This document shows positions 1 through 64,000 of a stretch of DNA of 64,000 nt, one piece after another. Position numbers and translations under genes: made by a program. Each line of letters opens with the position of its first letter. Within the stretch, counting starts at the first letter, position 1. The stretch spans positions 10,445-74,444 of the forward strand of contig JAKASS010000003.1 in the NCBI GenBank assembly GCA_021818905.1, given 5' to 3'. The notes beneath the pieces are model-generated. The model was not told the DNA's origin. It searched no databases and was given only the letters and a program-made list of their open reading frames with translations. Source of the stretch: Nanobdellota archaeon. Its GTDB lineage: Archaea > Nanobdellota > Nanobdellia > Parvarchaeales > Parvarchaeaceae.

Positions 1-263
1 TTCTTGAATTTCGGCGCCTGACCGTCGAATACGAACGATGGCTTTATGTCATTTATCAAAAGATTCATCGACCTGTAGAAAAGACCGTTCAGATGCGTCG
101 TGATGTTCCCTTCTTTATCTGTCAGATATGAACCGTCCGCTAATCTTATCGTTGTAAGAAATTGATATATCCAATTGAAAGCGTCTACTGCGATTGACTT
201 GCCAGCTAAGTCCTTAAGCTCTATTTCTCTGCCGTGGACAATGTCTTTTAATTTTACTCCCAT
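1..263 (-). CDS. fen1: Flap endonuclease FEN-1, N-terminal part; the gene runs off the window start
   Basis: Minus-strand ORF that the supplied track does not list. It reads MGVKLKDIVHGREIELKDLAGKSIAVDAFNWIYQFL...VFDGQAPKFK. This matches the conserved FEN-1/XPG N-domain (GK.IA.DA..LYQFL, FDG.PP.K). Confidence 0.8.
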   Translation of the reverse strand, partial: MGVKLKDIVHGREIELKDLAGKSIAVDAFNWIYQFLTTIRLADGSYLTDKEGNITTHLNGLFYRSMNLLINDIKPSFVFDGQAPKFK

Positions 264-264
264 A

Positions 265-1155
265 TCACATTGTAGTCACTATAACTTCTCCAGAATCAAA
301 CAGGAGGGTGTGTTCAAATTGCGCCACTAATCCATTGTCCCTTTCTTTCAGCACGTTAAATTCATACAGCGCGCCTGAGTTTACCATGCCCTTCAATTCT
401 AGGTCTGCAAATTTGCCGAACTTTTCAAGTATCCAGCGCTTCGCGAATGGAAGACCATGATATTCTTTTGATATAAAATCCAAGATCTCCCGGCCAAGTT
501 TGGCCCTCGGCGATTTCAGGTTATTAAGCATCAGTATCTGTACTTCTGAACTGTCTACTACGTAACCTCCCCCGGTGGTTGCAAAAGGTTCTATAGCTAT
601 GACTCCTTCTTTTCTTAAGGTCTTTTTAGATCCTGTAGCACAGTTCGGTATAAAATCTCCTTCGTGTATCTCATAACGCTTTATCCCATGCCCGCCTAGG
701 TTTACTATCGGTGAAAAACCTCGCGACCTTATTGTTTCTTCTATGGCATGACTTATATCGTCTATTTTCCCTACTGGTTTCGCGACCTTTATAGCCTCTG
801 CTAGGGCGGCATGAGCAGCTTTGACTAGGTCATTGTTATTCTGACCGACTACGACTGTTGCGGCGGTATCAGAAACGAATCCGTCTATGCTTGCGCCGAC
901 ATCTATTTTTAGAATGTCGCCTTCTTTAAGAACGATTTCATCGTTAAATTTCGGCGTGTAATGTGCAGCTATCTGGTTGATCGAAAGGTTCGGAGGGAAA
1001 GCGGGCTTTACGTTTAATTCGGCCATTTTTTTTTCTATTTCTCTTGCTAACCTAAGGAGAGATTCGCCCGGTTTGACCAATGAGACTGCGTATTCTCTTA
1101 TTGTCTTTCCCGCCTTTCCTGCTAGGATCCACTTCTCCCTTTCTTGTGCTTCCAT
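265..1155 (-). CDS. map: Methionine aminopeptidase, type 2 (archaeal)
   Basis: 296 aa with a MetAP2-like pita-bread fold pattern: HYTP...D.GA.IDGF..D.A.T..VG. It sits between fen1 and polB. Confidence 0.8.
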   Translation of the reverse strand: MEAQEREKWILAGKAGKTIREYAVSLVKPGESLLRLAREIEKKMAELNVKPAFPPNLSINQIAAHYTPKFNDEIVLKEGDILKIDVGASIDGFVSDTAATVVVGQNNNDLVKAAHAALAEAIKVAKPVGKIDDISHAIEETIRSRGFSPIVNLGGHGIKRYEIHEGDFIPNCATGSKKTLRKEGVIAIEPFATTGGGYVVDSSEVQILMLNNLKSPRAKLGREILDFISKEYHGLPFAKRWILEKFGKFADLELKGMVNSGALYEFNVLKERDNGLVAQFEHTLLFDSGEVIVTTM

Positions 1156-1192
1156 ATTACATAGTGTAGTAACCAGAATTAAAAATTATCTA

Positions 1193-3511
1193 TTAGAAAT
1201 TCGACAGCGACTCGTTCTTCCTTCCGACTATATCGTCTTCAGAATAACCCAATACGCTTAGTATCTGCATCACAGATGGAACCAGCTGCTGGTTGATGTA
1301 ATAGTCTGGATCATACTTTATCTTATTTTTCTTGGCAATGTCAAAGAGAACCGAACGGCTCGACACGTTTTCTCCTGGCCGTCCTTTTGATATTATGTAT
1401 TTTATGGTATCTCCGCTAGCAAATTCTATTCCGCTTTTAGATGCAGCTGAGATATGCCTGTTCGTCTGTTTGTAAGAGGATATATCCTTATGGAGCCGTG
1501 TGAATATCGTCAGTTTTTCCAGCGGAGTTTCGCCGCCTTTTATTTCCTTTATTATTTGCCTGACGTACTCTACCGCACCTTCTTTGTCATCATTTACCAA
1601 AATCCTCTTCAATATCTCTTTTTGTGTCTCTTTGGCTATTACGGCCCAATCACGCCTGACAGACTGAAAACCCTTTATCATTAAGTTGCCCTTCTCATCC
1701 GACATTGCATATTTCTTCTTCGCGCCTTTTTCACCTGCTTTTGAACTTACGAAAAGCGCGTGGCTGTATATACCTTGAAGCTCTAGCTCCATCGGATAAG
1801 GCAGGGTCTTATTTATTCCAGCTACGAAATCGTTTATGAAAGCTTTCATCCCGTTCTTGTGCATAAATGCGCTATCTGTGTCAGCGTATATTACATCGGC
1901 TCCGTCTTTTTCTGCTTCGCTTATTACTTTGTGCACGTATTCTCGGCCCAAAGCCGTGACTTCTCCTGCACATTCAAAACAGTACCATCTTGCATTGTAA
2001 TATCCGAGATAGCCATAAAATCCATTAGCAATCAGTTTCAATACCATAACTCTCGCATTAAGCTGTTGATTCTCCTTGTCGGCTTTCAACTTCTGCTTGG
2101 CGTCTACCCTAAGCCGTATAACTTCGTCGACAGTAGATGGTATGAATCCGAGTCTTTCTTCCTTTGACTTAAAAAGCATCTTTCCATTTTCGAAGTGTAT
2201 AGTAGACGGACATATGTTATGCGATACTATTATGCTGGGATAAAGACTTCTAAAATCCACGACTGCAACGTCCTTGTATAGGCCTGGCTTTGGCTGAAAG
2301 ACAAATGCTCCCACATTTATTCTCCTTATTCTTTCGTTGACTTCAAATTCGGAGGGTTTATTCGGTATAACTTCTCCTAGTTCGATAGCTTTTTTCATTA
2401 TAAAGTGCTCGACAACCGCGCCAGTAGTCATTCTAGAGATGTCGGATATCGTTTGACCGACTAGTTTATTCAATTCGCCGAAAAGATTGTACATCCTCTC
2501 GTATAGCCTGAAAGTTATGTAAGAATCTTTTATACAGTAAGTACATAGAGCGCCGGCGGTTTCCCGATTTGAGAATACGCTATCTATTTTAGCCCAGTCA
2601 AACTCTCCTTTTTTCTCGCCAAGAGTCTCAGCAGCGACTTCCTTCAGACTCAAAACTTCTGTCTTAAGATTATAGATCGCGTATATGTTGCGTATGAAAT
2701 TGAGTATGTCTATGTGAACGCTGCCATTTATTTCTGAGACTTTCCTCTTTTCTCCTTTTATCTTTATTTCGAACCCGCTAAAAAGCGGCTTTATGCCAAG
2801 AACGTCGGCTCGCTGTTTTATGTATGGCAGGTCAAAGGTGTCCGAATTATAACCGATTAAAGTATTGAAGCCGTTTTCGGACACGAACTTTGCAAATCTT
2901 AGGATGACTTCTTTTTCGTCCTCTACTTTTTCTATGCCCTCTCCTTCCGCATCTAGCCAAGTAAAACATTTGTTTACGTTATAATTTGAAAGTGATATGG
3001 CCAAAATAGGGTCGGCCTTTGCATCTGGAAAGGCCCTTTTGGAATAAGTCTCTATATCAAATGCTATCGCTTTCAATGGAGGATTGCCGATTTCTACGCC
3101 CATTATTTTCTTTATCCTGTCGCCGTCAACGTTCACCTTTACCCTCGAAGAAGTGCCTATTCCCTTGTCTAGAAGATATCTCTTATAAAATGGAATGTCC
3201 GCATCGTATATCTTTACGTTTAACTGCCTAAGCTTTGGCACATCCTCCGGTAATTTTGTGAAGATCTTTGATACTATTATTTTGTCTCCAAGCCTTAGTT
3301 TTTCCGTCTGCTCTATCCTTCCTATAAAAGACATGCCTGCGGTCATCTGCTCTACGCGTTCTTTGCTAGCTCCTATGTAGCAGTATGGCTCAAAAGAATC
3401 GTCGTATAATATTTTCCTCTCGCCTTTCTCGACGATCCCGAACAGTCTAACTACCGGTTTCCCATCTATAACTATGTAATCGGCGTCTATTGGAAACATC
3501 TCTAATTCCAC
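1193..3511 (-). CDS. polB: Family B DNA polymerase
   Basis: 772 aa. The exonuclease motif FDIETY and the polymerase motif C YADTDS (YxDTDS) are present, together with KKKY. Confidence 0.9.
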   Translation of the reverse strand: MELEMFPIDADYIVIDGKPVVRLFGIVEKGERKILYDDSFEPYCYIGASKERVEQMTAGMSFIGRIEQTEKLRLGDKIIVSKIFTKLPEDVPKLRQLNVKIYDADIPFYKRYLLDKGIGTSSRVKVNVDGDRIKKIMGVEIGNPPLKAIAFDIETYSKRAFPDAKADPILAISLSNYNVNKCFTWLDAEGEGIEKVEDEKEVILRFAKFVSENGFNTLIGYNSDTFDLPYIKQRADVLGIKPLFSGFEIKIKGEKRKVSEINGSVHIDILNFIRNIYAIYNLKTEVLSLKEVAAETLGEKKGEFDWAKIDSVFSNRETAGALCTYCIKDSYITFRLYERMYNLFGELNKLVGQTISDISRMTTGAVVEHFIMKKAIELGEVIPNKPSEFEVNERIRRINVGAFVFQPKPGLYKDVAVVDFRSLYPSIIVSHNICPSTIHFENGKMLFKSKEERLGFIPSTVDEVIRLRVDAKQKLKADKENQQLNARVMVLKLIANGFYGYLGYYNARWYCFECAGEVTALGREYVHKVISEAEKDGADVIYADTDSAFMHKNGMKAFINDFVAGINKTLPYPMELELQGIYSHALFVSSKAGEKGAKKKYAMSDEKGNLMIKGFQSVRRDWAVIAKETQKEILKRILVNDDKEGAVEYVRQIIKEIKGGETPLEKLTIFTRLHKDISSYKQTNRHISAASKSGIEFASGDTIKYIISKGRPGENVSSRSVLFDIAKKNKIKYDPDYYINQQLVPSVMQILSVLGYSEDDIVGRKNESLSNF

Positions 3512-3583
3512 AAGTTATTAAGAACTGGCTTCAAAATATAACCTTAAATTTTTATTTGGTAGTATCTAAAAATAAACTAAGAT

Positions 3584-3603
3584 GCTAGTTATGCACAGGC
3601 GTA
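3584..3603 (-). repeat. Solo copy of the terminal inverted repeat of the IS5-family element at 5428-6532
   Basis: gctagttatgcacaggcgta is 19/20 identical to the IS right end at 6513-6532. It lies 11 nt after the glmS stop and 80 nt upstream of the polB start. Confidence 0.6.
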
Positions 3604-3613
3604 CGGTATATCT

Positions 3614-5368
3614 TTATAATACCGTTACGGTTTTGGCTAAATTGCGTGGATGATCAATGTCTAAACCTTTTAGCATAGCAGTTTTATAGGCTAAGAGTTG
3701 TAAAATAATGGCGTGCATAACAAACGTAAATGCCCCTCCATTTTGTGTCCTTATGAACATGTCGAAAACGTTTTCATTTTTATCCGAAATGCCTATTATG
3801 TTCCCGCCCCTCGCCTTAACTTCCTGTAGGTTATAGAGCATATCGTTTCTTGTGACTTCAGATACAACAGCTGCAGCATATACCTTATCCGATATTAATG
3901 CCAAAGGTCCATGTTTGAAAGTCGCTGCGTCTATGGCTTCTGCATGTATGTAAGATACTTCCTTAAGTTTAAGCGCCCCTTCCAATGCTGTTATATAGTT
4001 TGCGTCTCTCCCTAGGAAGAAAACATTTTCTAATCCCTTTATCTTCTCTGCGACTTTGTCTATTGCCGATAAGACCGAAGGAACCAGAAGATTATACATG
4101 TTAATGTTCATCAGTTTCAAATCGCGTATCGCTTCTTCTCCCCTGCCTGCCGCGAACATGCCGATAAAAGTTAAATATACCCCCGATAATGTGAAAGATT
4201 TTGTGGAAGCTACGGCTTTCTCAAGCCCTGCGCCGATTGGTATTAACACGTCTACGTCCTTGGCTAGAGTAGAGCCTTCAGAGTTTATTACGCCAATTTT
4301 TTGGTTCTTGTATATCAATGGAAGAACGTTTATTATGTCGGCCGTTTCGCCGCTCTGCGATATTAGTATGAAAACGTCTTCAGCGGATATTACTTTCCTG
4401 TACGTGATAAGATCCTGTCCTTGGACAGCTACTGCGTTTATTCCATTTTCTCTCAAGACTTTTGCTCCAAGCATGGCGGCATGATAAGAAGTGCCTGCCC
4501 CCATAAGATATACTTGTTTAGCGTGCTTTACAAGTTCGGCTGCCCTTACAACGTTCTTTAGGTCTGCGCTTTCTAGGTTTTTCATAAGGCCCGGTTGTTC
4601 CATTATTTCCTTGATCATAAAATGTTCATAGTCCCCTTTTTCTGCTTGTTGGTAAGAAAAGTTAACGGTCGAAACGTCGTGGTTGACGTCTCTGTTCATT
4701 AGGTTTGTTATAGTATAATTCTTCTTGCCCAATACTACCATGTCGCTGTCAGACAAGTAGACGACTTTATTCGTATGCCTTACAAACGATGGGACGTCGC
4801 TAGAAAGGAAATTGCCGTTTTTTGCGATTCCCAGAACAAGCGGAGAACCTTTCTTTACTGCAATCAAGTCATCGGATTGTTTATCTAGAACGATGAACGA
4901 AGAAGAACCTTTTATCTTATTGAACGCGTCTTTCACGGCGGATTGTATGTCTGCGCCGTCGTTTAATTTTTCCTCTATAAGGTGCGATAAAACTTCTGTG
5001 TCTGTGTCGGATACGAATCTGTGCGCGCCTAAGGATTCCTTAAGCTCGGCCCAATTTTCTATTATGCCGTTATGTGCCACTGCTATCCTGTGCGTACAGT
5101 CGACCATCGGGTGCGCATTTTCAGCCTTTATGCCCCCATGTGTCGCCCATCTCGTGTGGAATATGGCTTTTGAAGAAGAGAAATCCTGTATTTTGTATTT
5201 GTTTATTACGTCATCTACCTTCCCTATATCTTTCTTTATTATTATGCCGACTTTAGAATCAATTGCACAGCCAAAGCTATCGTAACCCCTGTATTCCAAG
5301 TTACGTATCCCTTCCAAAAGATATGGGATTGCATCGTCTTGCCCATTATAGGCTATAATTCCACACAT
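3614..5368 (-). CDS. glmS: Glutamine--fructose-6-phosphate aminotransferase
   Basis: N-terminal MCGIIAY (Ntn glutaminase Cys1), followed by two SIS domains. Confidence 0.9.
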   Translation of the reverse strand: MCGIIAYNGQDDAIPYLLEGIRNLEYRGYDSFGCAIDSKVGIIIKKDIGKVDDVINKYKIQDFSSSKAIFHTRWATHGGIKAENAHPMVDCTHRIAVAHNGIIENWAELKESLGAHRFVSDTDTEVLSHLIEEKLNDGADIQSAVKDAFNKIKGSSSFIVLDKQSDDLIAVKKGSPLVLGIAKNGNFLSSDVPSFVRHTNKVVYLSDSDMVVLGKKNYTITNLMNRDVNHDVSTVNFSYQQAEKGDYEHFMIKEIMEQPGLMKNLESADLKNVVRAAELVKHAKQVYLMGAGTSYHAAMLGAKVLRENGINAVAVQGQDLITYRKVISAEDVFILISQSGETADIINVLPLIYKNQKIGVINSEGSTLAKDVDVLIPIGAGLEKAVASTKSFTLSGVYLTFIGMFAAGRGEEAIRDLKLMNINMYNLLVPSVLSAIDKVAEKIKGLENVFFLGRDANYITALEGALKLKEVSYIHAEAIDAATFKHGPLALISDKVYAAAVVSEVTRNDMLYNLQEVKARGGNIIGISDKNENVFDMFIRTQNGGAFTFVMHAIILQLLAYKTAMLKGLDIDHPRNLAKTVTVL

Positions 5369-5427
5369 AATCGATAAAACAAATATTACTAAGATTATAG
5401 CTAGTATTTAAGCCTATATCCAGAGTT

Positions 5428-6532
5428 TACGCTTGTGCATAAGTGCTTTATAGGATCACTGCTTCTGCAAGGATATGGCGTCTAATATCGCTAAAAACAG
5501 GGTAGAAAGGAGTGGAGGCTGCCTTGACAAACGGAGTAAACCATATGACAAGGGATCGTCGCCTCCAGAAATGTGAGGCAGTGATAGGTAATATAGTCGA
5601 CTGGAAGCAAAATGAGCGCCCTGCGCTGCTTTCAATGGACGAAGACGAGTCCGGGAGGCCTTTCCTTTATTCGGACGAGCTTATCACAAAGATAAGCTTC
5701 TTGAGGTCCATGTTCTGCGACAAGCTTATCCCCACCGAAGCTTTGACGAGGAGGCTTTACGGCAGCTCTCCAGACCATACCACGATAAGCAGGAGGCTTT
5801 ACCGCCTTGATGTGAAATGGATCATCGACAAGAAACGCAGGAAAGGAAGGCTCTTGGCGATAGACGCCACAGGGATGTCCATCTGCCGTACGGGAAGCTA
5901 CAGGCATTCAAAATACGGGGGAACGCCTAGATTCTGCAAACTACATGCTTTGATCGACCCCGATACCAAAGAGATCGTGGACTTAAGGGTCACCACAGAC
6001 CGCTGTCATGACAATAGGAAGTTCCGTCCCATAGTCAGGGAAGCCGCGAAAAGAGGGGACACCGTCTACGCCGACGGAGCTTATGATTCAAAGGAGAACT
6101 TTGACTATCTCGCAAGGAACGGCATCAGAAGCGGCATAAAGATAAGGAGGAACTTCTCCACCAAGGCTGGAGGGAGCTACGCCAGGCAGAAAGCCGTGAT
6201 GGAGCAGTTCGGGATATCGACTGTGCGTCTTAAGGGAAGGCTCCATTTCCTGCCTACCGAAGGGGTCGTCTTCGACAAGATAGGATACTACCAGCAAAAA
6301 TGGAAGGAAAAGGTGGGATATGGAAAAAGATGGCTGGTCGAGTCCTTCTTCTCCGCCTTCAAACGCCGCTTTGGAGAGCACGTATGCTCCCGGAGATGGA
6401 GGTCTGTGCAGAACGAGCTCAAGCTGAAGGCGATGCCTTACAATAAGCTTCTCGAAACGTAAGCCGATACGAGAAAGATGAAAGACCGCTAGCTGTGGCT
6501 ATCGCCTTCTAGGCTAGTCATGCACAGGCGTA
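5428..6532 (+). mobile_element. IS5-family insertion sequence, about 1.1 kb, with 13-bp terminal inverted repeats TACGCYTGTGCAT
   Basis: The left end is tacgcttgtgcat at 5428-5440. The right end is atgcacaggcgta at 6520-6532, which is the reverse complement with one mismatch. It encloses a single DDE transposase ORF. Confidence 0.7.
5512..6462 (+). CDS. DDE transposase, IS5 family (DDE_Tnp_1-like)
   Basis: 316 aa. Candidate DDE residues are LLAIDATG, VYADGAYD and a C-terminal KRWLVESFFSAFKRRFG block typical of IS5/IS4-type transposases. Confidence 0.75.
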   Translation: MEAALTNGVNHMTRDRRLQKCEAVIGNIVDWKQNERPALLSMDEDESGRPFLYSDELITKISFLRSMFCDKLIPTEALTRRLYGSSPDHTTISRRLYRLDVKWIIDKKRRKGRLLAIDATGMSICRTGSYRHSKYGGTPRFCKLHALIDPDTKEIVDLRVTTDRCHDNRKFRPIVREAAKRGDTVYADGAYDSKENFDYLARNGIRSGIKIRRNFSTKAGGSYARQKAVMEQFGISTVRLKGRLHFLPTEGVVFDKIGYYQQKWKEKVGYGKRWLVESFFSAFKRRFGEHVCSRRWRSVQNELKLKAMPYNKLLET

Positions 6533-6717
6533 TTGTCTTTCTAAAACCATTTAAATCCACACTGCTGCTTTTACAATAATTACATCGGTTTTCCATTTTC
6601 ACCTTAAATAAAGATGGCAGCCGGTGTAATTAAGATTCACCAACCGTATTTGGTAACAGTGCCCAACGCCCGTGGATAGCAAACGTTTTTATAATAATGT
6701 ATGCCTAATATACGTTT

Positions 6718-7644
6718 ATGAAGACGTTCATATTGAAAACTGATGAGAACGGCTATTTTATAAACGACACCAAGATCGTAGACAACATCGAAGATTTAAG
6801 ACCTATCGTAAACTCGACTTCGATTGATATATTGAAGGTGCTTGTAAAGAAACCTGCGTCGCTAGATGAAATAGCAAAAACCACCAAACTATCGAAGAAG
6901 AAAACTGCTGATCTTATCAAGAATCTCGAAAAAGCCGGATTGATAACGATACAAAATAAAACGGCCAAACGAGGCAACATATACAAATCCGTTACGAACT
7001 CGTTCGCATTCGAGGTTTCCGATGCCAAGGTGAAGTTGGCGATAAGGGAACAAAGCATTGGCGACGAAGGCACCGCTAGATTTTTCAGAAAATTCATAAA
7101 AGACGGGAAATTTGACGGATATATCTGCGTCGGTTCTACGGACCCACATGGAGAATACAGATCTATCGCAAGGGACACGCACTATGCCCTTTATCTTGCG
7201 ATGTTTCTGGGGCAGTTCTGTGAACTTCCAAAGGATTTCCCCATAGTATTAGACACCGACGTTATAGCCAAAAATCTATTCAAACAAAATCTCATAGTCA
7301 TCGGCGGTCCAGTAACGAATCTAGTGACAAGAGACGTAAACAACTTTTTGCCGATGAAATTTGAAAAAGCCGAAGGATGGGCGCTTAAAGATAAGGGCGG
7401 GGTACACAGCAGGGACTATGAGGGCGCTATAGAGAAGATAAGGAACCCCTTTGAAAAGACAAAGGACATGCTAGTGCTTGGCGGGATAAGAAACATAGGT
7501 ACGCTCTCGTCGATACTTGCTGCGACCAGATTTTCTAAGCTTACATTTAGAAGCTACAACGACGAACCGATTTGGAACGTGCTGGTCAGAGGATACGACA
7601 TAGACGGCGACGGCGAGATAGATTCTGTAGAAACCGTAAGATGA
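6718..7644 (+). CDS. Winged-helix DNA-binding protein with an uncharacterized C-terminal domain
   Basis: The N-terminus has an ArsR-like wHTH (IDILKVLVKKPASLDEIAKTTKLS...LEKAGLI). The remaining 200 aa have no recognizable motif. The stop codon overlaps the ligT start (ATGA). Confidence 0.5.
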   Translation: MKTFILKTDENGYFINDTKIVDNIEDLRPIVNSTSIDILKVLVKKPASLDEIAKTTKLSKKKTADLIKNLEKAGLITIQNKTAKRGNIYKSVTNSFAFEVSDAKVKLAIREQSIGDEGTARFFRKFIKDGKFDGYICVGSTDPHGEYRSIARDTHYALYLAMFLGQFCELPKDFPIVLDTDVIAKNLFKQNLIVIGGPVTNLVTRDVNNFLPMKFEKAEGWALKDKGGVHSRDYEGAIEKIRNPFEKTKDMLVLGGIRNIGTLSSILAATRFSKLTFRSYNDEPIWNVLVRGYDIDGDGEIDSVETVR

Positions 7645-8126
7645 GACGACTTTTCATCGCAATAGAATTAAAACCGGAAATCTCAAATGAGATCTGGACA
7701 TCAATATCTAAGATAAAAGCGAAAGTAAACGGCGCCTTTGTAGAAAAAGAAAAATTGCACATAACACTTCTCTTCCTTGGTGACCCAAAGCTTTCAAATG
7801 GAGACATAATAAACGCAGTAAAGTCACAGACTATAGACCGCGACATCGAAATAAGCGGACTTGATGCTTTTCCTAGCTGGGCTGGGCCAAGGCTACTTTT
7901 TATAGACATTAAGACTAATCTCTCAGATGTTTATCGCGAACTTTGCCAAAAACTTGGCGTTAAAGAAGAAAGGTCTTTTCGCCCGCATATAACGATATGT
8001 AGAATAAAAGGAAATATGGCATCCAAGATGGAGCTGCAGACCAGTTTCTATGTAGACGAAAGATTCAGGGTCAAAAAACTAAGCCTATTCGATAGCGATT
8101 TTAGGAACTATCACCAGCTTTATTAA
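7641..8126 (+). CDS. thpR: 2'-5' RNA ligase / 2',3'-cyclic phosphodiesterase (LigT/ThpR, 2H family)
   Basis: Two H-x-T/S-x motifs are present (HITLLFLG and HITICRI). The start was moved to the Met of MRRLFIAIEL, because the track ORF carries an Arg-rich N-terminal overlap with the upstream gene. Confidence 0.75.
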   Translation: MRRLFIAIELKPEISNEIWTSISKIKAKVNGAFVEKEKLHITLLFLGDPKLSNGDIINAVKSQTIDRDIEISGLDAFPSWAGPRLLFIDIKTNLSDVYRELCQKLGVKEERSFRPHITICRIKGNMASKMELQTSFYVDERFRVKKLSLFDSDFRNYHQLY

Positions 8127-8788
8127 GCGCCTTTTTCTCTGGTCATGAAGTATACTGCAACTGCCATAGCGGCCAAAGTCAAAAGAAGCGACATTACGCT
8201 TGGTGCGGTAAGTATCGAGATTACATACGCACTTGTAATATAATCAAGCGAGTGGTTTACAGTAACGCTACCCGAGCTGCTGTTCGAAGAAGTAGAGTTT
8301 GCGGCAGTGCTGGAGCTACCACAATTGGCTATGCAGGCTGTAGATGCGACCGGCGTAGTGCCAAGCTGTTGGCTTGCGGCGCCATATGCTATCAGGCCGA
8401 ATATAAACATAATGAAGACTATAAGCACTGGAACGAGCGTACTTTTCTTAAGGTATGCACCGACGCTTTCCTGTGGTATCGTTGCTGTGTTAAACAAAAG
8501 CATTATCAGGAACAGAAACACGAGTATGGCAAGAACGTACGGGAGAAAAGCTATTACGAAGTCTACAAAGAAAGCCGATGCAAGCGAAACCAATGCTACT
8601 GCTATAGCTATCAATGCCGGGATATCAGATTTGTCAAAAAATCTAGACCTCGATAATACTGCGTACACCAGTGCGAAGACCAGCACAAATATCACTAAAT
8701 CGTATATACCAAATATCTGTAAACTTAGTGCCATATATATGGTAATTGTTAAATCGTTAATCTTTCGAACCTGCGCTTGAACCGCCAA
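8123..8788 (-). CDS. Hypothetical polytopic membrane protein
   Basis: 221 aa with several hydrophobic helices and a Ser/Thr/Asn-rich loop. Confidence 0.5.
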   Translation of the reverse strand: MAVQAQVRKINDLTITIYMALSLQIFGIYDLVIFVLVFALVYAVLSRSRFFDKSDIPALIAIAVALVSLASAFFVDFVIAFLPYVLAILVFLFLIMLLFNTATIPQESVGAYLKKSTLVPVLIVFIMFIFGLIAYGAASQQLGTTPVASTACIANCGSSSTAANSTSSNSSSGSVTVNHSLDYITSAYVISILTAPSVMSLLLTLAAMAVAVYFMTREKGA

Positions 8789-9356
8789 ACAACCATGCTA
8801 CCACTACTATTATGGCTATAACAACAACGAGCAAGGCGATGTTCCCAGAATTGCTGAAGAACGTAGACAGTACCGTGCCCATCTGGCTAGTCGCCGAAGT
8901 CGCCCCTGTGGTCCCAGCATTGCCGCCTGCGCCTGCTGGTACGACTGCGTAAGAGAACAGCCCCCCTGCGAAAACAACTATTATCGCCCCGACAAAAAGC
9001 CATTGCGCGGCTTTTCCTTGTTTTAGTTTATCATCATATCCCACAAGAGCAGCCACTATGAGTATTGCTACAAGTATCATGGCCGTGACCGCTAGCGTAG
9101 ATGCCATGTACATAAGCACCGGGCCTACCCATGCCGCGGTAACTGCGAAGAACGATATTATAAGCGCGGTCAAAGCTCTAGCGCCTTTATTCTCGTTTTC
9201 TTGGAAAAAGCTTACTTTCTTTAGGACCGTGTTGAGTATGGCTAGTACAAGTAAGAATGATAACCAAAATTCTACTGGATTCGTTACGTTTGCTGGAGTT
9301 ATCACTTGTAGCGCACTCTGTATAGAGGTGTACAACGACCCCGCTTCTACTACCAT
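8757..9356 (-). CDS. Hypothetical polytopic membrane protein
   Basis: 199 aa, hydrophobic throughout. It is in tandem with its neighbours, with overlapping ends. Confidence 0.5.
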   Translation of the reverse strand: MVVEAGSLYTSIQSALQVITPANVTNPVEFWLSFLLVLAILNTVLKKVSFFQENENKGARALTALIISFFAVTAAWVGPVLMYMASTLAVTAMILVAILIVAALVGYDDKLKQGKAAQWLFVGAIIVVFAGGLFSYAVVPAGAGGNAGTTGATSATSQMGTVLSTFFSNSGNIALLVVVIAIIVVVAWLFGGSSAGSKD

Positions 9357-9430
9357 ATTAGTTTATTGGTAGGTTATAGTATTTATACCTTTATCTGTTT
9401 ATTTTCACTGTAAAGTAGAAGGAATTTTTA

Positions 9431-9994
9431 TTACTTAGAAAGCAGGTATCCTATCACTACCAAGAAGATTAAAACGGCCGCGTAAGGTCCATAGTTATAC
9501 AATCCATTTAAGATAGCTTGCTGGCTGAGCCCCGCAAACCCGAAGTTAGACCCTACAAGTACCCATAATATAAGTATTACTGAGATTATCGCTGCGAGTA
9601 TTATTATTATCTTCTTTCCGCTGCGTGGAAAGTCGCTTCCAGCGGTGTCCCCGTAGACCATTGATGCGAGGACCAAAAGCATGAATATGATTATCGCGAC
9701 TATGCCGGCTATAGGCAATATTATGTATGTCAGATTTAAGGTGTAGCTCGTCGTTGCGAAAACTATGCCCAATACGAACGCTATTATCGATTCTACGTCT
9801 CTCTTGCCCTCGAACATCTTGCTTTTTTCAAGGACGCCGTATACTATCGCAAAAATCAGAAGAAACGGGAAAAGGAAAGACCCTATCCCGGAGTAAAGCA
9901 ACGAAACCGATGCCGGTGTAGAAGTAAGCGTGTGCGTTATATTAGTCGTATTACTAACCGTTGAATTGAATAATGTCGCTAAAGTGCTGAACAT
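9431..9994 (-). CDS. Hypothetical polytopic membrane protein
   Basis: 187 aa with about five TM helices. The N-terminus is Thr/Ser/Asn-rich. Confidence 0.5.
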   Translation of the reverse strand: MFSTLATLFNSTVSNTTNITHTLTSTPASVSLLYSGIGSFLFPFLLIFAIVYGVLEKSKMFEGKRDVESIIAFVLGIVFATTSYTLNLTYIILPIAGIVAIIIFMLLVLASMVYGDTAGSDFPRSGKKIIIILAAIISVILILWVLVGSNFGFAGLSQQAILNGLYNYGPYAAVLIFLVVIGYLLSK

Positions 9995-10045
9995 AATATA
10001 TGTTATTGGCTGTTCTATTTAAATGCTGACTAATTTATTATCTGC

Positions 10046-10330
10046 ATGAAACACTCGCTAAAGCCAGTGCTTTTTATCGTGACGGCATTCGCTGGTCTAG
10101 CGGTGGGAATCGTGCTAGTTTCATTCACTTTATACCAATATCTCAGTCTAACCTCGCTCATCGGCGGAAGCCCAGCGTACACCATAGTCCTGGGACAGAG
10201 CGTTGTAAACTCTGAGGAGACAAATTATCTAGTAATAATGATCGCGGCGGTCCCTCTGATCTGCTTAAGCGCGTTCCTGATGTATCGCAGCGTTAGACGT
10301 CTAAGGCACCAGACGAAAAAAGCCCGCTAA
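10046..10330 (+). CDS. Small membrane protein
   Basis: 94 aa with two predicted TM helices and a basic C-terminus. Confidence 0.4.
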   Translation: MKHSLKPVLFIVTAFAGLAVGIVLVSFTLYQYLSLTSLIGGSPAYTIVLGQSVVNSEETNYLVIMIAAVPLICLSAFLMYRSVRRLRHQTKKAR

Positions 10331-11225
10331 TGAAGTCTTTTGCTTCATCTTTTTCATAGCCAGTAAACAGAAAGTCTCCCATATTCGATACGAAGACCGT
10401 CTTTTCCTCGTCTTTATACAAAAGTGCACTTCTGCCGTCTTTGAAATCTCCACCTTTGAGTTCTTGACTAAGTTTTCCCAGGTCTACCGGCCTTTGAATG
10501 GAAAATTTTATCCCGTTCCCGCACATCTGTATAAAGCCATTTTCAAGTCTATGTCTATAAGCATGTGCAGAACATGTTTCACACCTTTCGTCCTGGTTTA
10601 TCCTTACGGCAAAAATAGAAATCGGGTCTACTGAAAAACTGGTAAAAAGGTTCTGGCCCGTTTTTCGCTCCAAAAATGCGATGAGCCCGTCTGATATTAA
10701 TTTCCCCGCCGTAGCCGCAGAGTGCGCCGATATCCTGCTGCAGTCTTCTGCATCTTTCGGCTTTGAGTTACGGTATATGCAATTGAAGCATGCGTACTTC
10801 CAATCAACTATACAAAATAGTCCGTTGTTTCCTCTTAAAGATGCGAACAGAAATGGGATTTTTCGACGGGAACACGCATCGTTTATTATCAATCGTGTAC
10901 GGATGTTATCGGTTGCGTCTATTACCATATCGGCGCCCCCTATAACGCCATCTATTCTTAATTCGCCTACATAGAAGTGTTCGCTTATGAAATTTGTTTT
11001 GCTATTTTTACTTTCTAGGGCGGATTTCGCCGCATCGGATTTATACCTGAGAAATCGTGCGTCGTCTTCGGAGTAAAGTGCCTGGTTTTTTAGATTATCC
11101 TTGCTCACTATGTCCCCATCGACTATCTTTATGGAGGACAAATCTATTTTTCCCAGGTTTTCTAGGATTGCGCACCCCAACGCGCCTGCCCCTATCACGA
11201 CCAAATTAAATGTATTTAAATGCAT
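10293..11225 (-). CDS. ThiF/MoeB/HesA-family E1-like adenylyltransferase with a C-terminal extension
   Basis: Nucleotide-binding loop VIGAGALGCAILENL. CxxC-like pairs CFNC and CETC. About 150 extra C-terminal residues. Confidence 0.65.
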   Translation of the reverse strand: MHLNTFNLVVIGAGALGCAILENLGKIDLSSIKIVDGDIVSKDNLKNQALYSEDDARFLRYKSDAAKSALESKNSKTNFISEHFYVGELRIDGVIGGADMVIDATDNIRTRLIINDACSRRKIPFLFASLRGNNGLFCIVDWKYACFNCIYRNSKPKDAEDCSRISAHSAATAGKLISDGLIAFLERKTGQNLFTSFSVDPISIFAVRINQDERCETCSAHAYRHRLENGFIQMCGNGIKFSIQRPVDLGKLSQELKGGDFKDGRSALLYKDEEKTVFVSNMGDFLFTGYEKDEAKDFISGLFSSGALDV

Positions 11226-11249
11226 ATGCGCTCTATAACCTAATTAACA

Positions 11250-11266
11250 AATTATTTATATTTAAC
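11250..11266 (+). promoter_or_regulatory. TATA-box-like element of the rpoE operon promoter (leaderless-type spacing)
   Basis: ttatttatatttaa lies about 30-40 nt upstream of the rpoE ATG. Confidence 0.3.
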
Positions 11267-11293
11267 GAATATAGAAATTCGATGGAGGCATGA

Positions 11294-11848
11294 ATGTACG
11301 AAATTGTTACTTTAAGGGACAAGATAAGGGTAGAACCAAAGTCCCTTGGTAAAAATTATAAAGAAGCCATAAATAATCTTATAAAACAAAATTACGTGGG
11401 AAAAGTAATCGAGGACAAGATGCTTCTGGTCGGATTGATGTCCATAGACCGCGTTGAAGAAGGTCTAATAATACCGAATGATGCCTCTATATACTACGAT
11501 ACGGTTTTTAAGATGGTCGCTTTCGTCCCGTTGCTGCACGAAACGCTAAAAGGCCAGATTTCAAACATAAGTGAGATTGGTGCGATAGTAAACATAGGGC
11601 CGATAGATGGGCTTGCGCACATTTCACAGGCCATGGATGATTTTGTAGACTTCACAAGGAATGCATTGATCGGCAGGAAGACGAAGACCTCGCTGAAGGT
11701 CGGCGATTCTGTGCTGACAAACGTAATAGCAGTAAGTACGAGAGGGATAATGAAGATCGGACTTACAATGAGATCGCCTGGCTTGGGAAAACAGGGCGGA
11801 AAGAAAAAGGAAGAACGACCAAAGGCTGAAAAGCCCAAGAAAGAGTAA
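11294..11848 (+). CDS. rpoE: DNA-directed RNA polymerase subunit E' (Rpo7)
   Basis: N-terminal Rpb7-like domain plus an S1 domain. It is followed by Spt4, S24e and S27ae in the canonical archaeal order. Confidence 0.85.
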   Translation: MYEIVTLRDKIRVEPKSLGKNYKEAINNLIKQNYVGKVIEDKMLLVGLMSIDRVEEGLIIPNDASIYYDTVFKMVAFVPLLHETLKGQISNISEIGAIVNIGPIDGLAHISQAMDDFVDFTRNALIGRKTKTSLKVGDSVLTNVIAVSTRGIMKIGLTMRSPGLGKQGGKKKEERPKAEKPKKE

Positions 11849-11853
11849 TAATT

Positions 11854-12039
11854 ATGTCACTAAAGGCTTGCAAAGTTTGCAGTTATCTAACGGAAGAGAA
11901 AAAATGCCCTATGTGCGGCGGCGATGAACTTTCACTTAAGTGGAAAGGCCAAGTTGTAATATCAAATCCAGAAAAATCAGAGACCGCAAAGAAACTCGGG
12001 ATAACAAAGCCTGGCAAATACGCGCTTTCGGTAGCTTAA
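11854..12039 (+). CDS. spt4: Transcription elongation factor Spt4 / RNA polymerase subunit E''
   Basis: 61 aa zinc ribbon with CKVC...CPMCG. Confidence 0.8.
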   Translation: MSLKACKVCSYLTEEKKCPMCGGDELSLKWKGQVVISNPEKSETAKKLGITKPGKYALSVA

Positions 12040-12040
12040 G

Positions 12041-12352
12041 ATGGAATTAAAAATAACATCAAAAACGAACGATAAGTATCTCGATAGAACCCTAATAAAT
12101 TTCTCCTTAAAGACCGAACCGAAAGAAACGGTCAAAATAGACGACGTTAAAAAGAAACTCGCGGAACATTTCCCAGAAGGTTTCTTGGTAGTTTACACTT
12201 TAAAAAATGTATACGGTTCACGAGAGATAAACGGGGTCGCGCATGTTTACAAAGATGAAGAAAGCGCCAAGAAAGTGCTGCAAAAATTTATCCTGAAGAA
12301 GAATGGTGTAGTATATGCCGAAAAGCAAAAAGAAGAAAAGGGAACCAAGTAA
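12041..12352 (+). CDS. rps24e: Ribosomal protein eS24
   Basis: 103 aa with the S24e pattern and the operon position. Confidence 0.8.
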
Positions 12353-12503
12353 CGTTTGGGGGCTGTATAAAGTAGACGACGGAAGAGCCGTTACAAAGAA
12401 CAAGAGCTGTCCTAAATGTGGCTCCGGCGTTTTTCTGGCAGAACATGGCAATAGGGAAAGCTGCGGCAAATGCGGTTACACCGTCTTTAAAACGAAAAAG
12501 TAG
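12315..12503 (+). CDS. rps27ae: Ribosomal protein eS31 (S27ae)
   Basis: 62 aa with a basic N-terminus and a CPKCG...CGKCG zinc ribbon. It overlaps S24e by 38 nt in another frame. Confidence 0.8.
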
Positions 12504-12514
12504 CTTTGGTTCTT

Positions 12515-13261
12515 TTAGTTTTTGATGCACTTGAATATTATAGTCGGTGGAACCATGTGCACCAATTTCCTCCTGTAACCATGACCCCATACTTTATCAT
12601 CTGGATCAAAAGGCTCTATTATTTTTACCAGCTTAAGTCCACTGTCGGTTATACTATCGCAAATGCCGCTTATTTTTCTTCTGTACATAAAGAATTTATG
12701 TTTACTCCCGTCTGGCCAGGTCTCTTCTTCTTTTGTCTGCCCAGTCTTTTGATAGCTATTGGATAGTGTCATGCCGTTTGGCTCTATCAAAAGATAGAAA
12801 GGGTGTTCAAAACTAAATACAAAAATCCCGTTTTTCTTCAATATTCTTTTCACTTCTGTAAAAACTTTGCTTAAGTCTCCAGCATACTGCAGCGCAAGGA
12901 TGGAAACTACGATGTCATAAGAATTGTTTCTAAAGATTTTTAGATTAGAAAATGAATTTTTTATGAACTTTACGTCCACGGAATTCGCATTTGCAAGTTT
13001 GGCTGCGTATCCTAACTGCTTCGCCGAGATATCTATACCGGTACAAATTGCGCCTTTTTTCGCTAGCGAAATTGCGCACTGACCGCCTCCACAGCCTAAG
13101 TCTAAAACCTGCTTGCCGTTTACACTTCCAAGTAACTTGAGTTTATTTTCTGTAGAAGCAAATGGACCATAACTGACGGTCTTCAATCTGTCGCCGCTTA
13201 TTTCTTTTTGGTAGTATTCCGCTGCTTCGTCCCACCATCTTTCTATCTCTTTTTCAGTCAT
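12515..13261 (-). CDS. Class I SAM-dependent methyltransferase
   Basis: Motif I VLDLGCGGG with the acidic residue after strand beta2. Methyltransf_11-like. Confidence 0.7.
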   Translation of the reverse strand: MTEKEIERWWDEAAEYYQKEISGDRLKTVSYGPFASTENKLKLLGSVNGKQVLDLGCGGGQCAISLAKKGAICTGIDISAKQLGYAAKLANANSVDVKFIKNSFSNLKIFRNNSYDIVVSILALQYAGDLSKVFTEVKRILKKNGIFVFSFEHPFYLLIEPNGMTLSNSYQKTGQTKEEETWPDGSKHKFFMYRRKISGICDSITDSGLKLVKIIEPFDPDDKVWGHGYRRKLVHMVPPTIIFKCIKN

Positions 13262-13328
13262 ACCCCTATCACTTTGACCTAAGGCTAAAAATATAAAGTT
13301 AAATTTGACTGGACATTATTGATAGACT

Positions 13329-14291
13329 ATGTACGTATTAGGAATAGAGAGTACCGCACATACTTTTGGAGTGGGCATAATAAAAGACGGCGAAGTATTA
13401 GCAAATGAAAGAGACATTTACAGGCCAAAGGCCGGCGGGATAATACCGGGCGAGGCTGCTCTCCATCATTATGAACTTGGACCCATCATACTAAAACGCG
13501 CGCTGGACAAAGCGAAAGTATCCCTGAGCCAAATCGATTTATTTGCCTTTTCCCAAGGGCCTGGCCTGCTGCCTTGCCTTAAAGTAGGATACCAAATGAC
13601 AAAATTCTTGGCAGATAAGTATGATAAAAAGATAATTGGAGTAAATCACTGTGTAGCCCATATAGAGATAGCTAGAAAAGTCACGGGTCTAAACGATCCC
13701 GTCATGCTATATGTAAGTGGCGGAAACACCCAAGTTGTAACCTACGAAAACGGCAGGTATGTAGTTTTTGGGGAGACTCAAGACATAGGTATAGGCAATC
13801 TTTTAGACAAGACTGGTCGAAGGCTCGGAATCCCTTTTCCTGCTGGTCCTAAGATCGAGGAACTAGCAAAGCAGGGTAAAAATTACATAAAGTTACCGTA
13901 CGTGATAAAAGGCATGGACGTAAGTTTTTCTGGCATAGAAACTTTCGTTTCGCAGATAATTGGAAAGCATAAGATGGAAGACATATGTTTTTCGCTGCAA
14001 GAAACCGTCTTTGCGATGCTTATGGAAGCAAGCGAGAGAGCGATGGCTTACTGTAAAAAAGACAGCTTGATAATAGCGGGGGGTGTCGCGGCAAACACGC
14101 GTTTAAACAAGATGGGAAAAATAATGTGCGATGAACGCAATGCAAGATTCGAGTTTATGAAAAAGGAATACGCCGGAGACAACGGTGCGATGATCGCCTT
14201 TACTGGTTATTTGATGCGTGATTATGTTCAGGACGATTTAAGTCCCAGACCAGATTTTAGAACAGACGCGGTTGAAATAAAATACAGGTAA
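13329..14291 (+). CDS. kae1: tRNA N6-threonylcarbamoyladenosine synthase Kae1
   Basis: N-terminal MYVLGIESTAHTFGVGI. Kae1/TsaD family, 320 aa. Confidence 0.9.
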   Translation: MYVLGIESTAHTFGVGIIKDGEVLANERDIYRPKAGGIIPGEAALHHYELGPIILKRALDKAKVSLSQIDLFAFSQGPGLLPCLKVGYQMTKFLADKYDKKIIGVNHCVAHIEIARKVTGLNDPVMLYVSGGNTQVVTYENGRYVVFGETQDIGIGNLLDKTGRRLGIPFPAGPKIEELAKQGKNYIKLPYVIKGMDVSFSGIETFVSQIIGKHKMEDICFSLQETVFAMLMEASERAMAYCKKDSLIIAGGVAANTRLNKMGKIMCDERNARFEFMKKEYAGDNGAMIAFTGYLMRDYVQDDLSPRPDFRTDAVEIKYR

Positions 14292-14292
14292 T

Positions 14293-14988
14293 ATGCCGAT
14301 AAACGCCCCTCAAGAATATTACGACCTAGAAATTAAGTATAGCCGGGAGAAAAATCTTGATGAAAAGAAGAAAATTCTACAACAGATGATGCGAGTGCTG
14401 CCTAAACACAAAGGAACAGATAAGGCATTTGCTTTTCTTAAGAGGAAAATGTCTCTTTTGAAAAAAGAAATGAGTTATTCTCCCCAAGTTCATAAAACGA
14501 TTTCGATTAGAAAACGCTGGCCGAGAGTTTGCCTTGTCGGTTATGAACCTGAACTAATCCTGAAGGATTTCAATCTCGCCAAAGTAGCTACCGTATACTA
14601 TGGAATCATCAGGATAAACGACATGAAGATACAGCTTCTTTTGGTGCCAAACTTCGAGAAATATAAAGAATTCGTAAATTCGAGTGAAGTCGTGATATCA
14701 AAAAACGCGATAGCTGATTTAAAGGTCTTTGAAATAGTTACCGATTCACCGGATGTAGAATCGTCAATAAAAAGCTATGGGATAATAGGCGTGTACACGG
14801 AGAAATCGGACGAAGCCGTACCTATAATGAAAGGCGATACCGTATACGACATTGCAAAAACCCTGGGGCTAAAAACAGGAAAGGACGGCTACGCAGTAGT
14901 CTATGGAAAAAATCTAAAATTCCAAGGCCAGCGGGTAGGGATGAAATACAAACTAAACGACGGGGACAGGGTGTCGATAAAAGCATGA
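14293..14988 (+). CDS. DRG/Rbg1-like protein with a degenerate (probably inactive) G domain and a C-terminal TGS domain
   Basis: A DRG-like N-terminal helix is followed by RVCLVGYEPELIL where the P-loop GxPxxGKST is expected, and LLLVPN where the G3 DxxG motif is expected. The C-terminal TGS domain reads GDTVYDIAKTL...DGDRVSIK. The gene is translationally coupled to bud32. Confidence 0.5.
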   Translation: MPINAPQEYYDLEIKYSREKNLDEKKKILQQMMRVLPKHKGTDKAFAFLKRKMSLLKKEMSYSPQVHKTISIRKRWPRVCLVGYEPELILKDFNLAKVATVYYGIIRINDMKIQLLLVPNFEKYKEFVNSSEVVISKNAIADLKVFEIVTDSPDVESSIKSYGIIGVYTEKSDEAVPIMKGDTVYDIAKTLGLKTGKDGYAVVYGKNLKFQGQRVGMKYKLNDGDRVSIKA

Positions 14989-15581
14989 AAGTAATAGCAC
15001 GCGGTGCAGAGGCGATAGTTTACGAAAACGGGGACGAAATAGTAAAATACCGCGAAGAAAAGAAATACAGGGTCCCGGAAATAGACCTCCCCCTGAGAAA
15101 AGGCAGGACAAAAAGAGAGTTTACCGCCTTGAGCACATGCAGCAGGGCGGGATTGAAAGTACCAAAACCGATAAAGATCTCATCAGAAGGCGATAAGCTC
15201 CATATGGAAAAAATCGATGGGAAACAGTTTGACTATGTGTTTTCCGTAGATAAGATGAAGGACATAGGGATTCTCCTGGCGTCTATAAACGAACTTGGCA
15301 TAGTACATGGAGACCTGACGACCGCAAACATCCTCGCTAAAGGCGAAGAAATCTATTTCATAGATTTTGGATTAAGCTACTTCTCCAAAAAAGACGAAGA
15401 CCATGCAACCGACCTTTTCCTGTTCAAAAACGCCCTAAAAGCGAGGCACCCAAATGAATTCAAAAAGGCCTACCGGCTATTTATCGAAGGTTATGAGAAG
15501 ACGATGGGAAAAGAATTTAAAGGGATAGAGACACATCTTAAAGATATAGAACGTAGAGGAAGATATCATGAAAATGGTTAA
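14985..15581 (+). CDS. bud32: Bud32/PRPK atypical protein kinase (KEOPS subunit)
   Basis: 198 aa with an HGDLTTANIL catalytic loop and DFG-like IDFG. It is adjacent to kae1. Confidence 0.85.
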   Translation: MKVIARGAEAIVYENGDEIVKYREEKKYRVPEIDLPLRKGRTKREFTALSTCSRAGLKVPKPIKISSEGDKLHMEKIDGKQFDYVFSVDKMKDIGILLASINELGIVHGDLTTANILAKGEEIYFIDFGLSYFSKKDEDHATDLFLFKNALKARHPNEFKKAYRLFIEGYEKTMGKEFKGIETHLKDIERRGRYHENG

Positions 15582-15993
15582 GATAAAAAGTAAATTCGTG
15601 CCACACTGGCTCAATTATACCCCCGAAGAGGTAGAAAAGATGATACTCAACAAGTACCAGAAGGGGATGACGAAGTCACAGATAGGCTTGGCTTTGAGGG
15701 ACCAATACGGTATCCCTTCCGTCAAAGACCTTACAAAAAGCAACGTAGGAAAGATACTAAAAAGCAGAGAAATAAAGGAAGAGCTTCCAGAAGATCTTGT
15801 CGCGCTTTATAAAAAGGCTGTAAAATTACATATGCACGTCGATAAAGAGAAAAAGGACAAGGCCTCAAAAAGAAGTTTGGTAGTCTTAGAAAACAGGATA
15901 AAAAGGCTGATAAATTATTACAAAGACAGGAAAACGCTGCCTCCGGCCTATGCTTACAGCCTTGAAAATGCAAGATTGGTAGTCAAGTTATGA
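15568..15993 (+). CDS. rps15: Ribosomal protein uS15 (S15P/S13e)
   Basis: Matches S13e: VPHWL..TPEEVEK.I....KGMT.SQIGL.LRD..G..SVK, and a C-terminal RKTLPP. Confidence 0.8.
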   Translation: MKMVKIKSKFVPHWLNYTPEEVEKMILNKYQKGMTKSQIGLALRDQYGIPSVKDLTKSNVGKILKSREIKEELPEDLVALYKKAVKLHMHVDKEKKDKASKRSLVVLENRIKRLINYYKDRKTLPPAYAYSLENARLVVKL

Positions 15994-16523
15994 ACGAAAA
16001 TAATTCTTGGTTTAAAGTCATCGTGCCGCATCTCGACAATTTCAATGTCGGGGAAATATTCGGAAACGAAGACAATGTCGTTGGCCGAAAGGTTTCGTGC
16101 AGCGCATCGGAACTGAGGGAAATAAAAGCAAGGATGGGCTATAGACTTGTTTTTAGGGTCGCGTCCGTATCCGGATCTGAATGCAAAGCGGATCTTGATT
16201 CGCTTATACTATCAAGAGAGCAAGTAGGAAGACTGGTTAGACATAATGTATCAAAGATGGATATTGTCATACCAGTAACCATAGAAGGAAAACCTTATGC
16301 CGTAAAAATCGTCTGCGCGATAAACAAAGCCGAGAACAAATATAAAAAGGCAGTCAAGAGAGAGATAAAAGACTTTGTTGAAGCTGAAGTAAAAGACGCA
16401 AAATTAAAAGACGTTTTCGCTGACGCTATGACTAACAAGACTCAAAATAAACTGCACAAGAAACTTGAGAAGATATACCCGACAAGAGTCGCTGAGATAA
16501 GAGCAATAACGCCTAGAGCCTAA
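15990..16523 (+). CDS. rps3ae: Ribosomal protein eS1 (S3Ae)
   Basis: WFKVIVP..F......G......GRKVS.SASEL pattern. Translationally coupled to uS15. Confidence 0.75.
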   Translation: MNENNSWFKVIVPHLDNFNVGEIFGNEDNVVGRKVSCSASELREIKARMGYRLVFRVASVSGSECKADLDSLILSREQVGRLVRHNVSKMDIVIPVTIEGKPYAVKIVCAINKAENKYKKAVKREIKDFVEAEVKDAKLKDVFADAMTNKTQNKLHKKLEKIYPTRVAEIRAITPRA

Positions 16524-16596
16524 ACGTTTTAAACCTTCTTTTGGCGATTATTTCTACTTAGCTAATTTTTATTCACCTTTAAAATGTATGCCGAAA

Positions 16597-16679
16597 TGGA
16601 CTCGGGGGGATTTGAACCCCCAGTCTTTCCCAATCTGGATCTTTGCCATGGGAACGCGGTGCCGTTGCGCCACGAGCCC
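16597..16679 (-). tRNA. tRNA-Ala(GGC) with an 11-nt insert in the anticodon arm, likely an archaeal intron; CCA is not encoded
   Basis: Cloverleaf folded by hand. Acceptor stem GGGCUCG/CGAGUCC with the G3:U70 Ala identity pair. T arm GGGGG-UUCAAAU-CCCCC. Anticodon stem UUCCC/GGGAA around the loop AUGGCA(A/U). 83 nt total. Confidence 0.65.
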
Positions 16680-16784
16680 TATAATTATAGCAGCCCTCAA
16701 AAGTAATCCTACACTCCGTCCTTTAATGTCTTTCTGAGAGGATTCAGAGAGCACACGCTCATCGCCTCTTCCGAAGACACGGAC

Positions 16785-17243
16785 TTGACGAACCTCGCCA
16801 TCGCAAAGGCCATTTGCCTTGCGGACCTAAAGAAGCGGTTGTTAAGCAGCTTCCCGCGGATATGGTTCACCGGTATTCCTGTGGATCGAGCCAACTCCCT
16901 TCCCTTCAAGATAAAGCTGGAGGCTCTTCGTGTCCCACATTGTGATGCTGAAGTGGAAACACGAGAAGACGCTGTCGGACAAGCCCAGAGAGGGAAGACC
17001 GCCATCCTTTGGAGAGAAGGAGAAGAAAGGGATGAAGAAGCTGATAGAGGAGAACGATCCTTCAAAGCACGGTTATAATATTACGTCGTATACCGTAGAA
17101 CGGTCGACCATACAGAATCTGGCTGCCGCGGTTATTTCCTCTCCCGTGCTTATAGAATGAAGGACAAAGTACCTTATCTTTTCGTTCGGATCCCTGCACT
17201 CCTTTGCCCTTCTCCTCAATAACTCTTCATCTTCTTCTAACAT
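16785..17243 (+). pseudogene. Degenerate IS630/Tc1-family transposase remnant (HTH plus GRP-hinge fragments, no DDE domain), GC-richer than its flanks
   Basis: Plus-strand frames give LKWKHEKTLSDKPREGRPPSF...LIEENDPSKHGY (IS630 DKPRSGRPP and E..P..GY motifs) across frameshifts. The minus strand at 17243-17075 gives an HTH-like MLEEDEELLRRRAKE...ISTGEEITAAARFCMVDRSTVYDV. The region sits immediately beside tRNA-Ala. Confidence 0.45.
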
Positions 17244-17375
17244 CTGAAAAGCCCCTTTCCCTCCGACTTTGGCTTTCCTCCACCTTCTTATGCTATTATT
17301 AAGAACGTTACCTCCCGAAATCCTTTTCGGTTCCCTATTTTGGTGTCGGATTACTTCTGTGGAGAGCTATAATTA

Positions 17376-18503
17376 TCATTTCTTGTAATCTTCGGAGTCT
17401 ACGAAATGACCCCCCCTGTCTTTCTTGTCTCCGGCTTTCCAGCGGAAAATCGTTTTGCCCCCCTTGTCTACTTCTATTCTTTTACCTTTTAAGTCTAGGT
17501 CCTTAAGCTTAGTAGTCCCTTTTCCTGATCCACCCCAAAATCCCGTTTTTTCTTTGGCTGGCGGCGTCCATTCTTTCAATGGGCCTTTATCCGACTTTAG
17601 AGCAGGTGGTGGCAACCATTCTTTTATTGGGCCACGAGTCGACCTGGGTGCCGGTGGAGGGAGGTGCTCTATTTTTATACCACTCGTGCCTTTCTCCCGG
17701 ACAACGTTTGTCGATTTACCATGCGCAAAGATATACCAGACTATTATTCCCACGAATACTAAGCCATAGAATATTAGCGAAAGCGGGCTAAGCAGGAATG
17801 CGCCTGCCCCTGGCACGAAGAAGAATATTATCAAGCCTAAGATCAATATTGGGATTATCGCCTTTAGTCCTGGGTGGGTCGTACTTCTGAAAGCTCTTAT
17901 CAAGAGCACTATTACTCCTACAACCAAGGCACCGACTATTATGAGCGGCAATATGCCTAGTACGTTTACATGCAATGCGTTATCAACCGAACTTGCTAAA
18001 GAGGAATTATTCGACAGCAGAAGATAGAACAATACCGCTAAAAGGATCAGGCCGACTACTCTAGAAAAAGCTGAGCCACCTCTTCTTGTGGGTATCAAAA
18101 GCACTATCAAGAGTATCGCCATTACCGCCGCCATCACGGAGACTGTAAGGAAAAGACTCAAGTAAGAAGAGTTAGTGTAAAGGAATACGAAAGTTATGGC
18201 TGCAAAAACGAACGCTATTGCCGCTGCACCGCCACCAAGCGTCGTCCTCTGGAGCATCTGGTAGAATATCACGAATATTACAAGTGCAAAAAGAGCTGCG
18301 TATATCGGCGTACTTTGAGAGCCTATGGTGAATGCGCCGAAAAGGCTGCTACTGCTGCTAGAACTTGTTCCAGTGCTTAGTGCATTTACCGAAGGCACGA
18401 CTGCAAGTATCGCTAAAAGCCCTAACGTCCACAAAAGCTTTGACATAATAACTATTGAACGGGATACATATTTAACGATGTGAACTGCCCCGAGCTTCCG
18501 CAT
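17376..18503 (-). CDS. Polytopic membrane protein with a Pro-rich tandem-repeat C-terminal tail
   Basis: 375 aa with 8-9 TM helices. The tail repeats are EHLPPPAPRSTRGPIKEW / LPPPALKSDKGPLKEW / TPPAKEKTGFW. Confidence 0.55.
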   Translation of the reverse strand: MRKLGAVHIVKYVSRSIVIMSKLLWTLGLLAILAVVPSVNALSTGTSSSSSSSLFGAFTIGSQSTPIYAALFALVIFVIFYQMLQRTTLGGGAAAIAFVFAAITFVFLYTNSSYLSLFLTVSVMAAVMAILLIVLLIPTRRGGSAFSRVVGLILLAVLFYLLLSNNSSLASSVDNALHVNVLGILPLIIVGALVVGVIVLLIRAFRSTTHPGLKAIIPILILGLIIFFFVPGAGAFLLSPLSLIFYGLVFVGIIVWYIFAHGKSTNVVREKGTSGIKIEHLPPPAPRSTRGPIKEWLPPPALKSDKGPLKEWTPPAKEKTGFWGGSGKGTTKLKDLDLKGKRIEVDKGGKTIFRWKAGDKKDRGGHFVDSEDYKK

Positions 18504-18686
18504 GGAGCTTCTCGTTTCAACGTCCCGTAGCCTTGTTCTTCCATATCTTTCTTATTATTCTCATAGTATTATACAATAATTATTGTTATAAAATACTGTT
18601 ATTTACCGCCTTTCATCCCGTTAAAGCTTAGCCTTGGAAAGGTTTATTATTATATACTCTTATATAAAATTATAGCAATTTACACT

Positions 18687-18926
18687 ATGAAAGAGGAAGA
18701 TTTGGTGCTTAAGGGTAAAAATAAGAAATTGATGATAAAACGCTCAGAAGAAGCGCCTTCCGAAGAAGAAACTCTTTCTCAGACGGAATTTGAGGACATG
18801 AATTGCCCTAAATGCAATAAAAAGAAGGTAATCTCATGGATGGAACAGACCAGGGCTTCTGACGAGCCTCCGACAAGATTCTATAAATGTCTTAACTGCA
18901 ACCACACTTGGCGTGAATACAGCTGA
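18687..18926 (+). CDS. tfs: TFIIS/TFS-type C-terminal zinc-ribbon protein (TFS/RpoM-like) lacking the N-terminal zinc ribbon
   Basis: CPKCNKKKVISWMEQTRASDEPPTRFYKCLNCNHTW has a TFIIS-type C4 ribbon with an acidic SDE hairpin. The first 40 aa are acidic and contain no Cys. Confidence 0.6.
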   Translation: MKEEDLVLKGKNKKLMIKRSEEAPSEEETLSQTEFEDMNCPKCNKKKVISWMEQTRASDEPPTRFYKCLNCNHTWREYS

Positions 18927-18937
18927 GATAAAAACTA

Positions 18938-19936
18938 ATGGAAGAAGTTGAATTAGTAATAATAGGAGCAGGACCTACGGGTCTTTTTGCGACGTTCTGT
19001 GCAGGATTAAGGGCGGTAAAAAGCGTGACGCTGGAAGGTCTGGAAACTTATGGCGGCCAGATGCACGAACTCTATCCAGAGAAGAAGGTGTATGACGTCC
19101 AGGGCGTACCAAAGGTCATATCTTACGAACTAGCAAAAAAAATGTATGAACAAGCTGCTATGTTCAATCCAAAAATAGTTTTCAATTCGGACGTAACCGA
19201 CATAATCCCGACAGAAGGCAACAGATTCATATTAGAAGTAAACGGCGAGCAAGCTTATACTGCAAGAGCCATATTGATATGTGCAGGGGTCGGATATTTT
19301 ACTCCGAACAAATTAAACGTAGAAGGCGAAGCTACTTACGCAGACAAAGGAGTTTATTACACGGTAAAATCGATAGCCGATTTTAAAGATGCCAGCGTCC
19401 TAATAGTCGGGGGGGGCGATTCGGCCTTTGATTATGCGCTGCAAATAGAACCTGTCGTCAAGAACGTGATAATCGCACAGCATAACGGTGTTCTAAAGGC
19501 TGCAGAGAGCAGCGTAGTTGCCGCCAAGAACAAGCCGAAAATAAGGGTGATGCTAAACACAGAAATAAAGGAAATCGTAGGTGACGGCAAAAAAGTAATC
19601 AAAGCCGACGCATTTGACAATGTCTCAAAAACCAATGACCGCCTTGATGTAGATTCCGTAATCGTAACCATAGGCCACAAGGCAAATCCGGACATATTCA
19701 AGTCTATTACATTTGAAAGCGTAAATGGGAGATACATAAAAGTCGACACAAACTATAAGACAAACGTAGACGGCATCTACGCCGCTGGAGACATAGCAAA
19801 CGTCAGCAACGAACCAAAATTCGCACTTCTGGCGGTGGGCGGTGCGGAAGCGTATGTCGCAATAAATAATATAAAAAAATATCTTTCGCCCCGGGCTTCT
19901 CTTACGGGGGGGCACAGCAGTAACCTTGAACTATGA
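18938..19936 (+). CDS. FAD-dependent pyridine nucleotide-disulfide oxidoreductase, thioredoxin-reductase-like but without a redox CxxC (FNR-type)
   Basis: Rossmann GxGxxG motifs IIGAGPTG and IVGGGDSAFD are present. No CAxC is present where TrxR carries it. Confidence 0.65.
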   Translation: MEEVELVIIGAGPTGLFATFCAGLRAVKSVTLEGLETYGGQMHELYPEKKVYDVQGVPKVISYELAKKMYEQAAMFNPKIVFNSDVTDIIPTEGNRFILEVNGEQAYTARAILICAGVGYFTPNKLNVEGEATYADKGVYYTVKSIADFKDASVLIVGGGDSAFDYALQIEPVVKNVIIAQHNGVLKAAESSVVAAKNKPKIRVMLNTEIKEIVGDGKKVIKADAFDNVSKTNDRLDVDSVIVTIGHKANPDIFKSITFESVNGRYIKVDTNYKTNVDGIYAAGDIANVSNEPKFALLAVGGAEAYVAINNIKKYLSPRASLTGGHSSNLEL

Positions 19937-20784
19937 GCTATCAGATTATAAATCAGAGCTGGATAAAAAGAGTCTACAAAAAACGGGACAACTGGTCACA
20001 TAAAGGAGACTTCGGAAAAATCCTGGTCTTTGGGGGCAGCCTTGAGTATACGGGTGCACCGGCGACAGTCGCTTTGGCCGCAGTTAGAGCAGGCGCCGAC
20101 GTGGCAAAAATATTCGCACCAAAAAGAGCGGCAGACATCGCTGCATCGTTTTCGCCGGAGATAATAGCCATACCTTTTGAGAAAGAATATTTTGATTCGG
20201 ACGCATTTTATGCTGCAAGAAAACTTTCCTCCTGGGCTAATGTAATCGAGATAGGAAACGGCATGGGGACCGGCAGCAACCAAGGAGATTTTGTCAACAT
20301 GGTGTTAAAAGACATAAAGAAAAGGTTAGTGGTAGACGCAGATGGGGTAAAATTAATGAACCGAAACCTTTTAGGCAGCGAAATTCTGATAACTCCCAAT
20401 ACATACGAGTTTAACGTCCTTTTTGGCACAAACCTTTCTACAAACGTAGATGAGCGAGCAAAGACTGTAAAAGAAAAGGCTAAAGAATATGGCACTAATA
20501 TTTTGCTAAAAGGACATGTAGACGTAATATCAGACGGCGACCAGATTTTTCTAAACAAAGTAAACAGCGTTTATATGACGAAGGGCGGCACCGGCGACAG
20601 CTTGTCTGGCATATGTGCTGGCTTAATCGGACAAGGCGCAAAAATAATAGACGCTGCATGCGCAGGGGCCTTCATAAATGGCTACACCGGGAAATATCTG
20701 GCCAGATTAAAAAGAGAATCTTTATCGTCACTTGATATAATCGATAACATCTATTCTACCATAACGAAATGGCGCTATCAATGA
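19933..20784 (+). CDS. nnr: ADP-dependent NAD(P)H-hydrate dehydratase (YjeF C-terminal-domain family)
   Basis: HKGDFGKILVFGGS..YTGAP and GTGD..SG motifs. Confidence 0.75.
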   Translation: MSYQIINQSWIKRVYKKRDNWSHKGDFGKILVFGGSLEYTGAPATVALAAVRAGADVAKIFAPKRAADIAASFSPEIIAIPFEKEYFDSDAFYAARKLSSWANVIEIGNGMGTGSNQGDFVNMVLKDIKKRLVVDADGVKLMNRNLLGSEILITPNTYEFNVLFGTNLSTNVDERAKTVKEKAKEYGTNILLKGHVDVISDGDQIFLNKVNSVYMTKGGTGDSLSGICAGLIGQGAKIIDAACAGAFINGYTGKYLARLKRESLSSLDIIDNIYSTITKWRYQ

Positions 20785-22292
20785 ACTTCAAATTTCTTCT
20801 TTAAAGTTTCAAAGTCGTTATCAAGACTATCTTTTATCAGAGAGTCCATATTTTTTGAGTCAAATCTAAACTGTGACATAGTGTCTCTGTCCCTCAAGGT
20901 AACTGTCCCATTCTCGATAGTCTTAAAGTCTACTGTGATTTCTATAGGTATTCCTATTTCATCCGCTTTGCGGTACATTTTCCCTATGCTCCCGGAGTGT
21001 AGGTAATACAAATCATCTTTGTAAACAGAAGTTTCTAGAAGTTTCTCCGCAAATCCTTCCAGTTCTTCCTTTGAAAGCAATGGAAAGACTGCAGCTTTGA
21101 ACGGCGCTATCCTGTTTCTTAACGCAAACCATGTTCTTTCGCCGTCTGATCTTATTGCTTTGTAAAGCGCGAGATAAAAAAGTCTATCGGTACCCGCGGA
21201 CATTTCGAATACATTTGGTATCTTACCGTCCACTTTTACTATGTCTCCGCCTAGTTTTGAATAAGAAGACAAGTCGTAATCTCCCCTGTGGTTGCAGGCG
21301 ATCATCTCTACCCAATCGCCGTCCTTCTTTACTTCTACATCAAAAGACTCTTTTGAGTAGAAGGCTTTATCCTCATAAAGTCTCCTGAATCTTACATCTT
21401 CATTCTTGAAACCTACAGTTCCCAAGAAGCTGGCGAGTACGGATATTCCATAAGCCGCTACATTTGTTTCTATCAGTCCTTTTTTGAGAGCTTCCGATAT
21501 TCTAATTTTATCGATGTCTGTATTCTTTTTATCAAATAGATGTATTTCGTTATCATCCAAAATCTTGAACTGGCTGTCATCTAAGAAGAATATCTCTATG
21601 TCATTTTGATAAAATTCCCTTTGTCTTATAAGATTGTTCCTCGGTGAAATTTCGTTCCTAAAAGCTTTACCGACTTGGGCAATAACAAAGGGGAGATGCT
21701 TCCCGTATAGCGAGAATAGCCTCCTGAAATCTAGGAATATTGATTGACATGCTTCAGGTCTTAGGTAAGCGTTAACGCCTTTTCCATCCGTATTTTGCAC
21801 ACCTACGTCCAGACCGAACATCGAACCGAATTTTTGGATCTTTGTAAGTTGACCGCCGCATTTTTCGCAGGTTATCCCGTAAGTCTTTATCCAACTGAGA
21901 TAATCCTCGTCGCTTAGACCCTCATAGTTCCTGCCGGGGTCAACTTCTTCCAGTAGTTTATCTACCCTATAAATAGAATTGCACTGCGAACATACCACTG
22001 CTACATCAAAAAAATTAGTTTCGTGACCAGAAGCCTGTAAAACTATCCTCGGCAGTATAACGCCCCCGGAGATCTCTACCGCGCCAATCCTATGTAGGAC
22101 ATTCCGCCATTCTTTTAGAAGGTTATTGAATATCGCTAAGCCTATCGGGCCGTAGTCCCATACTCCGCCGAGTGAATTACCAAACGCCTCCGCTGATGGG
22201 AAGAACATACCCCGTGATAAGGCTATCTTTACGAGCTCGTCGTCTTGATTGCTCTTTACAGGTGTTGTATTTTTATTTGGCTGTTCTGACAT
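20778..22292 (-). CDS. glyS: Glycyl-tRNA synthetase, archaeal/eukaryotic class II type
   Basis: 504 aa with class II aaRS motifs and an anticodon-binding domain. N-terminal FFPSAEAFGNSLGGVWDYGP. Confidence 0.85.
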   Translation of the reverse strand: MSEQPNKNTTPVKSNQDDELVKIALSRGMFFPSAEAFGNSLGGVWDYGPIGLAIFNNLLKEWRNVLHRIGAVEISGGVILPRIVLQASGHETNFFDVAVVCSQCNSIYRVDKLLEEVDPGRNYEGLSDEDYLSWIKTYGITCEKCGGQLTKIQKFGSMFGLDVGVQNTDGKGVNAYLRPEACQSIFLDFRRLFSLYGKHLPFVIAQVGKAFRNEISPRNNLIRQREFYQNDIEIFFLDDSQFKILDDNEIHLFDKKNTDIDKIRISEALKKGLIETNVAAYGISVLASFLGTVGFKNEDVRFRRLYEDKAFYSKESFDVEVKKDGDWVEMIACNHRGDYDLSSYSKLGGDIVKVDGKIPNVFEMSAGTDRLFYLALYKAIRSDGERTWFALRNRIAPFKAAVFPLLSKEELEGFAEKLLETSVYKDDLYYLHSGSIGKMYRKADEIGIPIEITVDFKTIENGTVTLRDRDTMSQFRFDSKNMDSLIKDSLDNDFETLKKKFEVH

Positions 22293-22851
22293 AATCTATA
22301 ATGAAATTTATGCCTTATTAATATTTCTTTGCTATCTGGCCAGTTAAAAGATATTTTAATCATGCTCTAAGCTCCAGATATTTTTTCTATATTTTTATAG
22401 CAGATATTCTTTGAATTAGATTGGTAATATGTTCGTTTCAGATAATAGTTTAACTTCTGGTTTTGTTTTGCATAAAATGAACTCTCCTTTGTATGATGTA
22501 TTATCGTTATACTCTGGACCAGATCTTTTTTTGAAAGAATATTTCTCTACATCACAAAGATAAAACTCTTGTATTATCATAGTACCATTCTTCTCTTCTG
22601 ATAACTCGAATAATTTTTTCTTTATTTTAACTAAGGATGCTCCAATCTCTTCTTTTAATTCACTCTTTAATGCAGCTAGTGGGTTACTATCTGTAGACTC
22701 TATTCCCCGCCCGGAGCAACAAAATATGGCGGGGTATTTCGTTTAACTCGCTTTATTAGAAGCAACTTACCTTTGTTAAATGCCAGTGCCCTTACGCGCA
22801 TATTCACCATAAAGTTCGCTGCTATGTAGATTATCTGGATCTTACTTCTAA

Positions 22852-24771
22852 CTATTTCTTATTTCTTCTGCGTCTTTGTTTAGTATTATTCTTACGTTTT
22901 CTAGACCTTGGTCCATTATTAATGAGCTTAGCCAAAGCATTCTTTCTGACCAATCTGAAGAGCCTATATTCGTATAGAAGCCCGCTTACGAGTACGCCTA
23001 TCGCAAAGCCCAATACTGCGTATCCGAAAATTTCCCAGTCGACGTTCGTCGGTGCCGGTACTGATATCGGCTGCAAAACCGGGGTGAATGGCAAAGAAGA
23101 AGCGTTGACTAGACCTGCTTCAAAATTTGTATAAGTCATTGATAATGCTTCAAAATCCAAATAATATGTCAAAGAAGTGTTTTCAAAGCTATTACCATAT
23201 TGGTAATAGCTTAGTCCTAGAAATGGCGTTATCCCTGCTTTTTCCGCTTCGTCTATCGCTCTCAAAGCGGATAGAGATATTTGATTTTCTACCACTGAAA
23301 CCGACCCGTTTATGCTTATGCTATTTTCCTCGATCAATTGGTCTGCGGTTGCGATAGTGCCGAGAGAATTAAATATGGACGCAATGAAATGTCCTTCGCC
23401 CTGATAGTTTTCCGCTGCGCCGAAGGATGACTTCATTCCGTTCACTTGGGCCGGATTATTGACGCCCAATAGCTCTGCGTAATTTATGAACGATGATGCC
23501 CTATAAATATAGTAGTTGCTTAGATTTGCATAATACGCTTCCGAGAAGTTAGAGCTTCCGGTCGGCAAACTGCCTACCCAGAATAAAGACGAGGCTCTTT
23601 TCACCTCTGCAAAAGAATAATTGATTGCTGACGAAAACAAATCTGAATCTAAAGTCGACTCCGACGAATTAAGATAAGAGGAAGCTTCAGCCAGACGGTC
23701 TATGGCAATCAGCTTAAGGTCTATGGTAGAAGAATTTGTAAGATGATCTTGAGTCACTTCGCCGTAAGTATTTTGTATGGAAGTATTCTCAGATGATATT
23801 AGACCGGCCATAAATTGCGAAGGGTCTGCGGAAGTGCCTAATTGCTCCAAAGTTTTAGCTACCAATAAGTAACTCGCGGATTCTACCATCTCGCTTGCTG
23901 CAACGTAGTAATCCCCGCTAGCCGCATATGCCGATTCATTTTGTATCAATATATCCGCTTGCCGTATAAAGGACTCTACTGTCGAATTTGTACTCGTCTT
24001 CTCCGGCAAAGAAGAATAAATCGATTGCTGATAAGCATTAAACTCCTGGTATGTAGATTTCATAACGAGATTGTATAAGCTTGTATATATGTCTGAATTC
24101 GCCGCCGGCGTTATGTTATATCCCGTGAAGTATTGGTATGCCTGATAAACAGAACTTATAGGCACCGCGACCATGCCTAAGCTTTCATCGTAAGCCAGCG
24201 CTGCAGGAGTCATGTTATCGGGGCTTGGTTCGTCTGATGGATACAAAAATATTTTCATTCCCTGGGCCGCTGCTGCTTCACTTTTTGTAGCTACATCGCC
24301 GACTATCCCCATGCTTCCATCAGGATTTGCAGTTCCGGTCATAGCTATTTTGGGATTCAGCGGTTTTCCTGTCAGAACGGCCATAGCCGCTATCGCAAAG
24401 GCGGCTCCTGCACTTGGGCCGCTGACCTCAGATGAAGATGAGGTTATGTAAAAGTAAAAGTTGTAGTGGTTGCAGTTAACGTTCACAAGCCGACACGCCA
24501 CCAAAGTAGAAAGCGTCGCTTGTGCCTGTGTGCCTGTCCCTGTCAGAGGCGTCGATCCTAGAAAAACTTGCCCGGTCCCATTAGTAACTTTCAGTGATAA
24601 GATCGCTGGCACGCCGACGGTGGTACCGTTTGATAAAGTCGAAACGCCGAATATGTACAGGCTGGCATTGCCTAGCTGGTCTACCTGTTGTAATGGCGAG
24701 GCATGTACTAGTGCAAACGCGGACAAAAAAATCAGTGCAACTAAAGGAATCAATGACCAGATTAATTTCAT
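22852..24771 (-). CDS. Secreted, membrane-anchored Lon-protease S16-domain protein (no AAA+ module)
   Basis: A signal peptide is followed by the Lon proteolytic motifs GPSAG (Ser) ... AMTG ... GIVGDVATK (Lys). The C-terminus has a TM helix and the basic tail RSRKRKNNTKQRRRRNKK. Asn/Ser/Thr-rich. Confidence 0.65.
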   Translation of the reverse strand: MKLIWSLIPLVALIFLSAFALVHASPLQQVDQLGNASLYIFGVSTLSNGTTVGVPAILSLKVTNGTGQVFLGSTPLTGTGTQAQATLSTLVACRLVNVNCNHYNFYFYITSSSSEVSGPSAGAAFAIAAMAVLTGKPLNPKIAMTGTANPDGSMGIVGDVATKSEAAAAQGMKIFLYPSDEPSPDNMTPAALAYDESLGMVAVPISSVYQAYQYFTGYNITPAANSDIYTSLYNLVMKSTYQEFNAYQQSIYSSLPEKTSTNSTVESFIRQADILIQNESAYAASGDYYVAASEMVESASYLLVAKTLEQLGTSADPSQFMAGLISSENTSIQNTYGEVTQDHLTNSSTIDLKLIAIDRLAEASSYLNSSESTLDSDLFSSAINYSFAEVKRASSLFWVGSLPTGSSNFSEAYYANLSNYYIYRASSFINYAELLGVNNPAQVNGMKSSFGAAENYQGEGHFIASIFNSLGTIATADQLIEENSISINGSVSVVENQISLSALRAIDEAEKAGITPFLGLSYYQYGNSFENTSLTYYLDFEALSMTYTNFEAGLVNASSLPFTPVLQPISVPAPTNVDWEIFGYAVLGFAIGVLVSGLLYEYRLFRLVRKNALAKLINNGPRSRKRKNNTKQRRRRNKK

Positions 24772-24805
24772 AAAACTGATAGTCGCGGGAAACTTATAAG
24801 CATTT

Positions 24806-25087
24806 CTACTCGAAATCCTTCGATTCGAGCTTCTTCCTGAAAGATTCGAGCGCTTCTATGAGGAGAGGTAACTCGTCAAAACTCAGGGATAGGCTAGTTT
24901 TTATCCTTTCTTCCGGCTTTCCAGATTGCATAGAGACATAGCCTTTCTTCAGGCTTATGAACGTTATTTCTTTTTCGCCTTCTTTGCCGCGGGTAAGGTT
25001 TATCTTTATGAAGTTATTTGAGCCTTCCCTCGTTATTTTTTCTGTAGGTTCTGCCAGATCCTTGAATTCCATAAAAGAAAAATGCAC
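24806..25087 (-). CDS. Hypothetical protein
   Basis: 93-aa ORF with no recognizable motif. Confidence 0.35.
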   Translation of the reverse strand: MHFSFMEFKDLAEPTEKITREGSNNFIKINLTRGKEGEKEITFISLKKGYVSMQSGKPEERIKTSLSLSFDELPLLIEALESFRKKLESKDFE

Positions 25088-25103
25088 GCGGAGCTTAAAT
25101 AAT

Positions 25104-25925
25104 TTACTTCTTTTCTAATACGGCTTTAGCTCTTTCTACGTCTTCTCTCGCCCTTACGTGGATCCAATTACCATTATATAGATAACCATATAGCAGCCCA
25201 TCTTTCGCTAAAAGCGGTAACAGATCCCTCTTTATGTCCCATTCCATCTCGCCGGGCGGTATATATTTGAACATTTCATGGTCAAAAATGAACGCAGAAG
25301 TCGGCAAAAGTTTTGAATGAAACGGCATCTGTGATCTTTCATACAAGACGACCCGATTGCCTTTCACTACTAATCTATCTTTTACCTCTTCAGAAGACGA
25401 AGTCGATATCGCCATCGAAGCTACGCTGTTATGCGCTGTGTGGAACCTTAGCATGTCTTTTAGGTCTATATCAAATACAACGTCTCCCGGCACGAAAAGG
25501 GTCGTTGAACCGACATACTGTTTTATCCTTTCCAGGGCCTTTGCACTACCTCTGAGGTTATTATCATCGATGTATTTTATGTCAACACCGTAGCCTTCAC
25601 CGTTTCTTAACAGCCTGAACACGCTTTTTAGAAGCTCGGTCTGGCCCGATATAAAAACATTCCTGAATCCGTTAAGCCTTAGTATGCTTAAAGTATTTTC
25701 TATTATGGTCTGATTCCCAACTTTTAATAGCGGCCTGTATATATCTGTGCCTTCAACTGTAAAATTGCCGCCGCAGAGAATTATCGCGGTATGTTGTCGC
25801 TCAAAGAATTTTCTCAATATGTCTTCTACCGCTTCGCTTTTTGATTTGTAATTTATGTTGTCGACTACCGAATCCAGCTTGGAAAGAACGTCTCCGTCTA
25901 TCGTAAACGATGCCCTAGATTTCAT
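25104..25925 (-). CDS. Sugar-phosphate nucleotidyltransferase fused to an N-terminal ribbon-helix-helix domain
   Basis: The N-terminus is CopG/RHH-like (ASFTIDGDVLSKLDSVV). It is followed by IILCGG....L.VGNQTIIE and GYLYNGNWIHVRAREDVE, which resembles the GlmU/RmlA N-terminal domain. Confidence 0.55.
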   Translation of the reverse strand: MKSRASFTIDGDVLSKLDSVVDNINYKSKSEAVEDILRKFFERQHTAIILCGGNFTVEGTDIYRPLLKVGNQTIIENTLSILRLNGFRNVFISGQTELLKSVFRLLRNGEGYGVDIKYIDDNNLRGSAKALERIKQYVGSTTLFVPGDVVFDIDLKDMLRFHTAHNSVASMAISTSSSEEVKDRLVVKGNRVVLYERSQMPFHSKLLPTSAFIFDHEMFKYIPPGEMEWDIKRDLLPLLAKDGLLYGYLYNGNWIHVRAREDVERAKAVLEKK

Positions 25926-26292
25926 ATTACAGTATTACTTTGGCGGACGAAATATTTAAACCAATACTTGCTATCTAAAGCGGATCTAAGTAAAGTTAAA
26001 AATCACCTAAACGGGTCATAGTGAAATAATCACGCGTGGCAATCTAGTTTGCAGTCTAAAAATCTAATAATGGAATAATAAAAACGTAAATAGCCGGGTA
26101 TTCGTATAAGACATGGGAAAGGATTCTATAACTTATACTATCGAACTTAATACACAAAAAATTTGGGGTTGGCATTTCGCAAAAAGCCGTATTCTCGATT
26201 GATCGGCAATTCGAAAAGTTGCCCAAGCGAAAGCCGATTATGAGCCTACATTTAATGTTTCACAAGAGCGAAATCCAAAGACGGCCCAAAGA

Positions 26293-26580
26293 ATGCTGGG
26301 AGCAATCTTAACTGATTCTGCAAGTATACCCAGCACGATAGGGGCCGTTATGACATATCTTACACAGTCCGTTCCAATTGGTGTGATATGCGGTGCGACG
26401 GCGTCTTTAGGGGTTTTGTTTTTTAATGGGGGCGGTGTTATAAACACTCTTGAAAAATATAACAAGGATTACATACGCGAGTGGGTGGCATATTACCAAC
26501 GGGTAAACATAAAAGTAAAGGCTAAAACGGCGATAGCAACTATAACAATTCCCTGGGGGCGAATTAAAAACGACAACTAG
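26293..26580 (+). CDS. Possible small membrane protein (uncertain; it overlaps an antisense ORF)
   Basis: 95 aa and hydrophobic. It lies in a 680-bp intergenic gap, and the reading strand is uncertain. Confidence 0.2.
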   Translation: MLGAILTDSASIPSTIGAVMTYLTQSVPIGVICGATASLGVLFFNGGGVINTLEKYNKDYIREWVAYYQRVNIKVKAKTAIATITIPWGRIKNDN

Positions 26581-26604
26581 AAGAATAAACCAAATTTATT
26601 TAGT

Positions 26605-26910
26605 TTACTCTAAACGCTTGATTATATGATATCCAAACTGCGTTTTTACTATGGGAGAAACTTCTCCCTTATTCAATGCGAACGCTGCCCTCTCAAATTC
26701 TTTTACCATCATCCCTCGACCGAAAAACCCTAGGTCCCCGCCGTGCTTGCTGGACCCGTCTATAGAATATTTTTCGGCGAGCGACGAAAAGCTTTTTCCC
26801 TCCTTTAAAAGACTCATTACTTCTTCAGCCGTTGCCTGGTTTTTTACAAGGATATGCGCGCATCTTATTTTATCTACCATAAGAATTATTGGTTTCCGAT
26901 TATTTAACAA
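26605..26910 (-). CDS. Parvulin-type peptidyl-prolyl cis-trans isomerase
   Basis: 101-aa single-domain Par10-like protein with CAHILV...GGDLGFF...FGYHIIK. Confidence 0.8.
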
Positions 26911-26957
26911 TTAACTTCTAATAAACTATTAATACTGGCTGGAGTCAATTATCTCAA

Positions 26958-27830
26958 ATGAAGCCGCCATCCCAAAGCAATCTGGATAACATAGTCGATA
27001 GTATATACAGAGATAACAGGCCAGAGGTGTCGATAAAATTAAAAGACAACGGCGCAGGTCTCCCTATAGCTTACAACCCTTTCACGAATGCGATTGAAGT
27101 AAGTCCTTCTGTCGTAAGCGCAATCGAAACTGGGCGGGAGAAAGGTAGTCTTCATGCTATATTGCACCTATCCCGGGGCGTAAGGACTTTGATGAATCAC
27201 GAGATAGGACATTATTATCAGGCTCAGACTATAGCAGAATTAATAAAAGACGAACTCGTCCTTAGAGGGAAGTACACGCCAAAAAGAGCCGAGATACTTT
27301 CTAAATTGGGTAAGGGGGACATAAGCGATTATTTGAGATTGCGCCACTTTTTTACGATTTATCCTATCGGTAAGGCATTCCAAAAAGTGTTTGAAAAATA
27401 TATGGATGGGGCAGAGGCAGGAGCTACTTTATACGCATTGAGTCTGAGTAAAAATCCTACGAACGATTATGCATCATCAATAGGCTTAACGGTCGCATAC
27501 CTTGCAATGAAAGGCGGCAAAAAAATGAAGATCCCTGTAAAAGCCTCTGACAACGACATGTCGTCACCTCTAAGCGCATACAGAATAGAATATAAGAACT
27601 GGGCGGAGGCATCCTTAGACGAACGCATAGATTTCCTAGTAGGCCAACTACTTAGGCATCACGGCTCTGACCGTTTTGGCGATGCAAAATTCATTGAAGA
27701 AGCTTCGAAGTTATACTACGGCAAAAAGAAAGATTTTAGCGATGTGGATGTAGATGAAGCCGTAAAGAACGGGAAGCTAGCTGCGAGAAGATTGATAAAA
27801 GAAATGAATTCTTTGGGAATAAAATTCTGA
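26958..27830 (+). CDS. HExxH-motif protein (putative zincin-like metallopeptidase fold)
   Basis: 290 aa with a single HEIGH motif (LMNHEIGHYYQ). It is 10 nt upstream of the ART-like gene on the same strand. Confidence 0.4.
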   Translation: MKPPSQSNLDNIVDSIYRDNRPEVSIKLKDNGAGLPIAYNPFTNAIEVSPSVVSAIETGREKGSLHAILHLSRGVRTLMNHEIGHYYQAQTIAELIKDELVLRGKYTPKRAEILSKLGKGDISDYLRLRHFFTIYPIGKAFQKVFEKYMDGAEAGATLYALSLSKNPTNDYASSIGLTVAYLAMKGGKKMKIPVKASDNDMSSPLSAYRIEYKNWAEASLDERIDFLVGQLLRHHGSDRFGDAKFIEEASKLYYGKKKDFSDVDVDEAVKNGKLAARRLIKEMNSLGIKF

Positions 27831-27840
27831 TTAATAAGAT

Positions 27841-28419
27841 ATGGCGGAAACTAAGCTTAACCAAATAATAGAAATAGAAAAAGGAGAAGAGCTATATCAC
27901 GGTTCTAATGTAAAAAACATCGAGCATTTTTTGCACTCTGAATATGGCTCACTTGGGACTGGTTTCTATATCACAAGAAGCCTTGATAAGGCGAAATACT
28001 ACGCAAAAAAGAAAGCAAAAAATCGTGGCGGGGAACCCGTAGTCTACGCAGCCGAGTCGTCCGGGGCGAAATTCTTTAATCTGGCTTATACTGACGGCAA
28101 AGAAATACTGGTGCATTTTGGTGGATATCTTTTGGAACGCTCAAAAATCGGGCGTGAAAACTGCCGGTCATTGGATAGACGCTACGATGCCGTAATCGTC
28201 GGCGATGAGGTAAATGCTCTATGCGAGTCCCTCGGGAAAGAGATGGTGCAAAATCCATCGAGTTTTCTTATGCTTCTGCCGACATTGACAGATTTCGGAG
28301 AATATAATTTAGCGCTAATCGATTTCTTAAAGAATCGCGGATATGACGGTATGACTCTAGACGAGGATTATGTGCTATTCGATCCCTCTGATTTTAAGCA
28401 CGCACACATTATCAATTGA
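27841..28419 (+). CDS. Putative PARP-like (H-Y-E clade) ADP-ribosyltransferase-fold protein
   Basis: ELYHGSN resembles PARP WHGS. GTGFYITRSLDKAKYYA resembles PARP GKGIYFADMVSKSANY. DEDYVLFD is a candidate catalytic Glu. 192 aa. Confidence 0.35.
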   Translation: MAETKLNQIIEIEKGEELYHGSNVKNIEHFLHSEYGSLGTGFYITRSLDKAKYYAKKKAKNRGGEPVVYAAESSGAKFFNLAYTDGKEILVHFGGYLLERSKIGRENCRSLDRRYDAVIVGDEVNALCESLGKEMVQNPSSFLMLLPTLTDFGEYNLALIDFLKNRGYDGMTLDEDYVLFDPSDFKHAHIIN

Positions 28420-28468
28420 ACGTCTGCGGCAACAAAAAGCTTTTATACTATGTCAATTATATAAATAA

Positions 28469-29101
28469 TTGATTCTGATAAAATCTATGGACTCAGTAAA
28501 GACAGGTACTACGACGTTGGGCTTGATATACAAAGACGGAGTCGTCTTAGCCGCAGATAGAAGGGTTTCCGCCGGGAACTTGGTTTTTGGACACTACGAG
28601 AAAATCGCCAAACTAAGTCCTAGCATGGGTATAACTATGGCGGGCTCGGTGGCTGATGTGCAGACCCTCATAAAGATAATGCAGTCAGAAATAGCGCTTT
28701 ATGAGATCCGTTCTGGAAATAGGATGACTACAAAGGCCGCGGTCGGATTATTTGCTACCATACTTTTTAATAACAGGTTCTCGCTCATAGGCAGCGGCTT
28801 CATAGTCGGCGGCTATGACACAAAACCAGAAATTTTCAGTTTAGAGACTGCGGGTTCTAAATTACCGGATAAGTATGCATCTATAGGAAGCGGAAGCGTT
28901 GTCGCTCTTGGTGTATTAGAGGCCGAATACAAAGACGACATGCAAGAAGATGATGCGATAAAACTTGCCCACAGGTCGATTTCTACAGCGATAAAAAGAG
29001 ACGTTTATACAGGCGATGGCGTCGATATAGTATTAGTAGACAAAAAAGGTTACAGGAAATTATCCGATGCCGAAGTAAGCAGAGCCCTTGCTTCTAAGTA
29101 A
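28469..29101 (+). CDS. psmB: Proteasome beta subunit
   Basis: A propeptide is followed by TTTLGLIYKDGVVLAADRR (Thr1 active site). Confidence 0.9.
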   Translation: MILIKSMDSVKTGTTTLGLIYKDGVVLAADRRVSAGNLVFGHYEKIAKLSPSMGITMAGSVADVQTLIKIMQSEIALYEIRSGNRMTTKAAVGLFATILFNNRFSLIGSGFIVGGYDTKPEIFSLETAGSKLPDKYASIGSGSVVALGVLEAEYKDDMQEDDAIKLAHRSISTAIKRDVYTGDGVDIVLVDKKGYRKLSDAEVSRALASK

Positions 29102-29135
29102 GTTAAATCCTAATCAGTTATTTTTAGTGCGTTTT

Positions 29136-31025
29136 ATGGAGATTAAAAAAGACATAATCGAACTTATCGGAGATGCCGCGCTTGTCGAAGACATAAACTT
29201 CGAAGTATCAAACATAATAGTATACACTAAAAATAGGAAATTCTTTCTAGGCTGCTCTGACTTGATAAAGACCATGGTAAGCAAAGAGAAAAAACGCATA
29301 GAGGTGCGGCTCGACCCATCGCTTTTGATGGATGAAAAGGAAGCTGAGAATGCTATAAAGAAAATAGTCCCTAAAGAAGCCGAACTAAAAGAGATCTGGT
29401 TCGATAAAGAAAGGAGCGTTGTTTCTCTAGAAGCCGTTAGACCAGAAATGATAACCAACAATAATAAAAAGGTAATAAATAACATACGCGAAGAGACTGG
29501 CTGGTCTATTTTCCTCAGTAGATATCCTTTGATAAAATCGGACGTACTTAGAGCGATAAGAGAGATGCTTTATTCCAGCTCAAAGTTTAGAACGAAGCTA
29601 CTCAATTCTATAGGAGAAAAAATATACAATTCTAAAGTCGACGTAAACGACAAATATTGGGTGAGGTTGAGCGCGCTTGGCGGATTCAGACACGTTGGCA
29701 GGTCGTGCATGCTCGTGCAGACACCGATAAGCACGATAATGTTGGATTGCGGAATAGACGTAAGCAACTCACGAGAACCTGTGCCAAGGATAGACGCTCC
29801 TGAGTTTGACATATCAAAATTGGACGCCGTAGTAATAACCCACAGCCACTTGGACCACTGCGGCTTTCTACCGACGTTATATAAATACGGTTACAAAGGA
29901 CCGGTCTATTCGACGCTGCCTACAAGGGACGTGATGACCCTGCTTCATCTTGATTACATAGCCTTAGGCAATAAGACGAACTCTAAAGCAATGTTCGCCG
30001 TCGCTGATATAAAAGAGATGCTGAAGTATTCTATACCCCTTTCATACAGAGAAGTAACTGACATCACTCCGGACATAAGGGTTACGTTGCACAATGCCGG
30101 ACACATACTTGGGTCTTCCATGGTACACCTAAACATCGGCAGCGGCTTTTACAACGTACTATATACAGGCGACTTCAAATACGCAAATTCGAAGACTCTG
30201 AATAAGGCGGACAATATCTTTGACAGGGTAGAGGCCTTGATAATGGAAAGCACGTACGGCGGCGACCAGGATCAACAGCCGGTAAGAGAAGACGCAGAAC
30301 AATTCTTCTTAGACATAATAACAAAAACTGTGGAGAAAAAAGGCAAGGTGCTCGTGCCGGTACTTGGTGTCGGCCGTGCGCAGGAACTGATGTTGCTGAT
30401 AGAAGAGTGGGAACGATTCGGTCTTATGCCGGATATCCCTGTTGTAGTAGACGGAATGCTTTGGGACGTCACTGCGATTTATACGGCCTACCCAGAGTTT
30501 ATGAACACCGAGACGAAAAAAAGGATAATCGAACACAACAACAATCCATTCATATCTCCCAACTTCAAACACACCGTTAGCGAAGAAGAGAGACAACAGA
30601 TACTTGCTGGTGGGCCTGCGATTATAATCGCCACGTCCGGGATGTTGAACGGCGGCCCGTCTGTAAGTTACTTTGCAAACCTGTGCGAAGACGAAAGGAA
30701 TTCCGTCGTGCTAGTATCATACCAAGGCGCTGGAACCTTGGGCAGAACACTCCAGAACGGGGGGAGAGAAGTAGACATAGAATTCAACGGGAAGATAAGG
30801 CACTTCACCGTGAATTCGCTCATATATTCTATAGAGGGATTCTCGGGCCATTCGGACAGGAACCAGCTTGAACGATACATAAATGACATAAAACCAAGGC
30901 CTAGAAAGTTGATACTTGACCACGGGGAAGAGAGCAAGATAATCTCACTCGCACACTTCATGAGAAAAAGATTCAAAGTCGAGACCTTAGCACCGCACGT
31001 GCTTGACGCAATCAGATTGAAGTGA
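29136..31025 (+). CDS. aCPSF1 beta-CASP ribonuclease with N-terminal KH domains
   Basis: Metallo-beta-lactamase motif HSHLDHCG, beta-CASP and an RMMBP region. The conserved psmB-aCPSF1 adjacency holds. The start was chosen at MEIKKD. Confidence 0.85.
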   Translation: MEIKKDIIELIGDAALVEDINFEVSNIIVYTKNRKFFLGCSDLIKTMVSKEKKRIEVRLDPSLLMDEKEAENAIKKIVPKEAELKEIWFDKERSVVSLEAVRPEMITNNNKKVINNIREETGWSIFLSRYPLIKSDVLRAIREMLYSSSKFRTKLLNSIGEKIYNSKVDVNDKYWVRLSALGGFRHVGRSCMLVQTPISTIMLDCGIDVSNSREPVPRIDAPEFDISKLDAVVITHSHLDHCGFLPTLYKYGYKGPVYSTLPTRDVMTLLHLDYIALGNKTNSKAMFAVADIKEMLKYSIPLSYREVTDITPDIRVTLHNAGHILGSSMVHLNIGSGFYNVLYTGDFKYANSKTLNKADNIFDRVEALIMESTYGGDQDQQPVREDAEQFFLDIITKTVEKKGKVLVPVLGVGRAQELMLLIEEWERFGLMPDIPVVVDGMLWDVTAIYTAYPEFMNTETKKRIIEHNNNPFISPNFKHTVSEEERQQILAGGPAIIIATSGMLNGGPSVSYFANLCEDERNSVVLVSYQGAGTLGRTLQNGGREVDIEFNGKIRHFTVNSLIYSIEGFSGHSDRNQLERYINDIKPRPRKLILDHGEESKIISLAHFMRKRFKVETLAPHVLDAIRLK

Positions 31026-31127
31026 TCATCTCTAAAATAGGCACATTATCTCTTCATACGCTTTCATATACCATCGAAAGTTTCCGGTTAATTAAAGTTT
31101 TTAATATAGGCTAATTTATGTATAGAC

Positions 31128-31703
31128 ATGAGCGGCAGAAATAAAACGATTGTAGTCGGTCTAAGTTCTTTACCCGGCGGAGGAAAAGATTACATAGCTG
31201 ACATATTAGTCGCCGACTACGGTTTCTACAAAGTTTCTCCTGGAGACATAACGCGTGAACTACTAAGACAAGCCAGCAAGTCTGTAACTATGACGAGAGA
31301 AGTCCAAGAACAACTGACAAAGAACCTGATAAAAAAATACGGCCAAAATTATCTTATGGAGCTTTGCTACAGAAAGATACGAAAATCAAAAAAGCAAAGG
31401 ATAGTTATCCCGGGGCTGAGATATGCATCTGATGTCAACTTTTACAGGGAACATTTTGACGGAGCATTTACCAATATATTCATATACGCATCCAAAAAAA
31501 CTCGTTACTCCAGATTGACAGCTAGGGACAGGGAAGACGCGCCATCTTCATACGCAGAGTTCAACAGGCAAGACGAAGCCCAGGAGAAGCGATACAATCT
31601 GCAAAAAACTAAGGAAGTTTCTGATTACGGGGTGTATAATGACCATAAAAATAAAAGACAGATAAGGTCAGAACTAGAAAAAATATTGGAAAAACTTTCT
31701 TAA
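31128..31703 (+). CDS. P-loop nucleoside/nucleotide kinase-like protein
   Basis: Walker A-like GLSSLPGGGKDY. 191 aa. The kinase subtype is not resolved. Confidence 0.45.
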   Translation: MSGRNKTIVVGLSSLPGGGKDYIADILVADYGFYKVSPGDITRELLRQASKSVTMTREVQEQLTKNLIKKYGQNYLMELCYRKIRKSKKQRIVIPGLRYASDVNFYREHFDGAFTNIFIYASKKTRYSRLTARDREDAPSSYAEFNRQDEAQEKRYNLQKTKEVSDYGVYNDHKNKRQIRSELEKILEKLS

Positions 31704-32392
31704 GACTTGTCTTCTAAGACGGCGTTTTGTATTTCTAGATAACCAGTTTTATCTTTTTCATCCCACATCTTGGCAGAACTTCCGACCTCTATTTTCTTTG
31801 CAAAAATCGGACAATCGATTACAAGGCTTTCATATTCTCCCCCTTCACCTGAAACGTTTATACCAAACTTCTTATTCAGTTTTACCAATTCCGTAACGGC
31901 TGATTCATCGAGCATCCTACCAAGCCAGTCTTTGCCAAGCCCGTCTGCCGCTACTTTGATTATAATAACTTTGAAATTTGATTTTAGTAGTGTTCTTAGA
32001 TATACCTCCTGATTTATTCCCCATATGGGGGCGATGCTCGCTATTCCTAGTTCTTCGCAGATTTTATCTACCCTGGACTTTTGGTACTGACTGGCTATCG
32101 CACCGCTGACTATCCCGTCAAGACCGTATTTTTCTTTCATCTTTTTTAGGAAGGCGGTTAAATCTCCCAGTTCCTTTTCTTTCTCTCCTTTAGTATGAAA
32201 GCGCTCTAGCGGGATTCCTAAAGCCTCTGCTTGTCTATCCAATAGCGCAGAGCCGACGGTATGGAACATGTAAGAATCTTTATTTTCGGAGTCTGCATTT
32301 ATCAGACAGCTTATCTCGTTTTCTTTGGAAGCCAAGAACATTGAATAAGTCGAGTCTTTTCCACCGGTGAACAATACGCCAAGTCTCATCAA
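31700..32392 (-). CDS. Diphthine-ammonia ligase-like PP-loop ATPase (Dph6 / MJ0570 family)
   Basis: VLFTGGKDS PP-loop. 230 aa, matching the N-terminal domain of the diphthamide synthetase family. Confidence 0.65.
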   Translation of the reverse strand: MMRLGVLFTGGKDSTYSMFLASKENEISCLINADSENKDSYMFHTVGSALLDRQAEALGIPLERFHTKGEKEKELGDLTAFLKKMKEKYGLDGIVSGAIASQYQKSRVDKICEELGIASIAPIWGINQEVYLRTLLKSNFKVIIIKVAADGLGKDWLGRMLDESAVTELVKLNKKFGINVSGEGGEYESLVIDCPIFAKKIEVGSSAKMWDEKDKTGYLEIQNAVLEDKS

Positions 32393-32616
32393 TTAAGTCC
32401 AACAGTCGGTCTCGGCAGCTAAACGGCTCGCGGAAGCCATCTTTCTCTTTTTTATGTTCTCAAAGTCGAATATGCCCCACTTTGTATAGACTTTATCAAG
32501 TAACCCCGTTAAATCAACCATAGAAATATTTCTGAGGTTTTTTAGTATATAAGCCTTTCAGGCAAAGATATGCCGGCCAAAAGAAAATTTATAACCGCCA
32601 AAATCATAGACCTTAT

Positions 32617-33276
32617 ATGCGAAATGACATACTACTACCCGACGAAAAAATAATAAATTACAGAAAGCCATCGATTTTAGGAGAATCAAAATTCTGGCTA
32701 GGCTCTATAATATTGGCATTGTCGTTGGTGACTTTTGTAATTTTTTCACTAAGCTACCCGCAGTATAACTCAACCCTTTCCAACCTATACGGCTACTTGC
32801 ACCTAAGTGGTGGTACTTCTCCGCTTAACAGTATACCACTAGTGCCTACCGTTTTGCTAGTCATAGGTTTTTTTTATATATTATACTCGGAATTCGAGGT
32901 CTACTTCAAGGAATTCACGGTAACGAACATGCGCGTGATATTCCAACATGGTATACTTGTAAGAGACGCGAACATAGTCCTGCCGCGCATGGTGTCCGAC
33001 GTAGCAGTCGATGTAAGCATATTAGACAGGATACTTGGGCTTGGAAAAATAATAATAAGGTCGCTTGATACGGGCCGCCCAGATGTCGTGATAAGCGGGA
33101 TAACAGAACCTTACAAATTCCAAGATGACATAATAAAGTTAGTATCAAAAGGACCTTCTACTGATTCATCTACGACTACCGCGTCGCCTCCTCCCTCGCT
33201 ACCGCCCCCGGCGGCAGAAGAAAAAGAAGAGAACGGTAATAAAGAGCAGAACGATGGAACTGGCGAAACTAATTAG
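32617..33276 (+). CDS. Membrane protein with a bacterial-PH (DUF304/YdbT-like) domain
   Basis: Two TM helices are followed by FTVTNMRVIFQHGIL...IIIRS. The tail is Pro/Ser-rich. Confidence 0.5.
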   Translation: MRNDILLPDEKIINYRKPSILGESKFWLGSIILALSLVTFVIFSLSYPQYNSTLSNLYGYLHLSGGTSPLNSIPLVPTVLLVIGFFYILYSEFEVYFKEFTVTNMRVIFQHGILVRDANIVLPRMVSDVAVDVSILDRILGLGKIIIRSLDTGRPDVVISGITEPYKFQDDIIKLVSKGPSTDSSTTTASPPPSLPPPAAEEKEENGNKEQNDGTGETN

Positions 33277-33874
33277 AGCGTCTGGTTTTTTCCTATCAAG
33301 TGCGGTTACTATAAGTTTAGCGATAATGTTTTTTGATATAATCCATTCAACCTTGATATCCCTGTCAGTATTCATTTTTATAATTCCACTATTCGCAGGC
33401 AGCATAATATTGAGGGCTTTTGCTTGGAAAAGGCTGTACGATGTATCAAGAAAAGTCCTTTATTTTATCACGGCGGCGCTCGTTCTCGTGCTCGGATTTG
33501 CACTGCTGATATGGTTCCTGTTGTGGGTTTCGACACAGACGATATTGTACCCGCTTTCTGATTATGCCGGAATGTCCATAGTGATAGGCATGTCGCTGCT
33601 TTGGGCGGCCTATTCTCTTGCAGAATTTGTTTCTGTATATGGCCTTTTCCAAAATAAAATCTACAATCTATCCAAGATGCTCCTTGTCCCGATAATATTG
33701 ATAGAAGCCTCACTAGTTTTCCTTGCAGGAGACTTCAGTTACGCACTGCCAATAGGCCTTCTGATTCTTGCGGCATCTACGGCGATGATAGGGCTTGGAT
33801 TCCTGTTTGATAATCCTAAAATAAATTCTGTAAACTCAAGGGGACCTACTTCCTCAGGTCGATTATATCCATAG
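33254..33874 (+). CDS. Hypothetical polytopic membrane protein
   Basis: 206 aa with about six TM helices. Confidence 0.45.
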
Positions 33875-34841
33875 CGTCTTCACCAGTGCCTATAAGAGTT
33901 ATCGGGACGTTGATGGAATCTTCCACGGTTTTTAGCCATTTTCTCGCCTCTACCGGCAAATCTTTATATTTTCTTTTTTTGTAAGCATCTTTGAACATGG
34001 CGTCTATTTTTGTTATAGCAACCTGATTCGCCGAATTAACCCTTACTACGTTCCTAGCCAATTCTTTATCAAAGGGGGCAACCCTTCTTTTTCGTCCTGT
34101 CACTGTGCCGTGTTCTTCAAACTCTTTTTTTACAGAATTCTCTTCTACTTCGCCATCCAATGGCCCGCCACCGACCCTAGTTATAAAAGATTTGAATATG
34201 ACAATGACGTTTTCAACGTATCTTGGACCTACGCCGACTTCGCTTAGTACTCCAGAAGAAGTCGTATTTCTGCTTGTGACGTAAGGATATGCACCGTGGT
34301 AGAGACTTATCATGTGTCCTTGCGTACCTTCTGCGATTACTTTTTTGCCTTTCTCTAAAGCGCCCGTGACGATTTCGGGTACATTAGCTAAATATTTAGA
34401 AAGCCCAGGATAAGATTCTGCAAGTTTTAGTTTTCTCAAAACCCTTTTTGCTTCGGCCGTGCCTACGCCCTGCTTTGTACTTCCAACTTTCCCGCTCAAG
34501 AATGGATCGTTTTCTTCTTCTTTCGCCTCTTGATCGGTTATGACCGCGGTATGCGGATCTATTATGACTCTATTTTCAGTACCAGTCTCTTCAATCTCCT
34601 TGAATAGAATCTCTCGTCTTATCAGTGCGCCTGGTGATATGGCCAAAGTAGTTTTCTTATTAACGAAAGCTCCTGGTAGCGTCCTTAACTTGAAAGTCTT
34701 TCCATCAAAAACGACCGTGTGGCCTGCATTCGTACCGCCGGTCCTTACTGCAATAACTGGATCATCTTTCAGGGCCAAGTAGGAAGCTATTTTACCCTTG
34801 CCTTCGTCGCCATAGAAACCGCCGACGAGTATATCTAGCAT
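33846..34841 (-). CDS. purA: Adenylosuccinate synthetase (short archaeal form)
   Basis: GDEGKGK P-loop, GTNAGHTV and the GTP-binding KxD motif. Confidence 0.85.
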
Positions 34842-34921
34842 ATATTTAATCCAAAAATATTATGTTTATCGAAAACATCAACTTTTGTTGCGTCTAGTCT
34901 TTTAGTCATCATAGACAATCA

Positions 34922-35467
34922 CTATAGCTTCGTAGCATCAGAAAGCTTTACCCTCACCCTTTCCGACATATCATTGGTGCTAACATAAGCAAGCACATCG
35001 ATATCTGGGTCATAAAGCTCAACCATATCAAGATCAGTTCGATCCATTATCCTCGCTCCTTTCACCTTCCTTCCGTCTTTTAGAGATTGTTTAAGCGCTG
35101 CGTATTTCTTTGGTTCTAGATAAAAGTCCACATCTCCAACATGATGACGATATGGGTCTGGTCTTCTTATGTAAAGATAAGCGTAAGTCGTTTCTGGCAC
35201 ATCACCACTAGCAGGAATGACTATTGGTTCATATAAGTGGAAGTATTTTTGGTTAAGATTATAAGATGGTTCTGTTAGTGCTTTTCTAAGTTTGATAAGT
35301 GCATCATATTCATTATCGTAGTGGCAAAAAATTCCCATATTCCCTGCGTTTTTAAGATATCGGCCAAATGACTGTTTACAAAGTTTGTGACACTCGAAAT
35401 GAACGTGCTCTATAGCTTTGAACAATTTATCTTTATTAGTTATAGGGCTGAATCTATACAATTTCAT
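34922..35467 (-). CDS. Hypothetical protein
   Basis: 181-aa ORF with no recognizable motif. Confidence 0.4.
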   Translation of the reverse strand: MKLYRFSPITNKDKLFKAIEHVHFECHKLCKQSFGRYLKNAGNMGIFCHYDNEYDALIKLRKALTEPSYNLNQKYFHLYEPIVIPASGDVPETTYAYLYIRRPDPYRHHVGDVDFYLEPKKYAALKQSLKDGRKVKGARIMDRTDLDMVELYDPDIDVLAYVSTNDMSERVRVKLSDATKL

Positions 35468-35613
35468 TTAATCACTTCCTTATTACACTAAATTAGTGCC
35501 ACTACTTCTGATGCGTTGCATCATCATAGAGACAGCTCTAGTCGGAGTCTTGAGAGTTGTTATCACCATACTTAGTTAAACAGAAGGGCCGTTAAATAGG
35601 TTTCCTCGAATGG

Positions 35614-35722
35614 TACGCGTGTGCATAAGTGCTTTATAGAATGGCTGCTTCTGCAAGGATATGACGTCTAATATCGCTAAAATAAAGTCGTATGGTAGTG
35701 GAGGCGACTTTACACAAGCCTG
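35614..35722 (+). repeat. Solo copy of the left end of the IS5-family element (TIR plus about 95 nt of 5' leader), with no transposase
   Basis: About 85-90% identical to 5428-5530 (…gtgcataagtgctttatag…ctgcttctgcaaggatatg.cgtctaatatcgctaaaa…). It lies upstream of the mazE-like gene on the same strand. Confidence 0.6.
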
Positions 35723-35782
35723 GGTGCCTACTTATGAACATTAAGTTTATATAGTGTATTATACATTAACTATATGTAAACT

Positions 35783-36013
35783 ATGGTAAAGGAGATCAGC
35801 ACGATACAGTTAGATAAGTCTGTCATATCGGATTTAAAGAAACTTAAAAGATCGCCCAGGGAGACGTACGTAGAATTGATAAGATACTTGATTACTCTAG
35901 CTAAAAGAGACGACCTAAAGAACCAATACGATGAATTTTTACACAAGACCCAGCAAAAAAAGATGAAAGAATTATGGGACAACAAAGAAGATGAGAAGTG
36001 GGAAAATGTTTGA
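35783..36013 (+). CDS. Putative antitoxin partnered with the MazF-like toxin
   Basis: 76-aa charged protein. Its stop overlaps the toxin start by 23 nt. Confidence 0.5.
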   Translation: MVKEISTIQLDKSVISDLKKLKRSPRETYVELIRYLITLAKRDDLKNQYDEFLHKTQQKKMKELWDNKEDEKWENV

Positions 36014-36320
36014 CCCCGGTGATGTAGTTATAACCGAGGTGCAGTTTACAGATACGTTTGAAATAAAAAGACGCCCCGCACTTGTCCTGTTCGAAGAATT
36101 TGATAATGTAGTGATAGCCGGGATAACCAGTAATACTGGCATGGAAGGAGTCTCTATATCTAAAAAGGACGGTGCTGTCAAGGATAGCGTGATAAAGTTA
36201 AATTATATTTTTACCGTTTCAACAAAAATGATTGAAAGGAAACTTTTCACATTAAACAAAGAGAAAAAGAGATTGGTCTTTCAAGAACTTACAAAACGCT
36301 TGAGCCCGCTTAACAGTTAA
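35991..36320 (+). CDS. mazF: MazF/PemK-family endoribonuclease toxin
   Basis: FDPGDVVITEVQFTDTFEIKRRPALVL... is a PemK-like N-terminal signature. 109 aa. Confidence 0.7.
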   Translation: MRSGKMFDPGDVVITEVQFTDTFEIKRRPALVLFEEFDNVVIAGITSNTGMEGVSISKKDGAVKDSVIKLNYIFTVSTKMIERKLFTLNKEKKRLVFQELTKRLSPLNS

Positions 36321-36327
36321 ATCGCAT

Positions 36328-36372
36328 TCTGTGGAGCAGATTGCCCAAAAATCGCTTTCGGAACTACTGGGA
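36328..36372 (+). repeat. Left copy of a 45-46 nt direct repeat, a candidate att-like boundary
   Basis: tctgtgGagcagattgcccaaaaatcGctttcggaactactggga, compared with the copy at 42705-42750, has 2 mismatches and 1 indel. It is immediately followed by a CTTTCGGA/TCCGAAAG hairpin. Confidence 0.6.
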
Positions 36373-36442
36373 ATCAGTACCTCCGAAAGTGAAAAATAAC
36401 AAACTTCTAACATATAAATAGTATTACCTACATTTAAACAAA

Positions 36443-36712
36443 ATGCAAGGAAAACATAAAAATCATAACTTGGTAAGGTTCGCTTGGCTTCTAATTGGAA
36501 TCGGCGCACTGATAGTTATACTGGATATCATTGGTCCTAGTGGTGGTTGCGCTGTGGGATTGCCGATTTTTCCAATAAATGCGACAAGCACCACAGGTTC
36601 TCAATGTGCGTCTTTAGCGGTAAATTATAATCCATATAATTGGTTTTTAGGTCTTGGGTTTGCGCTCATTATTATTGGTGCTGCAATAGAGATTGTTCTC
36701 TATTACCAATAA
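36443..36712 (+). CDS. Small membrane protein
   Basis: 89 aa with two TM helices. Its stop abuts the end of the IS4-family transposase. Confidence 0.4.
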   Translation: MQGKHKNHNLVRFAWLLIGIGALIVILDIIGPSGGCAVGLPIFPINATSTTGSQCASLAVNYNPYNWFLGLGFALIIIGAAIEIVLYYQ

Positions 36713-36714
36713 AG

Positions 36715-38247
36715 TTATCCGTCTGGATTCTTAGTAGCTAAAAGTCTGATAGAAAACATTCTAGCGGTTATCATCGTCTTAGTCGTCCTTATGCCTAAAA
36801 ATGCCATAATTAGTAGGTCCACCAATATCCAACAGTTGTATAATATTACTGAAAGCATAAAGTAGAAGTATCTTATAATATAGTTTATCGATGTCGTCTT
36901 GCCCCTGAAATTATACTTCTTTACACGATATCCTGTCTCAATCTGCCAACGCCTTCTGTACATATCCGCGATTTTCTGCGCAAAAAGGATGTCCTGCGGA
37001 CCTATGTCGATGTTAGTTGCAAATCCTTGTCTGCCTCGGTCGCCTTCTATGACCGCCAAGTTGAACTTGCAATCTCCCATAACTGCATTTCTTTGTATAA
37101 ATGGCGTGACTCTGGTCTTACTGTTCTTCATTGCATTATTGCTTTCCTTCATCGGCATTATAAACTTTACGTCTAGTTTGTTTAGTCTTCTTATGCACTC
37201 AGACCCTAGAAAACCTCTATCAAGAAGTATTGTACCTATATGGATTCTTTCTTTTGCAAACGACACTAATCTTTCGACTAAATCATTCTAATCGTCTTGT
37301 GGAAAGACTGGCAGGGCGAATAAAGTTAACCTTTGACCATGATTTACTATGTCAATTGTGATGAACTTGAAACACCATTTCGTGCCTCTTTCTGGTTTGG
37401 TGCCGATGATTGCTGGATGTTCGGGATTTCCGTAGAAGAACCAGGGTGTTGCGTCTATTGCTAAATCTAGTTTACGGCCCAGAATCGAGCCGCCTTTCTT
37501 AGCCATTTTGAAGACCATGTCAAACAGATCATAGAATATCCTTTGTATTTCTCCGTAATCGAACTTCTTAAGGTGGTAGAATAGCGTGTCTGCGGATGGC
37601 ATTCTTTTTGACGATGTTTCCGCCAATATCTTTGATCCGCCTTCTGCGAAGTTTTGAGTTGCTGCGATGTTTATAAGCAAACCAAGAAAATCATCTTCTT
37701 TAAAGACGGAGTTTTGCTTAATGTTAAAACTTAGTTTTTGTCTGAGTTTTGTCCTGACTAACCTGAGTAGTTCTTTTTCCTTAACATTCTTGTTTTGTAT
37801 TACGGAGTTCTCTTTGCGCAGTTCCTTTGACTTATTTTCTAAAGAAACGTCATCGAATATGATGTTAAATTTATTTGTAAGTTCTTTTATTATTGCTATA
37901 ACTTGATTAGCTAACTCTAAGATTTCTGGGTTTAGTGTAAAAATAAAGTGTGAAAAATCTCGTCGCATTGGTAAAATTACTTTATCGGCATCTTTGTCGA
38001 AACCAATGTTTATTGCATCTTCAAGATGACCATTTAGATAAACTATCAGTTTTCTCTGCGACTTAATCCCTTTAATTATCATAAAAATGTAAGCTTTGAT
38101 CAGCGAATCGGAAGAATATTTTCGCTTTGAGGATATTTTCGGTAATAAGTCAATTTGTTTTAAAATGTCGGATAACAGAAACATTTTGGATTTGGAACTA
38201 ACAAAAATCGAACGAATTTTACGCATTAACTCGTTATTTTCTTTCAT
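36715..38247 (-). mobile_element. IS4/ISH3-family transposase gene split by a frameshift at about 37266-37288 (pseudogene or programmed frameshift)
   Basis: The N-terminal ORF (37288-38247) carries LAIDATPWFF (first D). The C-terminal ORF (36715-37266) carries LLDRGF (second D) and the RWQIETGYR E-motif. The two frames are adjacent. Confidence 0.65.
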
Positions 38248-38333
38248 ACAAGTGATTTACTTACAAGTCATTCACTTATATTATAAAAACGAAAAATATA
38301 TAAGCTTTTCGCTTGTAAGTTAATAAGTGTGAT

Positions 38334-38591
38334 ATGGTGAAGTATATCCCAAAATGGTTAATAAAACGTCTAAGTAAATTATGGGCAGCGTATAAAGAAA
38401 AGGAATTTACTTTTGAGGAGGCAACAAAGGCGCTGCCTGAAGACGACCCTAGAAACTTAGCTATGGTGCTTTCTGACTTAAATAAAAGTGGGTGGATAGA
38501 AACCAAACAAGATCCAAAAAATAAGAGGAAGACCCTTTACAAAATAAAGCAAGGTTCTATCGTAAATGAGCTTATAAAAATAGAGCTTTAA
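38334..38591 (+). CDS. Small winged-helix-like protein (possible regulator of the downstream helicase-nuclease)
   Basis: 85 aa. It lies 69 nt upstream of the 958-aa gene on the same strand. Confidence 0.4.
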   Translation: MVKYIPKWLIKRLSKLWAAYKEKEFTFEEATKALPEDDPRNLAMVLSDLNKSGWIETKQDPKNKRKTLYKIKQGSIVNELIKIEL

Positions 38592-38660
38592 TTATCGTTT
38601 TAAAGCAGATGAAATTTGAAACTAAAATTAGTATTATATTAGCTTTAACTTAAGTAACTT

Positions 38661-41537
38661 ATGGGTTACTATAGCGATTCAGAATTAATTAGAAAGCTAA
38701 AGGTAAGACAACATAAAAATTATATTTCTACAAAGGAACATAAATTTGAGGGAATTTTATTTAAAAAACGGATCACTAACCCAGACGACTTGCCTGCCGA
38801 AATAAGAAAAATGGATACATTTAATAAAATACGCAATTTTTTCCCGATACAGATTAAAGCATTCGACGCCGGAATTTTAAATCACAGAAATTTAGTACTT
38901 TGCGCACCGACTGGTATGGGAAAAACTCTACCAATAGACATTTCAGCTATTAAGACCGTTGTTGATGGTCATAAAAAAGTAATATTTTTAGAACCTTATC
39001 TCGCAATAACGAACCAAAAGGTAGGAACGTTAGCTAATGAAACTTTAAATATAATTCCTGGACAATTTACTGGAGAAACGAATGATAATCCTTCTAGATC
39101 AAATATAATTTACGCCACCGCTGAAAAACTGTTTCTAGCGATACAAAATAGAGAAATCTGGTTAAATGATGTTGGTTTACTAGTTGTTGATGAATGTGAC
39201 ATTCTGAATGATATTAACCGGGGCGCAATTCTAGAAGAAGTAATTAGTTGCTTTATAACTCTATACAAAGATGCACAGATTGTGATGTTGTCGGCGACAT
39301 TATCTAATGGAGAAGATTTGGCCAAATGGATTGGGGGAACATACATAAGTGATAATACGCGTAATGTTAAGATAAAATACGAACTTTATCCGACATTTGA
39401 TTTCACTGTAGAAGAATTAAAAAAGATTGAAGAGCAAGAAAATCAAATCTTTATCACATTAGAAAATCCGATAAAACCGCTAGAAAATAAAAACCCGTCT
39501 GAAAATGAGATATTAGTTGCCACCTCCACTAGAAAGGAGGCAAAAAAACTATGTTGGAAATTACTAAAATCTAGAGGTACTCACTCATCTACTCAAGACC
39601 TTGGTAGATATTTAAGTGAATTAGGAAAAAAAATAAAAAGGGAAGCAAAGTATGGGATGGATAAGATTTCTAAGATGGTGTCTATAACCGTTCATGCTGA
39701 AGTTGCAGTTCATAACGCGGGTTTAACAAGAAAGCAAAGAACTTTAATAGAAAGCGCATTCGAAGAAAAACTTATAAAAATATTAGTATGTACCCCAACT
39801 CTAAATAGAGGAATTAATTTGCAGCTTAAAAAACTTATTTTATACAATGGAATAAAAAAAGCGGAGGGATTGATGACTGTATCAGAATTCCATCAGCTAT
39901 GTGGGCGTGTTGGGAGACCTGGTCAAGAAAACGTGGGTGAGGTTATAATATGTTGCAATAGCTTTGAGGAGATGGTCGTTGCGAAGGAGAAAATAATGGG
40001 ACGATATGAACTCGTTGAATCCAAATTAAAACCGCACATCGCAAGTTTTATTATTCTTCTTGTAGGTGCGGGATACTCTCTCAAGATAATAAGCCAAATT
40101 TTAATGAATACTCTATTCGCTTCTATGAATTTTGAGTCACCCATAGTTAAAGATTTTAATGAAGCGGCTTTGCTGTCTACTATAAAAAGTGCGCCAACAA
40201 TTTTCGATTTAATAAATGAAACGCCAAAATTAACAAAATTCGGGGAACTATGTTTTAGGTATAGTGGCTACGAACTAAAGGATATAAAAGAACTATGTAA
40301 GTCAATAACTAAGAAAGCAAAGGATGAGACACTGAATAAAAGTGATTTAATTGAGCTAATAAACACTTTGATTTCTAAAAGAAAAAGTCAACATGCGGAA
40401 TGGACTTTGCTTCTAAATGCTTGGTTAAGTGGTGATAAAAATGTTCCTAAGCCTCTAGAAACTGAAAAAACGGATTTTGGAACGAAAGACTTTAAAGAGT
40501 TTAAAAAACGATCTAAAAATATAAGTAATCTAATTTGTTCACTTATAGAATATAATGACATTGATAAATCTTCAATTTTTTGGATATTCGGATTACCAAA
40601 TTGCATTGAATTCGGGCTGGACCCTATTAAATACGGAGAGTTAGCCGCGATATCGAATAATAGAAAGCAGGCATGTTTACTTACAGAGGGTTTTGATGGC
40701 AGCATAAAAATAGCGAGCGAAAAAACGCTTAATGAATACAGAGAGATATTAGGACATAACTCATTTGCATCTTCTATGGGTATACTTAAAAAATTAAATA
40801 AAATATTAGGAAAACCGGAGCGAGTGAGCGTCGGCGAAGCAGTTAATTTTATTCATTGTCCGTTGTCGTTTTTATTAGACTATTATTACAGCTTAAAGAA
40901 TATGGAAATGCTAGAGAAAGATATACAAGAAAAAACAGAAATTGGGGGAAATGTACATAAATATATACATAAGTTCTGTGAATATTGGAATCACGTAGGA
41001 ACGATAGTAAAGGCAAAAGGGCTTACATTAGACTTAATTGGAAGAGATTCTCCTAATAATATTGACGAAATAACCTCTGCTTTTAATAATTTCTGTAATT
41101 TTTTACTATCAAATAATTTTAAAGCTGCGAACTCCTCTGAAAAAGTTATAGAAAGTAAAAAATTGGAAATTCAAGGCATATTAGATTTAGTGCTTTTGGA
41201 TTATAATAATTATTTAACATTAATAGAAATAAAATCTGGCGACTTTCAGGAATACAGATATGAACAATGGGACCAAAATCAAATTTATTTGTATTATCTT
41301 ATTTTAAGAGACTGCGACATAGATATAAAAGATGCCTTTGTTTTATATTTAAAACCTCTAACTGCGTCATATGTTGATTTAAGCGAAGAAAAATTACGAA
41401 AAATTTCTTCTTATATAGGAGCGATGCGTAATTTAATGAGTCGCGTGGACGCACTTAAAGATGAGAATCTAAGAGGACTTTGTACTTGCAGAAACTCTTC
41501 TCATAAATGCGTATGCAATCAACTTTTTGATGAATAA
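38661..41537 (+). CDS. Ski2/Hel308-like SF2 helicase fused to a C-terminal Cas4/RecB-type Fe-S PD-(D/E)xK nuclease
   Basis: Helicase motifs: Q motif FPIQ, I APTGMGKT (aa 82-89), II DECD (177-180), III SAT (211-213), IVa HNAGL (351-355), VI QLCGRVGRPG (412-421). Nuclease motifs: CPLSF (Cys733), D842/D847...E856-I-K858, Q-x3-Y (872-878), and a terminal C-x-C-x6-C-x-C (941-952). Confidence 0.7.
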   Translation: MGYYSDSELIRKLKVRQHKNYISTKEHKFEGILFKKRITNPDDLPAEIRKMDTFNKIRNFFPIQIKAFDAGILNHRNLVLCAPTGMGKTLPIDISAIKTVVDGHKKVIFLEPYLAITNQKVGTLANETLNIIPGQFTGETNDNPSRSNIIYATAEKLFLAIQNREIWLNDVGLLVVDECDILNDINRGAILEEVISCFITLYKDAQIVMLSATLSNGEDLAKWIGGTYISDNTRNVKIKYELYPTFDFTVEELKKIEEQENQIFITLENPIKPLENKNPSENEILVATSTRKEAKKLCWKLLKSRGTHSSTQDLGRYLSELGKKIKREAKYGMDKISKMVSITVHAEVAVHNAGLTRKQRTLIESAFEEKLIKILVCTPTLNRGINLQLKKLILYNGIKKAEGLMTVSEFHQLCGRVGRPGQENVGEVIICCNSFEEMVVAKEKIMGRYELVESKLKPHIASFIILLVGAGYSLKIISQILMNTLFASMNFESPIVKDFNEAALLSTIKSAPTIFDLINETPKLTKFGELCFRYSGYELKDIKELCKSITKKAKDETLNKSDLIELINTLISKRKSQHAEWTLLLNAWLSGDKNVPKPLETEKTDFGTKDFKEFKKRSKNISNLICSLIEYNDIDKSSIFWIFGLPNCIEFGLDPIKYGELAAISNNRKQACLLTEGFDGSIKIASEKTLNEYREILGHNSFASSMGILKKLNKILGKPERVSVGEAVNFIHCPLSFLLDYYYSLKNMEMLEKDIQEKTEIGGNVHKYIHKFCEYWNHVGTIVKAKGLTLDLIGRDSPNNIDEITSAFNNFCNFLLSNNFKAANSSEKVIESKKLEIQGILDLVLLDYNNYLTLIEIKSGDFQEYRYEQWDQNQIYLYYLILRDCDIDIKDAFVLYLKPLTASYVDLSEEKLRKISSYIGAMRNLMSRVDALKDENLRGLCTCRNSSHKCVCNQLFDE

Positions 41538-41587
41538 ATCTTATATTATTTAATTTTAATGCCAACGCTCTCTGGTCCAATTATTAT

Positions 41588-41617
41588 CTGAGCACAGAAT
41601 TAACACATGGTGCTCAG
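41588..41617. terminator. Hairpin between convergent genes (candidate bidirectional terminator)
   Basis: CTGAGCAC-14 nt-GTGCTCAG with T-rich flanks, between the helicase-nuclease (+) and the multi-HTH gene (-). Confidence 0.35.
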
Positions 41618-42582
41618 TTTTCATAGGTTCTCCTATTTTTTAGCGCCATTTGTATTTCGCTTATTTTTCGCTTACTAAAACCATTAGGTTGTTTGATATC
41701 CAAGAAAGCTTTTATAGCAACTGCTTCTTTTCCTGGAAGACAGTAAATTGCCACCTTGCCGATTATTACTGATTTAATGAGTGCATTTTTCCCTATTCGC
41801 TTGAATATCATTATATTTTTGCGGTTAGATATTACATACCCTCTGTTTATCAGATTGCACAGGATTTGAAAATAAACTCCGCCTATCCTACTGTGTTTTC
41901 CTTTTAAGTCAGACGTCCACCTGACTATTGTCGGATAGCTCACTTTTAGCATGTTAGATAGTTCAGTCTTCTGAACACCGCTCTTTATCAGCCGTCTTAC
42001 CTTTTTCTTAAACTTGTCTGGATACCTTTTGAGTTCTGGCGCGCGGTTTAGCCACTTGTTAAGGGTTTTTAGGTTTATTCCTAGCTCCGCTGCGGTCTTA
42101 AGTCTGGACTTTCCTGAAGCGACTAAATCTAGCGCTTTTTTTCTAAATTCGTCCGTATAGATTACTTGCTTGTTTGATATCGGTATGTTCCATCTGTTTA
42201 TAGTGCTTATCGCTATTCCAAGACGCCCAGCCGTTTCGGTCCTGCTGAGCCCAGAAGAAAGCATTTCTACGGCTCTTTGTTTTACGCTTTCTGGTAACCT
42301 GTGATAGGTTGAAATGCCATAAAGCCATTTTGCAAGAGTTCCGTACGGGATGCCAAGTTCCGCTGATATTTTGTATCTCGACTTGCCTTCTAAAGCAAGG
42401 GCTTTAGCTTTCTCTTTTACCTCTTGCGGATAAATTCGTGCGTTAATACTTGGTATCTGCCAAGTACTTAACGTGCCTAGGGGTACACCTAATTGCAGAG
42501 CAGTAGCATATTTTGTCATTCCTGACGTTATAAGTTCCTTTGCTTTGCTTCTGATATCGTCGGGATACTTGCTTCCTTTCAT
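41614..42582 (-). CDS. Protein with five tandem about 45-aa helix-turn-helix repeats and a C-terminal domain of unknown function
   Basis: The repeats follow the pattern x.K.KA.EL..SG.S....A..LGI...TL..W (transposase-type HTH). No DDE, tyrosine-recombinase or serine-recombinase catalytic motifs were seen. The gene is next to the att-like repeat and tRNA-Leu. Confidence 0.5.
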   Translation of the reverse strand: MKGSKYPDDIRSKAKELITSGMTKYATALQLGVPLGTLSTWQIPSINARIYPQEVKEKAKALALEGKSRYKISAELGIPYGTLAKWLYGISTYHRLPESVKQRAVEMLSSGLSRTETAGRLGIAISTINRWNIPISNKQVIYTDEFRKKALDLVASGKSRLKTAAELGINLKTLNKWLNRAPELKRYPDKFKKKVRRLIKSGVQKTELSNMLKVSYPTIVRWTSDLKGKHSRIGGVYFQILCNLINRGYVISNRKNIMIFKRIGKNALIKSVIIGKVAIYCLPGKEAVAIKAFLDIKQPNGFSKRKISEIQMALKNRRTYEN

Positions 42583-42704
42583 AGTATTTCATGAAAACGC
42601 ATATTAAAACCGTCTTCGGTCGTTGCCCAAAACAGGCTATTTTTAGAGGGAGCTTTTTGCGAACCGATTTTCAGAAATGGGCACTGGCGGGCAATCAGTA
42701 ACGT

Positions 42705-42750
42705 TCTGTGAAGCAGATTGCCCAAAAATCACTTTCGGAACTACTGGGGA
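42705..42750 (+). repeat. Right copy of the 45-46 nt direct repeat, abutting the 3' end of tRNA-Leu
   Basis: tctgtgAagcagattgcccaaaaatcActttcggaactactgggga. It ends 1 nt before the tRNA discriminator base. Confidence 0.6.
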
Positions 42751-42751
42751 A

Positions 42752-42836
42752 TGCAGGGAGAGGGATTTGAACCCTCGAAGGCCTAAGCCACTAGCCCCTG
42801 AAGCTAGCACGTTTGACCGGGCTTCGCTATCCCTGC
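42752..42836 (-). tRNA. tRNA-Leu(CAG), class II with a long variable arm; CCA is not encoded
   Basis: Cloverleaf folded by hand. Acceptor stem GCAGGGA/UCCCUGC. Anticodon stem CUAGC/GCUAG around the loop UUCAGGG. T arm GAGGG-UUCAAAU-CCCUC. 85 nt. Confidence 0.75.
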
Positions 42837-42880
42837 GCCGTATTATATCTTTACCTCTATGCGGATTAAGAAGATGATTT

Positions 42881-43279
42881 TTATTTGTACCCTAACGTAT
42901 TTTTTACAGTTATTACGAACTCTTCGGCGTTCTTCAAAGTGTTTTCTACGGCTACTTTATCAGGTTCTATTGTCACATCATATGTACTAGCTTGTCTTAT
43001 AGCCAATGCGCGATTCAAATATCTAGAAAATTTCTTTTCTAATTTTCCCGTTTTTATGTAATAGTTACTGAAAGAGGCTACAACGCCTCGGTGCGTTTTT
43101 GGAGGCCTTATTCTTGCGCTTATTAGCGCTGCGGTGGCGGAATAGAACATTGCATAATAAGCCAGGCTTGCGGCCGGTCTAAGCAGTGAGTTCTCAAAAT
43201 TAAGATAGGACTCCTCGAGTGTCTTATCCGCTAGTTTTACGTAGCTTTCCAGTAAGCTTTTCGAATACACTTCTTCCAT
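42881..43279 (-). CDS. HEPN-domain protein (toxin half of a HEPN-MNT pair)
   Basis: 132-aa alpha-helical protein whose reading frame overlaps the upstream MNT gene. Confidence 0.55.
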   Translation of the reverse strand: MEEVYSKSLLESYVKLADKTLEESYLNFENSLLRPAASLAYYAMFYSATAALISARIRPPKTHRGVVASFSNYYIKTGKLEKKFSRYLNRALAIRQASTYDVTIEPDKVAVENTLKNAEEFVITVKNTLGYK

Positions 43280-43721
43280 AAAGTCCTATTGCGTCTTCAC
43301 TAACATTTCTTATAAACGGTGTGCCTAGCATCACCGATTTCCTCAAAGTTTCTGGCGTTACAAAAAATAAAGATATAAAAAACGCGAAATCGTTCTCCAA
43401 TTCGAAGTCTACCAAGGTGTCATATGCCCTAGACGTGAAATTTAGGTCATTAGCATATTTAGTTAAGACCATGATGTCTATGTCGCTGCTTCTTTTGGCA
43501 TGGCCTCTCGAAACAGAGCCATAGAGCACTATTGCGTCTATCTTTTTGCCAAATTTCAAAGATAGTCGCCCCGCAAATTCTTGCGCTACCCTTCTATATT
43601 CTAAGCTGATGGTCTTTGCCATATTTTTCATTGGGTGCTTAAACAATTTAAGCTTTTTAGATTTTAGAAGGCGCATTCTAATTGCTGTGAAGCCTAAGCC
43701 ACTGGCCCCTGAAGCTAGCAC
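43224..43721 (-). CDS. Minimal nucleotidyltransferase (MNT antitoxin-like)
   Basis: GSVSRGHAKRSSDIDI matches the GS-x9-13-D-x-D motif of pol-beta-superfamily NTases. The true start is probably an internal Met (MKNMAK). Confidence 0.65.
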   Translation of the reverse strand: MLASGASGLGFTAIRMRLLKSKKLKLFKHPMKNMAKTISLEYRRVAQEFAGRLSLKFGKKIDAIVLYGSVSRGHAKRSSDIDIMVLTKYANDLNFTSRAYDTLVDFELENDFAFFISLFFVTPETLRKSVMLGTPFIRNVSEDAIGLYGRSVFEKLTGKLRKTSG

Positions 43722-43747
43722 ATTTGACCGGGCTTCGCTATCCCTGC
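43692..43747 (-). repeat. Degenerate duplicate of the 5' half of tRNA-Leu, in direct orientation to the intact gene
   Basis: 56 nt with 2 mismatches relative to 42781-42836 (tRNA positions 1 to about 56). The mismatches break the anticodon and D stems. Confidence 0.7.
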
Positions 43748-43804
43748 ATGTATCTAAATAGGTTGTAATGAATTTATTTAAAGCCTCTGCGGATAAAATA
43801 TACC

Positions 43805-44224
43805 ATGAAAGTTTTGTTTATCTGCAAATACAATGCTGGCAGGAGCAGGATGGCGGAAGCATTTTTCAATGAATTTTCAAAGGAAAATACTGCCCTGAGT
43901 CGGGGGATAGAGCCCTATCCTGATTCGCCATCGGCTGAGCGTGGACTTAAAGGGACGATAGAAGTGATGAAGGAGGTCGGCATAAAAATCCCATATAAAC
44001 CCGGAAGTCCAGTTACAAAAGAAGACGTCGAAGAAGCCAATCTAGTGGTAGTCTTATTGGACGAGAAACAACGGAATATCCTGCCCGAGTACATAACAAA
44101 TTCTCCAAAGACGAGATACGACGGCGTAGTCGATTCCGACTCGAGGAGCGCAGATTTCCTAGACCAGCATAGGGCAAACAGGGATAAAATCCAAAAAATC
44201 GTCTTAAACCTGCTTAAACAATAG
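43805..44224 (+). CDS. Low-molecular-weight phosphotyrosine phosphatase / ArsC-family protein
   Basis: CX5R(S) P-loop VLFICKYNAGRSRMAEAFF. 139 aa. The downstream ArsC cysteines are absent. Confidence 0.6.
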   Translation: MKVLFICKYNAGRSRMAEAFFNEFSKENTALSRGIEPYPDSPSAERGLKGTIEVMKEVGIKIPYKPGSPVTKEDVEEANLVVVLLDEKQRNILPEYITNSPKTRYDGVVDSDSRSADFLDQHRANRDKIQKIVLNLLKQ

Positions 44225-44303
44225 AACGGACACGCACCAATATTTCTTTCTAGAAGACTTTTTCGTCTGGGAAAGTCGTGAAGGGGGGTACTTTGCCAGA
44301 TAT

Positions 44304-44320
44304 TACGCTTGTGCATAACT
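44304..44320 (+). repeat. Short solo copy of the IS5-element terminal repeat
   Basis: tacgcttgtgcataact, about 110 nt upstream of the RHH gene. Confidence 0.45.
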
Positions 44321-44432
44321 CCATTAAATAAGCCTAACTTCGTCTGACTTGCTTTGGACTTTCTTTCCTGCTGCGCCCAGCCGGAGAAGAAAAAAGTATT
44401 TATACTATGATTATTCTTAATTATCTATAATT

Positions 44433-44651
44433 ATGGGGAATAAAAACAGCAGATTTACGACCGTTTCTATACCAAAGCCTTTGGCGGACAAGGCGAAAAA
44501 AATAATAGAAAAAACTGGCTTTACTTCTCTCTCAAGTTTTGTTGAATACCTTCTTAGGGAGATCGCCTCTGAAAGAAGAGGGGGCACTAAGGGAAAGGGG
44601 GAGGATTTAAAGGGCGTCGAAGAAAGGCTGAGGCGCCTTGGCTATCTATGA
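44433..44651 (+). CDS. Ribbon-helix-helix (CopG/Arc-like) DNA-binding protein
   Basis: VSIPKPLADKAKKIIEKTGFTSLSSFVEYLL. 72 aa. Its stop overlaps the next start. Confidence 0.6.
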   Translation: MGNKNSRFTTVSIPKPLADKAKKIIEKTGFTSLSSFVEYLLREIASERRGGTKGKGEDLKGVEERLRRLGYL

Positions 44652-44941
44652 GTAAAATAAAGGAACTGTCAGAAGCTCTATGGAAACTTCCTAGCCAGAA
44701 AAACTGGGCTGCCTTTTCAAAGGGTTTAAAAAGCAGCGGACTTAGATACTACAAAATAGTATTTGCAAACGAGGGGAAACTAAATAGAATGCAAGATCTC
44801 ACAAAATCCTTTGTCGAACTGTACGATTCTAAATATGCGCTAATAACAAAGGTGCCACTTTTCAGAAAAACCGGAAATAAAGTAGACGGCGCCACAATCT
44901 ATCTAATCGGACTATCTGTTTCAAATAAGGGGAAAATATGA
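44648..44941 (+). CDS. Hypothetical protein translationally coupled to both the RHH gene and cysD
   Basis: 97 aa with ATGA overlaps at both ends. Confidence 0.4.
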   Translation: MSKIKELSEALWKLPSQKNWAAFSKGLKSSGLRYYKIVFANEGKLNRMQDLTKSFVELYDSKYALITKVPLFRKTGNKVDGATIYLIGLSVSNKGKI

Positions 44942-45726
44942 TAAAGCAGGATTTAAAGAGTTTAGAGGGGAAGAGCATCTACATTATAAGAGAAGCCAAA
45001 TTAAAGTTCAAAAACGTGGCGGCGCTATGGAGCATGGGCAAAGATTCAACAACTATGCTCGCCTTGACTAGAAAGGCCTTTTTAGGCAAAGTCCCATTTC
45101 CAGTCATACACATAGATAACAGCATAGATTTTCCGGAAACGTACAAATTTAGACAGGATCTAGCAAAAAAATGGGGCTTAAACCTTATAGTGGCTAGAAG
45201 CGAAATAAAACCGGACATTATCGGTTCTGCTTGCTGCGGAAAAAATAAACCGGAAACGCTCAAGAAAGTCATGAAAGAATACGGCTTTGATGCACTTATA
45301 GTTTCCATAAGACGAGATGAGCATGGCATACGAAGCAAAGAGAGGTACATGAGCCCAAGAGACGAAAAATTTCGATGGAATTTCAAGGATCAACCGGCAG
45401 AACTGTGGGATGATTACTCCTCGAAGCTTGACGAAGCGGGGCACGTGCGGGTCCATCCGATACTTGACTTTAACGAGATTGACATATGGAATTATATAAA
45501 AAAGGAGCGCGTACCAGTCAATCCACTATACTTTTCAAGAGACGGCTACCGATACAGAAGTCTAGGTTGCACGCACTGCACGACCCCTATAAAGTCCGCC
45601 GCAAAAAACGTTGACGACATAATAAAAGAGCTATCGACTACAAAAACCGAAGAAAGATCTGGGAGGAGCATGGACAAAGAAAACGCATATGTGATGGAGC
45701 GATTGCGCCAATTTGGATACATGTGA
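44938..45726 (+). CDS. cysD: Sulfate adenylyltransferase subunit 2 (CysD, PAPS-reductase-like PP-loop)
   Basis: SMGKDSTTMLAL PP-loop and PFPVIHIDN, matching the CysD pattern. Confidence 0.7.
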   Translation: MIKQDLKSLEGKSIYIIREAKLKFKNVAALWSMGKDSTTMLALTRKAFLGKVPFPVIHIDNSIDFPETYKFRQDLAKKWGLNLIVARSEIKPDIIGSACCGKNKPETLKKVMKEYGFDALIVSIRRDEHGIRSKERYMSPRDEKFRWNFKDQPAELWDDYSSKLDEAGHVRVHPILDFNEIDIWNYIKKERVPVNPLYFSRDGYRYRSLGCTHCTTPIKSAAKNVDDIIKELSTTKTEERSGRSMDKENAYVMERLRQFGYM

Positions 45727-45745
45727 AAGACCATAGACGATTTGT

Positions 45746-46969
45746 ATGAAAGTTTACCCGATATCTCTGCTAGGACATAAAGACCACGGAAAATCTACAC
45801 TTATTGGCAGCTTGCTGATGCAAACCGGTGCCGCTACGCAAGCCAGAATTCAAGAAGCGGAACAATACAGTAAAAAATTGCATAAAGACTTCGAACCTGC
45901 TTTCATACTCGACAGCTTCGCTGAGGAACGAACCGGAGAGATGACCATAGATACTACAAGGGCAGAGATAACCTACAAAGGGCTTGCTTTTGCACTGATA
46001 GACGTGCCCGGGCATGAAGAACTGATAAAAAATATGATAAGCGGGGCCAGCTACGGTGAAATAGCGATTCTACTTGTCTCCGCAAAGGGGGGAGAAGGTA
46101 TACAGCCGCAAACGAAGAGACATCTCTACATCGCAAGAATGCTCGGAATAGACACACTGATAGTCGCGGTAAATAAAATGGACCTAATCGACTATGACCA
46201 AGAAAAATTCGAGGAGATAAGACACGATTTATCGAGTTTCATAGAAAAAATAGGCTTTGAAAGAAGCAAAGTGCACTTTGTGCCGATTTCTGCTTACAAA
46301 GGAGAAAACTTAGTGAAAACCTGCAAGAGTCTGGATTGGTACGGCGAGGGAACACTTTTAGACGTGATTTACAGAAGCGTTAAAAAAGAAGAAAAAGCTG
46401 TCGGTGGTCCCTTAAGGATCGTAGCACAAGGCAGCATAGTCAGTGCCGGAAAAAGCATGGTGGTCGGTAGAGTGATAAACGGGAGCATAAAGAAGGGAGA
46501 AAGAGTATGCTTTCTACCATCTAAAATCGCCGCTGTCGTCAGTGATATAGTCGTAAATGGGAAAAAAGTAGGCAGAGCTTTTTCTGGAGATAACGTAGCC
46601 CTTGCCTTTAAAAATAAGATCAATGGAGAAACGCGCGGCTCTGTGATATATAGCGGTGAGAATAAACCATCACTAAAAGATTCTATAAACGCCAGGATAT
46701 TCCTGGCCGGGAAACTCGGGAAGGATTTAAAAATAAAATTTAACGGTATCGATGTCGGATGCAAGGGGATAAAGATTTTGCGTAAGATAGACCCGACTAC
46801 CGGCGATAGCAGCAGTGCTAAAAATATAAAACCACTAGACGCGGCAGAGGCCGAGGTGACTTTAATCAAAAATATACCCACAGAGGATTATAATATTACA
46901 AGAGAGCTCGGAAGATTCGTCTTTTACAGCGGAAATAAGTTTTTGGGTATCGGGATAATAGAACGATAA
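45746..46969 (+). CDS. cysN: Sulfate adenylyltransferase subunit 1 GTPase (CysN/NodQ-like, no APS-kinase domain)
   Basis: GHKDHGKSTLIG, DVPGHE, NMISGAS..IAILLVSA, QTKRHLYIARMLGI and NKMDL, matching the CysN signature. Confidence 0.7.
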   Translation: MKVYPISLLGHKDHGKSTLIGSLLMQTGAATQARIQEAEQYSKKLHKDFEPAFILDSFAEERTGEMTIDTTRAEITYKGLAFALIDVPGHEELIKNMISGASYGEIAILLVSAKGGEGIQPQTKRHLYIARMLGIDTLIVAVNKMDLIDYDQEKFEEIRHDLSSFIEKIGFERSKVHFVPISAYKGENLVKTCKSLDWYGEGTLLDVIYRSVKKEEKAVGGPLRIVAQGSIVSAGKSMVVGRVINGSIKKGERVCFLPSKIAAVVSDIVVNGKKVGRAFSGDNVALAFKNKINGETRGSVIYSGENKPSLKDSINARIFLAGKLGKDLKIKFNGIDVGCKGIKILRKIDPTTGDSSSAKNIKPLDAAEAEVTLIKNIPTEDYNITRELGRFVFYSGNKFLGIGIIER

Positions 46970-46975
46970 GTTTAT

Positions 46976-48310
46976 CTAAACTTCTGGCATTTTGAAATTT
47001 TCTTTGCCTTTAAATCCCTCCAATCTATTCAGAAGCCCCTTTACGACATCAGACCTATCTTTAGGATCTAGGCTTCTTCCATTTTCTAAGAATTCTTCTA
47101 TTCTCCCATCTGTGCCGTTGACAGTCAGCTTGAATCTATCATTATAAATGGCCTTTCTGACTTTTTCGTATTTTTGCTTTACGTACGCCCTTCTGTCTTT
47201 ATATCCCCCCGGAAGTATTGTGACATCCCCATACGCTTCGGAAAATGCCGTTTCTTTTGTAAGTGCGCTATCGTTTCCTCCTTCCAGTATACTTTTTATT
47301 AGATCAGATAAGTTTACAAGGCTCTGGTATCCGTTCCTTTTGGGAAACTTTCTACTTTTAGGGTATTTTATTATCATTGGTATTCTGGTTATCTCATCGT
47401 AAAGATAAGTATTATGATACATGTAACCATGTTCATTGAAAGCCTGGCCGTGGTCAGATGTTATTATGAGCATCGTATCGTCATATACCCCCCTGCGTTT
47501 TAAGGTGCTGATGATCTCTCCTAACTGGGAATCTAAATATTCGGCTTCTAATATGTATTGTTTTTTAAGATGCTTCGCCTTAGATCTTCCTATAGAGCGG
47601 ATACCAGTAAAATCGTCCCATGTTTCCTTCGGTTTGTAACCTACGTACGGTTCGTGCATCTCGACGAAATTAATGAATTTAAAGAAGTGTTCCCCCCACT
47701 TACTGTTGGCAAAAATATCGTTTATTAAATAAGCGCCTTTGTCCAATGGATAGTTAGAAACTTTTTCAAGGCGACGTATCTTCGTCCACGCCTTTGCATA
47801 CCTATACAGTTCCTTAAACTTTCCGTGTTTCAAAAGCGCCGCGGCTATTGCGCCCGGACTCGGACCTAATTTTCTAGCCTCTAAAAAGAGCTCGCTCGCC
47901 CATTTTTCCCTCATTTTCGGGATTGGGTCTAAGCTTACGAAAGATTGAAAACCGATATCAAAGGCGGTGAAGGGCGAGACCATTATATTTGTAGACAGCC
48001 CGTCTGTGGCATATCCGTTTTCTGAAAAGCGTTCTGCTAACCTTTCGGCTCTTAGATCTCGATGATATTTTGTAAGTCCAAGCAGTTTTATTTTATCCGT
48101 TTCGTGAACTCCATGTTGGCTAGGGTAAAGGCCAGTAAACAATGATACATGAGAAGGATAAGTCCATGGAGAAGGCGCGATCGCGTTCTCGTACACCATC
48201 GCATCTTTTGCGAGCAGTTTAAGCGACGGCGTTTTTGCATCCCCGCCATAAAGGCCTAGAATATCCTTTCGCATCGTATCGCAAACTATCAATAGCACAT
48301 TTGACGCCAT
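46976..48310 (-). CDS. Sulfatase-family (alkaline phosphatase superfamily) protein lacking the catalytic Cys/Ser
   Basis: LLIVCDTMRKD is followed by TYPSHVSLFTGLYPSQHGV, which aligns to the sulfatase CTPSRAALLTGRYPHRHGV with Cys changed to Thr and Arg changed to His. Confidence 0.6.
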   Translation of the reverse strand: MASNVLLIVCDTMRKDILGLYGGDAKTPSLKLLAKDAMVYENAIAPSPWTYPSHVSLFTGLYPSQHGVHETDKIKLLGLTKYHRDLRAERLAERFSENGYATDGLSTNIMVSPFTAFDIGFQSFVSLDPIPKMREKWASELFLEARKLGPSPGAIAAALLKHGKFKELYRYAKAWTKIRRLEKVSNYPLDKGAYLINDIFANSKWGEHFFKFINFVEMHEPYVGYKPKETWDDFTGIRSIGRSKAKHLKKQYILEAEYLDSQLGEIISTLKRRGVYDDTMLIITSDHGQAFNEHGYMYHNTYLYDEITRIPMIIKYPKSRKFPKRNGYQSLVNLSDLIKSILEGGNDSALTKETAFSEAYGDVTILPGGYKDRRAYVKQKYEKVRKAIYNDRFKLTVNGTDGRIEEFLENGRSLDPKDRSDVVKGLLNRLEGFKGKENFKMPEV

Positions 48311-48357
48311 ATTGCTGTTTAATTACATATTATATATAAGGCTTAGGTAAAATTGTA

Positions 48358-48460
48358 GGCGTGTGCATAACTCGGCCAGTAAACCTTTATTCTAAGCCAA
48401 ACTATGACTGATATTGCGTCTAATACCGCTAAAAAGGGATCGATAAGAAGTGGAAGCGGG
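48358..48460 (+). repeat. Diverged solo copy of the IS5-element left end
   Basis: aggcgtgtgcataact...gatattgcgtctaataccgctaaaaag...agtggaagcgggg. It lies about 250 nt upstream of EF-2. Confidence 0.5.
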
Positions 48461-48672
48461 GACGATCCCCAGGGAAGCCGCGAAAAGGAGTGCTTCGTCA
48501 AATATCAATAGTATTTATCCTAGTTCTAATCTTATAATACTCTGTATTTAGATGATTTTCCCATTAGAGTGGAGGTCATCCTAAAGTGTGCAAGGTCCGA
48601 GACTTTGCACATATTTTTCTAACACCGCGTTATACTCTTTCGGCGTCATAAAAAACTTATTTGTCAAATAAA

Positions 48673-48682
48673 GCTATAAATA
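48673..48682 (+). promoter_or_regulatory. TATA-box-like element upstream of EF-2
   Basis: ctataaatag lies about 25-30 nt upstream of the EF-2 ATG. Confidence 0.3.
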
Positions 48683-48704
48683 GAATAAGATGTATTTTTA
48701 GGAA

Positions 48705-50888
48705 ATGCCCGAAAAGGAATCTCTTACTGAGAAGGTAGTTAGGCTGATGACGCAGCAACGACGGATAAGAAACATCGGCGTCATCGCTCATGTCGACCAT
48801 GGGAAAACTACGACCTGCGACAGCTTGCTTGCGGGATGCGGCATGCTTTCCGAAGAAAAGGCTGGAAAGCAGCTTTACTTAGACTCGGAAAAAGTAGAGC
48901 AGGAAAGGCAGATGACCGTAAAATCCTCCAACGTAAACATGGTCTACGAGCTAAAGGAAGGGGACGAATATCTTATAAACCTCATTGACACGCCCGGCCA
49001 CGTGGATTTTGGCGGACACGTCACCCGCGCGGTCAGGGCTATCGATGGCGCGATAGTAGTCATGGATTCGGTAGAGGGCGTGATGCCGCAGACGGAAATG
49101 GTCCTGAAACAGGCGTTAAAAGACAAGGTAAAACCGATCTTATACATAAACAAGATAGACAGGTTGATCACGGAATTGAGGCAGACCCCCGACCAGATGC
49201 AAAAGCACCTCATAAAATTGATACTTCAGATAAACTCTTTCATAAAAGACCTCGCCCCTGCGGAGATGCGGGAAAAATGGCAGGTAAACGTCCAGGATAA
49301 CACGGTCGCCTTCGGCGCATCAAGAGAGAATTGGGCTCTTTCCTTCAAAAGGATGAAAGAGACCGGTCTTTCATTCAAAGACATATACGACGCCTACACC
49401 GCAAATGACAAGGAAAAGATAAAAGAGCTTTCTAAGAAGACCCCCGTGCACAAGGTCCTTTTGGATATGGTGATAGAACACCTGCCGAGTCCACTCGACG
49501 CCCAGAGATACAGGATCCCGATAATATGGCATGGGGACATGGAAAGCGAAGTCGGCAAGGGACTTGTCAACTGCGATGTAAACGGGCAGCTTATGCTATC
49601 CGTCACCAACATAGAGATAGACCCGCAAGCGGGAGAGGTCGCCGTCGGCAGGATATTCTCTGGAAAAGTAAACAAGGGCCAGGACGTGTTTTTGGTGAAC
49701 AACAAGCAAGTGAACAAGATACAAAATATATACATCTGGAAAGGCCCTCAAAAGTTCCAAGTAGACACCGCAAACGCGGGCAACCAAATAGGGATGGCAG
49801 GGTTAAAAAACATAGTCGCAGGCGAGACGCTTTCTTCAAGCCAGGACGCGACTCCGTTTGAGCCAGTAAGGCACATATTGCAGCCAGTGATGGTGAAAGC
49901 CATAGAGACAAAAAATCCAAAAGACCTGCCAAAATTAGTGCAGGCGCTTCATGAGCTAAGCGTTTACGACATAACGTTAAAAGTCTCGATAAACCACGAG
50001 ACTGGAGAGAACCTGATCGCCGGGCTCGGGACATTGCATCTGGAGATCGTGGAAGACAAGCTTAGGCGTACTTATGGGATAGACATAGTAAGTTCGCAAC
50101 CGATAGTAGTCTACAAGGAGAGCATCTCGACGAGAGGGGCCGTGGTCGAAGGCAAGTCCCCGAACAAACACAACCGATTCTACTTATACGTAGAGCCGAT
50201 CAGCCAGGAAGTCTCGACCGCTATGGAAGAGACTGGGATGCAGACTGGAAAAATAAAGAGCCTTACTCCAGAACAACTTAACGCTTTGATGGCCGCGGGG
50301 ATGTCAAGAGACGAAGCAAAAAGGATAGCCGCGGTCTATGGCAATAATATCTTCATAGACGGGACGAAGGGGGTCATACACATCGGCGAGATAATGGAGA
50401 TGTGCATAGAAGCTTTCAATGACGTAATGAAGACCGGGCCACAGGCAAAAGAAGAGGTCTGGGGGGTAAAAGCCGTGCTTACCGATACGATATTGCACGA
50501 AGATGCGATACACCGCGGGCCCGCACAGGTCATACCTGCGGTAAGGGACGCTATAAAGGACGCATTTATGACGGCTGGCCCCGTCCTATTGGAGCCTATA
50601 CAGCTGATAAGGATAGACATGCCCATGGCTTTCCTAAGCAACGTAAGCCCGCTCATACAATCAAAGAGGGGGATGATAAACGACGTAAAAGAGGACGGCG
50701 ACAAGGTGGTCATCCTCGCAGACCTGCCAGTGGCTTCGTCTTTCGATTTTACGAATGAACTGAGATCCGGCACGGAAGGAAGAGGTTCCTGGTCTTTGTC
50801 GGGAGAAAAATTCAGAAAAGTGCCAAAGGATCTTTATCCCGGCGTGTTAAAGCAGATAAGGGAAAGAAAAGGATTGCCCCCGCTTTGA
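48705..50888 (+). CDS. fusA: Translation elongation factor aEF-2
   Basis: IRNIGVIAHVDHGKTT, DTPGHVDF, and domains II-V. 727 aa. Confidence 0.9.
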   Translation: MPEKESLTEKVVRLMTQQRRIRNIGVIAHVDHGKTTTCDSLLAGCGMLSEEKAGKQLYLDSEKVEQERQMTVKSSNVNMVYELKEGDEYLINLIDTPGHVDFGGHVTRAVRAIDGAIVVMDSVEGVMPQTEMVLKQALKDKVKPILYINKIDRLITELRQTPDQMQKHLIKLILQINSFIKDLAPAEMREKWQVNVQDNTVAFGASRENWALSFKRMKETGLSFKDIYDAYTANDKEKIKELSKKTPVHKVLLDMVIEHLPSPLDAQRYRIPIIWHGDMESEVGKGLVNCDVNGQLMLSVTNIEIDPQAGEVAVGRIFSGKVNKGQDVFLVNNKQVNKIQNIYIWKGPQKFQVDTANAGNQIGMAGLKNIVAGETLSSSQDATPFEPVRHILQPVMVKAIETKNPKDLPKLVQALHELSVYDITLKVSINHETGENLIAGLGTLHLEIVEDKLRRTYGIDIVSSQPIVVYKESISTRGAVVEGKSPNKHNRFYLYVEPISQEVSTAMEETGMQTGKIKSLTPEQLNALMAAGMSRDEAKRIAAVYGNNIFIDGTKGVIHIGEIMEMCIEAFNDVMKTGPQAKEEVWGVKAVLTDTILHEDAIHRGPAQVIPAVRDAIKDAFMTAGPVLLEPIQLIRIDMPMAFLSNVSPLIQSKRGMINDVKEDGDKVVILADLPVASSFDFTNELRSGTEGRGSWSLSGEKFRKVPKDLYPGVLKQIRERKGLPPL

Positions 50889-50931
50889 TTTGAAACGCTA
50901 CGAGGTATATTGAATAAATTTCTTGACGAGA

Positions 50932-51333
50932 TCAACTTTCAATCACAGACGCTAAAAGGTTTATCAACTTTTTAACTATCGGCAGCGTCTCTTCCACCTC
51001 CGCTTTGAAGTTATTTTTTATCGGAGAAAATCCATAGCCAGCCATATTCCGTGATGCCAGCAATTCGCTGTATGTCCTTATTATCTCGGGCAGATTTGCT
51101 TTCAACGCAGAAAACTTTTTTTTATTATTTACCAAGTCTTTGAATTGATCTATTACGTCGTGCTTCTTTGGAAAATTTACCTCCTCTTCCAGTAAAACGG
51201 CCTTCACGCTTATCTCCAACGCCATTTCAAGAGAGTACAAAGCTATGCTAAAATTACGACCGTTCGCCTCGAGTTCTGCGGATAAGAGCCAATCATTCGC
51301 CATCCGCATCGCTTCTTTAGCTACGTTTTCCAT
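50932..51333 (-). CDS. HEPN-domain protein (pair 2)
   Basis: 133 aa and alpha-helical. Paralogous to 60498-60923 (EMALEISVKAVLL versus EMSLELAIKAVML). Overlaps the MNT gene by 13 nt. Confidence 0.55.
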   Translation of the reverse strand: MENVAKEAMRMANDWLLSAELEANGRNFSIALYSLEMALEISVKAVLLEEEVNFPKKHDVIDQFKDLVNNKKKFSALKANLPEIIRTYSELLASRNMAGYGFSPIKNNFKAEVEETLPIVKKLINLLASVIES

Positions 51334-52043
51334 GATAACATTTCGCCTTTTTCTGAAAATCGCCTCTCGTGTTTTATCCTTCGCATCGACATCAAAAAAT
51401 CGGCAAGTGTTTCATTGCAGTCATAGAGTATCAATCCATAGTCCAGAAGATCCAGATATATCGGCCTGAATGTCTTTAAATCTTCGATGGCCAATAGCAA
51501 AACGCTTATCCTCAAGTGGAATCCTCGCTTCACGAAAGCGTCCCGCAGAGGTTCTATTTGCTGTTGTATTTTTGAAAGTCTGCTACGTAAATTTCTGGTC
51601 GCGTCTTCCGCTATCACGAGAATGTCTATATCGCTGTATTCATTGAACGTCCCCTTTATTACGGAACCGAAAAGCATGATGCCGACTACGTCGCGTTCCT
51701 TTGAAGCGGACTTGACAAAAGTCTCTATATAATTTCGTATGTCGGCTGGTAAGGCGATAAAGCGCAGCTGTTTACCCATAAAGTCTTCTATGATCTCGTT
51801 AAACGTGATCTTTCTGCCCGCCGCCTTCGAAAACTCTTCTTTCAGCGCCTTGATCTTAGAATAAGCCGTTGCGCGCAGCAATAGCTGTTTATTCTTTTCC
51901 ATATTAATTATATATATAATTTTATATATAAACTTTACCATGTTAAATTCTTTAAGCGATAAAGGCCGCCTGTTCGCACAGGCTAAATTATTAAAATGAC
52001 GGGCGCCGCAAGTGTATATGGCATGTCCGTTCTGCGACGACAC
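51321..52043 (-). CDS. Minimal nucleotidyltransferase (pair 2) with an N-terminal extension
   Basis: GIMLFGSVIKGTFNEYSDIDILVIA. Paralogous to 60911-61504. Confidence 0.65.
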   Translation of the reverse strand: MSSQNGHAIYTCGARHFNNLACANRRPLSLKEFNMVKFIYKIIYIINMEKNKQLLLRATAYSKIKALKEEFSKAAGRKITFNEIIEDFMGKQLRFIALPADIRNYIETFVKSASKERDVVGIMLFGSVIKGTFNEYSDIDILVIAEDATRNLRSRLSKIQQQIEPLRDAFVKRGFHLRISVLLLAIEDLKTFRPIYLDLLDYGLILYDCNETLADFLMSMRRIKHERRFSEKGEMLSWKT

Positions 52044-52488
52044 AAATATAAACCTCCGAAAATTCTATGAGAATGATCTCTTTGTCGGGATATACAATCT
52101 TAGGCCTTTCGTAGAAGGGCACGTCCTTTTTATGCCCAAGAGGCATGTCGACAGCATATTTAAACTTAATGACATGGAGAAAAAAGGTCTGATGTCTTTC
52201 GCCGACAGATGCGTCTTTATAGCCCTAAAATACGCCGGCGCTTATCAGTTCGATCTTCTGCTACAAGAGGGTGGATCCGCGGGGCAGAGCATACCGCACG
52301 CGCATTTTCATGTCCTGCCTAGGAAATTCGACGACAAAGTGGCTACAAGCAAAAAGGAATGGCTTGCAGAGTTTGGCAAAAGGGAAAAAAGCTCTAGAGG
52401 CAACCTAACAAACGAAGAAACAGAAAAAATAGTCAAAAGACTCAGGTTTATAGCAAAAGAACACGCGATACAACTCGAAACGCTTTAG
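52012..52488 (+). CDS. HIT-family (histidine triad) hydrolase
   Basis: HAHFHVLPR (HxHxHxx) motif. 158 aa. Confidence 0.75.
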   Translation: MYMACPFCDDTNINLRKFYENDLFVGIYNLRPFVEGHVLFMPKRHVDSIFKLNDMEKKGLMSFADRCVFIALKYAGAYQFDLLLQEGGSAGQSIPHAHFHVLPRKFDDKVATSKKEWLAEFGKREKSSRGNLTNEETEKIVKRLRFIAKEHAIQLETL

Positions 52489-53162
52489 ATGGTGCTATCG
52501 CAAAAGCTGCTGACATTTGTATCCGCACAAATGTCCTGTAAAATTTGGGGAAGCGTCTGGTAACCTTTGACCACGTATTTTCCGTTTATTACTAACGTCG
52601 GGAATGTAGTTATATTAAACGCCCGATTAAGAGATGAAACCACTTGTAGATTTACAGTGCCATCTAAAACTACCCCGATGGAAGCGTTAGTTTCAGACGA
52701 TAGGTATGCTATTTCATTGCCCTCGGTGACACAATTCGGACAATTCTTCGGTGAATAAAACATAAGTTCCGTAACTATCTTATTGCCACATTGGTCATTT
52801 ATTCTTTGGGCGATCAACCAGTAACTTACACGTGTATAGGCCAGTTGGACGATCACCCCCGTATAGTTCACACCTGGAGTCGGCTGGCTTGTGAGATCTA
52901 TTGCTTCTGTCGATAGGGTGTTAAGTTGTGAAGATAGACTTGACAGGCTGGAATAAAGTATACCGCATGACGCGGATGAATTCGAATTGCCGAGCGATGC
53001 CGCTAGAAGCAGGTTATCCAAGTCTCCGTTATATTGTTGCAAAGAGTTTAAAAGAGACGGGACCTGCACCCGCCCGATATTATATCCTAAAGAAAAAGCC
53101 AAAGAAACCACTAAAACTGTGCATATCGCAGCCAACATCAATTTTTGATTTTTGCTTTCCAT
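52485..53162 (-). CDS. Secreted thioredoxin-fold protein with a CxxC motif (DsbA-like)
   Basis: Signal peptide, then FYSPKNCPNCVTEG. The start is assumed at MESKNQK. Confidence 0.5.
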   Translation of the reverse strand: MESKNQKLMLAAICTVLVVSLAFSLGYNIGRVQVPSLLNSLQQYNGDLDNLLLAASLGNSNSSASCGILYSSLSSLSSQLNTLSTEAIDLTSQPTPGVNYTGVIVQLAYTRVSYWLIAQRINDQCGNKIVTELMFYSPKNCPNCVTEGNEIAYLSSETNASIGVVLDGTVNLQVVSSLNRAFNITTFPTLVINGKYVVKGYQTLPQILQDICADTNVSSFCDSTI

Positions 53163-54412
53163 TCTGAACCTTGCTTCCCCGTAAATAAATACTGTATAAA
53201 TGCATAAAGCCAAGTGAATGCAAGTATGTAAGAATAAACAAATATATATAGTAGCAAACCGAGGACGTCTCTTTTTATATCAAACTTCTTTTTGACGCCG
53301 TGCAAAGCGTAGAACAACATGTAAGCCCCCACGGCTAATACCGCCAATCCCAACACGGACAATGCATCAAAACTAAATAAAAAGTAGTTTACATTTAATG
53401 AATTTGCCATCACGTATAAAATACTGGTGTTCGCCGCGGTAACATAGAAAGCATAAGCGTAAGTCCAAATAACGTATATAAACGTAGGGATCACTAAGAT
53501 CGAAAGCGCAACGGACGAGAATATAAGTCCAAAGACCGTAATATCTAACCTGCCGTCTTTCGTAGAGAAGATATTTTTTCTGTATTTAGCCATGTTGAAG
53601 AAGAAACCGTAATACCACCTTACTCTCTGTTTTACGAAACTTGACAAAGTCCTAGGGACTACCGTCAAGGATACGGCCTCCAAAGAATTCTCGACCTTGT
53701 AACCTCTGCTCAAAAGTCTTAACGCTATCTCCATATCTTCCGTCTTATTATGCTCGTCGAAGTAACCTATTTTTTTGATTATGGCCGTTCTAAAAAGCGA
53801 GCCGGGGCCCGGCGCTACAGTAAGCGTACCGATATAACTAAACGCCTTTCTCAAGGCGACCGAAAGCAGATAATCGTATTCTTGAAAAAACTCTATCCAG
53901 TTCCCGACATTTAGAGCTTTTACCGCGGGAGTGACCGCTCCGACGTTTTTATCGTCGGCATGGGATAAAAGTTCTACGAGTATTGCTTTATCGAATATCG
54001 TATCCGCATCCATAGTCAAGATAAATTCTTCTTTCACAAAGTTCTGGATAGTGTAATTCATTACTCTTGCCTTTCCGTCAAACGGCGCGTCTATTATTTT
54101 TACCCTTTTATCTCTAAATGACCTGGCGGCAGCTATTGTGGCGGCATCCGCGGACTTATTAAGCACTACGTAGATCTTGTATTTGTCTTGCGGATATTTT
54201 ATTTTTAAAGCACTGTCTACACAAGTTTTAAGAAAACCGCCTTCAAATATCGTGGGTATGATCACCGCGACATCCGGGTCCATGCGATTTCTCTTCTCCC
54301 CCTTCTCCGAAGAGAATATATCATAATAAACGAATATCCAAAAAAAGATTATAAAAAGTGCCACGCCTATGATTATATAAAGATATAATAAAACTGGATA
54401 AGAGTATTGCAT
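53138..54412 (-). CDS. Family 2 glycosyltransferase, membrane-integrated
   Basis: The GT-A motif MDADT is present within LTMDADTIFD. A C-terminal Q.RW-like motif is also present. N- and C-terminal TM helices flank the catalytic domain. Confidence 0.7.
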   Translation of the reverse strand: MQYSYPVLLYLYIIIGVALFIIFFWIFVYYDIFSSEKGEKRNRMDPDVAVIIPTIFEGGFLKTCVDSALKIKYPQDKYKIYVVLNKSADAATIAAARSFRDKRVKIIDAPFDGKARVMNYTIQNFVKEEFILTMDADTIFDKAILVELLSHADDKNVGAVTPAVKALNVGNWIEFFQEYDYLLSVALRKAFSYIGTLTVAPGPGSLFRTAIIKKIGYFDEHNKTEDMEIALRLLSRGYKVENSLEAVSLTVVPRTLSSFVKQRVRWYYGFFFNMAKYRKNIFSTKDGRLDITVFGLIFSSVALSILVIPTFIYVIWTYAYAFYVTAANTSILYVMANSLNVNYFLFSFDALSVLGLAVLAVGAYMLFYALHGVKKKFDIKRDVLGLLLYIFVYSYILAFTWLYAFIQYLFTGKQGSEWKAKIKN

Positions 54413-54457
54413 TAAATTTATATAAGGCCAGGTTTTTAAAGTCTTTTTTGCACAGAC

Positions 54458-55660
54458 TCAAAACCGTTTAAACATCTCCAGCAAAAATATCGTGGCGTAA
54501 GCGCCTTTCTTTAAATCAAAATGCAGGATGACATCGTTGCCGTCCGAGTCGTACGCCAGGTTTTCTGGGTATACCAACGTTTCCCTTTCGAAAGTCTTTA
54601 GACTGGCTTCTGGCATCTCTTTTATTTCCAGTTTTGCCAGGTCGTCTAGTTTTTCTTCCGCCAGGACCGAATCCACCGCGTCCCTGACGTTCGGCGTCAG
54701 TTTGCTTAATTCCAAGTCATACCCTATCGTCGGTAACGTCTCTGAGAGGTCGCCTTTTGGATCCAGCCTGCTCAGCGTCAAATTGAAAACGTAGGCCTGA
54801 AGCGACTGTATTATAAGCAGAAGGAAATATTTAGGCACAGATCTTAGCGCGCCTATATAATCGTGCCTATTGCCTAATAAGTGCCTGATCATGCTTGTCT
54901 CGGAGTGCATGAATCCCGGCAAGGAACTTAAGACTTCGTTTGCCTTTACGTGGTCCAGATCCGAATCGCCTGTCACGTAATCATAGAAAGTATCTTTCAA
55001 AGTGCCCCTGGCGGACTTTGCGACCCCGCTTTCGTCGCGTTCTGTGAAGGCAAAGTCGATCATCGCCTGTTTAAAATTCCGCCCTACGACGGATTTCGAT
55101 ATCGCGATGTTCAGTGCGGAGGTGCCAAAATGCTGCGGGCCATAAAAATTCGGCATGCCGTCCCTTATTTCGCTTAAAAACGCGTCCAGATCCTTTTTTC
55201 CGATAAAATCCCTTATGCGTATCGTAAACCGATTACCATATAGCGCGCCTATTTTGCATCCGCTATCCGCATATGCCAGGTCCTTTATGAAAAACCTGCC
55301 ATATCCTTTCTTTAGCGTATTTGCATCCCCTTTGAAAAGGCTTATCCGTTGGGAGGTTATCGCGTTCCTATCCTTGTTACCCAGATATCCGATCCGTTTT
55401 ATGCCGACGTGGTTGTCTCGGGATATCGTCTTTAACGCATCCTGCGTAGAGACCCCTTTTTTTATGAGGGTAAAAATAAGAAAGTCCTTTTTATTTTCGG
55501 GGATTATTGCGCCGCTATCGTTTGTGTTTGTGGAGAGTATCTCCCCGTCGTTTTCTATCTCTTGGACTATGAAATCTTCTTTTTCTTTGAATAATCCGCC
55601 ATTAAAATCGAAGTTTGTGGTCCTGAAAGAGGTTATGCCTATCTTCTCCGAAGGATACAT
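54458..55660 (-). CDS. truD: tRNA pseudouridine synthase TruD/Pus7
   Basis: IGYLGNKDRNAIT matches the TruD GxKDR catalytic motif. 400 aa. Confidence 0.65.
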   Translation of the reverse strand: MYPSEKIGITSFRTTNFDFNGGLFKEKEDFIVQEIENDGEILSTNTNDSGAIIPENKKDFLIFTLIKKGVSTQDALKTISRDNHVGIKRIGYLGNKDRNAITSQRISLFKGDANTLKKGYGRFFIKDLAYADSGCKIGALYGNRFTIRIRDFIGKKDLDAFLSEIRDGMPNFYGPQHFGTSALNIAISKSVVGRNFKQAMIDFAFTERDESGVAKSARGTLKDTFYDYVTGDSDLDHVKANEVLSSLPGFMHSETSMIRHLLGNRHDYIGALRSVPKYFLLLIIQSLQAYVFNLTLSRLDPKGDLSETLPTIGYDLELSKLTPNVRDAVDSVLAEEKLDDLAKLEIKEMPEASLKTFERETLVYPENLAYDSDGNDVILHFDLKKGAYATIFLLEMFKRF

Positions 55661-55667
55661 AGGCGCT

Positions 55668-56075
55668 TCAACTTAGTCGCTGGCAGACGCCTTGGTTCGC
55701 AGCGAGCACCTCGTTGGATCGCAGAGCATCGCATACGCAGCTTAATACGCTAGTGTTGGTCTCACCCGCTTTTTCGCATGCGGCCGCCGAGTAATAGCAA
55801 TAAAATACCGCACCACAGCTCGGCAATTTACTGCCGTTTTGATTCTGGCAGGCGGGGGTATCGAGATTTGAAGCGGCCGCACTCGTAAGCTGCTGACCGT
55901 ATCCTGCGCATTCTAGATTTAAAGTGCTTATCTGCTGTTGAGTCTTCGCATTGTTGACAGAAACGGAAACAAAGTACGCAAGTGCGATGGCGGTCACGAG
56001 TATAGCTACCGTGATCATAAGCCATTTATTTATCGGCCTGCTTTCTTTTCGGCCCTTTTTTATCAATATCCTCAT
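55668..56075 (-). CDS. Small Cys-rich secreted or membrane protein
   Basis: 135 aa with an N-terminal TM or signal segment and about 8 Cys. It lies downstream of the S-layer-like gene. Confidence 0.4.
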   Translation of the reverse strand: MRILIKKGRKESRPINKWLMITVAILVTAIALAYFVSVSVNNAKTQQQISTLNLECAGYGQQLTSAAASNLDTPACQNQNGSKLPSCGAVFYCYYSAAACEKAGETNTSVLSCVCDALRSNEVLAANQGVCQRLS

Positions 56076-56160
56076 ATAAAACTAATGATCAAACGCGATC
56101 AGATTATAAAAAGAAGCCTCGTAATCTTAAATAACTTAGCTAAGAAAATCCTAACCATTA

Positions 56161-56197
56161 AATAAAAAAAATAAACTTGGGCCTTTTTTAAGGGCCC
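56161..56197 (-). terminator. Hairpin plus oligo-T terminator of the S-layer-like gene
   Basis: On the minus strand GGGCC-cuuaaaaaa-GGCCC is followed by U8, just downstream of the stop codon of the large surface-protein gene. Confidence 0.5.
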
Positions 56198-56219
56198 ATT
56201 AAATTGTCTAATGTATCGC

Positions 56220-58820
56220 CTAAGACTTTTCACTTACTACCTTTACACCAGTATAACTGGATGCTGAAGTACTAAGTACCATCTGTGTCCCGTTAAGAGC
56301 GACGACCGGGGTCCCCAGCAATGCCTCTGCGACTACTTCTGCAGCGTTCAATGTGTCATCAGGATTATAACCTGCTACCCAAAGTGCGTTTTGCTTACCA
56401 AATGCCGAAACGTTTGTGAACCATTGTACTAATGCTTCGCCTGCGACTACGCCCGTCAAGTTAGTAAATTGGGGTCCGCCACCGTAACCAGTGACATTGT
56501 ATTCACTGTCATACAACGTTTCTGCTAATGTGTTGACTGCTGGGCCACCGACCACGACTACTGGTACCGAATTTGTCGCACCAGCGAATGACGCATCTGT
56601 TTCTGCAAGAGGGAATACCCCTGTCCCGAATAAGCCTGCTGCTGTGAATGAAGAGCCACCGACGCCGATGACCTCCAGCTTTTCATTTGCGGATGCCGTA
56701 AGTACGGCTCCTGCCGTATAATTAGCAATCGATGTAAGTACGGATATTCCTCCAAGGGCCACCGTGTAATTCTGCGCCGGGATTGCGAACGTAGCATGCG
56801 CAGCACTTACAGTTGTTACATAGTCTCCCCATGTGTTTGCAGTTGTATTTGCTGTTGCTGGAAGAGCTACAGATGTAGCGAAGTTACTCTTATTTTCAGC
56901 TACAGTAACTGTCTGCGCAGCATTAAGTGGGTCCGTGTATGTAAGTACGCTTCCACTAAATGAAAGTTGACCGAACGCAACTGTAGACGAAACGTTTACT
57001 TTAGTCAGTTCCTTTCCGGTGCTCGAATACAGTCCCGGGTACCCTGGCACTAGACTGTACGTATCAACCGGAGTTGTGGCTGTTGCGACTGGTCCAGTCA
57101 AGTTAAAGTCAACCAACTTATTATTATATATGCCAAACGTCAAGTTATAACCGCCCATACCAATCGTGTTATGACCCGGGACCACATCGACTAATGATAC
57201 CGTCGGGTTACCGGTCGTAGAAGCAGTGTAGGTAAGCACTTTCGTTATATTCCATCCCTTCGTATCCCCCCCAGCAGACAGCCCAACCTGCGCGAACTGG
57301 AGTGCGAAATCATTGCCATTAGGTAATTCGTAAACTAATCTAACCATAGCTTTACTCGAAGTTTTATTTAGGAAGGTGAAGTTGGCGTCGCCTACAGGCG
57401 TATACCAGTCTGTCGCTGCCCCAACTATAGGTTTAGGCCAGATATACTCCGAAGAGTAGTTGACATACTGCCCGCTAGTAGAGTTAAATAAGGATTCATT
57501 TCCCTCTAAAAGCAGATTTGGAGCGCCTGCACCAGATGACGAAGGAGTACCTCTGTCGTTGACACCGAATGCTACGCCAGACAAGCCATGAGTGGCGTTA
57601 AATGTGACATTCGTTAGGGGCGCGACTAGTGTGGTTGTATTGCTAACTGATATAAACCTGTCCATACCGGACGCGCCGGTCGTTACTGTAACGTTGTTAG
57701 CGTCGTGATAATCGTGTGTCAATGGCCTAAGCTCAATGTTCTTAAGAGAATCTGGCAATGCGAAGCTGCTCGTAGCCGAAAACGAGTAATTTAATGTCTC
57801 GTTTGCGTCATTTTTAAATCCAAGTCTACCGGCACCAGGAGAAGCAGCAGTAGTTGCATTCCATGCGCCTAGTCCAAATTTATTCATTGCGGACCAGTTT
57901 TGCACTATGCTCGCACTTGATACGCCAAGATGCGCTAGATAGGTACCTGACGAGTTTGTAAAAACCAAATCAGATGCGCCGAAGGTCAATGTTACTGGTC
58001 CGGTGGTTACATAGCTTGTCAAGTTTGTATAACTCGATGCTCCACCGTTCACTGCGTATTCAAGTTTATAGTATGATGTCGAAGGAGAGGTTCCCACTGT
58101 TGCTATTCCCTGAAGAGCTACCGTATTTGTCCCTACTGTAAGAGTACTTGGCACTTTAGCATTCGTAAGTTCCGTCATTACACCAGCGGTGTAATTTGCG
58201 GAATTTTCTGCTACTAATGTCTCAAGAGTTGTTCCTACTTCGTATTCAAGTCCTGGTGTCCATGTTACGACTGTCGCGTTAGCGTCGGATCTGTTAACTA
58301 CTGACGAAACAAGTTCCAATGATCTAGCCGGTACTATTACGTTAAGTCCAGACGGTGCTATTGGACCACCTGAATCAAATACCGGACTTGATAGGAACGT
58401 AACGTTCTCGACTGCAGAATAATTTTCTTTACCCGCACCTTGGTAGTTTACTTTTAATAATGCTACGGTCGATGGAGACCATGATGTAAATGAACTGCTT
58501 CCGGTGTGTGCAAAGCTTGATGCGTTTGCTGGCAGACTAAGTATTCCTAGCTTTACGACTCCGTTACCAGTCACGTGACTTGCTGCCGCCGAAGCTGTAA
58601 GCGCACTTGCGATGTCTATTGAACCAAGGACGTCCGTCGCCTGTGAATTCGCCCCCACTACTACGACTGCATTTACTGCACCGTTGTGTACAAGGTTCGC
58701 TGGTAATGTACTAAGTCCACTACCGAACACGCCCGCTATGCCTAATGTCGCTCCTACAAAAAGAGCGCCCGTCGTTATAGCTGCTAATTTTTTTACACTA
58801 TTCATTACTTTCACTTTCAT
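56220..58820 (-). CDS. Large secreted surface protein, S-layer-glycoprotein-like
   Basis: 866 aa, Thr/Ser/Asn/Gly/Val-rich with many N-x-S/T sequons. Signal peptide. A TATA-like element at 58887-58896 on the minus strand. Confidence 0.6.
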   Translation of the reverse strand: MKVKVMNSVKKLAAITTGALFVGATLGIAGVFGSGLSTLPANLVHNGAVNAVVVVGANSQATDVLGSIDIASALTASAAASHVTGNGVVKLGILSLPANASSFAHTGSSSFTSWSPSTVALLKVNYQGAGKENYSAVENVTFLSSPVFDSGGPIAPSGLNVIVPARSLELVSSVVNRSDANATVVTWTPGLEYEVGTTLETLVAENSANYTAGVMTELTNAKVPSTLTVGTNTVALQGIATVGTSPSTSYYKLEYAVNGGASSYTNLTSYVTTGPVTLTFGASDLVFTNSSGTYLAHLGVSSASIVQNWSAMNKFGLGAWNATTAASPGAGRLGFKNDANETLNYSFSATSSFALPDSLKNIELRPLTHDYHDANNVTVTTGASGMDRFISVSNTTTLVAPLTNVTFNATHGLSGVAFGVNDRGTPSSSGAGAPNLLLEGNESLFNSTSGQYVNYSSEYIWPKPIVGAATDWYTPVGDANFTFLNKTSSKAMVRLVYELPNGNDFALQFAQVGLSAGGDTKGWNITKVLTYTASTTGNPTVSLVDVVPGHNTIGMGGYNLTFGIYNNKLVDFNLTGPVATATTPVDTYSLVPGYPGLYSSTGKELTKVNVSSTVAFGQLSFSGSVLTYTDPLNAAQTVTVAENKSNFATSVALPATANTTANTWGDYVTTVSAAHATFAIPAQNYTVALGGISVLTSIANYTAGAVLTASANEKLEVIGVGGSSFTAAGLFGTGVFPLAETDASFAGATNSVPVVVVGGPAVNTLAETLYDSEYNVTGYGGGPQFTNLTGVVAGEALVQWFTNVSAFGKQNALWVAGYNPDDTLNAAEVVAEALLGTPVVALNGTQMVLSTSASSYTGVKVVSEKS

Positions 58821-58940
58821 AACACCTCACTTGATTTCTCGGACTGATTTAAACAGGCATTTTGCCTAACTACTCGATGATTTGGGTATTTATAAACCTT
58901 TCTTAAATTAAAAAGTCACTATTTTAGAGTGAATCGATCG

Positions 58941-59378
58941 TCATTTCGTGCCTTCCAATTTCTTTTTCAGCTGCGAGTTCTCATTGCCGAGGATCACGCT
59001 CTGCGCGGAAAACGTCTTTATGCTCTGGTCCATCTGGTTTAACCTGCCGGATATGTCGTTCAATATCCCTTGGAGGTCGGACATCGACAGTTTTAGTTCC
59101 CTCGTATTTAGCACCTCTATGCTGGAAGGGGCGTAATCGAGAACGAACCCGAATATGGAAGTGGGGTCCGCTTTTATCTTAAAAGTGGCGAAGGCGCTGT
59201 AAAAATCCGCTTCCACTTTCTGCGGTTCGCTGTAAGTGACGTCCTTTACGCCGAGCTTATTGCCTTCTTCCTCTATATTTGAAAGTATCTTTTTTAATGC
59301 GTCGACGGCGACTTCTTTTGGTTTCGCCAAAAGCTCCAGCATGCATCTCAATTCTATCTGCGGTTCTTCCACGTTCAT
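58941..59378 (-). CDS. Hypothetical coiled-coil protein
   Basis: 145-aa ORF. No catalytic motif was seen. Confidence 0.4.
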   Translation of the reverse strand: MNVEEPQIELRCMLELLAKPKEVAVDALKKILSNIEEEGNKLGVKDVTYSEPQKVEADFYSAFATFKIKADPTSIFGFVLDYAPSSIEVLNTRELKLSMSDLQGILNDISGRLNQMDQSIKTFSAQSVILGNENSQLKKKLEGTK

Positions 59379-59413
59379 AACAGAATCCTATGAGTTTTTA
59401 CTATTATTAACTT

Positions 59414-59499
59414 TGCGCCGACCGGGAATCGGACCCGGATTAATGAATTTTCCTCATCGCTGTGGGAATCCATTGTTCTGACCGTTAAACCATCGGCGC
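59414..59499 (-). tRNA. tRNA, probably Gly(CCC), with a 14-nt insert in the anticodon arm likely to be an archaeal intron; CCA is not encoded
   Basis: Cloverleaf folded by hand. Acceptor stem GCGCCGA/UCGGCGC. D stem GUUU/GAAC. Anticodon stem AUGGA/UUCAU around UUCCCA. T arm CCGGG-UCCGAUU-CCCGG. The T-loop sequence is atypical. Confidence 0.5.
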
Positions 59500-59610
59500 A
59501 CTTGATGAATTAGATCGTATTATTATTTATAGGATCTTTTTATTGTTGATCCAAAATATTCTGTAACTGCATAGCAAGTATTTAAAAGTCTGGCGTATTA
59601 AATTATTATT

Positions 59611-60105
59611 ATGTTATTCGGAAAAAAGAAAGGCGCGACTCCCGCAAATCCTTATTATAACGGCGATAACGCCAAACCTGCGACGCCGGCTACCCCACAA
59701 ACGCCGTCCTTCCCTGCACTGCCGCAAGCCCAGAATGCACAGAATAATATGGTGCCGCGGACGCCTTTTCCGGTCCCTTTACTTCCTACCCCCGAACCGA
59801 TAAACCTGCCGAATCCGCAGCCGGAGCCGATAAAAATCAGCGGCGGGCTTAGCGCCTTTGATATGATGAAGATGGGGGCTGAAACAAAATCATTTGCGTT
59901 CGTAAAATTAGGCGATTTTAAGAGGATCCTTGACGACATAAAAATGCTTGAAAACAAGATAAGCGAATCGCAAGGCGACCTAGAAGAATTCTCAAAGGTA
60001 GTAAAAGAGCAGGAAGAATATCTTAACAGGTACGCGACTGTTATAAGAGACTTGAGAAGGACTATAAGCGAAATTTCCTCTTCTTTGTCCCGCGTAGAAG
60101 ATTAA
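59611..60105 (+). CDS. Hypothetical protein with a Pro-rich N-terminus and a coiled-coil C-terminus
   Basis: 164-aa ORF. Confidence 0.4.
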   Translation: MLFGKKKGATPANPYYNGDNAKPATPATPQTPSFPALPQAQNAQNNMVPRTPFPVPLLPTPEPINLPNPQPEPIKISGGLSAFDMMKMGAETKSFAFVKLGDFKRILDDIKMLENKISESQGDLEEFSKVVKEQEEYLNRYATVIRDLRRTISEISSSLSRVED

Positions 60106-60111
60106 TTTCTT

Positions 60112-60459
60112 ATGGCTGGGCAAAGCCAAAATGATTTGATCGATATTGACTATTTTGAAAAAATGAAGATGAAAGTAGGAAAAGTAATTTCTGCTGAAAC
60201 CCTAGAAAAGAGCGGCAAGCTCTTGAAATTAAGAATCTCTCTGGGCGATAAGGAAAGGACCATACTAAGCGGGATAAGGAAATACTACAAACTGGAAGAC
60301 CTCATCGGCAAGAAGGTGATTATATTAGATAATCTTAAGCCTGCGAAAATGTTGGGGATAGATTCGGAAGGCATGGTGCTGGCGGCAATGGATGACGCCG
60401 GAAACCTTTCGTTGCTTTCTTTAGATAAGGACCTCAAAGAAGGAAGCGAGATTTCTTGA
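60112..60459 (+). CDS. tRNA-binding OB-fold protein (Trbp111/CsaA-like)
   Basis: KVGKVISAE...KLLKL.I.LGD..RTILSGI..YY matches the EMAP/MetRS C-terminal tRNA-binding domain. Confidence 0.7.
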   Translation: MAGQSQNDLIDIDYFEKMKMKVGKVISAETLEKSGKLLKLRISLGDKERTILSGIRKYYKLEDLIGKKVIILDNLKPAKMLGIDSEGMVLAAMDDAGNLSLLSLDKDLKEGSEIS

Positions 60460-60497
60460 GATGCTTACCGATGCAAGGAACATTTTGTATCGGTTTC

Positions 60498-60923
60498 TTA
60501 TCGTTTATTCATAAAGCTTACGGCGCGCTCGCATAGTCCTATCGAATTTACCGCCTTATTATGATACTTTTTAGAAAAAGCTTTGAAGTCTTCCTTGCTC
60601 ACGTCACTTTCAAAGTTATAACCGCTTGCGGCCTTAAGCTCCAGAAGCTCGTTGAATGTCGTTTCTATTTCTTCTAAAGATTCGTTTAATTCTTTCGGTA
60701 GCTTATTTTTATTCGCGATCGCTGTCTGTCTGAATAAAGTACCTATCTCATGCTTTTTGGGAAAATTCTTCCCTAGGGCTAGCATCACCGCTTTTATAGC
60801 GAGTTCCAGCGACATTTCCAGATCGTATAAGTTTTTGGCGTAATTGTCGTTGTCCCTATTCAACGTAGCACTCTTGAGCCATTCCTTTGCACGTTCTATC
60901 GCTGCTTTACTTACACCTTCCAT
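60498..60923 (-). CDS. HEPN-domain protein (pair 3)
   Basis: 141 aa. Paralogous to 50932-51333. Overlaps its MNT partner by 13 nt. Confidence 0.55.
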   Translation of the reverse strand: MEGVSKAAIERAKEWLKSATLNRDNDNYAKNLYDLEMSLELAIKAVMLALGKNFPKKHEIGTLFRQTAIANKNKLPKELNESLEEIETTFNELLELKAASGYNFESDVSKEDFKAFSKKYHNKAVNSIGLCERAVSFMNKR

Positions 60924-61504
60924 TCCAAAACCTCCCCAGACTCTGTAAACTTTCTTGAATATTTTATTTTTTCTATATTGTCAATAAAGTCTGTCAGGAC
61001 AGCGCCGCGTTCAAACAATGGCACCCCATAATCTACAAGATCGAAGTATATCGGCTCTAATTTATCCAGAGAGCCGATTTTAAGTATTAACGGGTTTATG
61101 CGAAGGTATAATCCTCTGTCTTCCAGCAATCTCTTTTTTTCTTCTTTAAGGGAATATATGGCCTTATTCACGGCCGTGAAGGCGTTCGGAAAACTATCAT
61201 TTGCGATTATCGCTATGTCAATGTCGCTATACTTAGAGAAATTGCCTTTGGCGACCGATCCAAAGAGCATGATGCCGAGAACGTTTTTATTGAGCGAAAT
61301 CTTCGATACAAAAAGGGATATGTAGTTTTTTATTCCAATGTCCAGATGCAATAAACGTAGGTCTCTTGTTAGCAGCTTCTTTATTATATCGCCAAAGGTA
61401 AGTTTTTTGCCGGTCTCCTTCGATATATCCACTCTCGATTGCTTGAGTCTCGCGTATACGTCCTCGTCGAGCATCACTGGTTTTCTTTTTTCCATAGTAT
61501 ACAA
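60911..61504 (-). CDS. Minimal nucleotidyltransferase (pair 3)
   Basis: GIMLFGSVAKGNFSKYSDIDIAIIA. Confidence 0.65.
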   Translation of the reverse strand: MYTMEKRKPVMLDEDVYARLKQSRVDISKETGKKLTFGDIIKKLLTRDLRLLHLDIGIKNYISLFVSKISLNKNVLGIMLFGSVAKGNFSKYSDIDIAIIANDSFPNAFTAVNKAIYSLKEEKKRLLEDRGLYLRINPLILKIGSLDKLEPIYFDLVDYGVPLFERGAVLTDFIDNIEKIKYSRKFTESGEVLEWKV

Positions 61505-61588
61505 AATTTGTATACATTTATAGCATAAATATGTATCGCTATGCGATAAATGATTTCTTATCGCAATGAAACAAGCTAAAAACCGAAA

Positions 61589-63355
61589 TCAGTTAAAGCC
61601 AGACTCGTTTATAAGTCTGATCGGGCTTCCATTTACCGTCTTTACGCCAGAAGGAAGATATTTTCTGAAGACCCCCGATTCAAATCTAGAATCTATCAGC
61701 AGTATTACAGCACGGTCTTTTGATGATCTTATCGCGCGGCCCGCGGCTTGCAAAGTTTTTATCATAGAAGGCAGGACCTGCGCGTACTCAAACCCGTTTA
61801 AAAATTTGTTCTGATAATAATTTTGCAGGGCCTTCAATTTTATCGATGGCGGTTCAAAGGGGACTCCTACGATAGCTATCAACCTTATTACATTGTCCTT
61901 TATCCCTATACTTTCGGAAAAATTGCCGCCTATTACCGCGAATAGGCATCTGCCTGGCTTGCTTAACTCTGAGATTATTCTTTGTTTCTCTTCACGCTCG
62001 ATCTTAGGCGCTTCTTTTATTATTCTGTCCTTGTTCTGCATCAGACGCGATACAGACTCCATGAAAGAGTAAGACGGGAAAAATATTATCATATTATGCT
62101 TGAAACTTTCTAGCAGGTCGTCTATCCTAGCAGCTATTAATTCGAACTGCAAGCCGCGGCTAATGAATCTTGAGGTTAAGTCGGTTTCATTTATTATTAA
62201 CCTGTTGGAGTCGGTGTTTTTATCCTCTATGACGAGCTTTTTTGCATCCGGTATGCCGAGAAGATTGGCAAACATTTCCATTGGTTTGAAAGTACCGCTT
62301 ATGAGTATCGTAGAGGCAAAAGAGTTCATTGTGCTTCCGGCGTAAACCGATGGGTCCAGCGAAAAAACGTTCACCTTCACATGCCCATTCTCATTTAAAG
62401 CATATTGGACATACGAATCGTCCGCCTTAAGGAGAAAAGCGATGAATTTTTCCAGCGTAAATGACGCAGGTATGTTATAGCCTTTTTCGTTTTGCTTTGT
62501 TATTGAGGCCGCCTTGTCTAAATCCGATTCTTTGAAAATTTCGTTCAGGTCTATCTTTTCTTCTCGTTCTGTTTTTCTTACCCGAGCTATAATCCTGTCT
62601 ATTTTCGCAGCGAGTGTGTTTTCATTCGCAACGAGAGCTTCATTGTAAGCTCTTTCTAGCGTACGCAGCGATATTGAAAAAGAGTTCATGTCTATTATTT
62701 TATTGTGCAGGTTGTGTGCTTCGTCGACTATTATTATAGTATTCTTTGGGTCTATCCCCGTTTTTGACATAAAACTTTTTGACGTGTCTGGGTCGAATAT
62801 ATGAGAATAATTTGCGATTATCACGTCCGATTGCTTGGCATTCAGGAGCGATATTTCATAAGGACACACTTCAAACTTCCTGCCGGCTTCCATTATCGAC
62901 TCGGGGTCCGACAATCCTTGGCTTAGCGCCTCGATCGCATTTGGTTTTATATCTTTTGACTTTGAGAAAGTGTTTTTGTAGAAGTCGCATAAGTTCTGTT
63001 CTCTAACCGCCCTGCAGAATTCTATAAACAGCGATGGTTCTACGTTGTTCTCGAAAAGACACATTGATCTTTTCCCATTCACTCCTGTGAAAATTACTTT
63101 ATCTGTCGAAGCGCCGTTAATCTTCCTCAATGTCTCGTAAACTATATTCTGGTGCGTATGCTTGGCCGTCAAGAAAACCAGCCTTAAGCCTTGCTCTTTG
63201 GCTGCGCTCAAGGCGCCAAAAAGCACTGGTGCGGTCTTGCCCATACCGGTAGAAGCCTGTATCATCAATTTTTCTCTTTTCTTTATTACATTCTGGACCG
63301 CGTCCACTATATTTTGTTGTCCTTCTCTAAGTTCGGAAAAAGGGAATGAGAGCAT
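61589..63355 (-). CDS. xpd: XPD/Rad3-family SF2 helicase with a 4-Cys Fe-S domain
   Basis: Motif I ASTGMGKT. Motif II VDEAHNL (DEAH). Four Cys between motifs Ia and II, from MCLF to VCPY. 588 aa. Confidence 0.75.
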   Translation of the reverse strand: MLSFPFSELREGQQNIVDAVQNVIKKREKLMIQASTGMGKTAPVLFGALSAAKEQGLRLVFLTAKHTHQNIVYETLRKINGASTDKVIFTGVNGKRSMCLFENNVEPSLFIEFCRAVREQNLCDFYKNTFSKSKDIKPNAIEALSQGLSDPESIMEAGRKFEVCPYEISLLNAKQSDVIIANYSHIFDPDTSKSFMSKTGIDPKNTIIIVDEAHNLHNKIIDMNSFSISLRTLERAYNEALVANENTLAAKIDRIIARVRKTEREEKIDLNEIFKESDLDKAASITKQNEKGYNIPASFTLEKFIAFLLKADDSYVQYALNENGHVKVNVFSLDPSVYAGSTMNSFASTILISGTFKPMEMFANLLGIPDAKKLVIEDKNTDSNRLIINETDLTSRFISRGLQFELIAARIDDLLESFKHNMIIFFPSYSFMESVSRLMQNKDRIIKEAPKIEREEKQRIISELSKPGRCLFAVIGGNFSESIGIKDNVIRLIAIVGVPFEPPSIKLKALQNYYQNKFLNGFEYAQVLPSMIKTLQAAGRAIRSSKDRAVILLIDSRFESGVFRKYLPSGVKTVNGSPIRLINESGFN

Positions 63356-63358
63356 AGC

Positions 63359-64000
63359 TCATTTCTTCGGCGGCGGTATGGATCTTGGCGTTTCTCCACC
63401 ATGCCACGTAAATCTTGGTTTTATTTGGACGGGGTATATCCTTTCAGAGTTGTCATCCAATATTATGCACGCACCCGGTAGCTTTGGCAAGTCCATAAGG
63501 TACTTTTTAATGTCGGATGACATGTAAATTTGCATTACCGTATTAAGCGCATCTATATCCAGTTTTGCCGTTACGTGCTGGGATATTATTAGGTCAGATT
63601 GAGTTATTATGTCCGTATCTAATTTTCCTGGTTGCTGCGTGGCTATCACTAAGCCTATGCCCGGCTGCCTGCCTCCCTTTATTAGTCTCGAAAGAGCCGG
63701 TGTCGCTGCTGTCCTGCTATTCGCGGGCAGGAACTCATGCACCTCATCTATAAACAACCATACTATCGGTATCTGCTTTTTAGACGACTCTTCCCTTAGC
63801 ATTATAGTAGAATTTATTTCTTGAAGTTCTTCTGAGCGTCGCTCAAAAGTCCTAAGCTCAAGTATTTTCTGTGAAAGCAGCCCTATGACAAGTGCGCGCA
63901 GGTTAAATTCACCCAGGGAGTGCGCATAAAGGCTTATGTCTAATATGTTTATGTAACCGGGGGTAAGTATCGACTCTATAGGCGTGCCTATCTTCTCGAA
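63359..64000 (-). CDS. HerA-like ATPase, C-terminal part; the gene continues past the window end
   Basis: Walker B WLFIDEVHEF and the HerA/FtsK-type GGRQPGIGLVIATQQPGKLD. The frame stays open upstream of the track's Met as far as position 64000. Confidence 0.6.
   Translation of the reverse strand, partial: FEKIGTPIESILTPGYINILDISLYAHSLGEFNLRALVIGLLSQKILELRTFERRSEELQEINSTIMLREESSKKQIPIVWLFIDEVHEFLPANSRTAATPALSRLIKGGRQPGIGLVIATQQPGKLDTDIITQSDLIISQHVTAKLDIDALNTVMQIYMSSDIKKYLMDLPKLPGACIILDDNSERIYPVQIKPRFTWHGGETPRSIPPPKK

Follow-up and report, generated by a model that had tools for sequence, protein, structure and literature searches.

A Parvarchaeota two-gene unit encoding a very probable stand-alone ADP-ribosyltransferase-fold protein of the ART-PolyVal/DUF3990 branch and an HExxH orphan

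The ART-PolyVal/DUF3990 branch of the ADP-ribosyltransferases (ARTs) is a large family known by computational prediction only, in phage, plasmid and toxin contexts (PMC5512222, PMC3482391), and no experimental report on any of its members was found in the searchable literature. Its published signature comprises a His on strand 1, a Tyr on strand 2 and an Asp or Glu on strand 5 (PMC5512222). A 'GFY' signature has been described for Tox-ART-HYD2 (PMC3482391), a clade described as including toxins of polymorphic-toxin and toxin-antitoxin (TA) systems (PMC5512222, PMC3482391). The association of a metallopeptidase with an ART is the commonest domain combination in the polyvalent effectors of phages and plasmids, and Archaea are reported to be poor in polyvalent-type proteins (PMC5512222). 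DUF3990 (PF13151), a family of the ART clan, forms the C-terminal tip of Serratia Rhs5, an Rhs toxin tip (PMC4524185).

Here, we analysed a chromosomal gene pair in the window, by which we mean the whole stretch of 64,000 nt to which all positions refer. On the forward strand, the pair consists of a gene for a 290-aa HExxH orphan (26958–27830) and a gene for a 192-aa protein (27841–28419), which were delimited as open reading frames. A preliminary description, made from the letters alone, had given both frames and the 10-nt gap between them correctly, as well as the identity of the flanking parvulin and proteasome genes and HEIGH (residues 81–85) as the sole motif of the 290-aa protein. The motif strings that it had read in the 192-aa protein are likewise present (ELYHGS at residues 17–22, GTGFYITRSLDKAKYYA at residues 39–55 and DEDYVLFD at residues 174–181), but 16 residues, and not 18, separate the first two. 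From these strings it had deduced an H-Y-E ART of the PARP, Tpt1 or DarT type; the H-Y-E ART part of this reading is upheld by profile homology, residues conserved throughout the family and structure prediction, whereas the type had to be revised to ART-PolyVal/DUF3990.

The best single Pfam match of the 192-aa protein is DUF3990 (E 4.5e-7; 30.1 bits against a gathering threshold of 32.2), which aligns with residues 18–88 over model positions 3–75 of 152, and hence in its N-terminal half only. ART-PolyVal (PF18760) matches residues 18–60 only, also below its cut-off (E 3.9e-6; 28.1 bits against a gathering threshold of 31.2), and 'weak' precomputed matches are listed for the orthologues P0001 and P0002. 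PHROG 4700 was matched at E 2.4e-7. When the profile of the 192-aa protein was used in an exhaustive search of 1.84 billion representatives, 85 relatives were recovered at E<=1e-3, with best library E-values of 1e-11. Among the 53 aligned relatives, 46 pass PF18760 as bona fide members (best E 6.5e-22), 28 match DUF3990 and six match PARP, and those with several domains are true polyvalent-type ART proteins carrying up to six PF18760 copies each. Reciprocal profile searches and the predicted fold place the 192-aa protein in the same branch as ART-PolyVal. No relatives were found in IMG/VR. In a neighbour-joining tree, the Parvarchaeota clade forms an isolated long branch with no robust sister group. 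Overall, profiles and model indicate that the 192-aa protein is very probably a divergent, stand-alone H-Y-[ED] ART-fold protein of the ART-PolyVal/DUF3990 (Tox-ART-HYD2) branch.

The residues expected around a bound NAD+ are all present. Motif I, H20-G21-S22 (27898–27906, forward strand), stands at the end of strand 1 and corresponds to the position that contacts the ribose and amide of NAD+ in H-Y-E ARTs. In alignment A3, the His is found in 50 of 53 sequences, the Gly in all 53 and a Ser or Thr in 49. Motif II (27955–28005, forward strand; A3) consists of G39-x-G41-F-Y43 on strand 2, within the string 'GTGFYIT', and of a following helix with Y54-A55; G39, G41 and Y43 are each conserved in 52/53 sequences, A51 and Y54 each in 51/53. 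Motif III, D174-E175-D176-Y-V-L-F-D-P (28360–28386, forward strand), forms a tight turn and strand 5. Column 175 is acidic (E/D) in 46 of the 53 aligned sequences, so that the motif residues on which the preliminary description had relied, H20, Y43 and this acid, are indeed conserved among homologues. In relatives, the acid precedes the aromatic residue by one position or by two (–1 or –2), and the window protein has both, E175 and D176, which are therefore candidates for the catalytic acid in an ambiguous register. Moreover, the windows of highest conservation in the clade alignment contain H20, G21, S22, Y43, Y54 and the two adjacent acids. The His on strand 1, the GFY on strand 2, the acid on strand 5 and the '[YF]-V-[IV]-F-D-P' strand are shared with ART-PolyVal, and H20-G-S, G-F-Y43, Y54 and the acidic E175/D176 would together constitute a complete, putative NAD+-site signature.

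An AF2 model built with the three orthologues alone was unusable (pLDDT 48) and was replaced by a model based on the 53-sequence alignment, which reached a pLDDT of 83.7 and a pTM of 0.80, with strands and helices in the order of an ART. Strands 9–22, 170–173 and 176–179 are predicted with pLDDT >90, and the model further comprises a strand at residues 41–45 and a helix at residues 48–62. The N-terminal half of the ART core is separated from the C-terminal half by a predicted helical insert, residues 87–165 (28099–28335, forward strand), with helices at 87–100, 121–137, 139–151 and 153–164 (pLDDT 57–84). This insert of ~80 residues is absent from the canonical 140-residue polyvalent ART domains, which match profile positions ~25–92 and ~150–196 only. 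Compared with ART-PolyVal, the 192-aa protein scores below the family cut-off, has gained the 80-residue helical insert and has lost a loop that precedes strand 5.

Among predicted viral structures, 19 BFVD matches (E<=1e-3) bear the name ART-PolyVal or polyvalent. A Foldseek search of the PDB returned a single significant match, 9k3a_B (E 2.8e-5), followed by a weak tail of Arr-2, PARP1/2 and PltA. The significant match is the ejection protein gp27 of cyanophage A4, a 1717-residue phage structural protein in which the family profile aligns with residues 1417–1604 at 15% identity. This would be consistent with a virion-packaged domain of the ART-PolyVal type; the publication on gp27 describes no ART domain. 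Scores below the Pfam gathering thresholds and a poor first AF2 model might have meant that the motifs are fortuitous and that the 192-aa protein is unrelated to ARTs. Such a chance resemblance is hardly conceivable, and effectively refuted, given E-values down to 1e-11, 85 matches that are overwhelmingly ART-PolyVal, a confident model from the deeper alignment with significant structural matches, and motif positions conserved across the family.

The likeness to PARP and diphtheria-toxin-like ARTs is of a more distant kind. The HGS of Motif I aligns with that of PARP4 and Motif II with its GSGIYFS...KYS, and PARP4 and tankyrase both align over HGS, G-x-[FI]-Y and, in the next helix, the second Tyr; Motif III resembles the PARP 'E-Y-I-V-Y-D'. 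Nearly all weak PDB matches of the family profile are H-Y-E ARTs (PARP4, tankyrases, PARP16, diphtheria toxin), with E-values of 0.016–1 for the PARP4 and tankyrase chains. In contrast to PARPs, the 192-aa protein has no PARP accessory domains and carries its helical insert elsewhere, and solved PARP structures match it weakly. The PARP model (PF00644) gave E 0.055 and 13.4 bits against a cut-off of 26.7, and the protein is not a member; the Pfam models of Tpt1/KptA and DarT did not match it even at E<=10. It should be noted that P0025, a PARP-family protein (Pfam PARP 1.9e-27), is among the profile matches at 2.7e-6. As an intermediate towards solved PARPs it gave no phmmer match in the PDB, and the link extends to the Pfam PARP model only.

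Most relatives possess, before strand 5, an 'EGGE...G.H[DE]' loop of 16–20 residues, which is missing from the 192-aa protein. Judged by its position only, this would be an acceptor-side loop, and its deletion could impair or alter the activity of the protein. An ART fold acting as an NAD+ glycohydrolase, or surviving as a dead NAD/ADP-ribose-binding or scaffolding protein, would fit this deletion. It would also fit the loss of the acid in near relatives such as P0009 ('FGRTYIIFNP'), some near relatives having no acid altogether, and the change of the second tyrosine (Y54H) in the solo ART of locus L003; moreover, NADases are known in the ART superfamily (PMC9503650). However, the window protein retains H20, G21, S22, Y43, Y54 and two acids, a pattern typical of active enzymes, which makes a function other than transfer distinctly improbable.

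The 290-aa protein is soluble, with a pI of 9.2 and no hydrophobic segment. Its HEIGH codons (residues 81–85; 27198–27212, forward strand) lie within NHEIGHYYQAQTIA, the longest invariant run (14 residues) of alignment A2, and within its most conserved 21-residue block, of which 20 columns are invariant. The chance expectation of an HExxH is 0.0038 per 290 aa of such composition, and the motif occurs in one of the 50 long ORFs of the window. Downstream of HEIGH, D98, E99 and E112 are invariant and may be regarded as candidate third zinc ligands. Since HExxH falls in the most conserved block, it is plausible that the 290-aa protein is a small zincin-like metallohydrolase. One of the three orthologues matched Peptidase_M48 (E 0.064), the only trace of homology to a zincin.

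In other respects the protein is a clade-restricted orphan: even a profile search of 5.8 billion proteins at E<=10 gave three clusters only. It had no match in Pfam, NCBIfam, PADLOC or PHROGs, so neither a macrodomain nor any other Pfam domain was found in it, and nothing was recovered from the PDB with sequence or profile, whole or in halves. A tblastn search of phages and scans of IMG/VR and JGI metagenomes were negative. A metallopeptidase-motif protein next to the ART recalls many polyvalent proteins; here the partner is a separate gene and has no detectable homology to polyvalent metallopeptidases (MPTases). The possibility that it is a detached polyvalent-protein MPTase is retained as an analogy only, the 290-aa protein being similar to no region of 87 ART relatives, giant polyvalent proteins included. 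With the sole HExxH region among these relatives (HEMAH), hhalign gave a probability of 3% and aligned the motif alone.

Regarding the expression of the pair, a TATA-box-like element, CTATTAATA (26926–26934, forward strand), ends 24 nt 5' of the ATG start codon of the 290-aa gene, leaving a short leader or none, and is found at equal distance 5' of its orthologue in L002 and L004. We infer from its sequence that it is the promoter of the two-gene unit. The intergenic spacer (27831–27840, unstranded) reads ATTAATAAGAT after the TGA stop, contains no TATA-like element that the 192-aa gene could call its own, and is also 10 nt long in L002. Because this spacer is so short, the two genes are probably co-transcribed.

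Two housekeeping genes lie outside the unit. The 5' flank is occupied by the divergent parvulin-type peptidyl-prolyl isomerase gene (26605–26910, reverse strand; Pfam Rotamase families) and the 3' flank by the proteasome beta subunit gene (28436–29101, ATG at 28487, forward strand; Pfam Proteasome), both identified on the identical contig L001. The order parvulin, 290-aa/192-aa pair, proteasome beta is a conserved housekeeping synteny, and aCPSF1 and diphthamide synthase are other core-gene neighbours in the clade. The parvulin flank is conserved in L002, L005 and L006, with a NUDIX gene, absent from the window, as an additional gene in between. The promoter-like AAAGCTTTT(T)ATACT of the proteasome beta gene is conserved in the window, L002, L003 and L004, whichever of the 192-aa and 290-aa genes stands 5' of it. 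A functional link of the pair to proteasome beta, diphthamide synthase or NUDIX was considered and dismissed, given the separate conserved promoters, the window without NUDIX and the different neighbours in the other archaeal lineage.

We then considered whether the pair is under selection and how faithfully it is kept together. The dN/dS ratio is 0.07–0.11 for the 290-aa gene and 0.10–0.11 for the 192-aa gene, compared with 0.035 for the neighbouring proteasome gene, and the dN of the pair genes is 2–4 times that of the latter. Both genes are under purifying selection, and synteny at the locus is kept even though synonymous divergence is saturated. Of the two genes, L003 has just the ART and L004 just the HExxH gene; no remnants of the missing gene were found in either. 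The remaining gene is still constrained in both cases (dN/dS 0.07 for the HExxH gene of L004). At nine loci of distant ART relatives, no HExxH-type partner was found, and the closest other archaeal relatives are solo, between the tRNA synthetase genes AlaRS and IleRS.

This distribution bears directly on the suggestion, made in the preliminary description, that the pair is a toxin or defence module. The ART would then arrest growth upon infection or stress and the HExxH protein would be an enzymatic antitoxin or immunity factor, which could cleave or neutralise the ART or reverse its effect. With a putative antidote encoded first, a toxin second, 10 nt between them and one promoter for both, the arrangement fits type II/VII TA operons, and both the toxins of the Tox-ART-HYD2 clade and the Rhs tip with DUF3990 point in the same direction. 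Y54H in the solo ART of L003 could mean attenuation, and the orphan antidote of L004 would be compatible with TA decay. However, since the two genes occur separately in L003 and L004 and distant relatives have no such partner, an obligate toxin/immunity module is not supported. Furthermore, the partner is not a member of any family of antitoxins, immunity proteins or defence proteins and is confined to three clusters world-wide, the locus is syntenic, the GC content of the pair (0.42) equals the genome value, and no mobility genes were found within ~6 kb on either side. Weak matches to PADLOC-DB v2 models (PDC-M13B, 8e-7; PDC-M13A, 1.4e-6) might be counted in favour of defence, but these models are unvalidated candidates and cover residues 18–72 only. 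The comparative data thus do not bear out the toxin/defence framing that drew attention to the pair, and a TA or defence role is unlikely without being far-fetched.

DarT-DarG and other ART TA pairs resemble this locus in that a small ART shares a two-gene operon with another putative enzyme, whereas the partner here is neither a macrodomain nor a known antitoxin, and the pairing is non-obligate in relatives. Similarly, the DUF3990 of Rhs5 stands in an Rhs/T6SS context, of which there is no trace here, nor is there a small downstream immunity gene.

Residence among core genes could instead mean that the ART is an endogenous regulator that modifies a core component of its own cell (translation, proteostasis or RNA), with the HExxH protein in the same pathway. 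Stable vertical inheritance near proteasome beta, aCPSF1 and diphthamide synthase, and near AlaRS/IleRS in the second lineage, would agree with this, as would the purifying selection on both genes. The NUDIX family includes ADP-ribose pyrophosphatases, and a NUDIX hydrolase is the divergent neighbour in L002, L005 and L006. On the other hand, the window has no NUDIX gene, neighbours vary by lineage with no consistent functional link, and in small DPANN genomes unrelated genes lie close together, which makes adjacency little informative. The very narrow distribution (three clusters), the loss of the ART in L004 without replacement and the dN 2–4 times higher than that of the proteasome gene also speak against an endogenous regulator, which we regard as improbable.

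The explanation that we favour, with somewhat more confidence than doubt, is that the 192-aa protein is an ART-PolyVal/DUF3990 enzyme and that the cassette is a domesticated remnant of a conflict repertoire in which the partner is accessory. By analogy with its family, the 192-aa protein would bind NAD+, its His and two Tyr positioning the ribose and the nicotinamide, and the acid would stabilise an oxocarbenium-like transition state, so that a macromolecule, probably a protein, would receive a single ADP-ribose. Given the lost pre-strand-5 loop and the 80-residue helical insert, its choice of target is probably its own. The gene would have resided for long on the chromosome in a small Parvarchaeota (DPANN) clade and been passed on vertically. 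In three genomes, it would be co-transcribed behind the HExxH orphan, most simply a small zinc metallohydrolase that would act as an accessory or independent enzyme and not as an obligate antidote.

ART-PolyVal domains are parts of giant virion- or T4SS-delivered proteins, whereas the protein described here is a stand-alone, chromosomal one of 192 aa among housekeeping genes. Because the pairing of a metallopeptidase with an ART recalls polyvalent effectors, our reading is that the cassette was captured from the phage/plasmid polyvalent-effector repertoire and survives as a domesticated remnant; its origin as a 'split polyvalent module' would be suggested by analogy only. As a long shot, a long-domesticated ART of episymbiotic DPANN archaea might ADP-ribosylate an archaeal core component or a host-cell protein, and the HExxH protein might represent a new dedicated zincin family.

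If this last reading is true, it would, together with the second archaeal lineage and its solo relative, reveal a previously unrecognised endogenous archaeal ADP-ribosylation derived from phage polyvalent-effector ARTs, and the 290-aa orphan, if it is a true zincin, would found a new small family. The pair is real and looks specific to its lineage, within an enzyme family that is already known, and its practical significance is modest. As a soluble protein of 22 kDa, the 192-aa protein is a compact and tractable candidate with which the biochemical study of its family could begin. The ART-PolyVal/DUF3990 branch has so far been tied to bacteria, and this selected, vertically inherited solo copy in a reduced Parvarchaeota genome suggests that it reaches DPANN archaea; a similar solo ART gene is carried by a second archaeal lineage.

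The 290-aa (26958..27830) and 192-aa (27841..28419) open reading frames are both present as claimed, run in the same direction and are separated by 10 nt. All the peptides quoted for them in the preliminary description were found, but ELYHGS and GTGFY lie 16 residues apart, not 18. Orthologues occur in few assemblies, and each protein forms 3 clusters at 90% identity among 5.8 billion proteins. Both genes are real and under selection: the 290-aa gene has a dN/dS (Nei-Gojobori) of 0.11 and the 192-aa gene one of 0.10–0.11, against 0.035 in the adjoining proteasome gene, and the GC content of both (0.42) is the window average.

Pfam searches on the public contigs L001 (identical to the window) and L002 place a parvulin-type rotamase gene (minus strand) on one flank, and the genes for the proteasome beta subunit (PsmB) and then aCPSF1 on the other. 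The order parvulin, 290-aa, 192-aa, PsmB, aCPSF1 is found in the window and in three loci of sister genomes, L002, L005 and L006, where a NUDIX gene is added; a contig sharing the window's gene order shows 75–82% nucleotide identity. A TATA-like element, CTATTAATA, lies before the first ATG, ending 24 nt from it, and is kept in L002 and L004, while the proteasome gene has its own promoter-like block, conserved at all loci. The pair thus forms a unit of its own, probably bicistronic, and we infer that the two genes are co-transcribed. The added gene encodes a 157-aa NUDIX hydrolase, divergently transcribed between parvulin and the pair (L002 3472–3945; L005 4609–5082; L006 518–991), and is found neither at this locus nor anywhere in the 64-kb window; a tie to ADP-ribose metabolism is conceivable, though unsupported. 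A 95-aa ORF with a hydrophobic N-terminal half (26293–26580; called as a gene on L001, 7749–8036) has no Pfam match, and sister genomes carry different content at that place.

The 192-aa protein had been described as a putative PARP-like ADP-ribosyltransferase (ART) with the residue layout of H-Y-E enzymes of the PARP, Tpt1 and DarT type. The ART reading survives. The Pfam PARP match has an E of only 0.055, and neither Tpt1 nor DarT was matched. The best Pfam matches, both below cut-off, are DUF3990 (E 4.5e-7, 30.1 bits, cut-off 32.2) and ART-PolyVal (E 3.9e-6, 28.1 bits, cut-off 31.2); PHROG 4700 and the PADLOC candidate models PDC-M13A/B match the same N-terminal segment. Exhaustive HMMER searching of 1.84 billion representatives with a three-sequence profile retrieved 85 proteins at E≤1e-3. 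Among 53 aligned relatives, 46 passed PF18760 (ART-PolyVal; best E 6.5e-22), 28 matched DUF3990 and 6 matched PARP. The long matches are polyvalent-type ART proteins with multiple copies, and one retrieved protein is a genuine PARP-family member. Against the PDB, the 53-sequence profile gave weak matches (E 0.016–1) to PARP4, tankyrases, PARP16, diphtheria toxin and a PE-like toxin; in the PARP4 alignment HGS, G-x-G-x-Y and the second Tyr are all in register. More precisely, the protein is a stand-alone member of the ART-PolyVal/DUF3990 branch that scores below threshold.

The relationship to ARTs extends from family to predicted fold. AlphaFold reached a pLDDT of 48 with three orthologues only, and 83.7 (pTM 0.80) with the 53-sequence alignment. 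The latter model has strands at residues 9–22, 41–45, 67–80, 170–173, 176–179 and 189–191, a helix at 48–62 and a helical insert at 87–164, with pLDDT above 90 in the segments bearing the motifs. Foldseek against BFVD returned 19 matches at E≤1e-3 (prob 1.0), several of which bear the name ART-PolyVal or PolyVal ADP-ribosyltransferase. The sole significant PDB match was the cyanophage A4 ejection protein 9k3a_B (E 2.8e-5), followed by a weak tail of Arr-2, PARP1/2 and pertussis-like toxins. Neither a non-ART fold nor unconserved motifs, named earlier as arguments against the ART reading, was found: the motif columns are conserved and the predicted structure matches ART-PolyVal. It should be noted that the ART family profile aligns over the whole domain at about residues 1417–1604 of 9k3a_B (gp27), and ADP-ribosylation is nowhere mentioned in the A4 structure paper; gp27 may therefore contain an ART-PolyVal-type domain that has gone unannotated.

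In the 53-sequence alignment, H20 is conserved in 50 sequences, G21 in all 53, S/T22 in 49, Y43 in 52 and Y54 in 51, and the column of E175 holds E or D in 46. Most relatives have a 16–20-residue loop, 'EGGE...G.H[DE]', between the 'GYDG' strand and '[ST]-Y-V-I-F-D-P', which in the Parvarchaeota proteins has shrunk to a D-E-D turn. The acid of canonical polyvalent copies either immediately precedes the aromatic residue (E-[YFIV]-V-V-F, the PARP arrangement) or stands two residues ahead of it (D-S-[YW]); the window protein is acidic at both places, and its triad is therefore complete in either register. This pattern agrees with the published description of ART-PolyVal (H in strand 1, Y in strand 2, D in strand 5) and of Tox-ART-HYD2, with which it is grouped and whose signature includes 'GFY' (PMC5512222, PMC3482391). 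The catalytic signature is conserved in sequence. The protein would catalyse NAD+-dependent mono-ADP-ribosylation of a macromolecule; a rival reading makes it an NADase or a pseudoenzyme derivative.

The 290-aa protein, which is soluble and basic, had no match in Pfam, NCBIfam, PADLOC or PHROGs, apart from a Peptidase_M48 trace (E 0.064) in one orthologue, its only homology trace. PDB searches by sequence or profile (whole protein and halves), tblastn against phages, a profile search at E≤10, and IMG/VR and JGI metagenomes were all negative. Its HExxH has a chance expectation of 0.0038, is unique among the window's 50 long ORFs and lies within the protein's longest invariant run, NHEIGHYYQAQTIA, so that a putative small zincin-type metallohydrolase is a reasonable inference. 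No similarity was found to the metallopeptidase (MPTase) regions of polyvalent ART relatives. The pair may originate from the mobile-element MPTase and ART repertoire described by Iyer et al.

The two genes are separable. L003, the genome that diverges most by PsmB distance, has the ART only (65% identity), upstream of PsmB and with a gene for an ABC ATPase beyond. In L004 the 290-aa gene occurs alone, and the roughly 95 nt after it show no ART remnant. Since the ART is present in the outgroup, L004 has lost it and kept the 290-aa orphan under selection (dN/dS 0.07). No partner similar to the 290-aa gene was found at nine loci of more distant ART relatives. This comparative pattern speaks against the toxin or defence pairing proposed in the preliminary description, which is disfavoured but keeps some plausibility from the operon order, the clade's toxin pedigree and the Y54H change in the solo ART of L003. 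An endogenous regulatory role is a further rival reading. The L003 copy (630–1226) carries Y54H, a change of the second motif II tyrosine, with Y53R and retains H20, Y43 and E175/D176; its activity could be attenuated, in a genome without the HExxH partner.

Overall, the 192-aa enzyme adds a new, divergent archaeal member to a family that is known but experimentally uncharacterised, and its partner is an orphan; there is no sign of a categorically new system. Relatives of the ART were absent from IMG/VR. The nearest non-orthologous ones, P0008 and P0009, are solo 180–184-aa genes with a conserved place between those for AlaRS and IleRS, TBP lying downstream (L009 1225–1779; L011 4669–5211; L012 178–720), and represent a second archaeal lineage in which an ART copy stands alone in a housekeeping context. 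P0009 lacks the strand-5 acid ('FGRTYIIFNP') and may therefore be inactive. L011 also has a HEPN/Abi_C and nucleotidyltransferase (NTP_transf_2) gene pair of the HepT/MntA toxin-antitoxin type (94–1070), located a few kb upstream of its solo ART relative.

Elsewhere in L003, a 287-aa LAGLIDADG homing-endonuclease-like gene (7709–8572) lies between PAPS-reductase-like and EF-1alpha genes, and is absent from the corresponding position in L002 and L005. In the window, ~9.5 kb of low GC (34875–44390; 0.32–0.33 at 38–42 kb) are inserted relative to the colinear L002. The insertion holds a split DDE transposase (36715–38247, minus strand), a 958-aa DEAD-box helicase fused to a PD-(D/E)XK nuclease (38661–41537), a 322-aa multi-HTH protein (41614–42582, minus), a tRNA (42752–42836) and a HEPN-domain protein (42881–43279, minus), and looks like a mobile or defence islet unrelated to the ART/HExxH pair.

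What the first reader, a model, noticed from the sequence alone, without database searches (positions are those of the whole stretch)
36328..42750. A 6.3-kb segment bracketed by 45-46 nt direct repeats, with the right repeat abutting the 3' end of tRNA-Leu: a putative integrated element
The two repeat copies differ by 2 mismatches and 1 indel. One follows mazF and the other ends 1 nt from the tRNA-Leu(CAG) discriminator base. The repeats enclose a small membrane protein, a frameshifted IS4-family transposase, a small winged-helix gene, the helicase-nuclease and a five-HTH protein. No recognisable integrase is present. The recombinase may therefore have been lost, or replaced by the IS, or be the unusual HTH-repeat protein. 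Direct repeats at a tRNA 3' flank are the classic footprint of site-specific integration.
Basis: seen in the sequence. Interest (0 to 1): 0.7.

Follow-up and report, generated by a model that had tools for sequence, protein, structure and literature searches.

The report
tRNA-targeting cargo transposon in a DPANN archaeon
The 6.4-kb segment next to tRNA-Leu is a real inserted mobile element, but it looks like a cargo-carrying ISH3-like DDE transposon, not an integrase island; its relatives insert, always in the same orientation, a few bases after the end of tRNA genes and carry defence genes.

Summary
The repeats, the tRNA and the gene content are all present as described. A near-identical strain has the empty site, so the segment is a genuine insertion.

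The anatomy is not that of an integrase island:
- The true ends are 17-bp imperfect terminal inverted repeats, at 36375-36391 and 42730-42746.
- They are flanked by a 5-bp duplication, GGAAT, which begins at the tRNA discriminator base.
- The "nested, frameshifted IS4 transposase" is the element's own ~510-codon ISH3-like DDE transposase. It is broken by one in-frame TAG, not a frameshift.
- The left 45-nt "repeat" is a relic of the tRNA-proximal end of an older copy.

Two complete sibling elements in other Parvarchaeota (DPANN) contigs share this plan. Each has the same end sequences, a 5-bp duplication (TGAGT, TTCAA), a multi-HTH gene at the tRNA-proximal end and an orthologous transposase at the distal end. 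Their cargo is restriction-modification genes instead of the helicase-nuclease. Three partial copies show the same tRNA junction. Targets are tRNA-Leu(CAG), an intron-bearing tRNA-Cys(GCA) and one unidentified tRNA.

No integrase was found in the window element (domain searches) or recorded in the precomputed Pfam annotation of the siblings. I read this as a new, site- and orientation-specific variant of the ISH3 transposon family. That the multi-HTH protein selects the target is inference.

The parts
42752..42836 (-). tRNA-Leu(CAG), the insertion target. It stays intact, and its discriminator base (42752) is the first base of the duplicated 5-mer.
   Evidence: ARAGORN and Rfam tRNA, 52.2 bits. 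A relative at about 83% nucleotide identity (L036) has this tRNA directly between the LMW phosphatase and adenylosuccinate synthase genes.
42748..42752 (.). tRNA-proximal copy of the 5-bp target-site duplication. It reads GGAAT on the + strand and ATTCC in the tRNA orientation.
   Evidence: Sequence and junction table. The siblings have perfect 5-bp duplications: TGAGT in L039 and TTCAA in L043.
42730..42746 (.). tRNA-proximal terminal inverted repeat, CACTTTCGGAACTACTG on the + strand. It reads CAGTAGTTCCGAAAGTG inward from the tRNA.
   Evidence: It is 15/17 complementary to 36375-36391 (I17). The same end follows a tRNA in L037, L038, L039, L042 and L043. It starts with CAGT, matching the ISH3-family end consensus CRGT (PMC2266710).
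42583..42729 (-). Subterminal leader between the proximal inverted repeat and the multi-HTH gene. It holds a T5 run and repeated TTTTGG(G)CAA(T) motifs at about 42718-42728 and 42623-42630, plus an inverted GGGCAAT at 42689.
   Evidence: Motif scan. The first 58 nt of the element are 100% identical to L037, although the adjacent gene is only 50-90% identical. The two-motif arrangement is visible in L038, L039 and L042.
41614..42582 (-). Multi-HTH protein (322 aa): five transposase-type three-helix HTH modules plus a C-terminal alpha/beta domain. It is the conserved core gene at the tRNA-proximal end and a candidate target selector or end-binding accessory protein.
   Evidence: Pfam HTH_23, HTH_Tnp_1, HTH_28 and a weak TnsD hit; AF2 model. 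The family has 2-5 HTH modules plus the conserved C-terminal domain. It holds the same position and orientation in L037, L038, L039, L042 and L043.
38661..41537 (+). Cargo: a 958-aa fusion of a Hel308-like SF2 helicase (about residues 43-530) with a Cas4-like PD-(D/E)XK nuclease (about residues 720-950). It is a putative defence gene.
   Evidence: Pfam, NCBIfam Hel308 and cas4, PADLOC HamB-type helicase and Cas4. Only three full-length homologues (33-36% identity) among 5.8 billion proteins. The siblings carry restriction-modification genes at this position.
38334..38591 (+). Cargo: an 85-aa winged-helix protein upstream of the helicase-nuclease.
   Evidence: Weak Pfam HTH_27 hit. No homologue in the sibling elements.
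36715..38247 (-). The element's own ISH3-like DDE transposase: 510 codons in one frame, with a single in-frame TAG at 37288-37290 (Gln in the homologues), so probably inactive.
   Evidence: Translation. It is collinear with the 523-aa L039 and 506-aa L043 transposases at 46-52% identity. NCBIfam ISH3 gives 161.8 bits, E 1.9e-47, over the whole profile, below the 225-bit cut-off. An intact 510-aa relative at 84% identity exists (P0250).
36443..36712 (+). Small 89-aa membrane ORF between the transposase and the distal end. The siblings have unrelated 65-72-aa ORFs in this position and orientation.
36375..36391 (.). tRNA-distal (transposase-side) terminal inverted repeat, CAGTACCTCCGAAAGTG on the + strand.
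   Evidence: The 16-mer ACTTTCGGAGGTACTG is found exactly at the distal end of the window element, L039 (17512-17527) and L043 (11105-11120).
36370..36374 (.). Distal copy of the 5-bp target-site duplication (GGAAT on the + strand).
36322..36369 (-). Relic (about 45-48 nt) of the tRNA-proximal end of an older element copy. It is the sequence that adjoins the tRNA in the empty-site strain.
   Evidence: L002 carries exactly this variant next to the tRNA. Its last bases (…CACAGAATGCGA) match other family members rather than the current element. L039 has a 370-nt relic and L036 a roughly 40-nt relic in the same place.

Best explanation
Window 36375-42746 (6372 bp) is a unit transposon of a divergent, long-transposase clade of the archaeal ISH3 family (IS4-related DDE transposases). 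The host is a Parvarchaeota-like DPANN archaeon.

Shown:
- The element has 17-bp imperfect terminal inverted repeats beginning CAGT and a 5-bp target-site duplication.
- Its layout, in tRNA orientation, is: proximal end, conserved leader, multi-HTH gene, cargo, roughly 510-aa transposase, small ORF, distal end.
- It sits immediately 3' of tRNA-Leu(CAG). The duplicated 5-mer starts at the discriminator base, so the tRNA gene is left intact.
- Related elements sit at the same offset and in the same orientation behind tRNA-Leu(CAG), an intron-containing tRNA-Cys(GCA) and a third tRNA.
- Their cargo differs: a helicase-nuclease here, type II restriction-modification genes elsewhere.
- New copies land between the tRNA and a resident copy. 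The resident copy then decays, which produced the 45-nt "direct repeat".

Inferred:
- The DDE transposase cuts at the inverted repeats and makes a 5-bp staggered cut at the target.
- Site and orientation specificity come from a DNA-binding selector. This is most likely the multi-HTH protein at the proximal end, by functional analogy to TnsD of Tn7, or else the roughly 170-aa N-terminal extension of the transposase.
- The T-run in the proximal end may terminate tRNA transcription.
- The window copy is probably immobile now, because of the TAG codon.
For: - Empty site in a 99.5%-identical strain.
- Inverted repeats 15/17 complementary.
- Identical 16-mer distal end in three elements whose transposases are only 46-75% identical.
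- 5-bp duplications in three of three complete elements: ATTCC(+C)/ATTCC, TGAGT/TGAGT and TTCAA/TTCAA.
- Collinear orthologous transposases at the same end and in the same orientation.
- No inner inverted repeat next to the transposase gene, so it is not a nested IS.
- Best family hit is ISH3, E about 1e-47.
- The published ISH3 hallmarks, ends CRGT and a 4-5-bp duplication, are both met (PMC2266710).
- All six element copies (three complete, three partial contigs) and the relics at tRNA-Leu start 4-6 nt after a tRNA discriminator base, in one orientation.
- L042 and L043 carry elements 99.4% identical, with different 4-nt spacers (TTTT against TCAA). The neighbouring host gene is only 82% identical. 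This implies recent transfer and host-derived duplications.
- GC is about 30-35% inside against about 42% outside.
- No integrase in the window element, and none in the precomputed Pfam annotation of the siblings.
Against: - Only three complete and three partial elements were examined, and not all are certainly independent events.
- The window's proximal duplication copy has an extra base. The empty-site strain reads ATTCG where the window has ATTCC.
- L037 has a 6-nt spacer.
- The transposase scores below NCBIfam's curated ISH3 cut-off (about 160 against 225 bits).
- No transposition intermediate, second genomic copy or non-tRNA insertion was seen.
- An inverted-repeat core with a short identical spacer is also what a tyrosine-recombinase core site leaves behind.
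- The role of the multi-HTH protein is untested. Its HTH region is 88% identical between two elements that sit at different tRNAs. This fits end-binding at least as well as target-binding.
Confidence: 0.8

Rival explanations
1. The segment is a site-specific integrative element. It would be moved by a tyrosine or serine recombinase that is encoded elsewhere (a helper element, or host XerA-like) or was lost. The inverted arms plus 5-nt spacer would be the recombinase core site, and the 45-nt repeat would be attL/attR.
For: - The empty site exists.
- The reconstructed junction is an imperfect palindrome with a 5-nt spacer, as in recombinase core sites.
- Archaeal att sites of 40-50 bp at tRNA genes, sometimes extending outside the gene, are well known (PMC8371274).
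Against: - No recombinase in the window element, and none in the precomputed Pfam annotation of the two complete siblings.
- No split integrase across the circular junction.
- L043 has no long repeat, only 5 bp.
- Spacers differ between 99.4%-identical elements, whereas a recombinase overlap should travel with the element.
- A conserved DDE transposase with family-typical ends and duplication length already accounts for mobility.
Confidence: 0.1
2. There was no recent mobility. The two strains would differ by a deletion, through homologous recombination between the two 45-nt repeats in the empty-site strain, and the segment would be an old, fixed island.
For: The two repeat copies share 17- and 20-nt exact stretches that could support rare recombination.
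Against: - The empty site carries the distal-copy variants at both SNPs. Its spacer next to the tRNA is TTCG, not the window's TTCCC, so it is not a simple recombinant of the window's two copies.
- The proximal copy is 100% identical over 58 nt to an independent element at another tRNA (L037).
- Nearly identical elements occur in hosts whose flanking gene is 82% identical.
Confidence: 0.03
3. The multi-HTH protein is itself the recombinase, or the sole mobility protein, and the transposase is a passenger.
For: It is the gene next to the tRNA-proximal end in every copy, which is the position an integrase usually holds.
Against: It consists only of HTH modules and a small, poorly conserved alpha/beta domain. 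There is no catalytic domain or conserved nucleophile motif. The transposase is equally conserved in all complete elements.
Confidence: 0.03

Closest known systems
ISH3 family insertion sequences (archaeal, IS4-related DDE; De Palmenaer et al. 2008, PMC2266710)
   Same: - The best transposase profile hit covers the whole ISH3 model.
- The ends begin CAGT, matching the family consensus CRGT.
- The target duplication is 5 bp.
- The host is an archaeon.
   Different: - The elements are 6.4-10.4 kb with passenger genes, against 1.2-1.5 kb with one ORF.
- The transposase is about 510 aa, with an N-terminal extension of roughly 170 aa, and scores below the curated family cut-off.
- There is an extra conserved multi-HTH gene.
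- Insertion is strictly at tRNA 3' ends and in one orientation.
- Copy number is low (1-6 contigs per cluster), without the expansions seen for some ISH3 elements.
Tn7-like transposons with TnsD/TniQ target selectors
   Same: - Insertion is site- and orientation-specific into a safe site just downstream of a conserved gene, including tRNA genes (PMC8649781).
- The ends are asymmetric, with repeated subterminal motifs.
- The cargo is defence genes.
- A separate DNA-binding protein is a plausible selector, and it has a weak Pfam TnsD-HTH hit.
- From my own knowledge, not tested here: Tn7 also makes a 5-bp duplication.
   Different: - There is no TnsB (rve-type) transposase, no TnsA and no TnsC AAA+ ATPase.
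- The transposase is of the DDE_Tnp_1 (IS4/ISH3) type.
- The multi-HTH protein has no TniQ zinc-ribbon domain.
- The host is archaeal.
Family 2 casposons (for example Aciduliprofundum boonei; PMC6614799)
   Same: They are archaeal elements with terminal inverted repeats and a target duplication. They insert at and partly overlap the 3' end of a tRNA gene, form tandem arrays and carry methyltransferase, nuclease or helicase cargo.
   Different: Casposons use a Cas1 integrase and a PolB. None is present here, and the duplication here is 5 bp.
tRNA-integrating genomic islands with tyrosine integrases, and their integrase-less remnants
   Same: - The location is at a tRNA gene.
- An empty site exists in a close relative.
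- Composition is foreign.
- Successive elements accumulate at one tRNA.
   Different: - There is no integrase.
- The boundaries are inverted repeats plus a 5-bp duplication.
- The long repeat is a relic of a previous copy, not an att duplication.

Membership tests
   No hit in Pfam, NCBIfam, PHROGs or PADLOC for any ORF of the window element. No such family in the precomputed Pfam annotation of the L039 and L043 elements. The ten nearby window ORFs that were scanned also lack one.
   The long repeat lies outside the tRNA. The sibling L043 has only a 5-bp repeat, and in L039 the repeat is 370 nt of a truncated older copy.
   L002 has mazF, one repeat copy and then tRNA-Leu. This is equally expected for a transposon.
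SSV-type (suicidal) archaeal integrase element | The int gene is split by integration, so an ORF spans the reconstructed attP | tested here: not met
   Only 40- and 65-codon open frames (stop to stop) cross the reconstructed junction, and neither continues into a gene.
ISH3 family (IS4-related) transposable element | A DDE transposase belonging to the ISH3 family | tested here: inconclusive
   ISH3 is the best NCBIfam model for all three transposases: 157-164 bits, E 1e-46 to 1e-48, covering profile positions 8-297 of 298. This is below the curated 225-bit cut-off. Pfam DDE_Tnp_1 is also present.
ISH3 family (IS4-related) transposable element | Terminal inverted repeats beginning CRGT | tested here: met
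   Both ends read CAGTA… inward. The consensus is from PMC2266710.
ISH3 family (IS4-related) transposable element | A target-site duplication of 4-5 bp | tested here: met
   ATTCC (with one extra base on one side), TGAGT and TTCAA.
ISH3 family (IS4-related) transposable element | A compact IS of 1.2-1.5 kb with a single ORF | tested here: not met
   The elements are 6372, 7693 and 10425 bp, with 5-10 genes between the ends and no inner inverted repeat.
Tn7-like transposon | TnsB (rve) transposase, TnsC AAA+ ATPase and a TnsD/TniQ selector | tested here: not met
   No rve, TnsC or TniQ domain. The only link is a sub-threshold TnsD-HTH hit (28.5 bits against a 32.4-bit cut-off) in the multi-HTH protein.
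Casposon | A Cas1-family integrase (casposase) | tested here: not met
   No Cas1 hit. The only Cas-related hit is a Cas4-like nuclease domain inside the cargo helicase.

The most novel reading that the evidence does not exclude
The variable-length array of transposase-type HTH modules (2-5 repeats plus a conserved C-terminal domain) may be a modular target selector. It would read the 3' end of a tRNA gene and position an IS4-superfamily DDE transposase for insertion exactly at the discriminator base, in one orientation. That would be a minimal two-protein, site-specific transposition system in archaea, with no AAA+ adaptor and no guide RNA. It would have arisen independently of Tn7 and casposons, and it would build defence islands behind tRNA genes in DPANN genomes.
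Probability: 0.3. Interest if true: 0.8.

Novelty: new variant of a known kind. Interest (0 to 1): 0.6.

Why it matters
Site-specific insertion next to tRNA genes is normally credited to integrases, with Tn7-like elements and casposons as the known exceptions. Here an ordinary IS4/ISH3-type DDE transposase appears to have gained three things: strict site and orientation specificity for the base after the tRNA acceptor stem, a dedicated multi-HTH partner gene, and defence-gene cargo.

If this is confirmed, it would:
- add a third, independent route to "safe-site" transposition, in archaea;
- explain how defence islands accrete behind tRNA genes in very small DPANN genomes;
- offer a compact protein-only targeting system for experimental study.

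It also carries a practical warning. A direct repeat at a tRNA flank can be a relic of tandem transposon insertion and need not be an att site.

Tried and rejected
- **Split (SSV-type) integrase across the circular junction.** Rejected.
- **Dispersed REP- or terminator-like repeat.** A 19-mer scan of the genome and metagenome collections gave only single hits in unrelated organisms, the metagenome ones with no other similarity to the window. The window's own species appears not to be among the reference genomes, so its whole genome could not be scanned.
- **Nested IS with its own ends.** No inverted repeats were found around the transposase gene. At first I suspected that the low-GC N-terminal 190 aa of the 319-aa ORF was a fused foreign gene. 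I rejected this because it aligns with the intact sibling transposases.
- **Viral or proviral relatives.** The helicase-nuclease, the HTH protein, the transposase profile and the longer end motif gave nothing in IMG/VR. The 16-mer distal end gave nine hits, and none of those loci encodes a relative of the transposase or the small end ORFs.
- **Helicase-nuclease as the conserved core of the element.** Rejected. Its three homologues sit in unrelated operons, and the siblings carry restriction-modification genes instead.
- **Catalytic fold in the multi-HTH protein.** The AF2 model has low confidence (pLDDT 62) and shows only HTH modules plus a small alpha/beta domain. The top PDB hit is a designed repeat protein and is irrelevant.
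Full report
**1. Observation**

The two 45-nt direct repeats are real. They lie at 36327-36371 and 42704-42748 and differ at 2 positions. They are the only copies in the window, with none expected by chance. tRNA-Leu(CAG) lies at 42752-42836 on the minus strand. The left copy follows mazF.

- an 89-aa membrane ORF;
- two ORFs with a DDE transposase domain;
- an 85-aa winged-helix protein;
- a 958-aa DEAD/Helicase_C/PD-(D/E)XK protein;
- a 322-aa protein made of HTH modules.

No ORF matches an integrase in Pfam, NCBIfam, PHROGs or PADLOC. GC falls to about 30-35% inside, against about 42% outside.

**2. The segment is a true insertion**

- **Empty site.** A contig from another sequencing run (L002) is 99.5% identical to the window over 10.4 kb. 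It runs from mazF through a single repeat copy directly into the 3' end of tRNA-Leu. Its junction sequence differs from both window junctions, so it is not an assembly chimera of window-type sequence.
- **Ancestral locus.** A more distant relative (L036, about 83% nucleotide identity, NCBI GCA_030044235.1) has the arrangement LMW phosphatase, tRNA-Leu(CAG), 80 nt, adenylosuccinate synthase. The window therefore holds about 8.8 kb of accreted DNA around this tRNA.
- **Not a dispersed repeat.** A 19-mer from the repeat gave only single hits in unrelated organisms in the genome and metagenome collections, the metagenome ones with no other similarity to the window.

**3. What the boundaries really are**

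Searching for relatives of the multi-HTH protein changed the picture.

- A homologue at 73% identity (L037) lies directly after the 3' end of a different tRNA. The first 58 nt after a short spacer are 100% identical to the window's right repeat and the bases beyond it. The gene that follows the HTH gene is a DNA methyltransferase, not the helicase-nuclease.
- An exhaustive profile search found a family of proteins with 2-5 HTH modules plus a conserved C-terminal domain. Named members come from Candidatus Parvarchaeota and Parvarchaeum (DPANN).
- Their loci show the same arrangement: L038 behind tRNA-Leu(CAG), and L039-L041 and L042-L044 behind an intron-containing tRNA-Cys(GCA). In each, the tRNA is followed by 4-6 nt, then CAGTA(G/C)… and a leader of about 165 nt, then the multi-HTH gene.

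In the two contigs long enough to hold a whole element, the far end is the exact 16-mer ACTTTCGGAGGTACTG. The same 16-mer lies at window 36375-36390.

Both ends read CAGTA..TCCGAA.GT inward, so they are imperfect terminal inverted repeats (15/17 in the window). They are flanked by a 5-bp direct repeat:

| Element | tRNA-proximal 5-mer | Distal 5-mer |
|---|---|---|
| L039 | TGAGT | TGAGT |
| L043 | TTCAA | TTCAA |
| Window | ATTCC, plus one extra C | ATTCC |

In each case the 5-mer begins with the tRNA discriminator base.

**4. The transposase belongs to the element**

- All three complete elements carry a DDE_Tnp_1 transposase just inside the distal end, in the same orientation as the tRNA and the HTH gene. 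A small ORF on the opposite strand follows it.
- The window's two "ORFs" align collinearly with the 523-aa (L039) and 506-aa (L043) proteins at 46-52% identity.
- The window's two "ORFs" are one 510-codon frame interrupted by a single TAG at 37288-37290, where the homologues have Gln. The same TAG is present in contigs from two further samples (L001, L034).
- There is no inverted repeat next to the transposase gene that could define a nested IS.
- ISH3 is the best family model for all three proteins: 157-164 bits, E about 1e-47, over the full profile, though below the curated 225-bit cut-off.
- De Palmenaer et al. (PMC2266710) describe ISH3 as an archaeal family with ends CRGT and 4-5-bp duplications. 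Both features are met here. The family's 1.2-1.5-kb size is not met, because these elements carry passenger genes and measure 6372, 7693 and 10425 bp.
- About 45 clusters of such long (500-530 aa) transposases exist, each on only 1-6 contigs. Ordinary ISH3-like proteins of 360-415 aa lack the N-terminal 170 aa or so.

**5. Origin of the 45-nt "direct repeat"**

- The right copy is the functional tRNA-proximal end of the present element.
- The left copy carries the same variants as the single copy in the empty-site strain.
- Its last bases (…CACAGAATGCGA) match other family members rather than the current element.
- In L039 the corresponding position holds 370 nt of a truncated older copy: the end, the leader and the first 200 nt of an HTH gene, at 76% identity.
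- L036 has a degenerate relic of about 40 nt.

New copies therefore insert between the tRNA and a resident copy, and the resident copy then decays. L043 sits in a naive site with no relic. The relic is thus not needed for targeting, and the determinant should lie on the tRNA side.

**6. Transposition against site-specific recombination**

A recombinase core site also leaves inverted arms and a short identical spacer, so the anatomy alone does not decide. Four points favour transposition:
- No recombinase was found in the window element, and none is recorded in the Pfam annotation of the two complete siblings, whereas a conserved DDE transposase with family-typical ends and duplication length is present.
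- L042 and L043 carry elements that are 99.4% identical. Their spacers differ at 3 of 4 positions (TTTT against TCAA), and the neighbouring host gene is only 82% identical. This is as expected for host-derived duplications after recent transfer.
- No ORF spans the reconstructed junction.
- The empty-site spacer (TTCG) is not what recombination between the window's two repeat copies would leave.

I put the transposon reading at about 0.8 and a trans-acting recombinase at about 0.1.

**7. Mechanism**

- **Shown.** The architecture, the ends, the duplications, and the fixed position and orientation at three kinds of tRNA gene. The cargo varies: a Hel308-like helicase fused to a Cas4-like nuclease here, and type II restriction-modification genes in the siblings.
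- **Inferred.** The transposase makes a 5-bp staggered cut starting at the discriminator base.
- **Inferred.** Specificity comes from the multi-HTH protein or from the N-terminal extension of the transposase.
- **Inferred.** The conserved leader, with two TTTTGGCAAAT-type motifs about 100 nt apart, binds one of these proteins.
- **Inferred.** The T-run may terminate the tRNA transcript.
- **Structure of the multi-HTH protein.** It has only HTH modules of the type found in transposases and invertases, plus a small alpha/beta domain. It therefore cannot be the catalyst.
- **An ambiguity.** The HTH region is 88% identical between the window and L037 elements, which sit at different tRNAs. This fits end-binding at least as well as target selection.

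**8. Comparison with known systems**

The element works like Tn7-type safe-site transposons and like family 2 casposons, which insert at the 3' end of tRNA-Pro (PMC6614799; PMC8649781). It lacks their defining proteins. It is best filed as a divergent, cargo-carrying, target-specific variant of the ISH3 family. Four full-text searches found no description of tRNA-targeting ISH3-like transposons or of this multi-HTH family. That is absence of evidence in an incomplete library.

**9. Verdict**

- The window copy is probably a recently inactivated member of an active family.
- Interest is 0.6. The main uncertainty is the small number of loci examined and the untested targeting mechanism.

Noticed in passing
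window 43692-43747 and 42781-42836 (with 42881-43721 between): The 5' 56 nt of tRNA-Leu are duplicated (96% identical) 911 nt upstream. The two copies bracket a nucleotidyltransferase/HEPN toxin-antitoxin pair. By synteny with L036, the fragment keeps the native upstream flank, and the full tRNA sits behind new upstream DNA. This looks like a remnant of a second, different insertion into the 5' half of the same tRNA. Attachment sites in the 5' half are known for pTN3-like integrases (PMC8371274).
   Followed up: partly
window 35614-35714 and 5428-5529; ORF 5512-6462: A stretch of about 100 nt upstream of mazE is 84% identical to the region just upstream of, and overlapping the start of, a 316-aa DDE_Tnp_1 transposase gene at 5512-6462. 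It is probably a solo IS-end relic. A 28-nt match to its start also occurs at 44304-44331.
   Followed up: partly
window 34875-36326: Relative to L036, a 181-aa ORF with no family hit and a mazE-like/mazF pair lie between the old transposon relic and the adenylosuccinate synthase promoter. No transposon end was found at their far boundary, so how they arrived is unexplained.
   Followed up: partly
window 59413-59500 and 16597-16679: There are two further tRNA genes. ARAGORN calls one with a 4-nt anticodon (ccca), and the other is seen only by Rfam. Both are probably intron-containing, as is the tRNA-Cys in the related loci. Neither has a transposon end next to it.
   Followed up: no
L038 2179-2263: The tRNA-Leu(CAG) next to the element in this genome ends …CCCTGAA instead of …CCCTGCA, which gives a G1-A72 mismatch right at the insertion junction.
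   Followed up: no
L039 9650-9690: About 30 nt upstream of the tRNA-Cys there is a 42-nt sequence that starts with CAGTACATCCGAA and ends with GTACTG. It looks like an internally deleted, inverted mini-relic of a transposon end.
   Followed up: no
window 38661-41537; L018, L019: The Hel308-like helicase/Cas4-like nuclease fusion is very rare, with three full-length homologues (33-36% identity) among 5.8 billion proteins. In those contigs it is translationally coupled to unknown proteins. It may be part of an undescribed defence system.
   Followed up: partly
window 44433-48310 against L036 3121-4662: Between the LMW phosphatase and EF-2 the window has two small ORFs, a PAPS-reductase-like gene, an EF-Tu-like GTPase and a sulfatase. 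L036 has a 513-aa AAA ATPase there. This is another variable segment beside the tRNA locus.
   Followed up: no

Follow-up and report, generated by a model that had tools for sequence, protein, structure and literature searches.

A single gene in the window (the whole stretch of DNA that was analysed, 64 kb) is predicted to encode a Hel308/Ski2-like superfamily 2 (SF2) helicase and, after it in the same chain, a nuclease of the Cas4/RecB family that bears a cysteine cluster. This order of domains, which the original prediction had read from the sequence, was upheld by profile searches, a structure model and fold comparison. A literature search found no account of a fusion of a Hel308-type helicase with a Cas4 nuclease, in line with the claim that the protein was undescribed. 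Precedents exist both for an SF2 helicase joined to a C-terminal nuclease in one chain (Hna) and for the fusion of UvrD with Cas4; it is the pairing of Hel308 with Cas4 that appears to be new. The protein is most likely an autonomous, horizontally moving, ATP-driven DNA-degrading enzyme that may destroy invading virus or plasmid DNA, like Hna or RecBCD, a reading that we hold with a confidence slightly short of even. DNA degradation in either defence or recombination is its probable function; a defence role as such is plausible, and recombination for a mobile element and host repair are its serious rivals.

Table 1. Features of the helicase-nuclease gene and of the island that carries it (window coordinates)
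Feature	Position	Strand	Basis or remark
Left 45-nt direct repeat	36327..36371		43/45 identical to 42704-42748
6.3-kb low-GC inserted segment: 89-aa ORF, split IS transposase, wHTH gene, helicase-nuclease, multi-HTH gene	36372..42703		GC and gene content
IS-type transposase inside the island, split: 319-aa ORF and 183-aa ORF (DDE_Tnp_1)	36715..38247	-	ORF list, Pfam
85-aa winged-helix ORF, same strand, 69 nt upstream of helicase-nuclease; possible regulator	38334..38591	+	Pfam HTH_27 E 3e-4, below cut-off
Helicase-nuclease gene	38661..41537	+	ORF list; Pfam DEAD, Helicase_C and PDDEXK_1
Predicted SF2 helicase core, aa 43-440: RecA1 (Q motif, GMGKT, DECD, SAT) and RecA2 (HNAGL, QxxGRxGRPG)	38787..39980	+	NCBIfam, PDB sequence matches, hhalign
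Predicted winged-helix domain, about aa 457-534 (Hel308 domain 3), boundaries approximate	40029..40262	+	
Predicted all-helical ratchet-like domain, about aa 539-652 (Hel308 domain 4)	40275..40616	+	
Probable helix-hairpin-helix-like domain, about aa 655-716 (Hel308 domain 5 equivalent), assignment inferred	40623..40808	+	
Predicted Cas4-type PD-(D/E)XK nuclease and cysteine cluster, aa 721-958 (C733, H766, D842, E856, K858, Q874, Y878, C941, C943, C950, C952)	40821..41534	+	
322-aa protein of repeated HTH_23/transposase-type HTH units, convergent with helicase-nuclease	41614..42582	-	Pfam HTH_23 E 4e-20
Right 45-nt direct repeat, 3 nt from the tRNA-Leu 3' end	42704..42748		
tRNA-Leu (CAG) adjoining the island	42752..42836	-	ARAGORN; Rfam RF00005, 52 bits

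The coordinates, strand, ATG start and length (958 aa plus stop) claimed for the open reading frame agreed exactly with the ORF list, the start codon is backed by the N-terminal alignment of the homologues, and an identical protein occurs in public assemblies (P0001). All motifs that had been listed could be read in the translation. In the helicase part these are Q64, GMGKT (K88), DECD (177-180), SAT (211-213), HNAGL (351-355) and QLCGRVGRPG (412-421), and in the nuclease part C733-P, D842, E856-I-K858, Q874...Y878 and the C-terminal cluster C941-x-C943-x6-C950-x-C952. An alignment of five family members, with pairwise identities of 31-37%, showed K88, D177, D180, Q412, R416 and R419 to be invariant in the helicase, and C733, H766, D842, K858, Q874, Y878 and the four C-terminal cysteines to be invariant in the nuclease, while position 856 is occupied by either E or D. 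The motif set and its conservation in the homologues, as judged from the sequences, lie far above chance. Invariance of the catalytic and Walker residues at such low identity indicates that both the helicase and the nuclease activity are under selection.

The region aa 43-716 is assigned, from sequence profiles and modelling, to a Hel308-type helicase with two RecA domains, a winged helix and a ratchet, and a helix-hairpin-helix domain probably follows the ratchet. Hel308/Hjm proteins (PDB 2P6R, 2VA8, 2ZJ2) gave the best sequence and fold matches for this region, and they share with it all SF2 motifs, including HNAGL and QxxGRxGR, as well as the order RecA1-RecA2-winged helix-ratchet, probably with the helix-hairpin-helix domain. 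Pfam DEAD matched aa 62-216 (E 2e-24) and Helicase_C aa 343-421 (E 2e-9), NCBIfam models of Hel308 type covered aa 43-529 with E-values of 1e-42 to 2e-62, and sequence matches in the PDB included Hel308 (2va8; E 2e-44, 155 bits) and Hjm (2zj2). Comparison with a Methanomicrobium Hel308-like protein by hhalign gave a probability of 100 for aa 43-543, and the Hel308-type sequence profiles end at aa 543. The ratchet-like domain also contains a conserved loop, W588..SG..KPL..GT.DFK. An SF1 motor was not supported, as the match to Pfam AAA_19 was insignificant (E 0.11) and the motor is of the SF2 DEAD/Helicase_C type.

The protein is nevertheless not an ordinary orthologue of Hel308/Hjm or Hef, as had been predicted. 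Its identity to Hel308/Hjm is only about 20-25%, and its scores stayed well under the curated equivalog cut-offs (PRK02362, 211 bits against 887; NF040935, 189 bits against 1200). It also differs in carrying an additional nuclease of 240 aa, which is not known from any Hel308, and in being located on an island instead of at a housekeeping position. Hef likewise unites, in a single archaeal protein, an SF2 helicase at the N-terminus with a nuclease at the C-terminus, but its nuclease is of the XPF/Mus81 type and not of the Cas4 type, and the Hef model matched only aa 75-179, within the helicase, with 22 bits against a cut-off of 610.

The C-terminal region, aa 721-958, is predicted to be a PD-(D/E)XK nuclease resembling those of Cas4, Dna2 and AdnAB. 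Pfam PDDEXK_1 (PF12705) matched aa 721-950 with 37.8 bits (cut-off 22; E 2.7e-9), spanning positions 1-237 of the 247 in the profile, and the Cas4 model TIGR00372 matched aa 816-928 (E 6.5e-11) with 42.4 bits, below the family cut-off of 65. A profile of the C-terminal half found no match at E <= 1 in a sequence search of the PDB, which made a fold comparison necessary. The full-length AlphaFold model, computed from a 4-sequence alignment, reached a pLDDT of 48, and its Foldseek matches were taken as a hint only. A second model, restricted to aa 440-958 and computed from 55 sequences, took its place and was confident (pLDDT 90), while the N-terminal half was left with the low-confidence model. 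A mixed alignment of 92 sequences was not used for modelling, because it placed the C-termini of ordinary helicases on the nuclease columns. Structure comparison found the fold nearest to the repair nucleases Dna2 and AdnAB. Both the profile searches and the structural comparison thus placed the C-terminal region in a nuclease fold, as had been proposed.

Cas4 and stand-alone Cas4-like nucleases (TIGR00372, PF12705; SSO0001, type I-C Cas4, ACE1) have the same fold and also the same motif set, i.e. an N-terminal Cys, GxxxH, D...(E/D)xK, QxxxY and C-terminal cysteines. The five conserved cysteines of the helicase-nuclease, one N-terminal and four C-terminal, are placed in the sequence as expected for a Cas4-type [4Fe-4S] cluster. 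The C-terminal spacing is C-x-C-x5-6-C-x-C, with four cysteines there and an invariant His, whereas the aligned stand-alone Cas4-like proteins typically have three cysteines spaced C-x2-C-x5-C. The protein further differs from Cas4 in that the Cas4-type domain stands behind a helicase and away from cas genes.

The original prediction went too far in stating that known proteins joining a helicase to a RecB-type nuclease have an SF1 motor or carry the nuclease first. In Hna, an SF2 helicase of DinG-like type stands at the N-terminus and a PD-(D/E)XK nuclease at the C-terminus of one chain that works alone (PMC13381803), and UvrD-Cas4-like fusions as well as SF2 (COG1205) helicases linked to Cas4-like genes occur in defence contexts (PMC5704561). 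Hna thus has the same overall layout as the helicase-nuclease, but it is bacterial and combines a DinG/XPD-like helicase, which has a reduced Arch domain and lacks an Fe-S cluster, with a minimal PD-(D/E)XK core as nuclease (PMC13381803). Sequence kinship between the two was not seen beyond the superfamily level. No DinG/XPD helicase occurred among the matches listed for the protein, which were to Hel308, Ski2 and Brr2, and no Hna model appeared among the best 25 of the 52 PADLOC matches. The UvrD-Cas4 fusions and COG1205 pairs link a helicase with a Cas4-like nuclease of PF12705; many of them lie outside CRISPR loci, and a function in defence or repair is predicted for them (Hudaiberdiev et al. 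2017, PMC5704561). The UvrD motor of these fusions is, however, of SF1 and not of Hel308 type, and the COG1205/YprA helicase belongs to another SF2 family and is encoded by a neighbouring, unfused gene. RecB, AddA and AdnB have SF1A motors and act in heteromeric complexes, whereas the helicase-nuclease is built on SF2 and lacks a universally conserved partner. Dna2 has the opposite order, its nuclease standing ahead of an SF1B helicase of 5'->3' polarity.

The gene had been placed on a foreign segment linked to a tRNA, and this location was confirmed by the two 45-nt direct repeats and by composition. The GC content is 0.35 in the inserted segment, 0.325 in the helicase-nuclease gene and 0.418 in the window, and the repeat is one of only three direct-repeat families of at least 40 nt in the 64-kb window. 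A Pfam search found no integrase or recombinase within the repeats, only the split DDE IS transposase and HTH proteins; mobility of this island is therefore argued from the repeats and the composition alone. Terminal inverted repeats of the IS were not found, and an exact search of GTDB representative genomes with the tRNA-Leu sequence gave no match and hence no empty site for comparison. The 322-aa multi-HTH protein gave PHROG matches to DNA-binding, transposase and terminase-small families, and the 85-aa winged-helix ORF had no counterpart at the other homologue loci. Toxin-antitoxin or candidate-defence pairs, PemK and HEPN-NT (matches PDC-M05/S09), were observed flanking the island.

Members of the helicase-nuclease family are extremely rare. 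When 1.84 billion representatives were scanned in full with HMMER, about five clusters at 50% identity emerged, all of them from Parvarchaeota (DPANN) or Marsarchaeota assemblies or from metagenome contigs. One further candidate from the exhaustive search, P0099, was dropped as spurious, being a repetitive sequence whose match is broken up into 23 short pieces. Two N-terminal peptide patterns, the only queries used there, found no relative in 185,579 GTDB species representatives. In scans of IMG/VR and JGI metagenomes, the only matches were to helicase domains in Ski2-like proteins outside the family, many of them in giant-virus bins, and the degenerate pattern HCPLSFLLK had no match in IMG/VR. 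With tblastn, plasmids were matched in the helicase only and contained no fusion, and phages were not matched by the C-terminal half.

In a second Parvarchaeota genome (locus L082), a homologue 35% identical to the window protein lies directly after a tRNA-Gln gene and opens a stretch of about 10 kb with a GC content of 0.27-0.34, flanked by DNA with a GC content of 0.41-0.44. The helicase-nuclease is the sole gene common to this island and that of the window. We had also considered that the family might be native to low-GC genomes (locus L002, GC 0.325), but this was dropped, as the longer L082 showed that L002 is mostly island. Members of the Parvarchaeota clade also carry an overlapping 430-aa ORF after the helicase-nuclease, 50% identical between two members, so the system might comprise more than one gene there. 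In Marsarchaeota MAGs, its neighbours are a cold-shock gene on one side and genes of lipid synthesis (CarS-like, amino-acid-kinase fold) on the other, and its GC content is that of the surrounding DNA, a context that looks chromosomal and not island-like. A PemK pair related to that of the window was seen near the Marsarchaeota homologue. Direct support for the suggested immunity role did not emerge from these loci: the neighbours of the homologues had no PADLOC or PHROG match, and only toxin-antitoxin pairs were defence-like. The helicase-nuclease gene appears to move horizontally on its own, being found on low-GC islands beside tRNA genes in two distinct Parvarchaeota-like DPANN genomes. The host of the window was placed by means of aEF-2 homologues.

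Cas4-like nucleases and helicases of the Hjm type are common in archaeal viruses, which use them in replication, integration or recombination, and the protein might likewise serve an integrated plasmid or virus remnant in its own replication, recombination or genome processing, with the Hel308/Hjm-type motor migrating branches and the Cas4-like exonuclease resecting ends. We consider this rather unlikely. It would fit the position of the gene within foreign tRNA-adjacent islands in two genomes, the best PHROG match (E 7e-52), which is to a family of viral proteins named 'Holliday junction branch migration helicase', and the Parvarchaeota island ORFs without Pfam match, as is usual in archaeal viruses and plasmids; Cas4-like genes are also frequent in mobile elements (PMC5704561). 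Neither island, however, has a recognisable integrase, replication initiator or capsid gene, IMG/VR and the phage records of GenBank yielded no member of the family, and because the islands share nothing but the helicase-nuclease, the gene behaves as cargo and not as part of a conserved element backbone. Slightly less probable still is a function in host DNA repair in acidophilic archaea with reduced genomes, where a Hel308 paralogue that gained a nuclease would process stalled forks or resect double-strand breaks. It would take the place of the two-protein arrangements found in other archaea (Hel308 or Hef with separate nucleases, HerA-NurA). The kinship of the helicase to the repair helicases Hel308/Hjm and Pol-theta, the structural proximity of the nuclease to Dna2 and AdnAB, the housekeeping-like chromosomal context in Marsarchaeota and the nature of the hosts, which are DPANN or small-genome archaea, are consistent with repair. 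The family is, however, much too sparse for a lineage-wide repair function, with the GTDB result pointing the same way, and in the two Parvarchaeota genomes its copies, only 35% identical, lie on compositionally foreign islands at different tRNAs.

Two further alternatives were given little weight. The best PADLOC matches of the protein were to HamB helicases and Cas4, with HamB models scoring highest (up to 103 bits), and HamB (8vx9) was also among the PDB sequence matches (E 2e-18), which raises the question of a fused Hachiman that unites the HamB helicase and the HamA nuclease in a single polypeptide. Hachiman does combine a Ski2/Hel308-like helicase with a nuclease of the PD-(D/E)XK superfamily in defence, but it consists of two proteins, HamA and HamB, and its nuclease is DUF1837. 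The HamB matches span the generic helicase core only and lie well below those to Hel308 (155 bits for 2va8, 211 bits for PRK02362), and no DUF1837 match was found in the protein, whose nuclease is Cas4-type PDDEXK_1, or in its neighbours, so that a fused Hachiman is very improbable. An accessory of CRISPR adaptation, in the form of a prespacer-trimming Cas4 with an attached helicase, appears more improbable again, given the TIGR00372 score below the family cut-off and the lack of cas1, cas2 or any other cas gene within about 12 kb among the annotated neighbours (26-52 kb of the window; loci L002, L074, L078, L079 and L082).

The preferred reading, a DNA-degrading enzyme that may act in defence, would take the form of an ATP-driven, self-contained helicase-nuclease encoded by one gene. 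By analogy with the biology of Hel308 and of RecB/AddA/AdnB, the motor would load on a 3' single-stranded tail, a gap or a fork and would translocate 3'->5'. The strand leaving the motor beyond the last helicase domain would, as in related enzymes, be handed to the tethered nuclease, so that free-ended DNA or branched replication intermediates might be unwound and degraded processively. Such an enzyme would represent the RecB/AddA design rebuilt on an SF2 motor. With lower confidence, it may be suggested that this one-gene system serves the host, or the carrier island, by destroying the DNA of invading viruses or plasmids. Hna (PMC13381803) and the UvrD-Cas4 fusions in defence loci (PMC5704561) were counted as precedents for defence, and the PADLOC matches to HamB and Cas4 and the toxin-antitoxin or candidate-defence pairs at the window and Marsarchaeota loci were also counted in its favour. 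The chromosomal look of the Marsarchaeota locus, the window island's lack of an integrase and the 430-aa ORF of the Parvarchaeota clade were counted against the preferred reading. A more specific proposal, which we regard as doubtful, is that the protein is the archaeal one-chain counterpart of RecBCD/AddAB, with a Hel308 motor feeding an Fe-S Cas4 nuclease, and that it travels alone on integrative islands between DPANN and other acidophilic archaea as an unrecognised one-gene system against viruses and plasmids.

Helicase-nuclease fusions recur in DNA repair and immunity, as in RecB, AddAB, Dna2, Hna and UvrD-Cas4, and to our knowledge all described fusions of the Fe-S Cas4 type have an SF1 motor or carry the nuclease first. 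The same solution on an archaeal/eukaryotic Hel308 motor would be a natural experiment in coupling a 3'->5' SF2 translocase to an end-processing nuclease. The defence and repair repertoires of DPANN (Parvarchaeota-like) archaea and Marsarchaeota are poorly known, and we know of very few defence systems in DPANN and acidophilic archaea besides CRISPR and restriction-modification. Should the protein prove protective against viruses, the short archaeal list would gain a compact one-gene system; if it is an enzyme of repair or element replication, it would show how reduced genomes or their mobile elements merge the two activities in one chain.

The gene call of the helicase-nuclease is sound, since public assemblies contain an identical protein (P0001) and the alignment with the homologues starts at residue 1 of the N-terminus. 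The original prediction of a Hel308/Ski2-like helicase fused to a Cas4-type nuclease was correct; all of its motifs were found at the residues it had assigned, and both halves were matched by Pfam and NCBIfam models. The PDDEXK_1 match covered nearly the entire profile and scored above the gathering threshold. Hel308-type NCBIfam models matched aa 43-529, with E as low as 2e-62, and the Cas4 model TIGR00372 matched aa 816-928. In profile-profile comparison, aa 43-543 were aligned with a Methanomicrobium Hel308-like protein (probability 100), spanning both RecA domains and the winged helix. No match to aa 544-720 was obtained by sequence methods, and a PDB profile search with the C-terminal half returned nothing. 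A full-length AlphaFold model from a four-sequence alignment was poor (pLDDT 48). Six family members were aligned over their C-terminal halves with 49 stand-alone Cas4-like proteins; the catalytic columns of both groups matched up, and the alignment yielded a model of aa 440-958 with a mean pLDDT of 90 and a pTM of 0.83. The protein joins a Hel308-type helicase, which includes winged-helix and ratchet domains and probably a fifth, HhH-like one, to an appended Cas4-type nuclease. A loop in the ratchet-like domain (W..SG..KPL..GT.DFK, aa 588-612, window 40422-40496) was almost invariant in the family and had the lowest confidence in the model (pLDDT about 70). No counterpart of this loop was identified in Hel308.

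Features of the helicase-nuclease and its surroundings (window positions unless a locus or aa is stated)
Feature	Position	Strand	Remarks
92-nt direct repeat	5428-5519, 35614-35705		84% identical
tRNA	16597-16679	-	Rfam; missed by ARAGORN
PemK toxin-antitoxin pair	35783-36320		Directly outside left island end
45-nt direct repeat	36327-36371, 42704-42748		43/45 identical
Window island, 6.3 kb	Between 45-nt repeats		89-aa ORF, split DDE transposase, 85-aa winged-helix ORF, helicase-nuclease, 322-aa repeated-HTH protein
Split IS transposase	36715-38247	-	319-aa ORF without Pfam match; 183-aa ORF with C-terminal part of DDE_Tnp_1
Helicase-nuclease ORF	38661-41537	+	ATG start, 958 aa
DEAD domain	aa 62-216		Pfam
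Helicase_C domain	aa 343-421		Pfam
PDDEXK_1 domain	aa 721-950		Pfam
56-nt copies of tRNA-Leu 5' part	42781-42836, 43692-43747		96% identical; bracket 855-nt HEPN/nucleotidyltransferase cassette
HEPN gene	42881-43279		Past tRNA-Leu; pair matches PADLOC candidates PDC-M05, PDC-S09
Nucleotidyltransferase gene	43224-43721		Partner of preceding HEPN gene
Second HEPN/MntA-like nucleotidyltransferase pair	50932-52043	-	Adjoins EF-2 gene
tRNA with four-base anticodon	59413-59500	-	ARAGORN
430-aa ORF	L082 12802-14094; L002 3124-4416; L003 3261-3734		Parvarchaeota clade; overlaps helicase-nuclease stop codon

Membership in an ordinary Hel308 or Hef family, which would make the protein a known repair helicase, is contradicted by scores far below the curated cut-offs for Hel308 orthologues (211 vs 887 bits and 189 vs 1200); the Hef model reached the helicase core only (22 bits). 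The Cas4 match likewise remained under its curated score (42 vs 65 bits). Most of the aligned stand-alone Cas4-like proteins carry C-x2-C-x5-C, whereas the family carries C-x-C-x5-6-C-x-C and an invariant histidine. HamB of Hachiman gave the top PADLOC scores, but these concerned the generic helicase core only and were weaker than the Hel308 matches; a DUF1837/HamA domain was not present, and Hachiman was rejected. No cas genes were found around the window gene or around any of its homologues. The domain order proposed originally was correct, but its description as unprecedented was overstated: Hna, which works alone, joins an SF2 helicase to a C-terminal PD-(D/E)XK nuclease (PMC13381803), and UvrD-Cas4-like fusions occur in restriction-modification neighbourhoods (PMC5704561). 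Full-text literature yielded no description of a fusion of Hel308 with Cas4, of a Ski2-like with a Cas4-like protein or of Hel308 with a RecB nuclease domain, and the fusion was absent from a survey of archaeal Ski2-like helicases and from a Cas4 phylogenomics paper (PMC5704561). Fusion of a helicase to a PD-(D/E)XK or Cas4-like nuclease is in general well known; the Hel308-type plus Cas4-type variant is apparently new.

The family is extremely rare. Among 5.8 billion proteins, a word-indexed search revealed only three other full-length or nearly full-length relatives (33-36% identity). When 1.84 billion 50%-identity representatives were scanned exhaustively with HMMER, using a profile of aa 530-958 to avoid swamping by ordinary helicases, the family members recovered were only P0001, the P0002/P0004 cluster, P0096, P0097 and the fragment P0098. 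One further match was a repetitive false positive, and the remainder were stand-alone Cas4-like proteins between 118 and 438 aa long, almost all of them 150-300 aa (E 1e-8 to 1e-3). No members were added by scans of IMG/VR, JGI metagenomes, PLSDB plasmids and GenBank phages or, with two N-terminal peptide patterns, of GTDB representatives. Several homologues and the host of the window derive from one ENA assembly series. P0097 and P0163, a close variant of the homologue P0003 in the same 90%-identity cluster, are both named 'DEAD/DEAH box helicase' by NCBI, under 'Candidatus Marsarchaeota archaeon' and 'Candidatus Parvarchaeota', respectively, and a fragment is annotated as Cas4 by JGI.

Pairwise identity among members was 31-37%, except for one pair at 58%. 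The Walker lysine, both DExD aspartates, motif VI, C733, H766, D842, K858, Q874, Y878 and the four C-terminal cysteines were invariant, and residue 856 was E or D. Because these residues are invariant despite such low identity, the sequences indicate that both enzymatic halves are under selection. In P0097 (Marsarchaeota locus L078, 723-3590), whose ATPase may be altered, DDFD replaces DECD in motif II and the nuclease motifs are intact.

The EF-2 of the window was 77-83% identical to proteins of 'Candidatus Parvarchaeota' and 'Candidatus Acidifodinimicrobium', and archaeal aCPSF1 and Dph6 are also encoded; these place the host among Parvarchaeota-like DPANN archaea. GC drops from 0.42 to 0.33 over 38-42 kb. 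Only three families of direct repeats of at least 40 nt were present in the whole window. The right 45-nt repeat stops 3 nt short of the 3' end of tRNA-Leu(CAG). No integrase was found within the island. Its IS transposase is either frameshifted or decayed, and a search for terminal inverted repeats gave none. The first copy of the 92-nt repeat is located where an IS-like 316-aa ORF (5512-6462) begins, and the second immediately upstream of the PemK pair, left of the island; the repeat may be a leftover IS end. The 855-nt cassette resembles a separate second insertion at tRNA-Leu, on the opposite side of that gene. At least three toxin-antitoxin-type pairs are encoded in the window. Those at 16597-16679 and 59413-59500 are probably archaeal tRNAs that contain introns or atypical loops.

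Decisive was the long Parvarchaeota homologue locus L082, where a related host carries a second foreign island, again adjacent to a tRNA gene but not to tRNA-Leu. Housekeeping genes (aminoacyl-tRNA synthetases, ribosomal protein S17e, CDC48, V-ATPase) flank it at GC 0.41-0.44, and from tRNA-Gln on, about 10 kb at GC 0.27-0.34 start with the helicase-nuclease gene, followed by the overlapping 430-aa ORF and then by six further ORFs without Pfam, PADLOC or PHROG match. The L082 protein was only 35% identical to the window copy, and the helicase-nuclease was the sole gene that the window island shares with L082, L074 and L078 (blastp of all ORFs). The 430-aa ORF, absent from the window, was 50% identical between two Parvarchaeota-clade members and had no match in Pfam, PADLOC or PHROG; its product is possibly a clade-specific partner. 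In the Marsarchaeota MAGs, the gene has the local GC and is flanked by a cold-shock gene on one side and lipid-synthesis genes on the other. One Marsarchaeota contig (L079, 595-1120) carries a PemK pair 3.4 kb from the homologue, with toxin and antitoxin 52% and 42% identical to those of the window, which could reflect coincidence or a common variable-region neighbourhood.

The anatomy supports an enzyme that couples unwinding to degradation. In the Hel308 structure 2P6R, translocation is 3'->5' and ssDNA is threaded past the ratchet to exit near the last domain; in RecB, AddA and AdnB, the strand leaving the 3'->5' motor goes into the C-terminal nuclease. The same logic is repeated here, with a RecB-family nuclease directly behind the last Hel308-type domain. 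By analogy, the motor would load on 3' tails, gaps or forks, and the strand leaving it would be handed to the appended nuclease.

A recombination or replication enzyme encoded by a mobile element and a repair enzyme of reduced genomes are both reasonable alternatives. A simple universal one-gene defence is not consistent with the Marsarchaeota context or with the putative 430-aa partner in one clade. That the gene is distributed sparsely, on its own and on islands suggests an accessory function, and defence against invading DNA, for which Hna (PMC13381803) and the UvrD-Cas4-like fusions (PMC5704561) are precedents, is plausible and is the favoured role.
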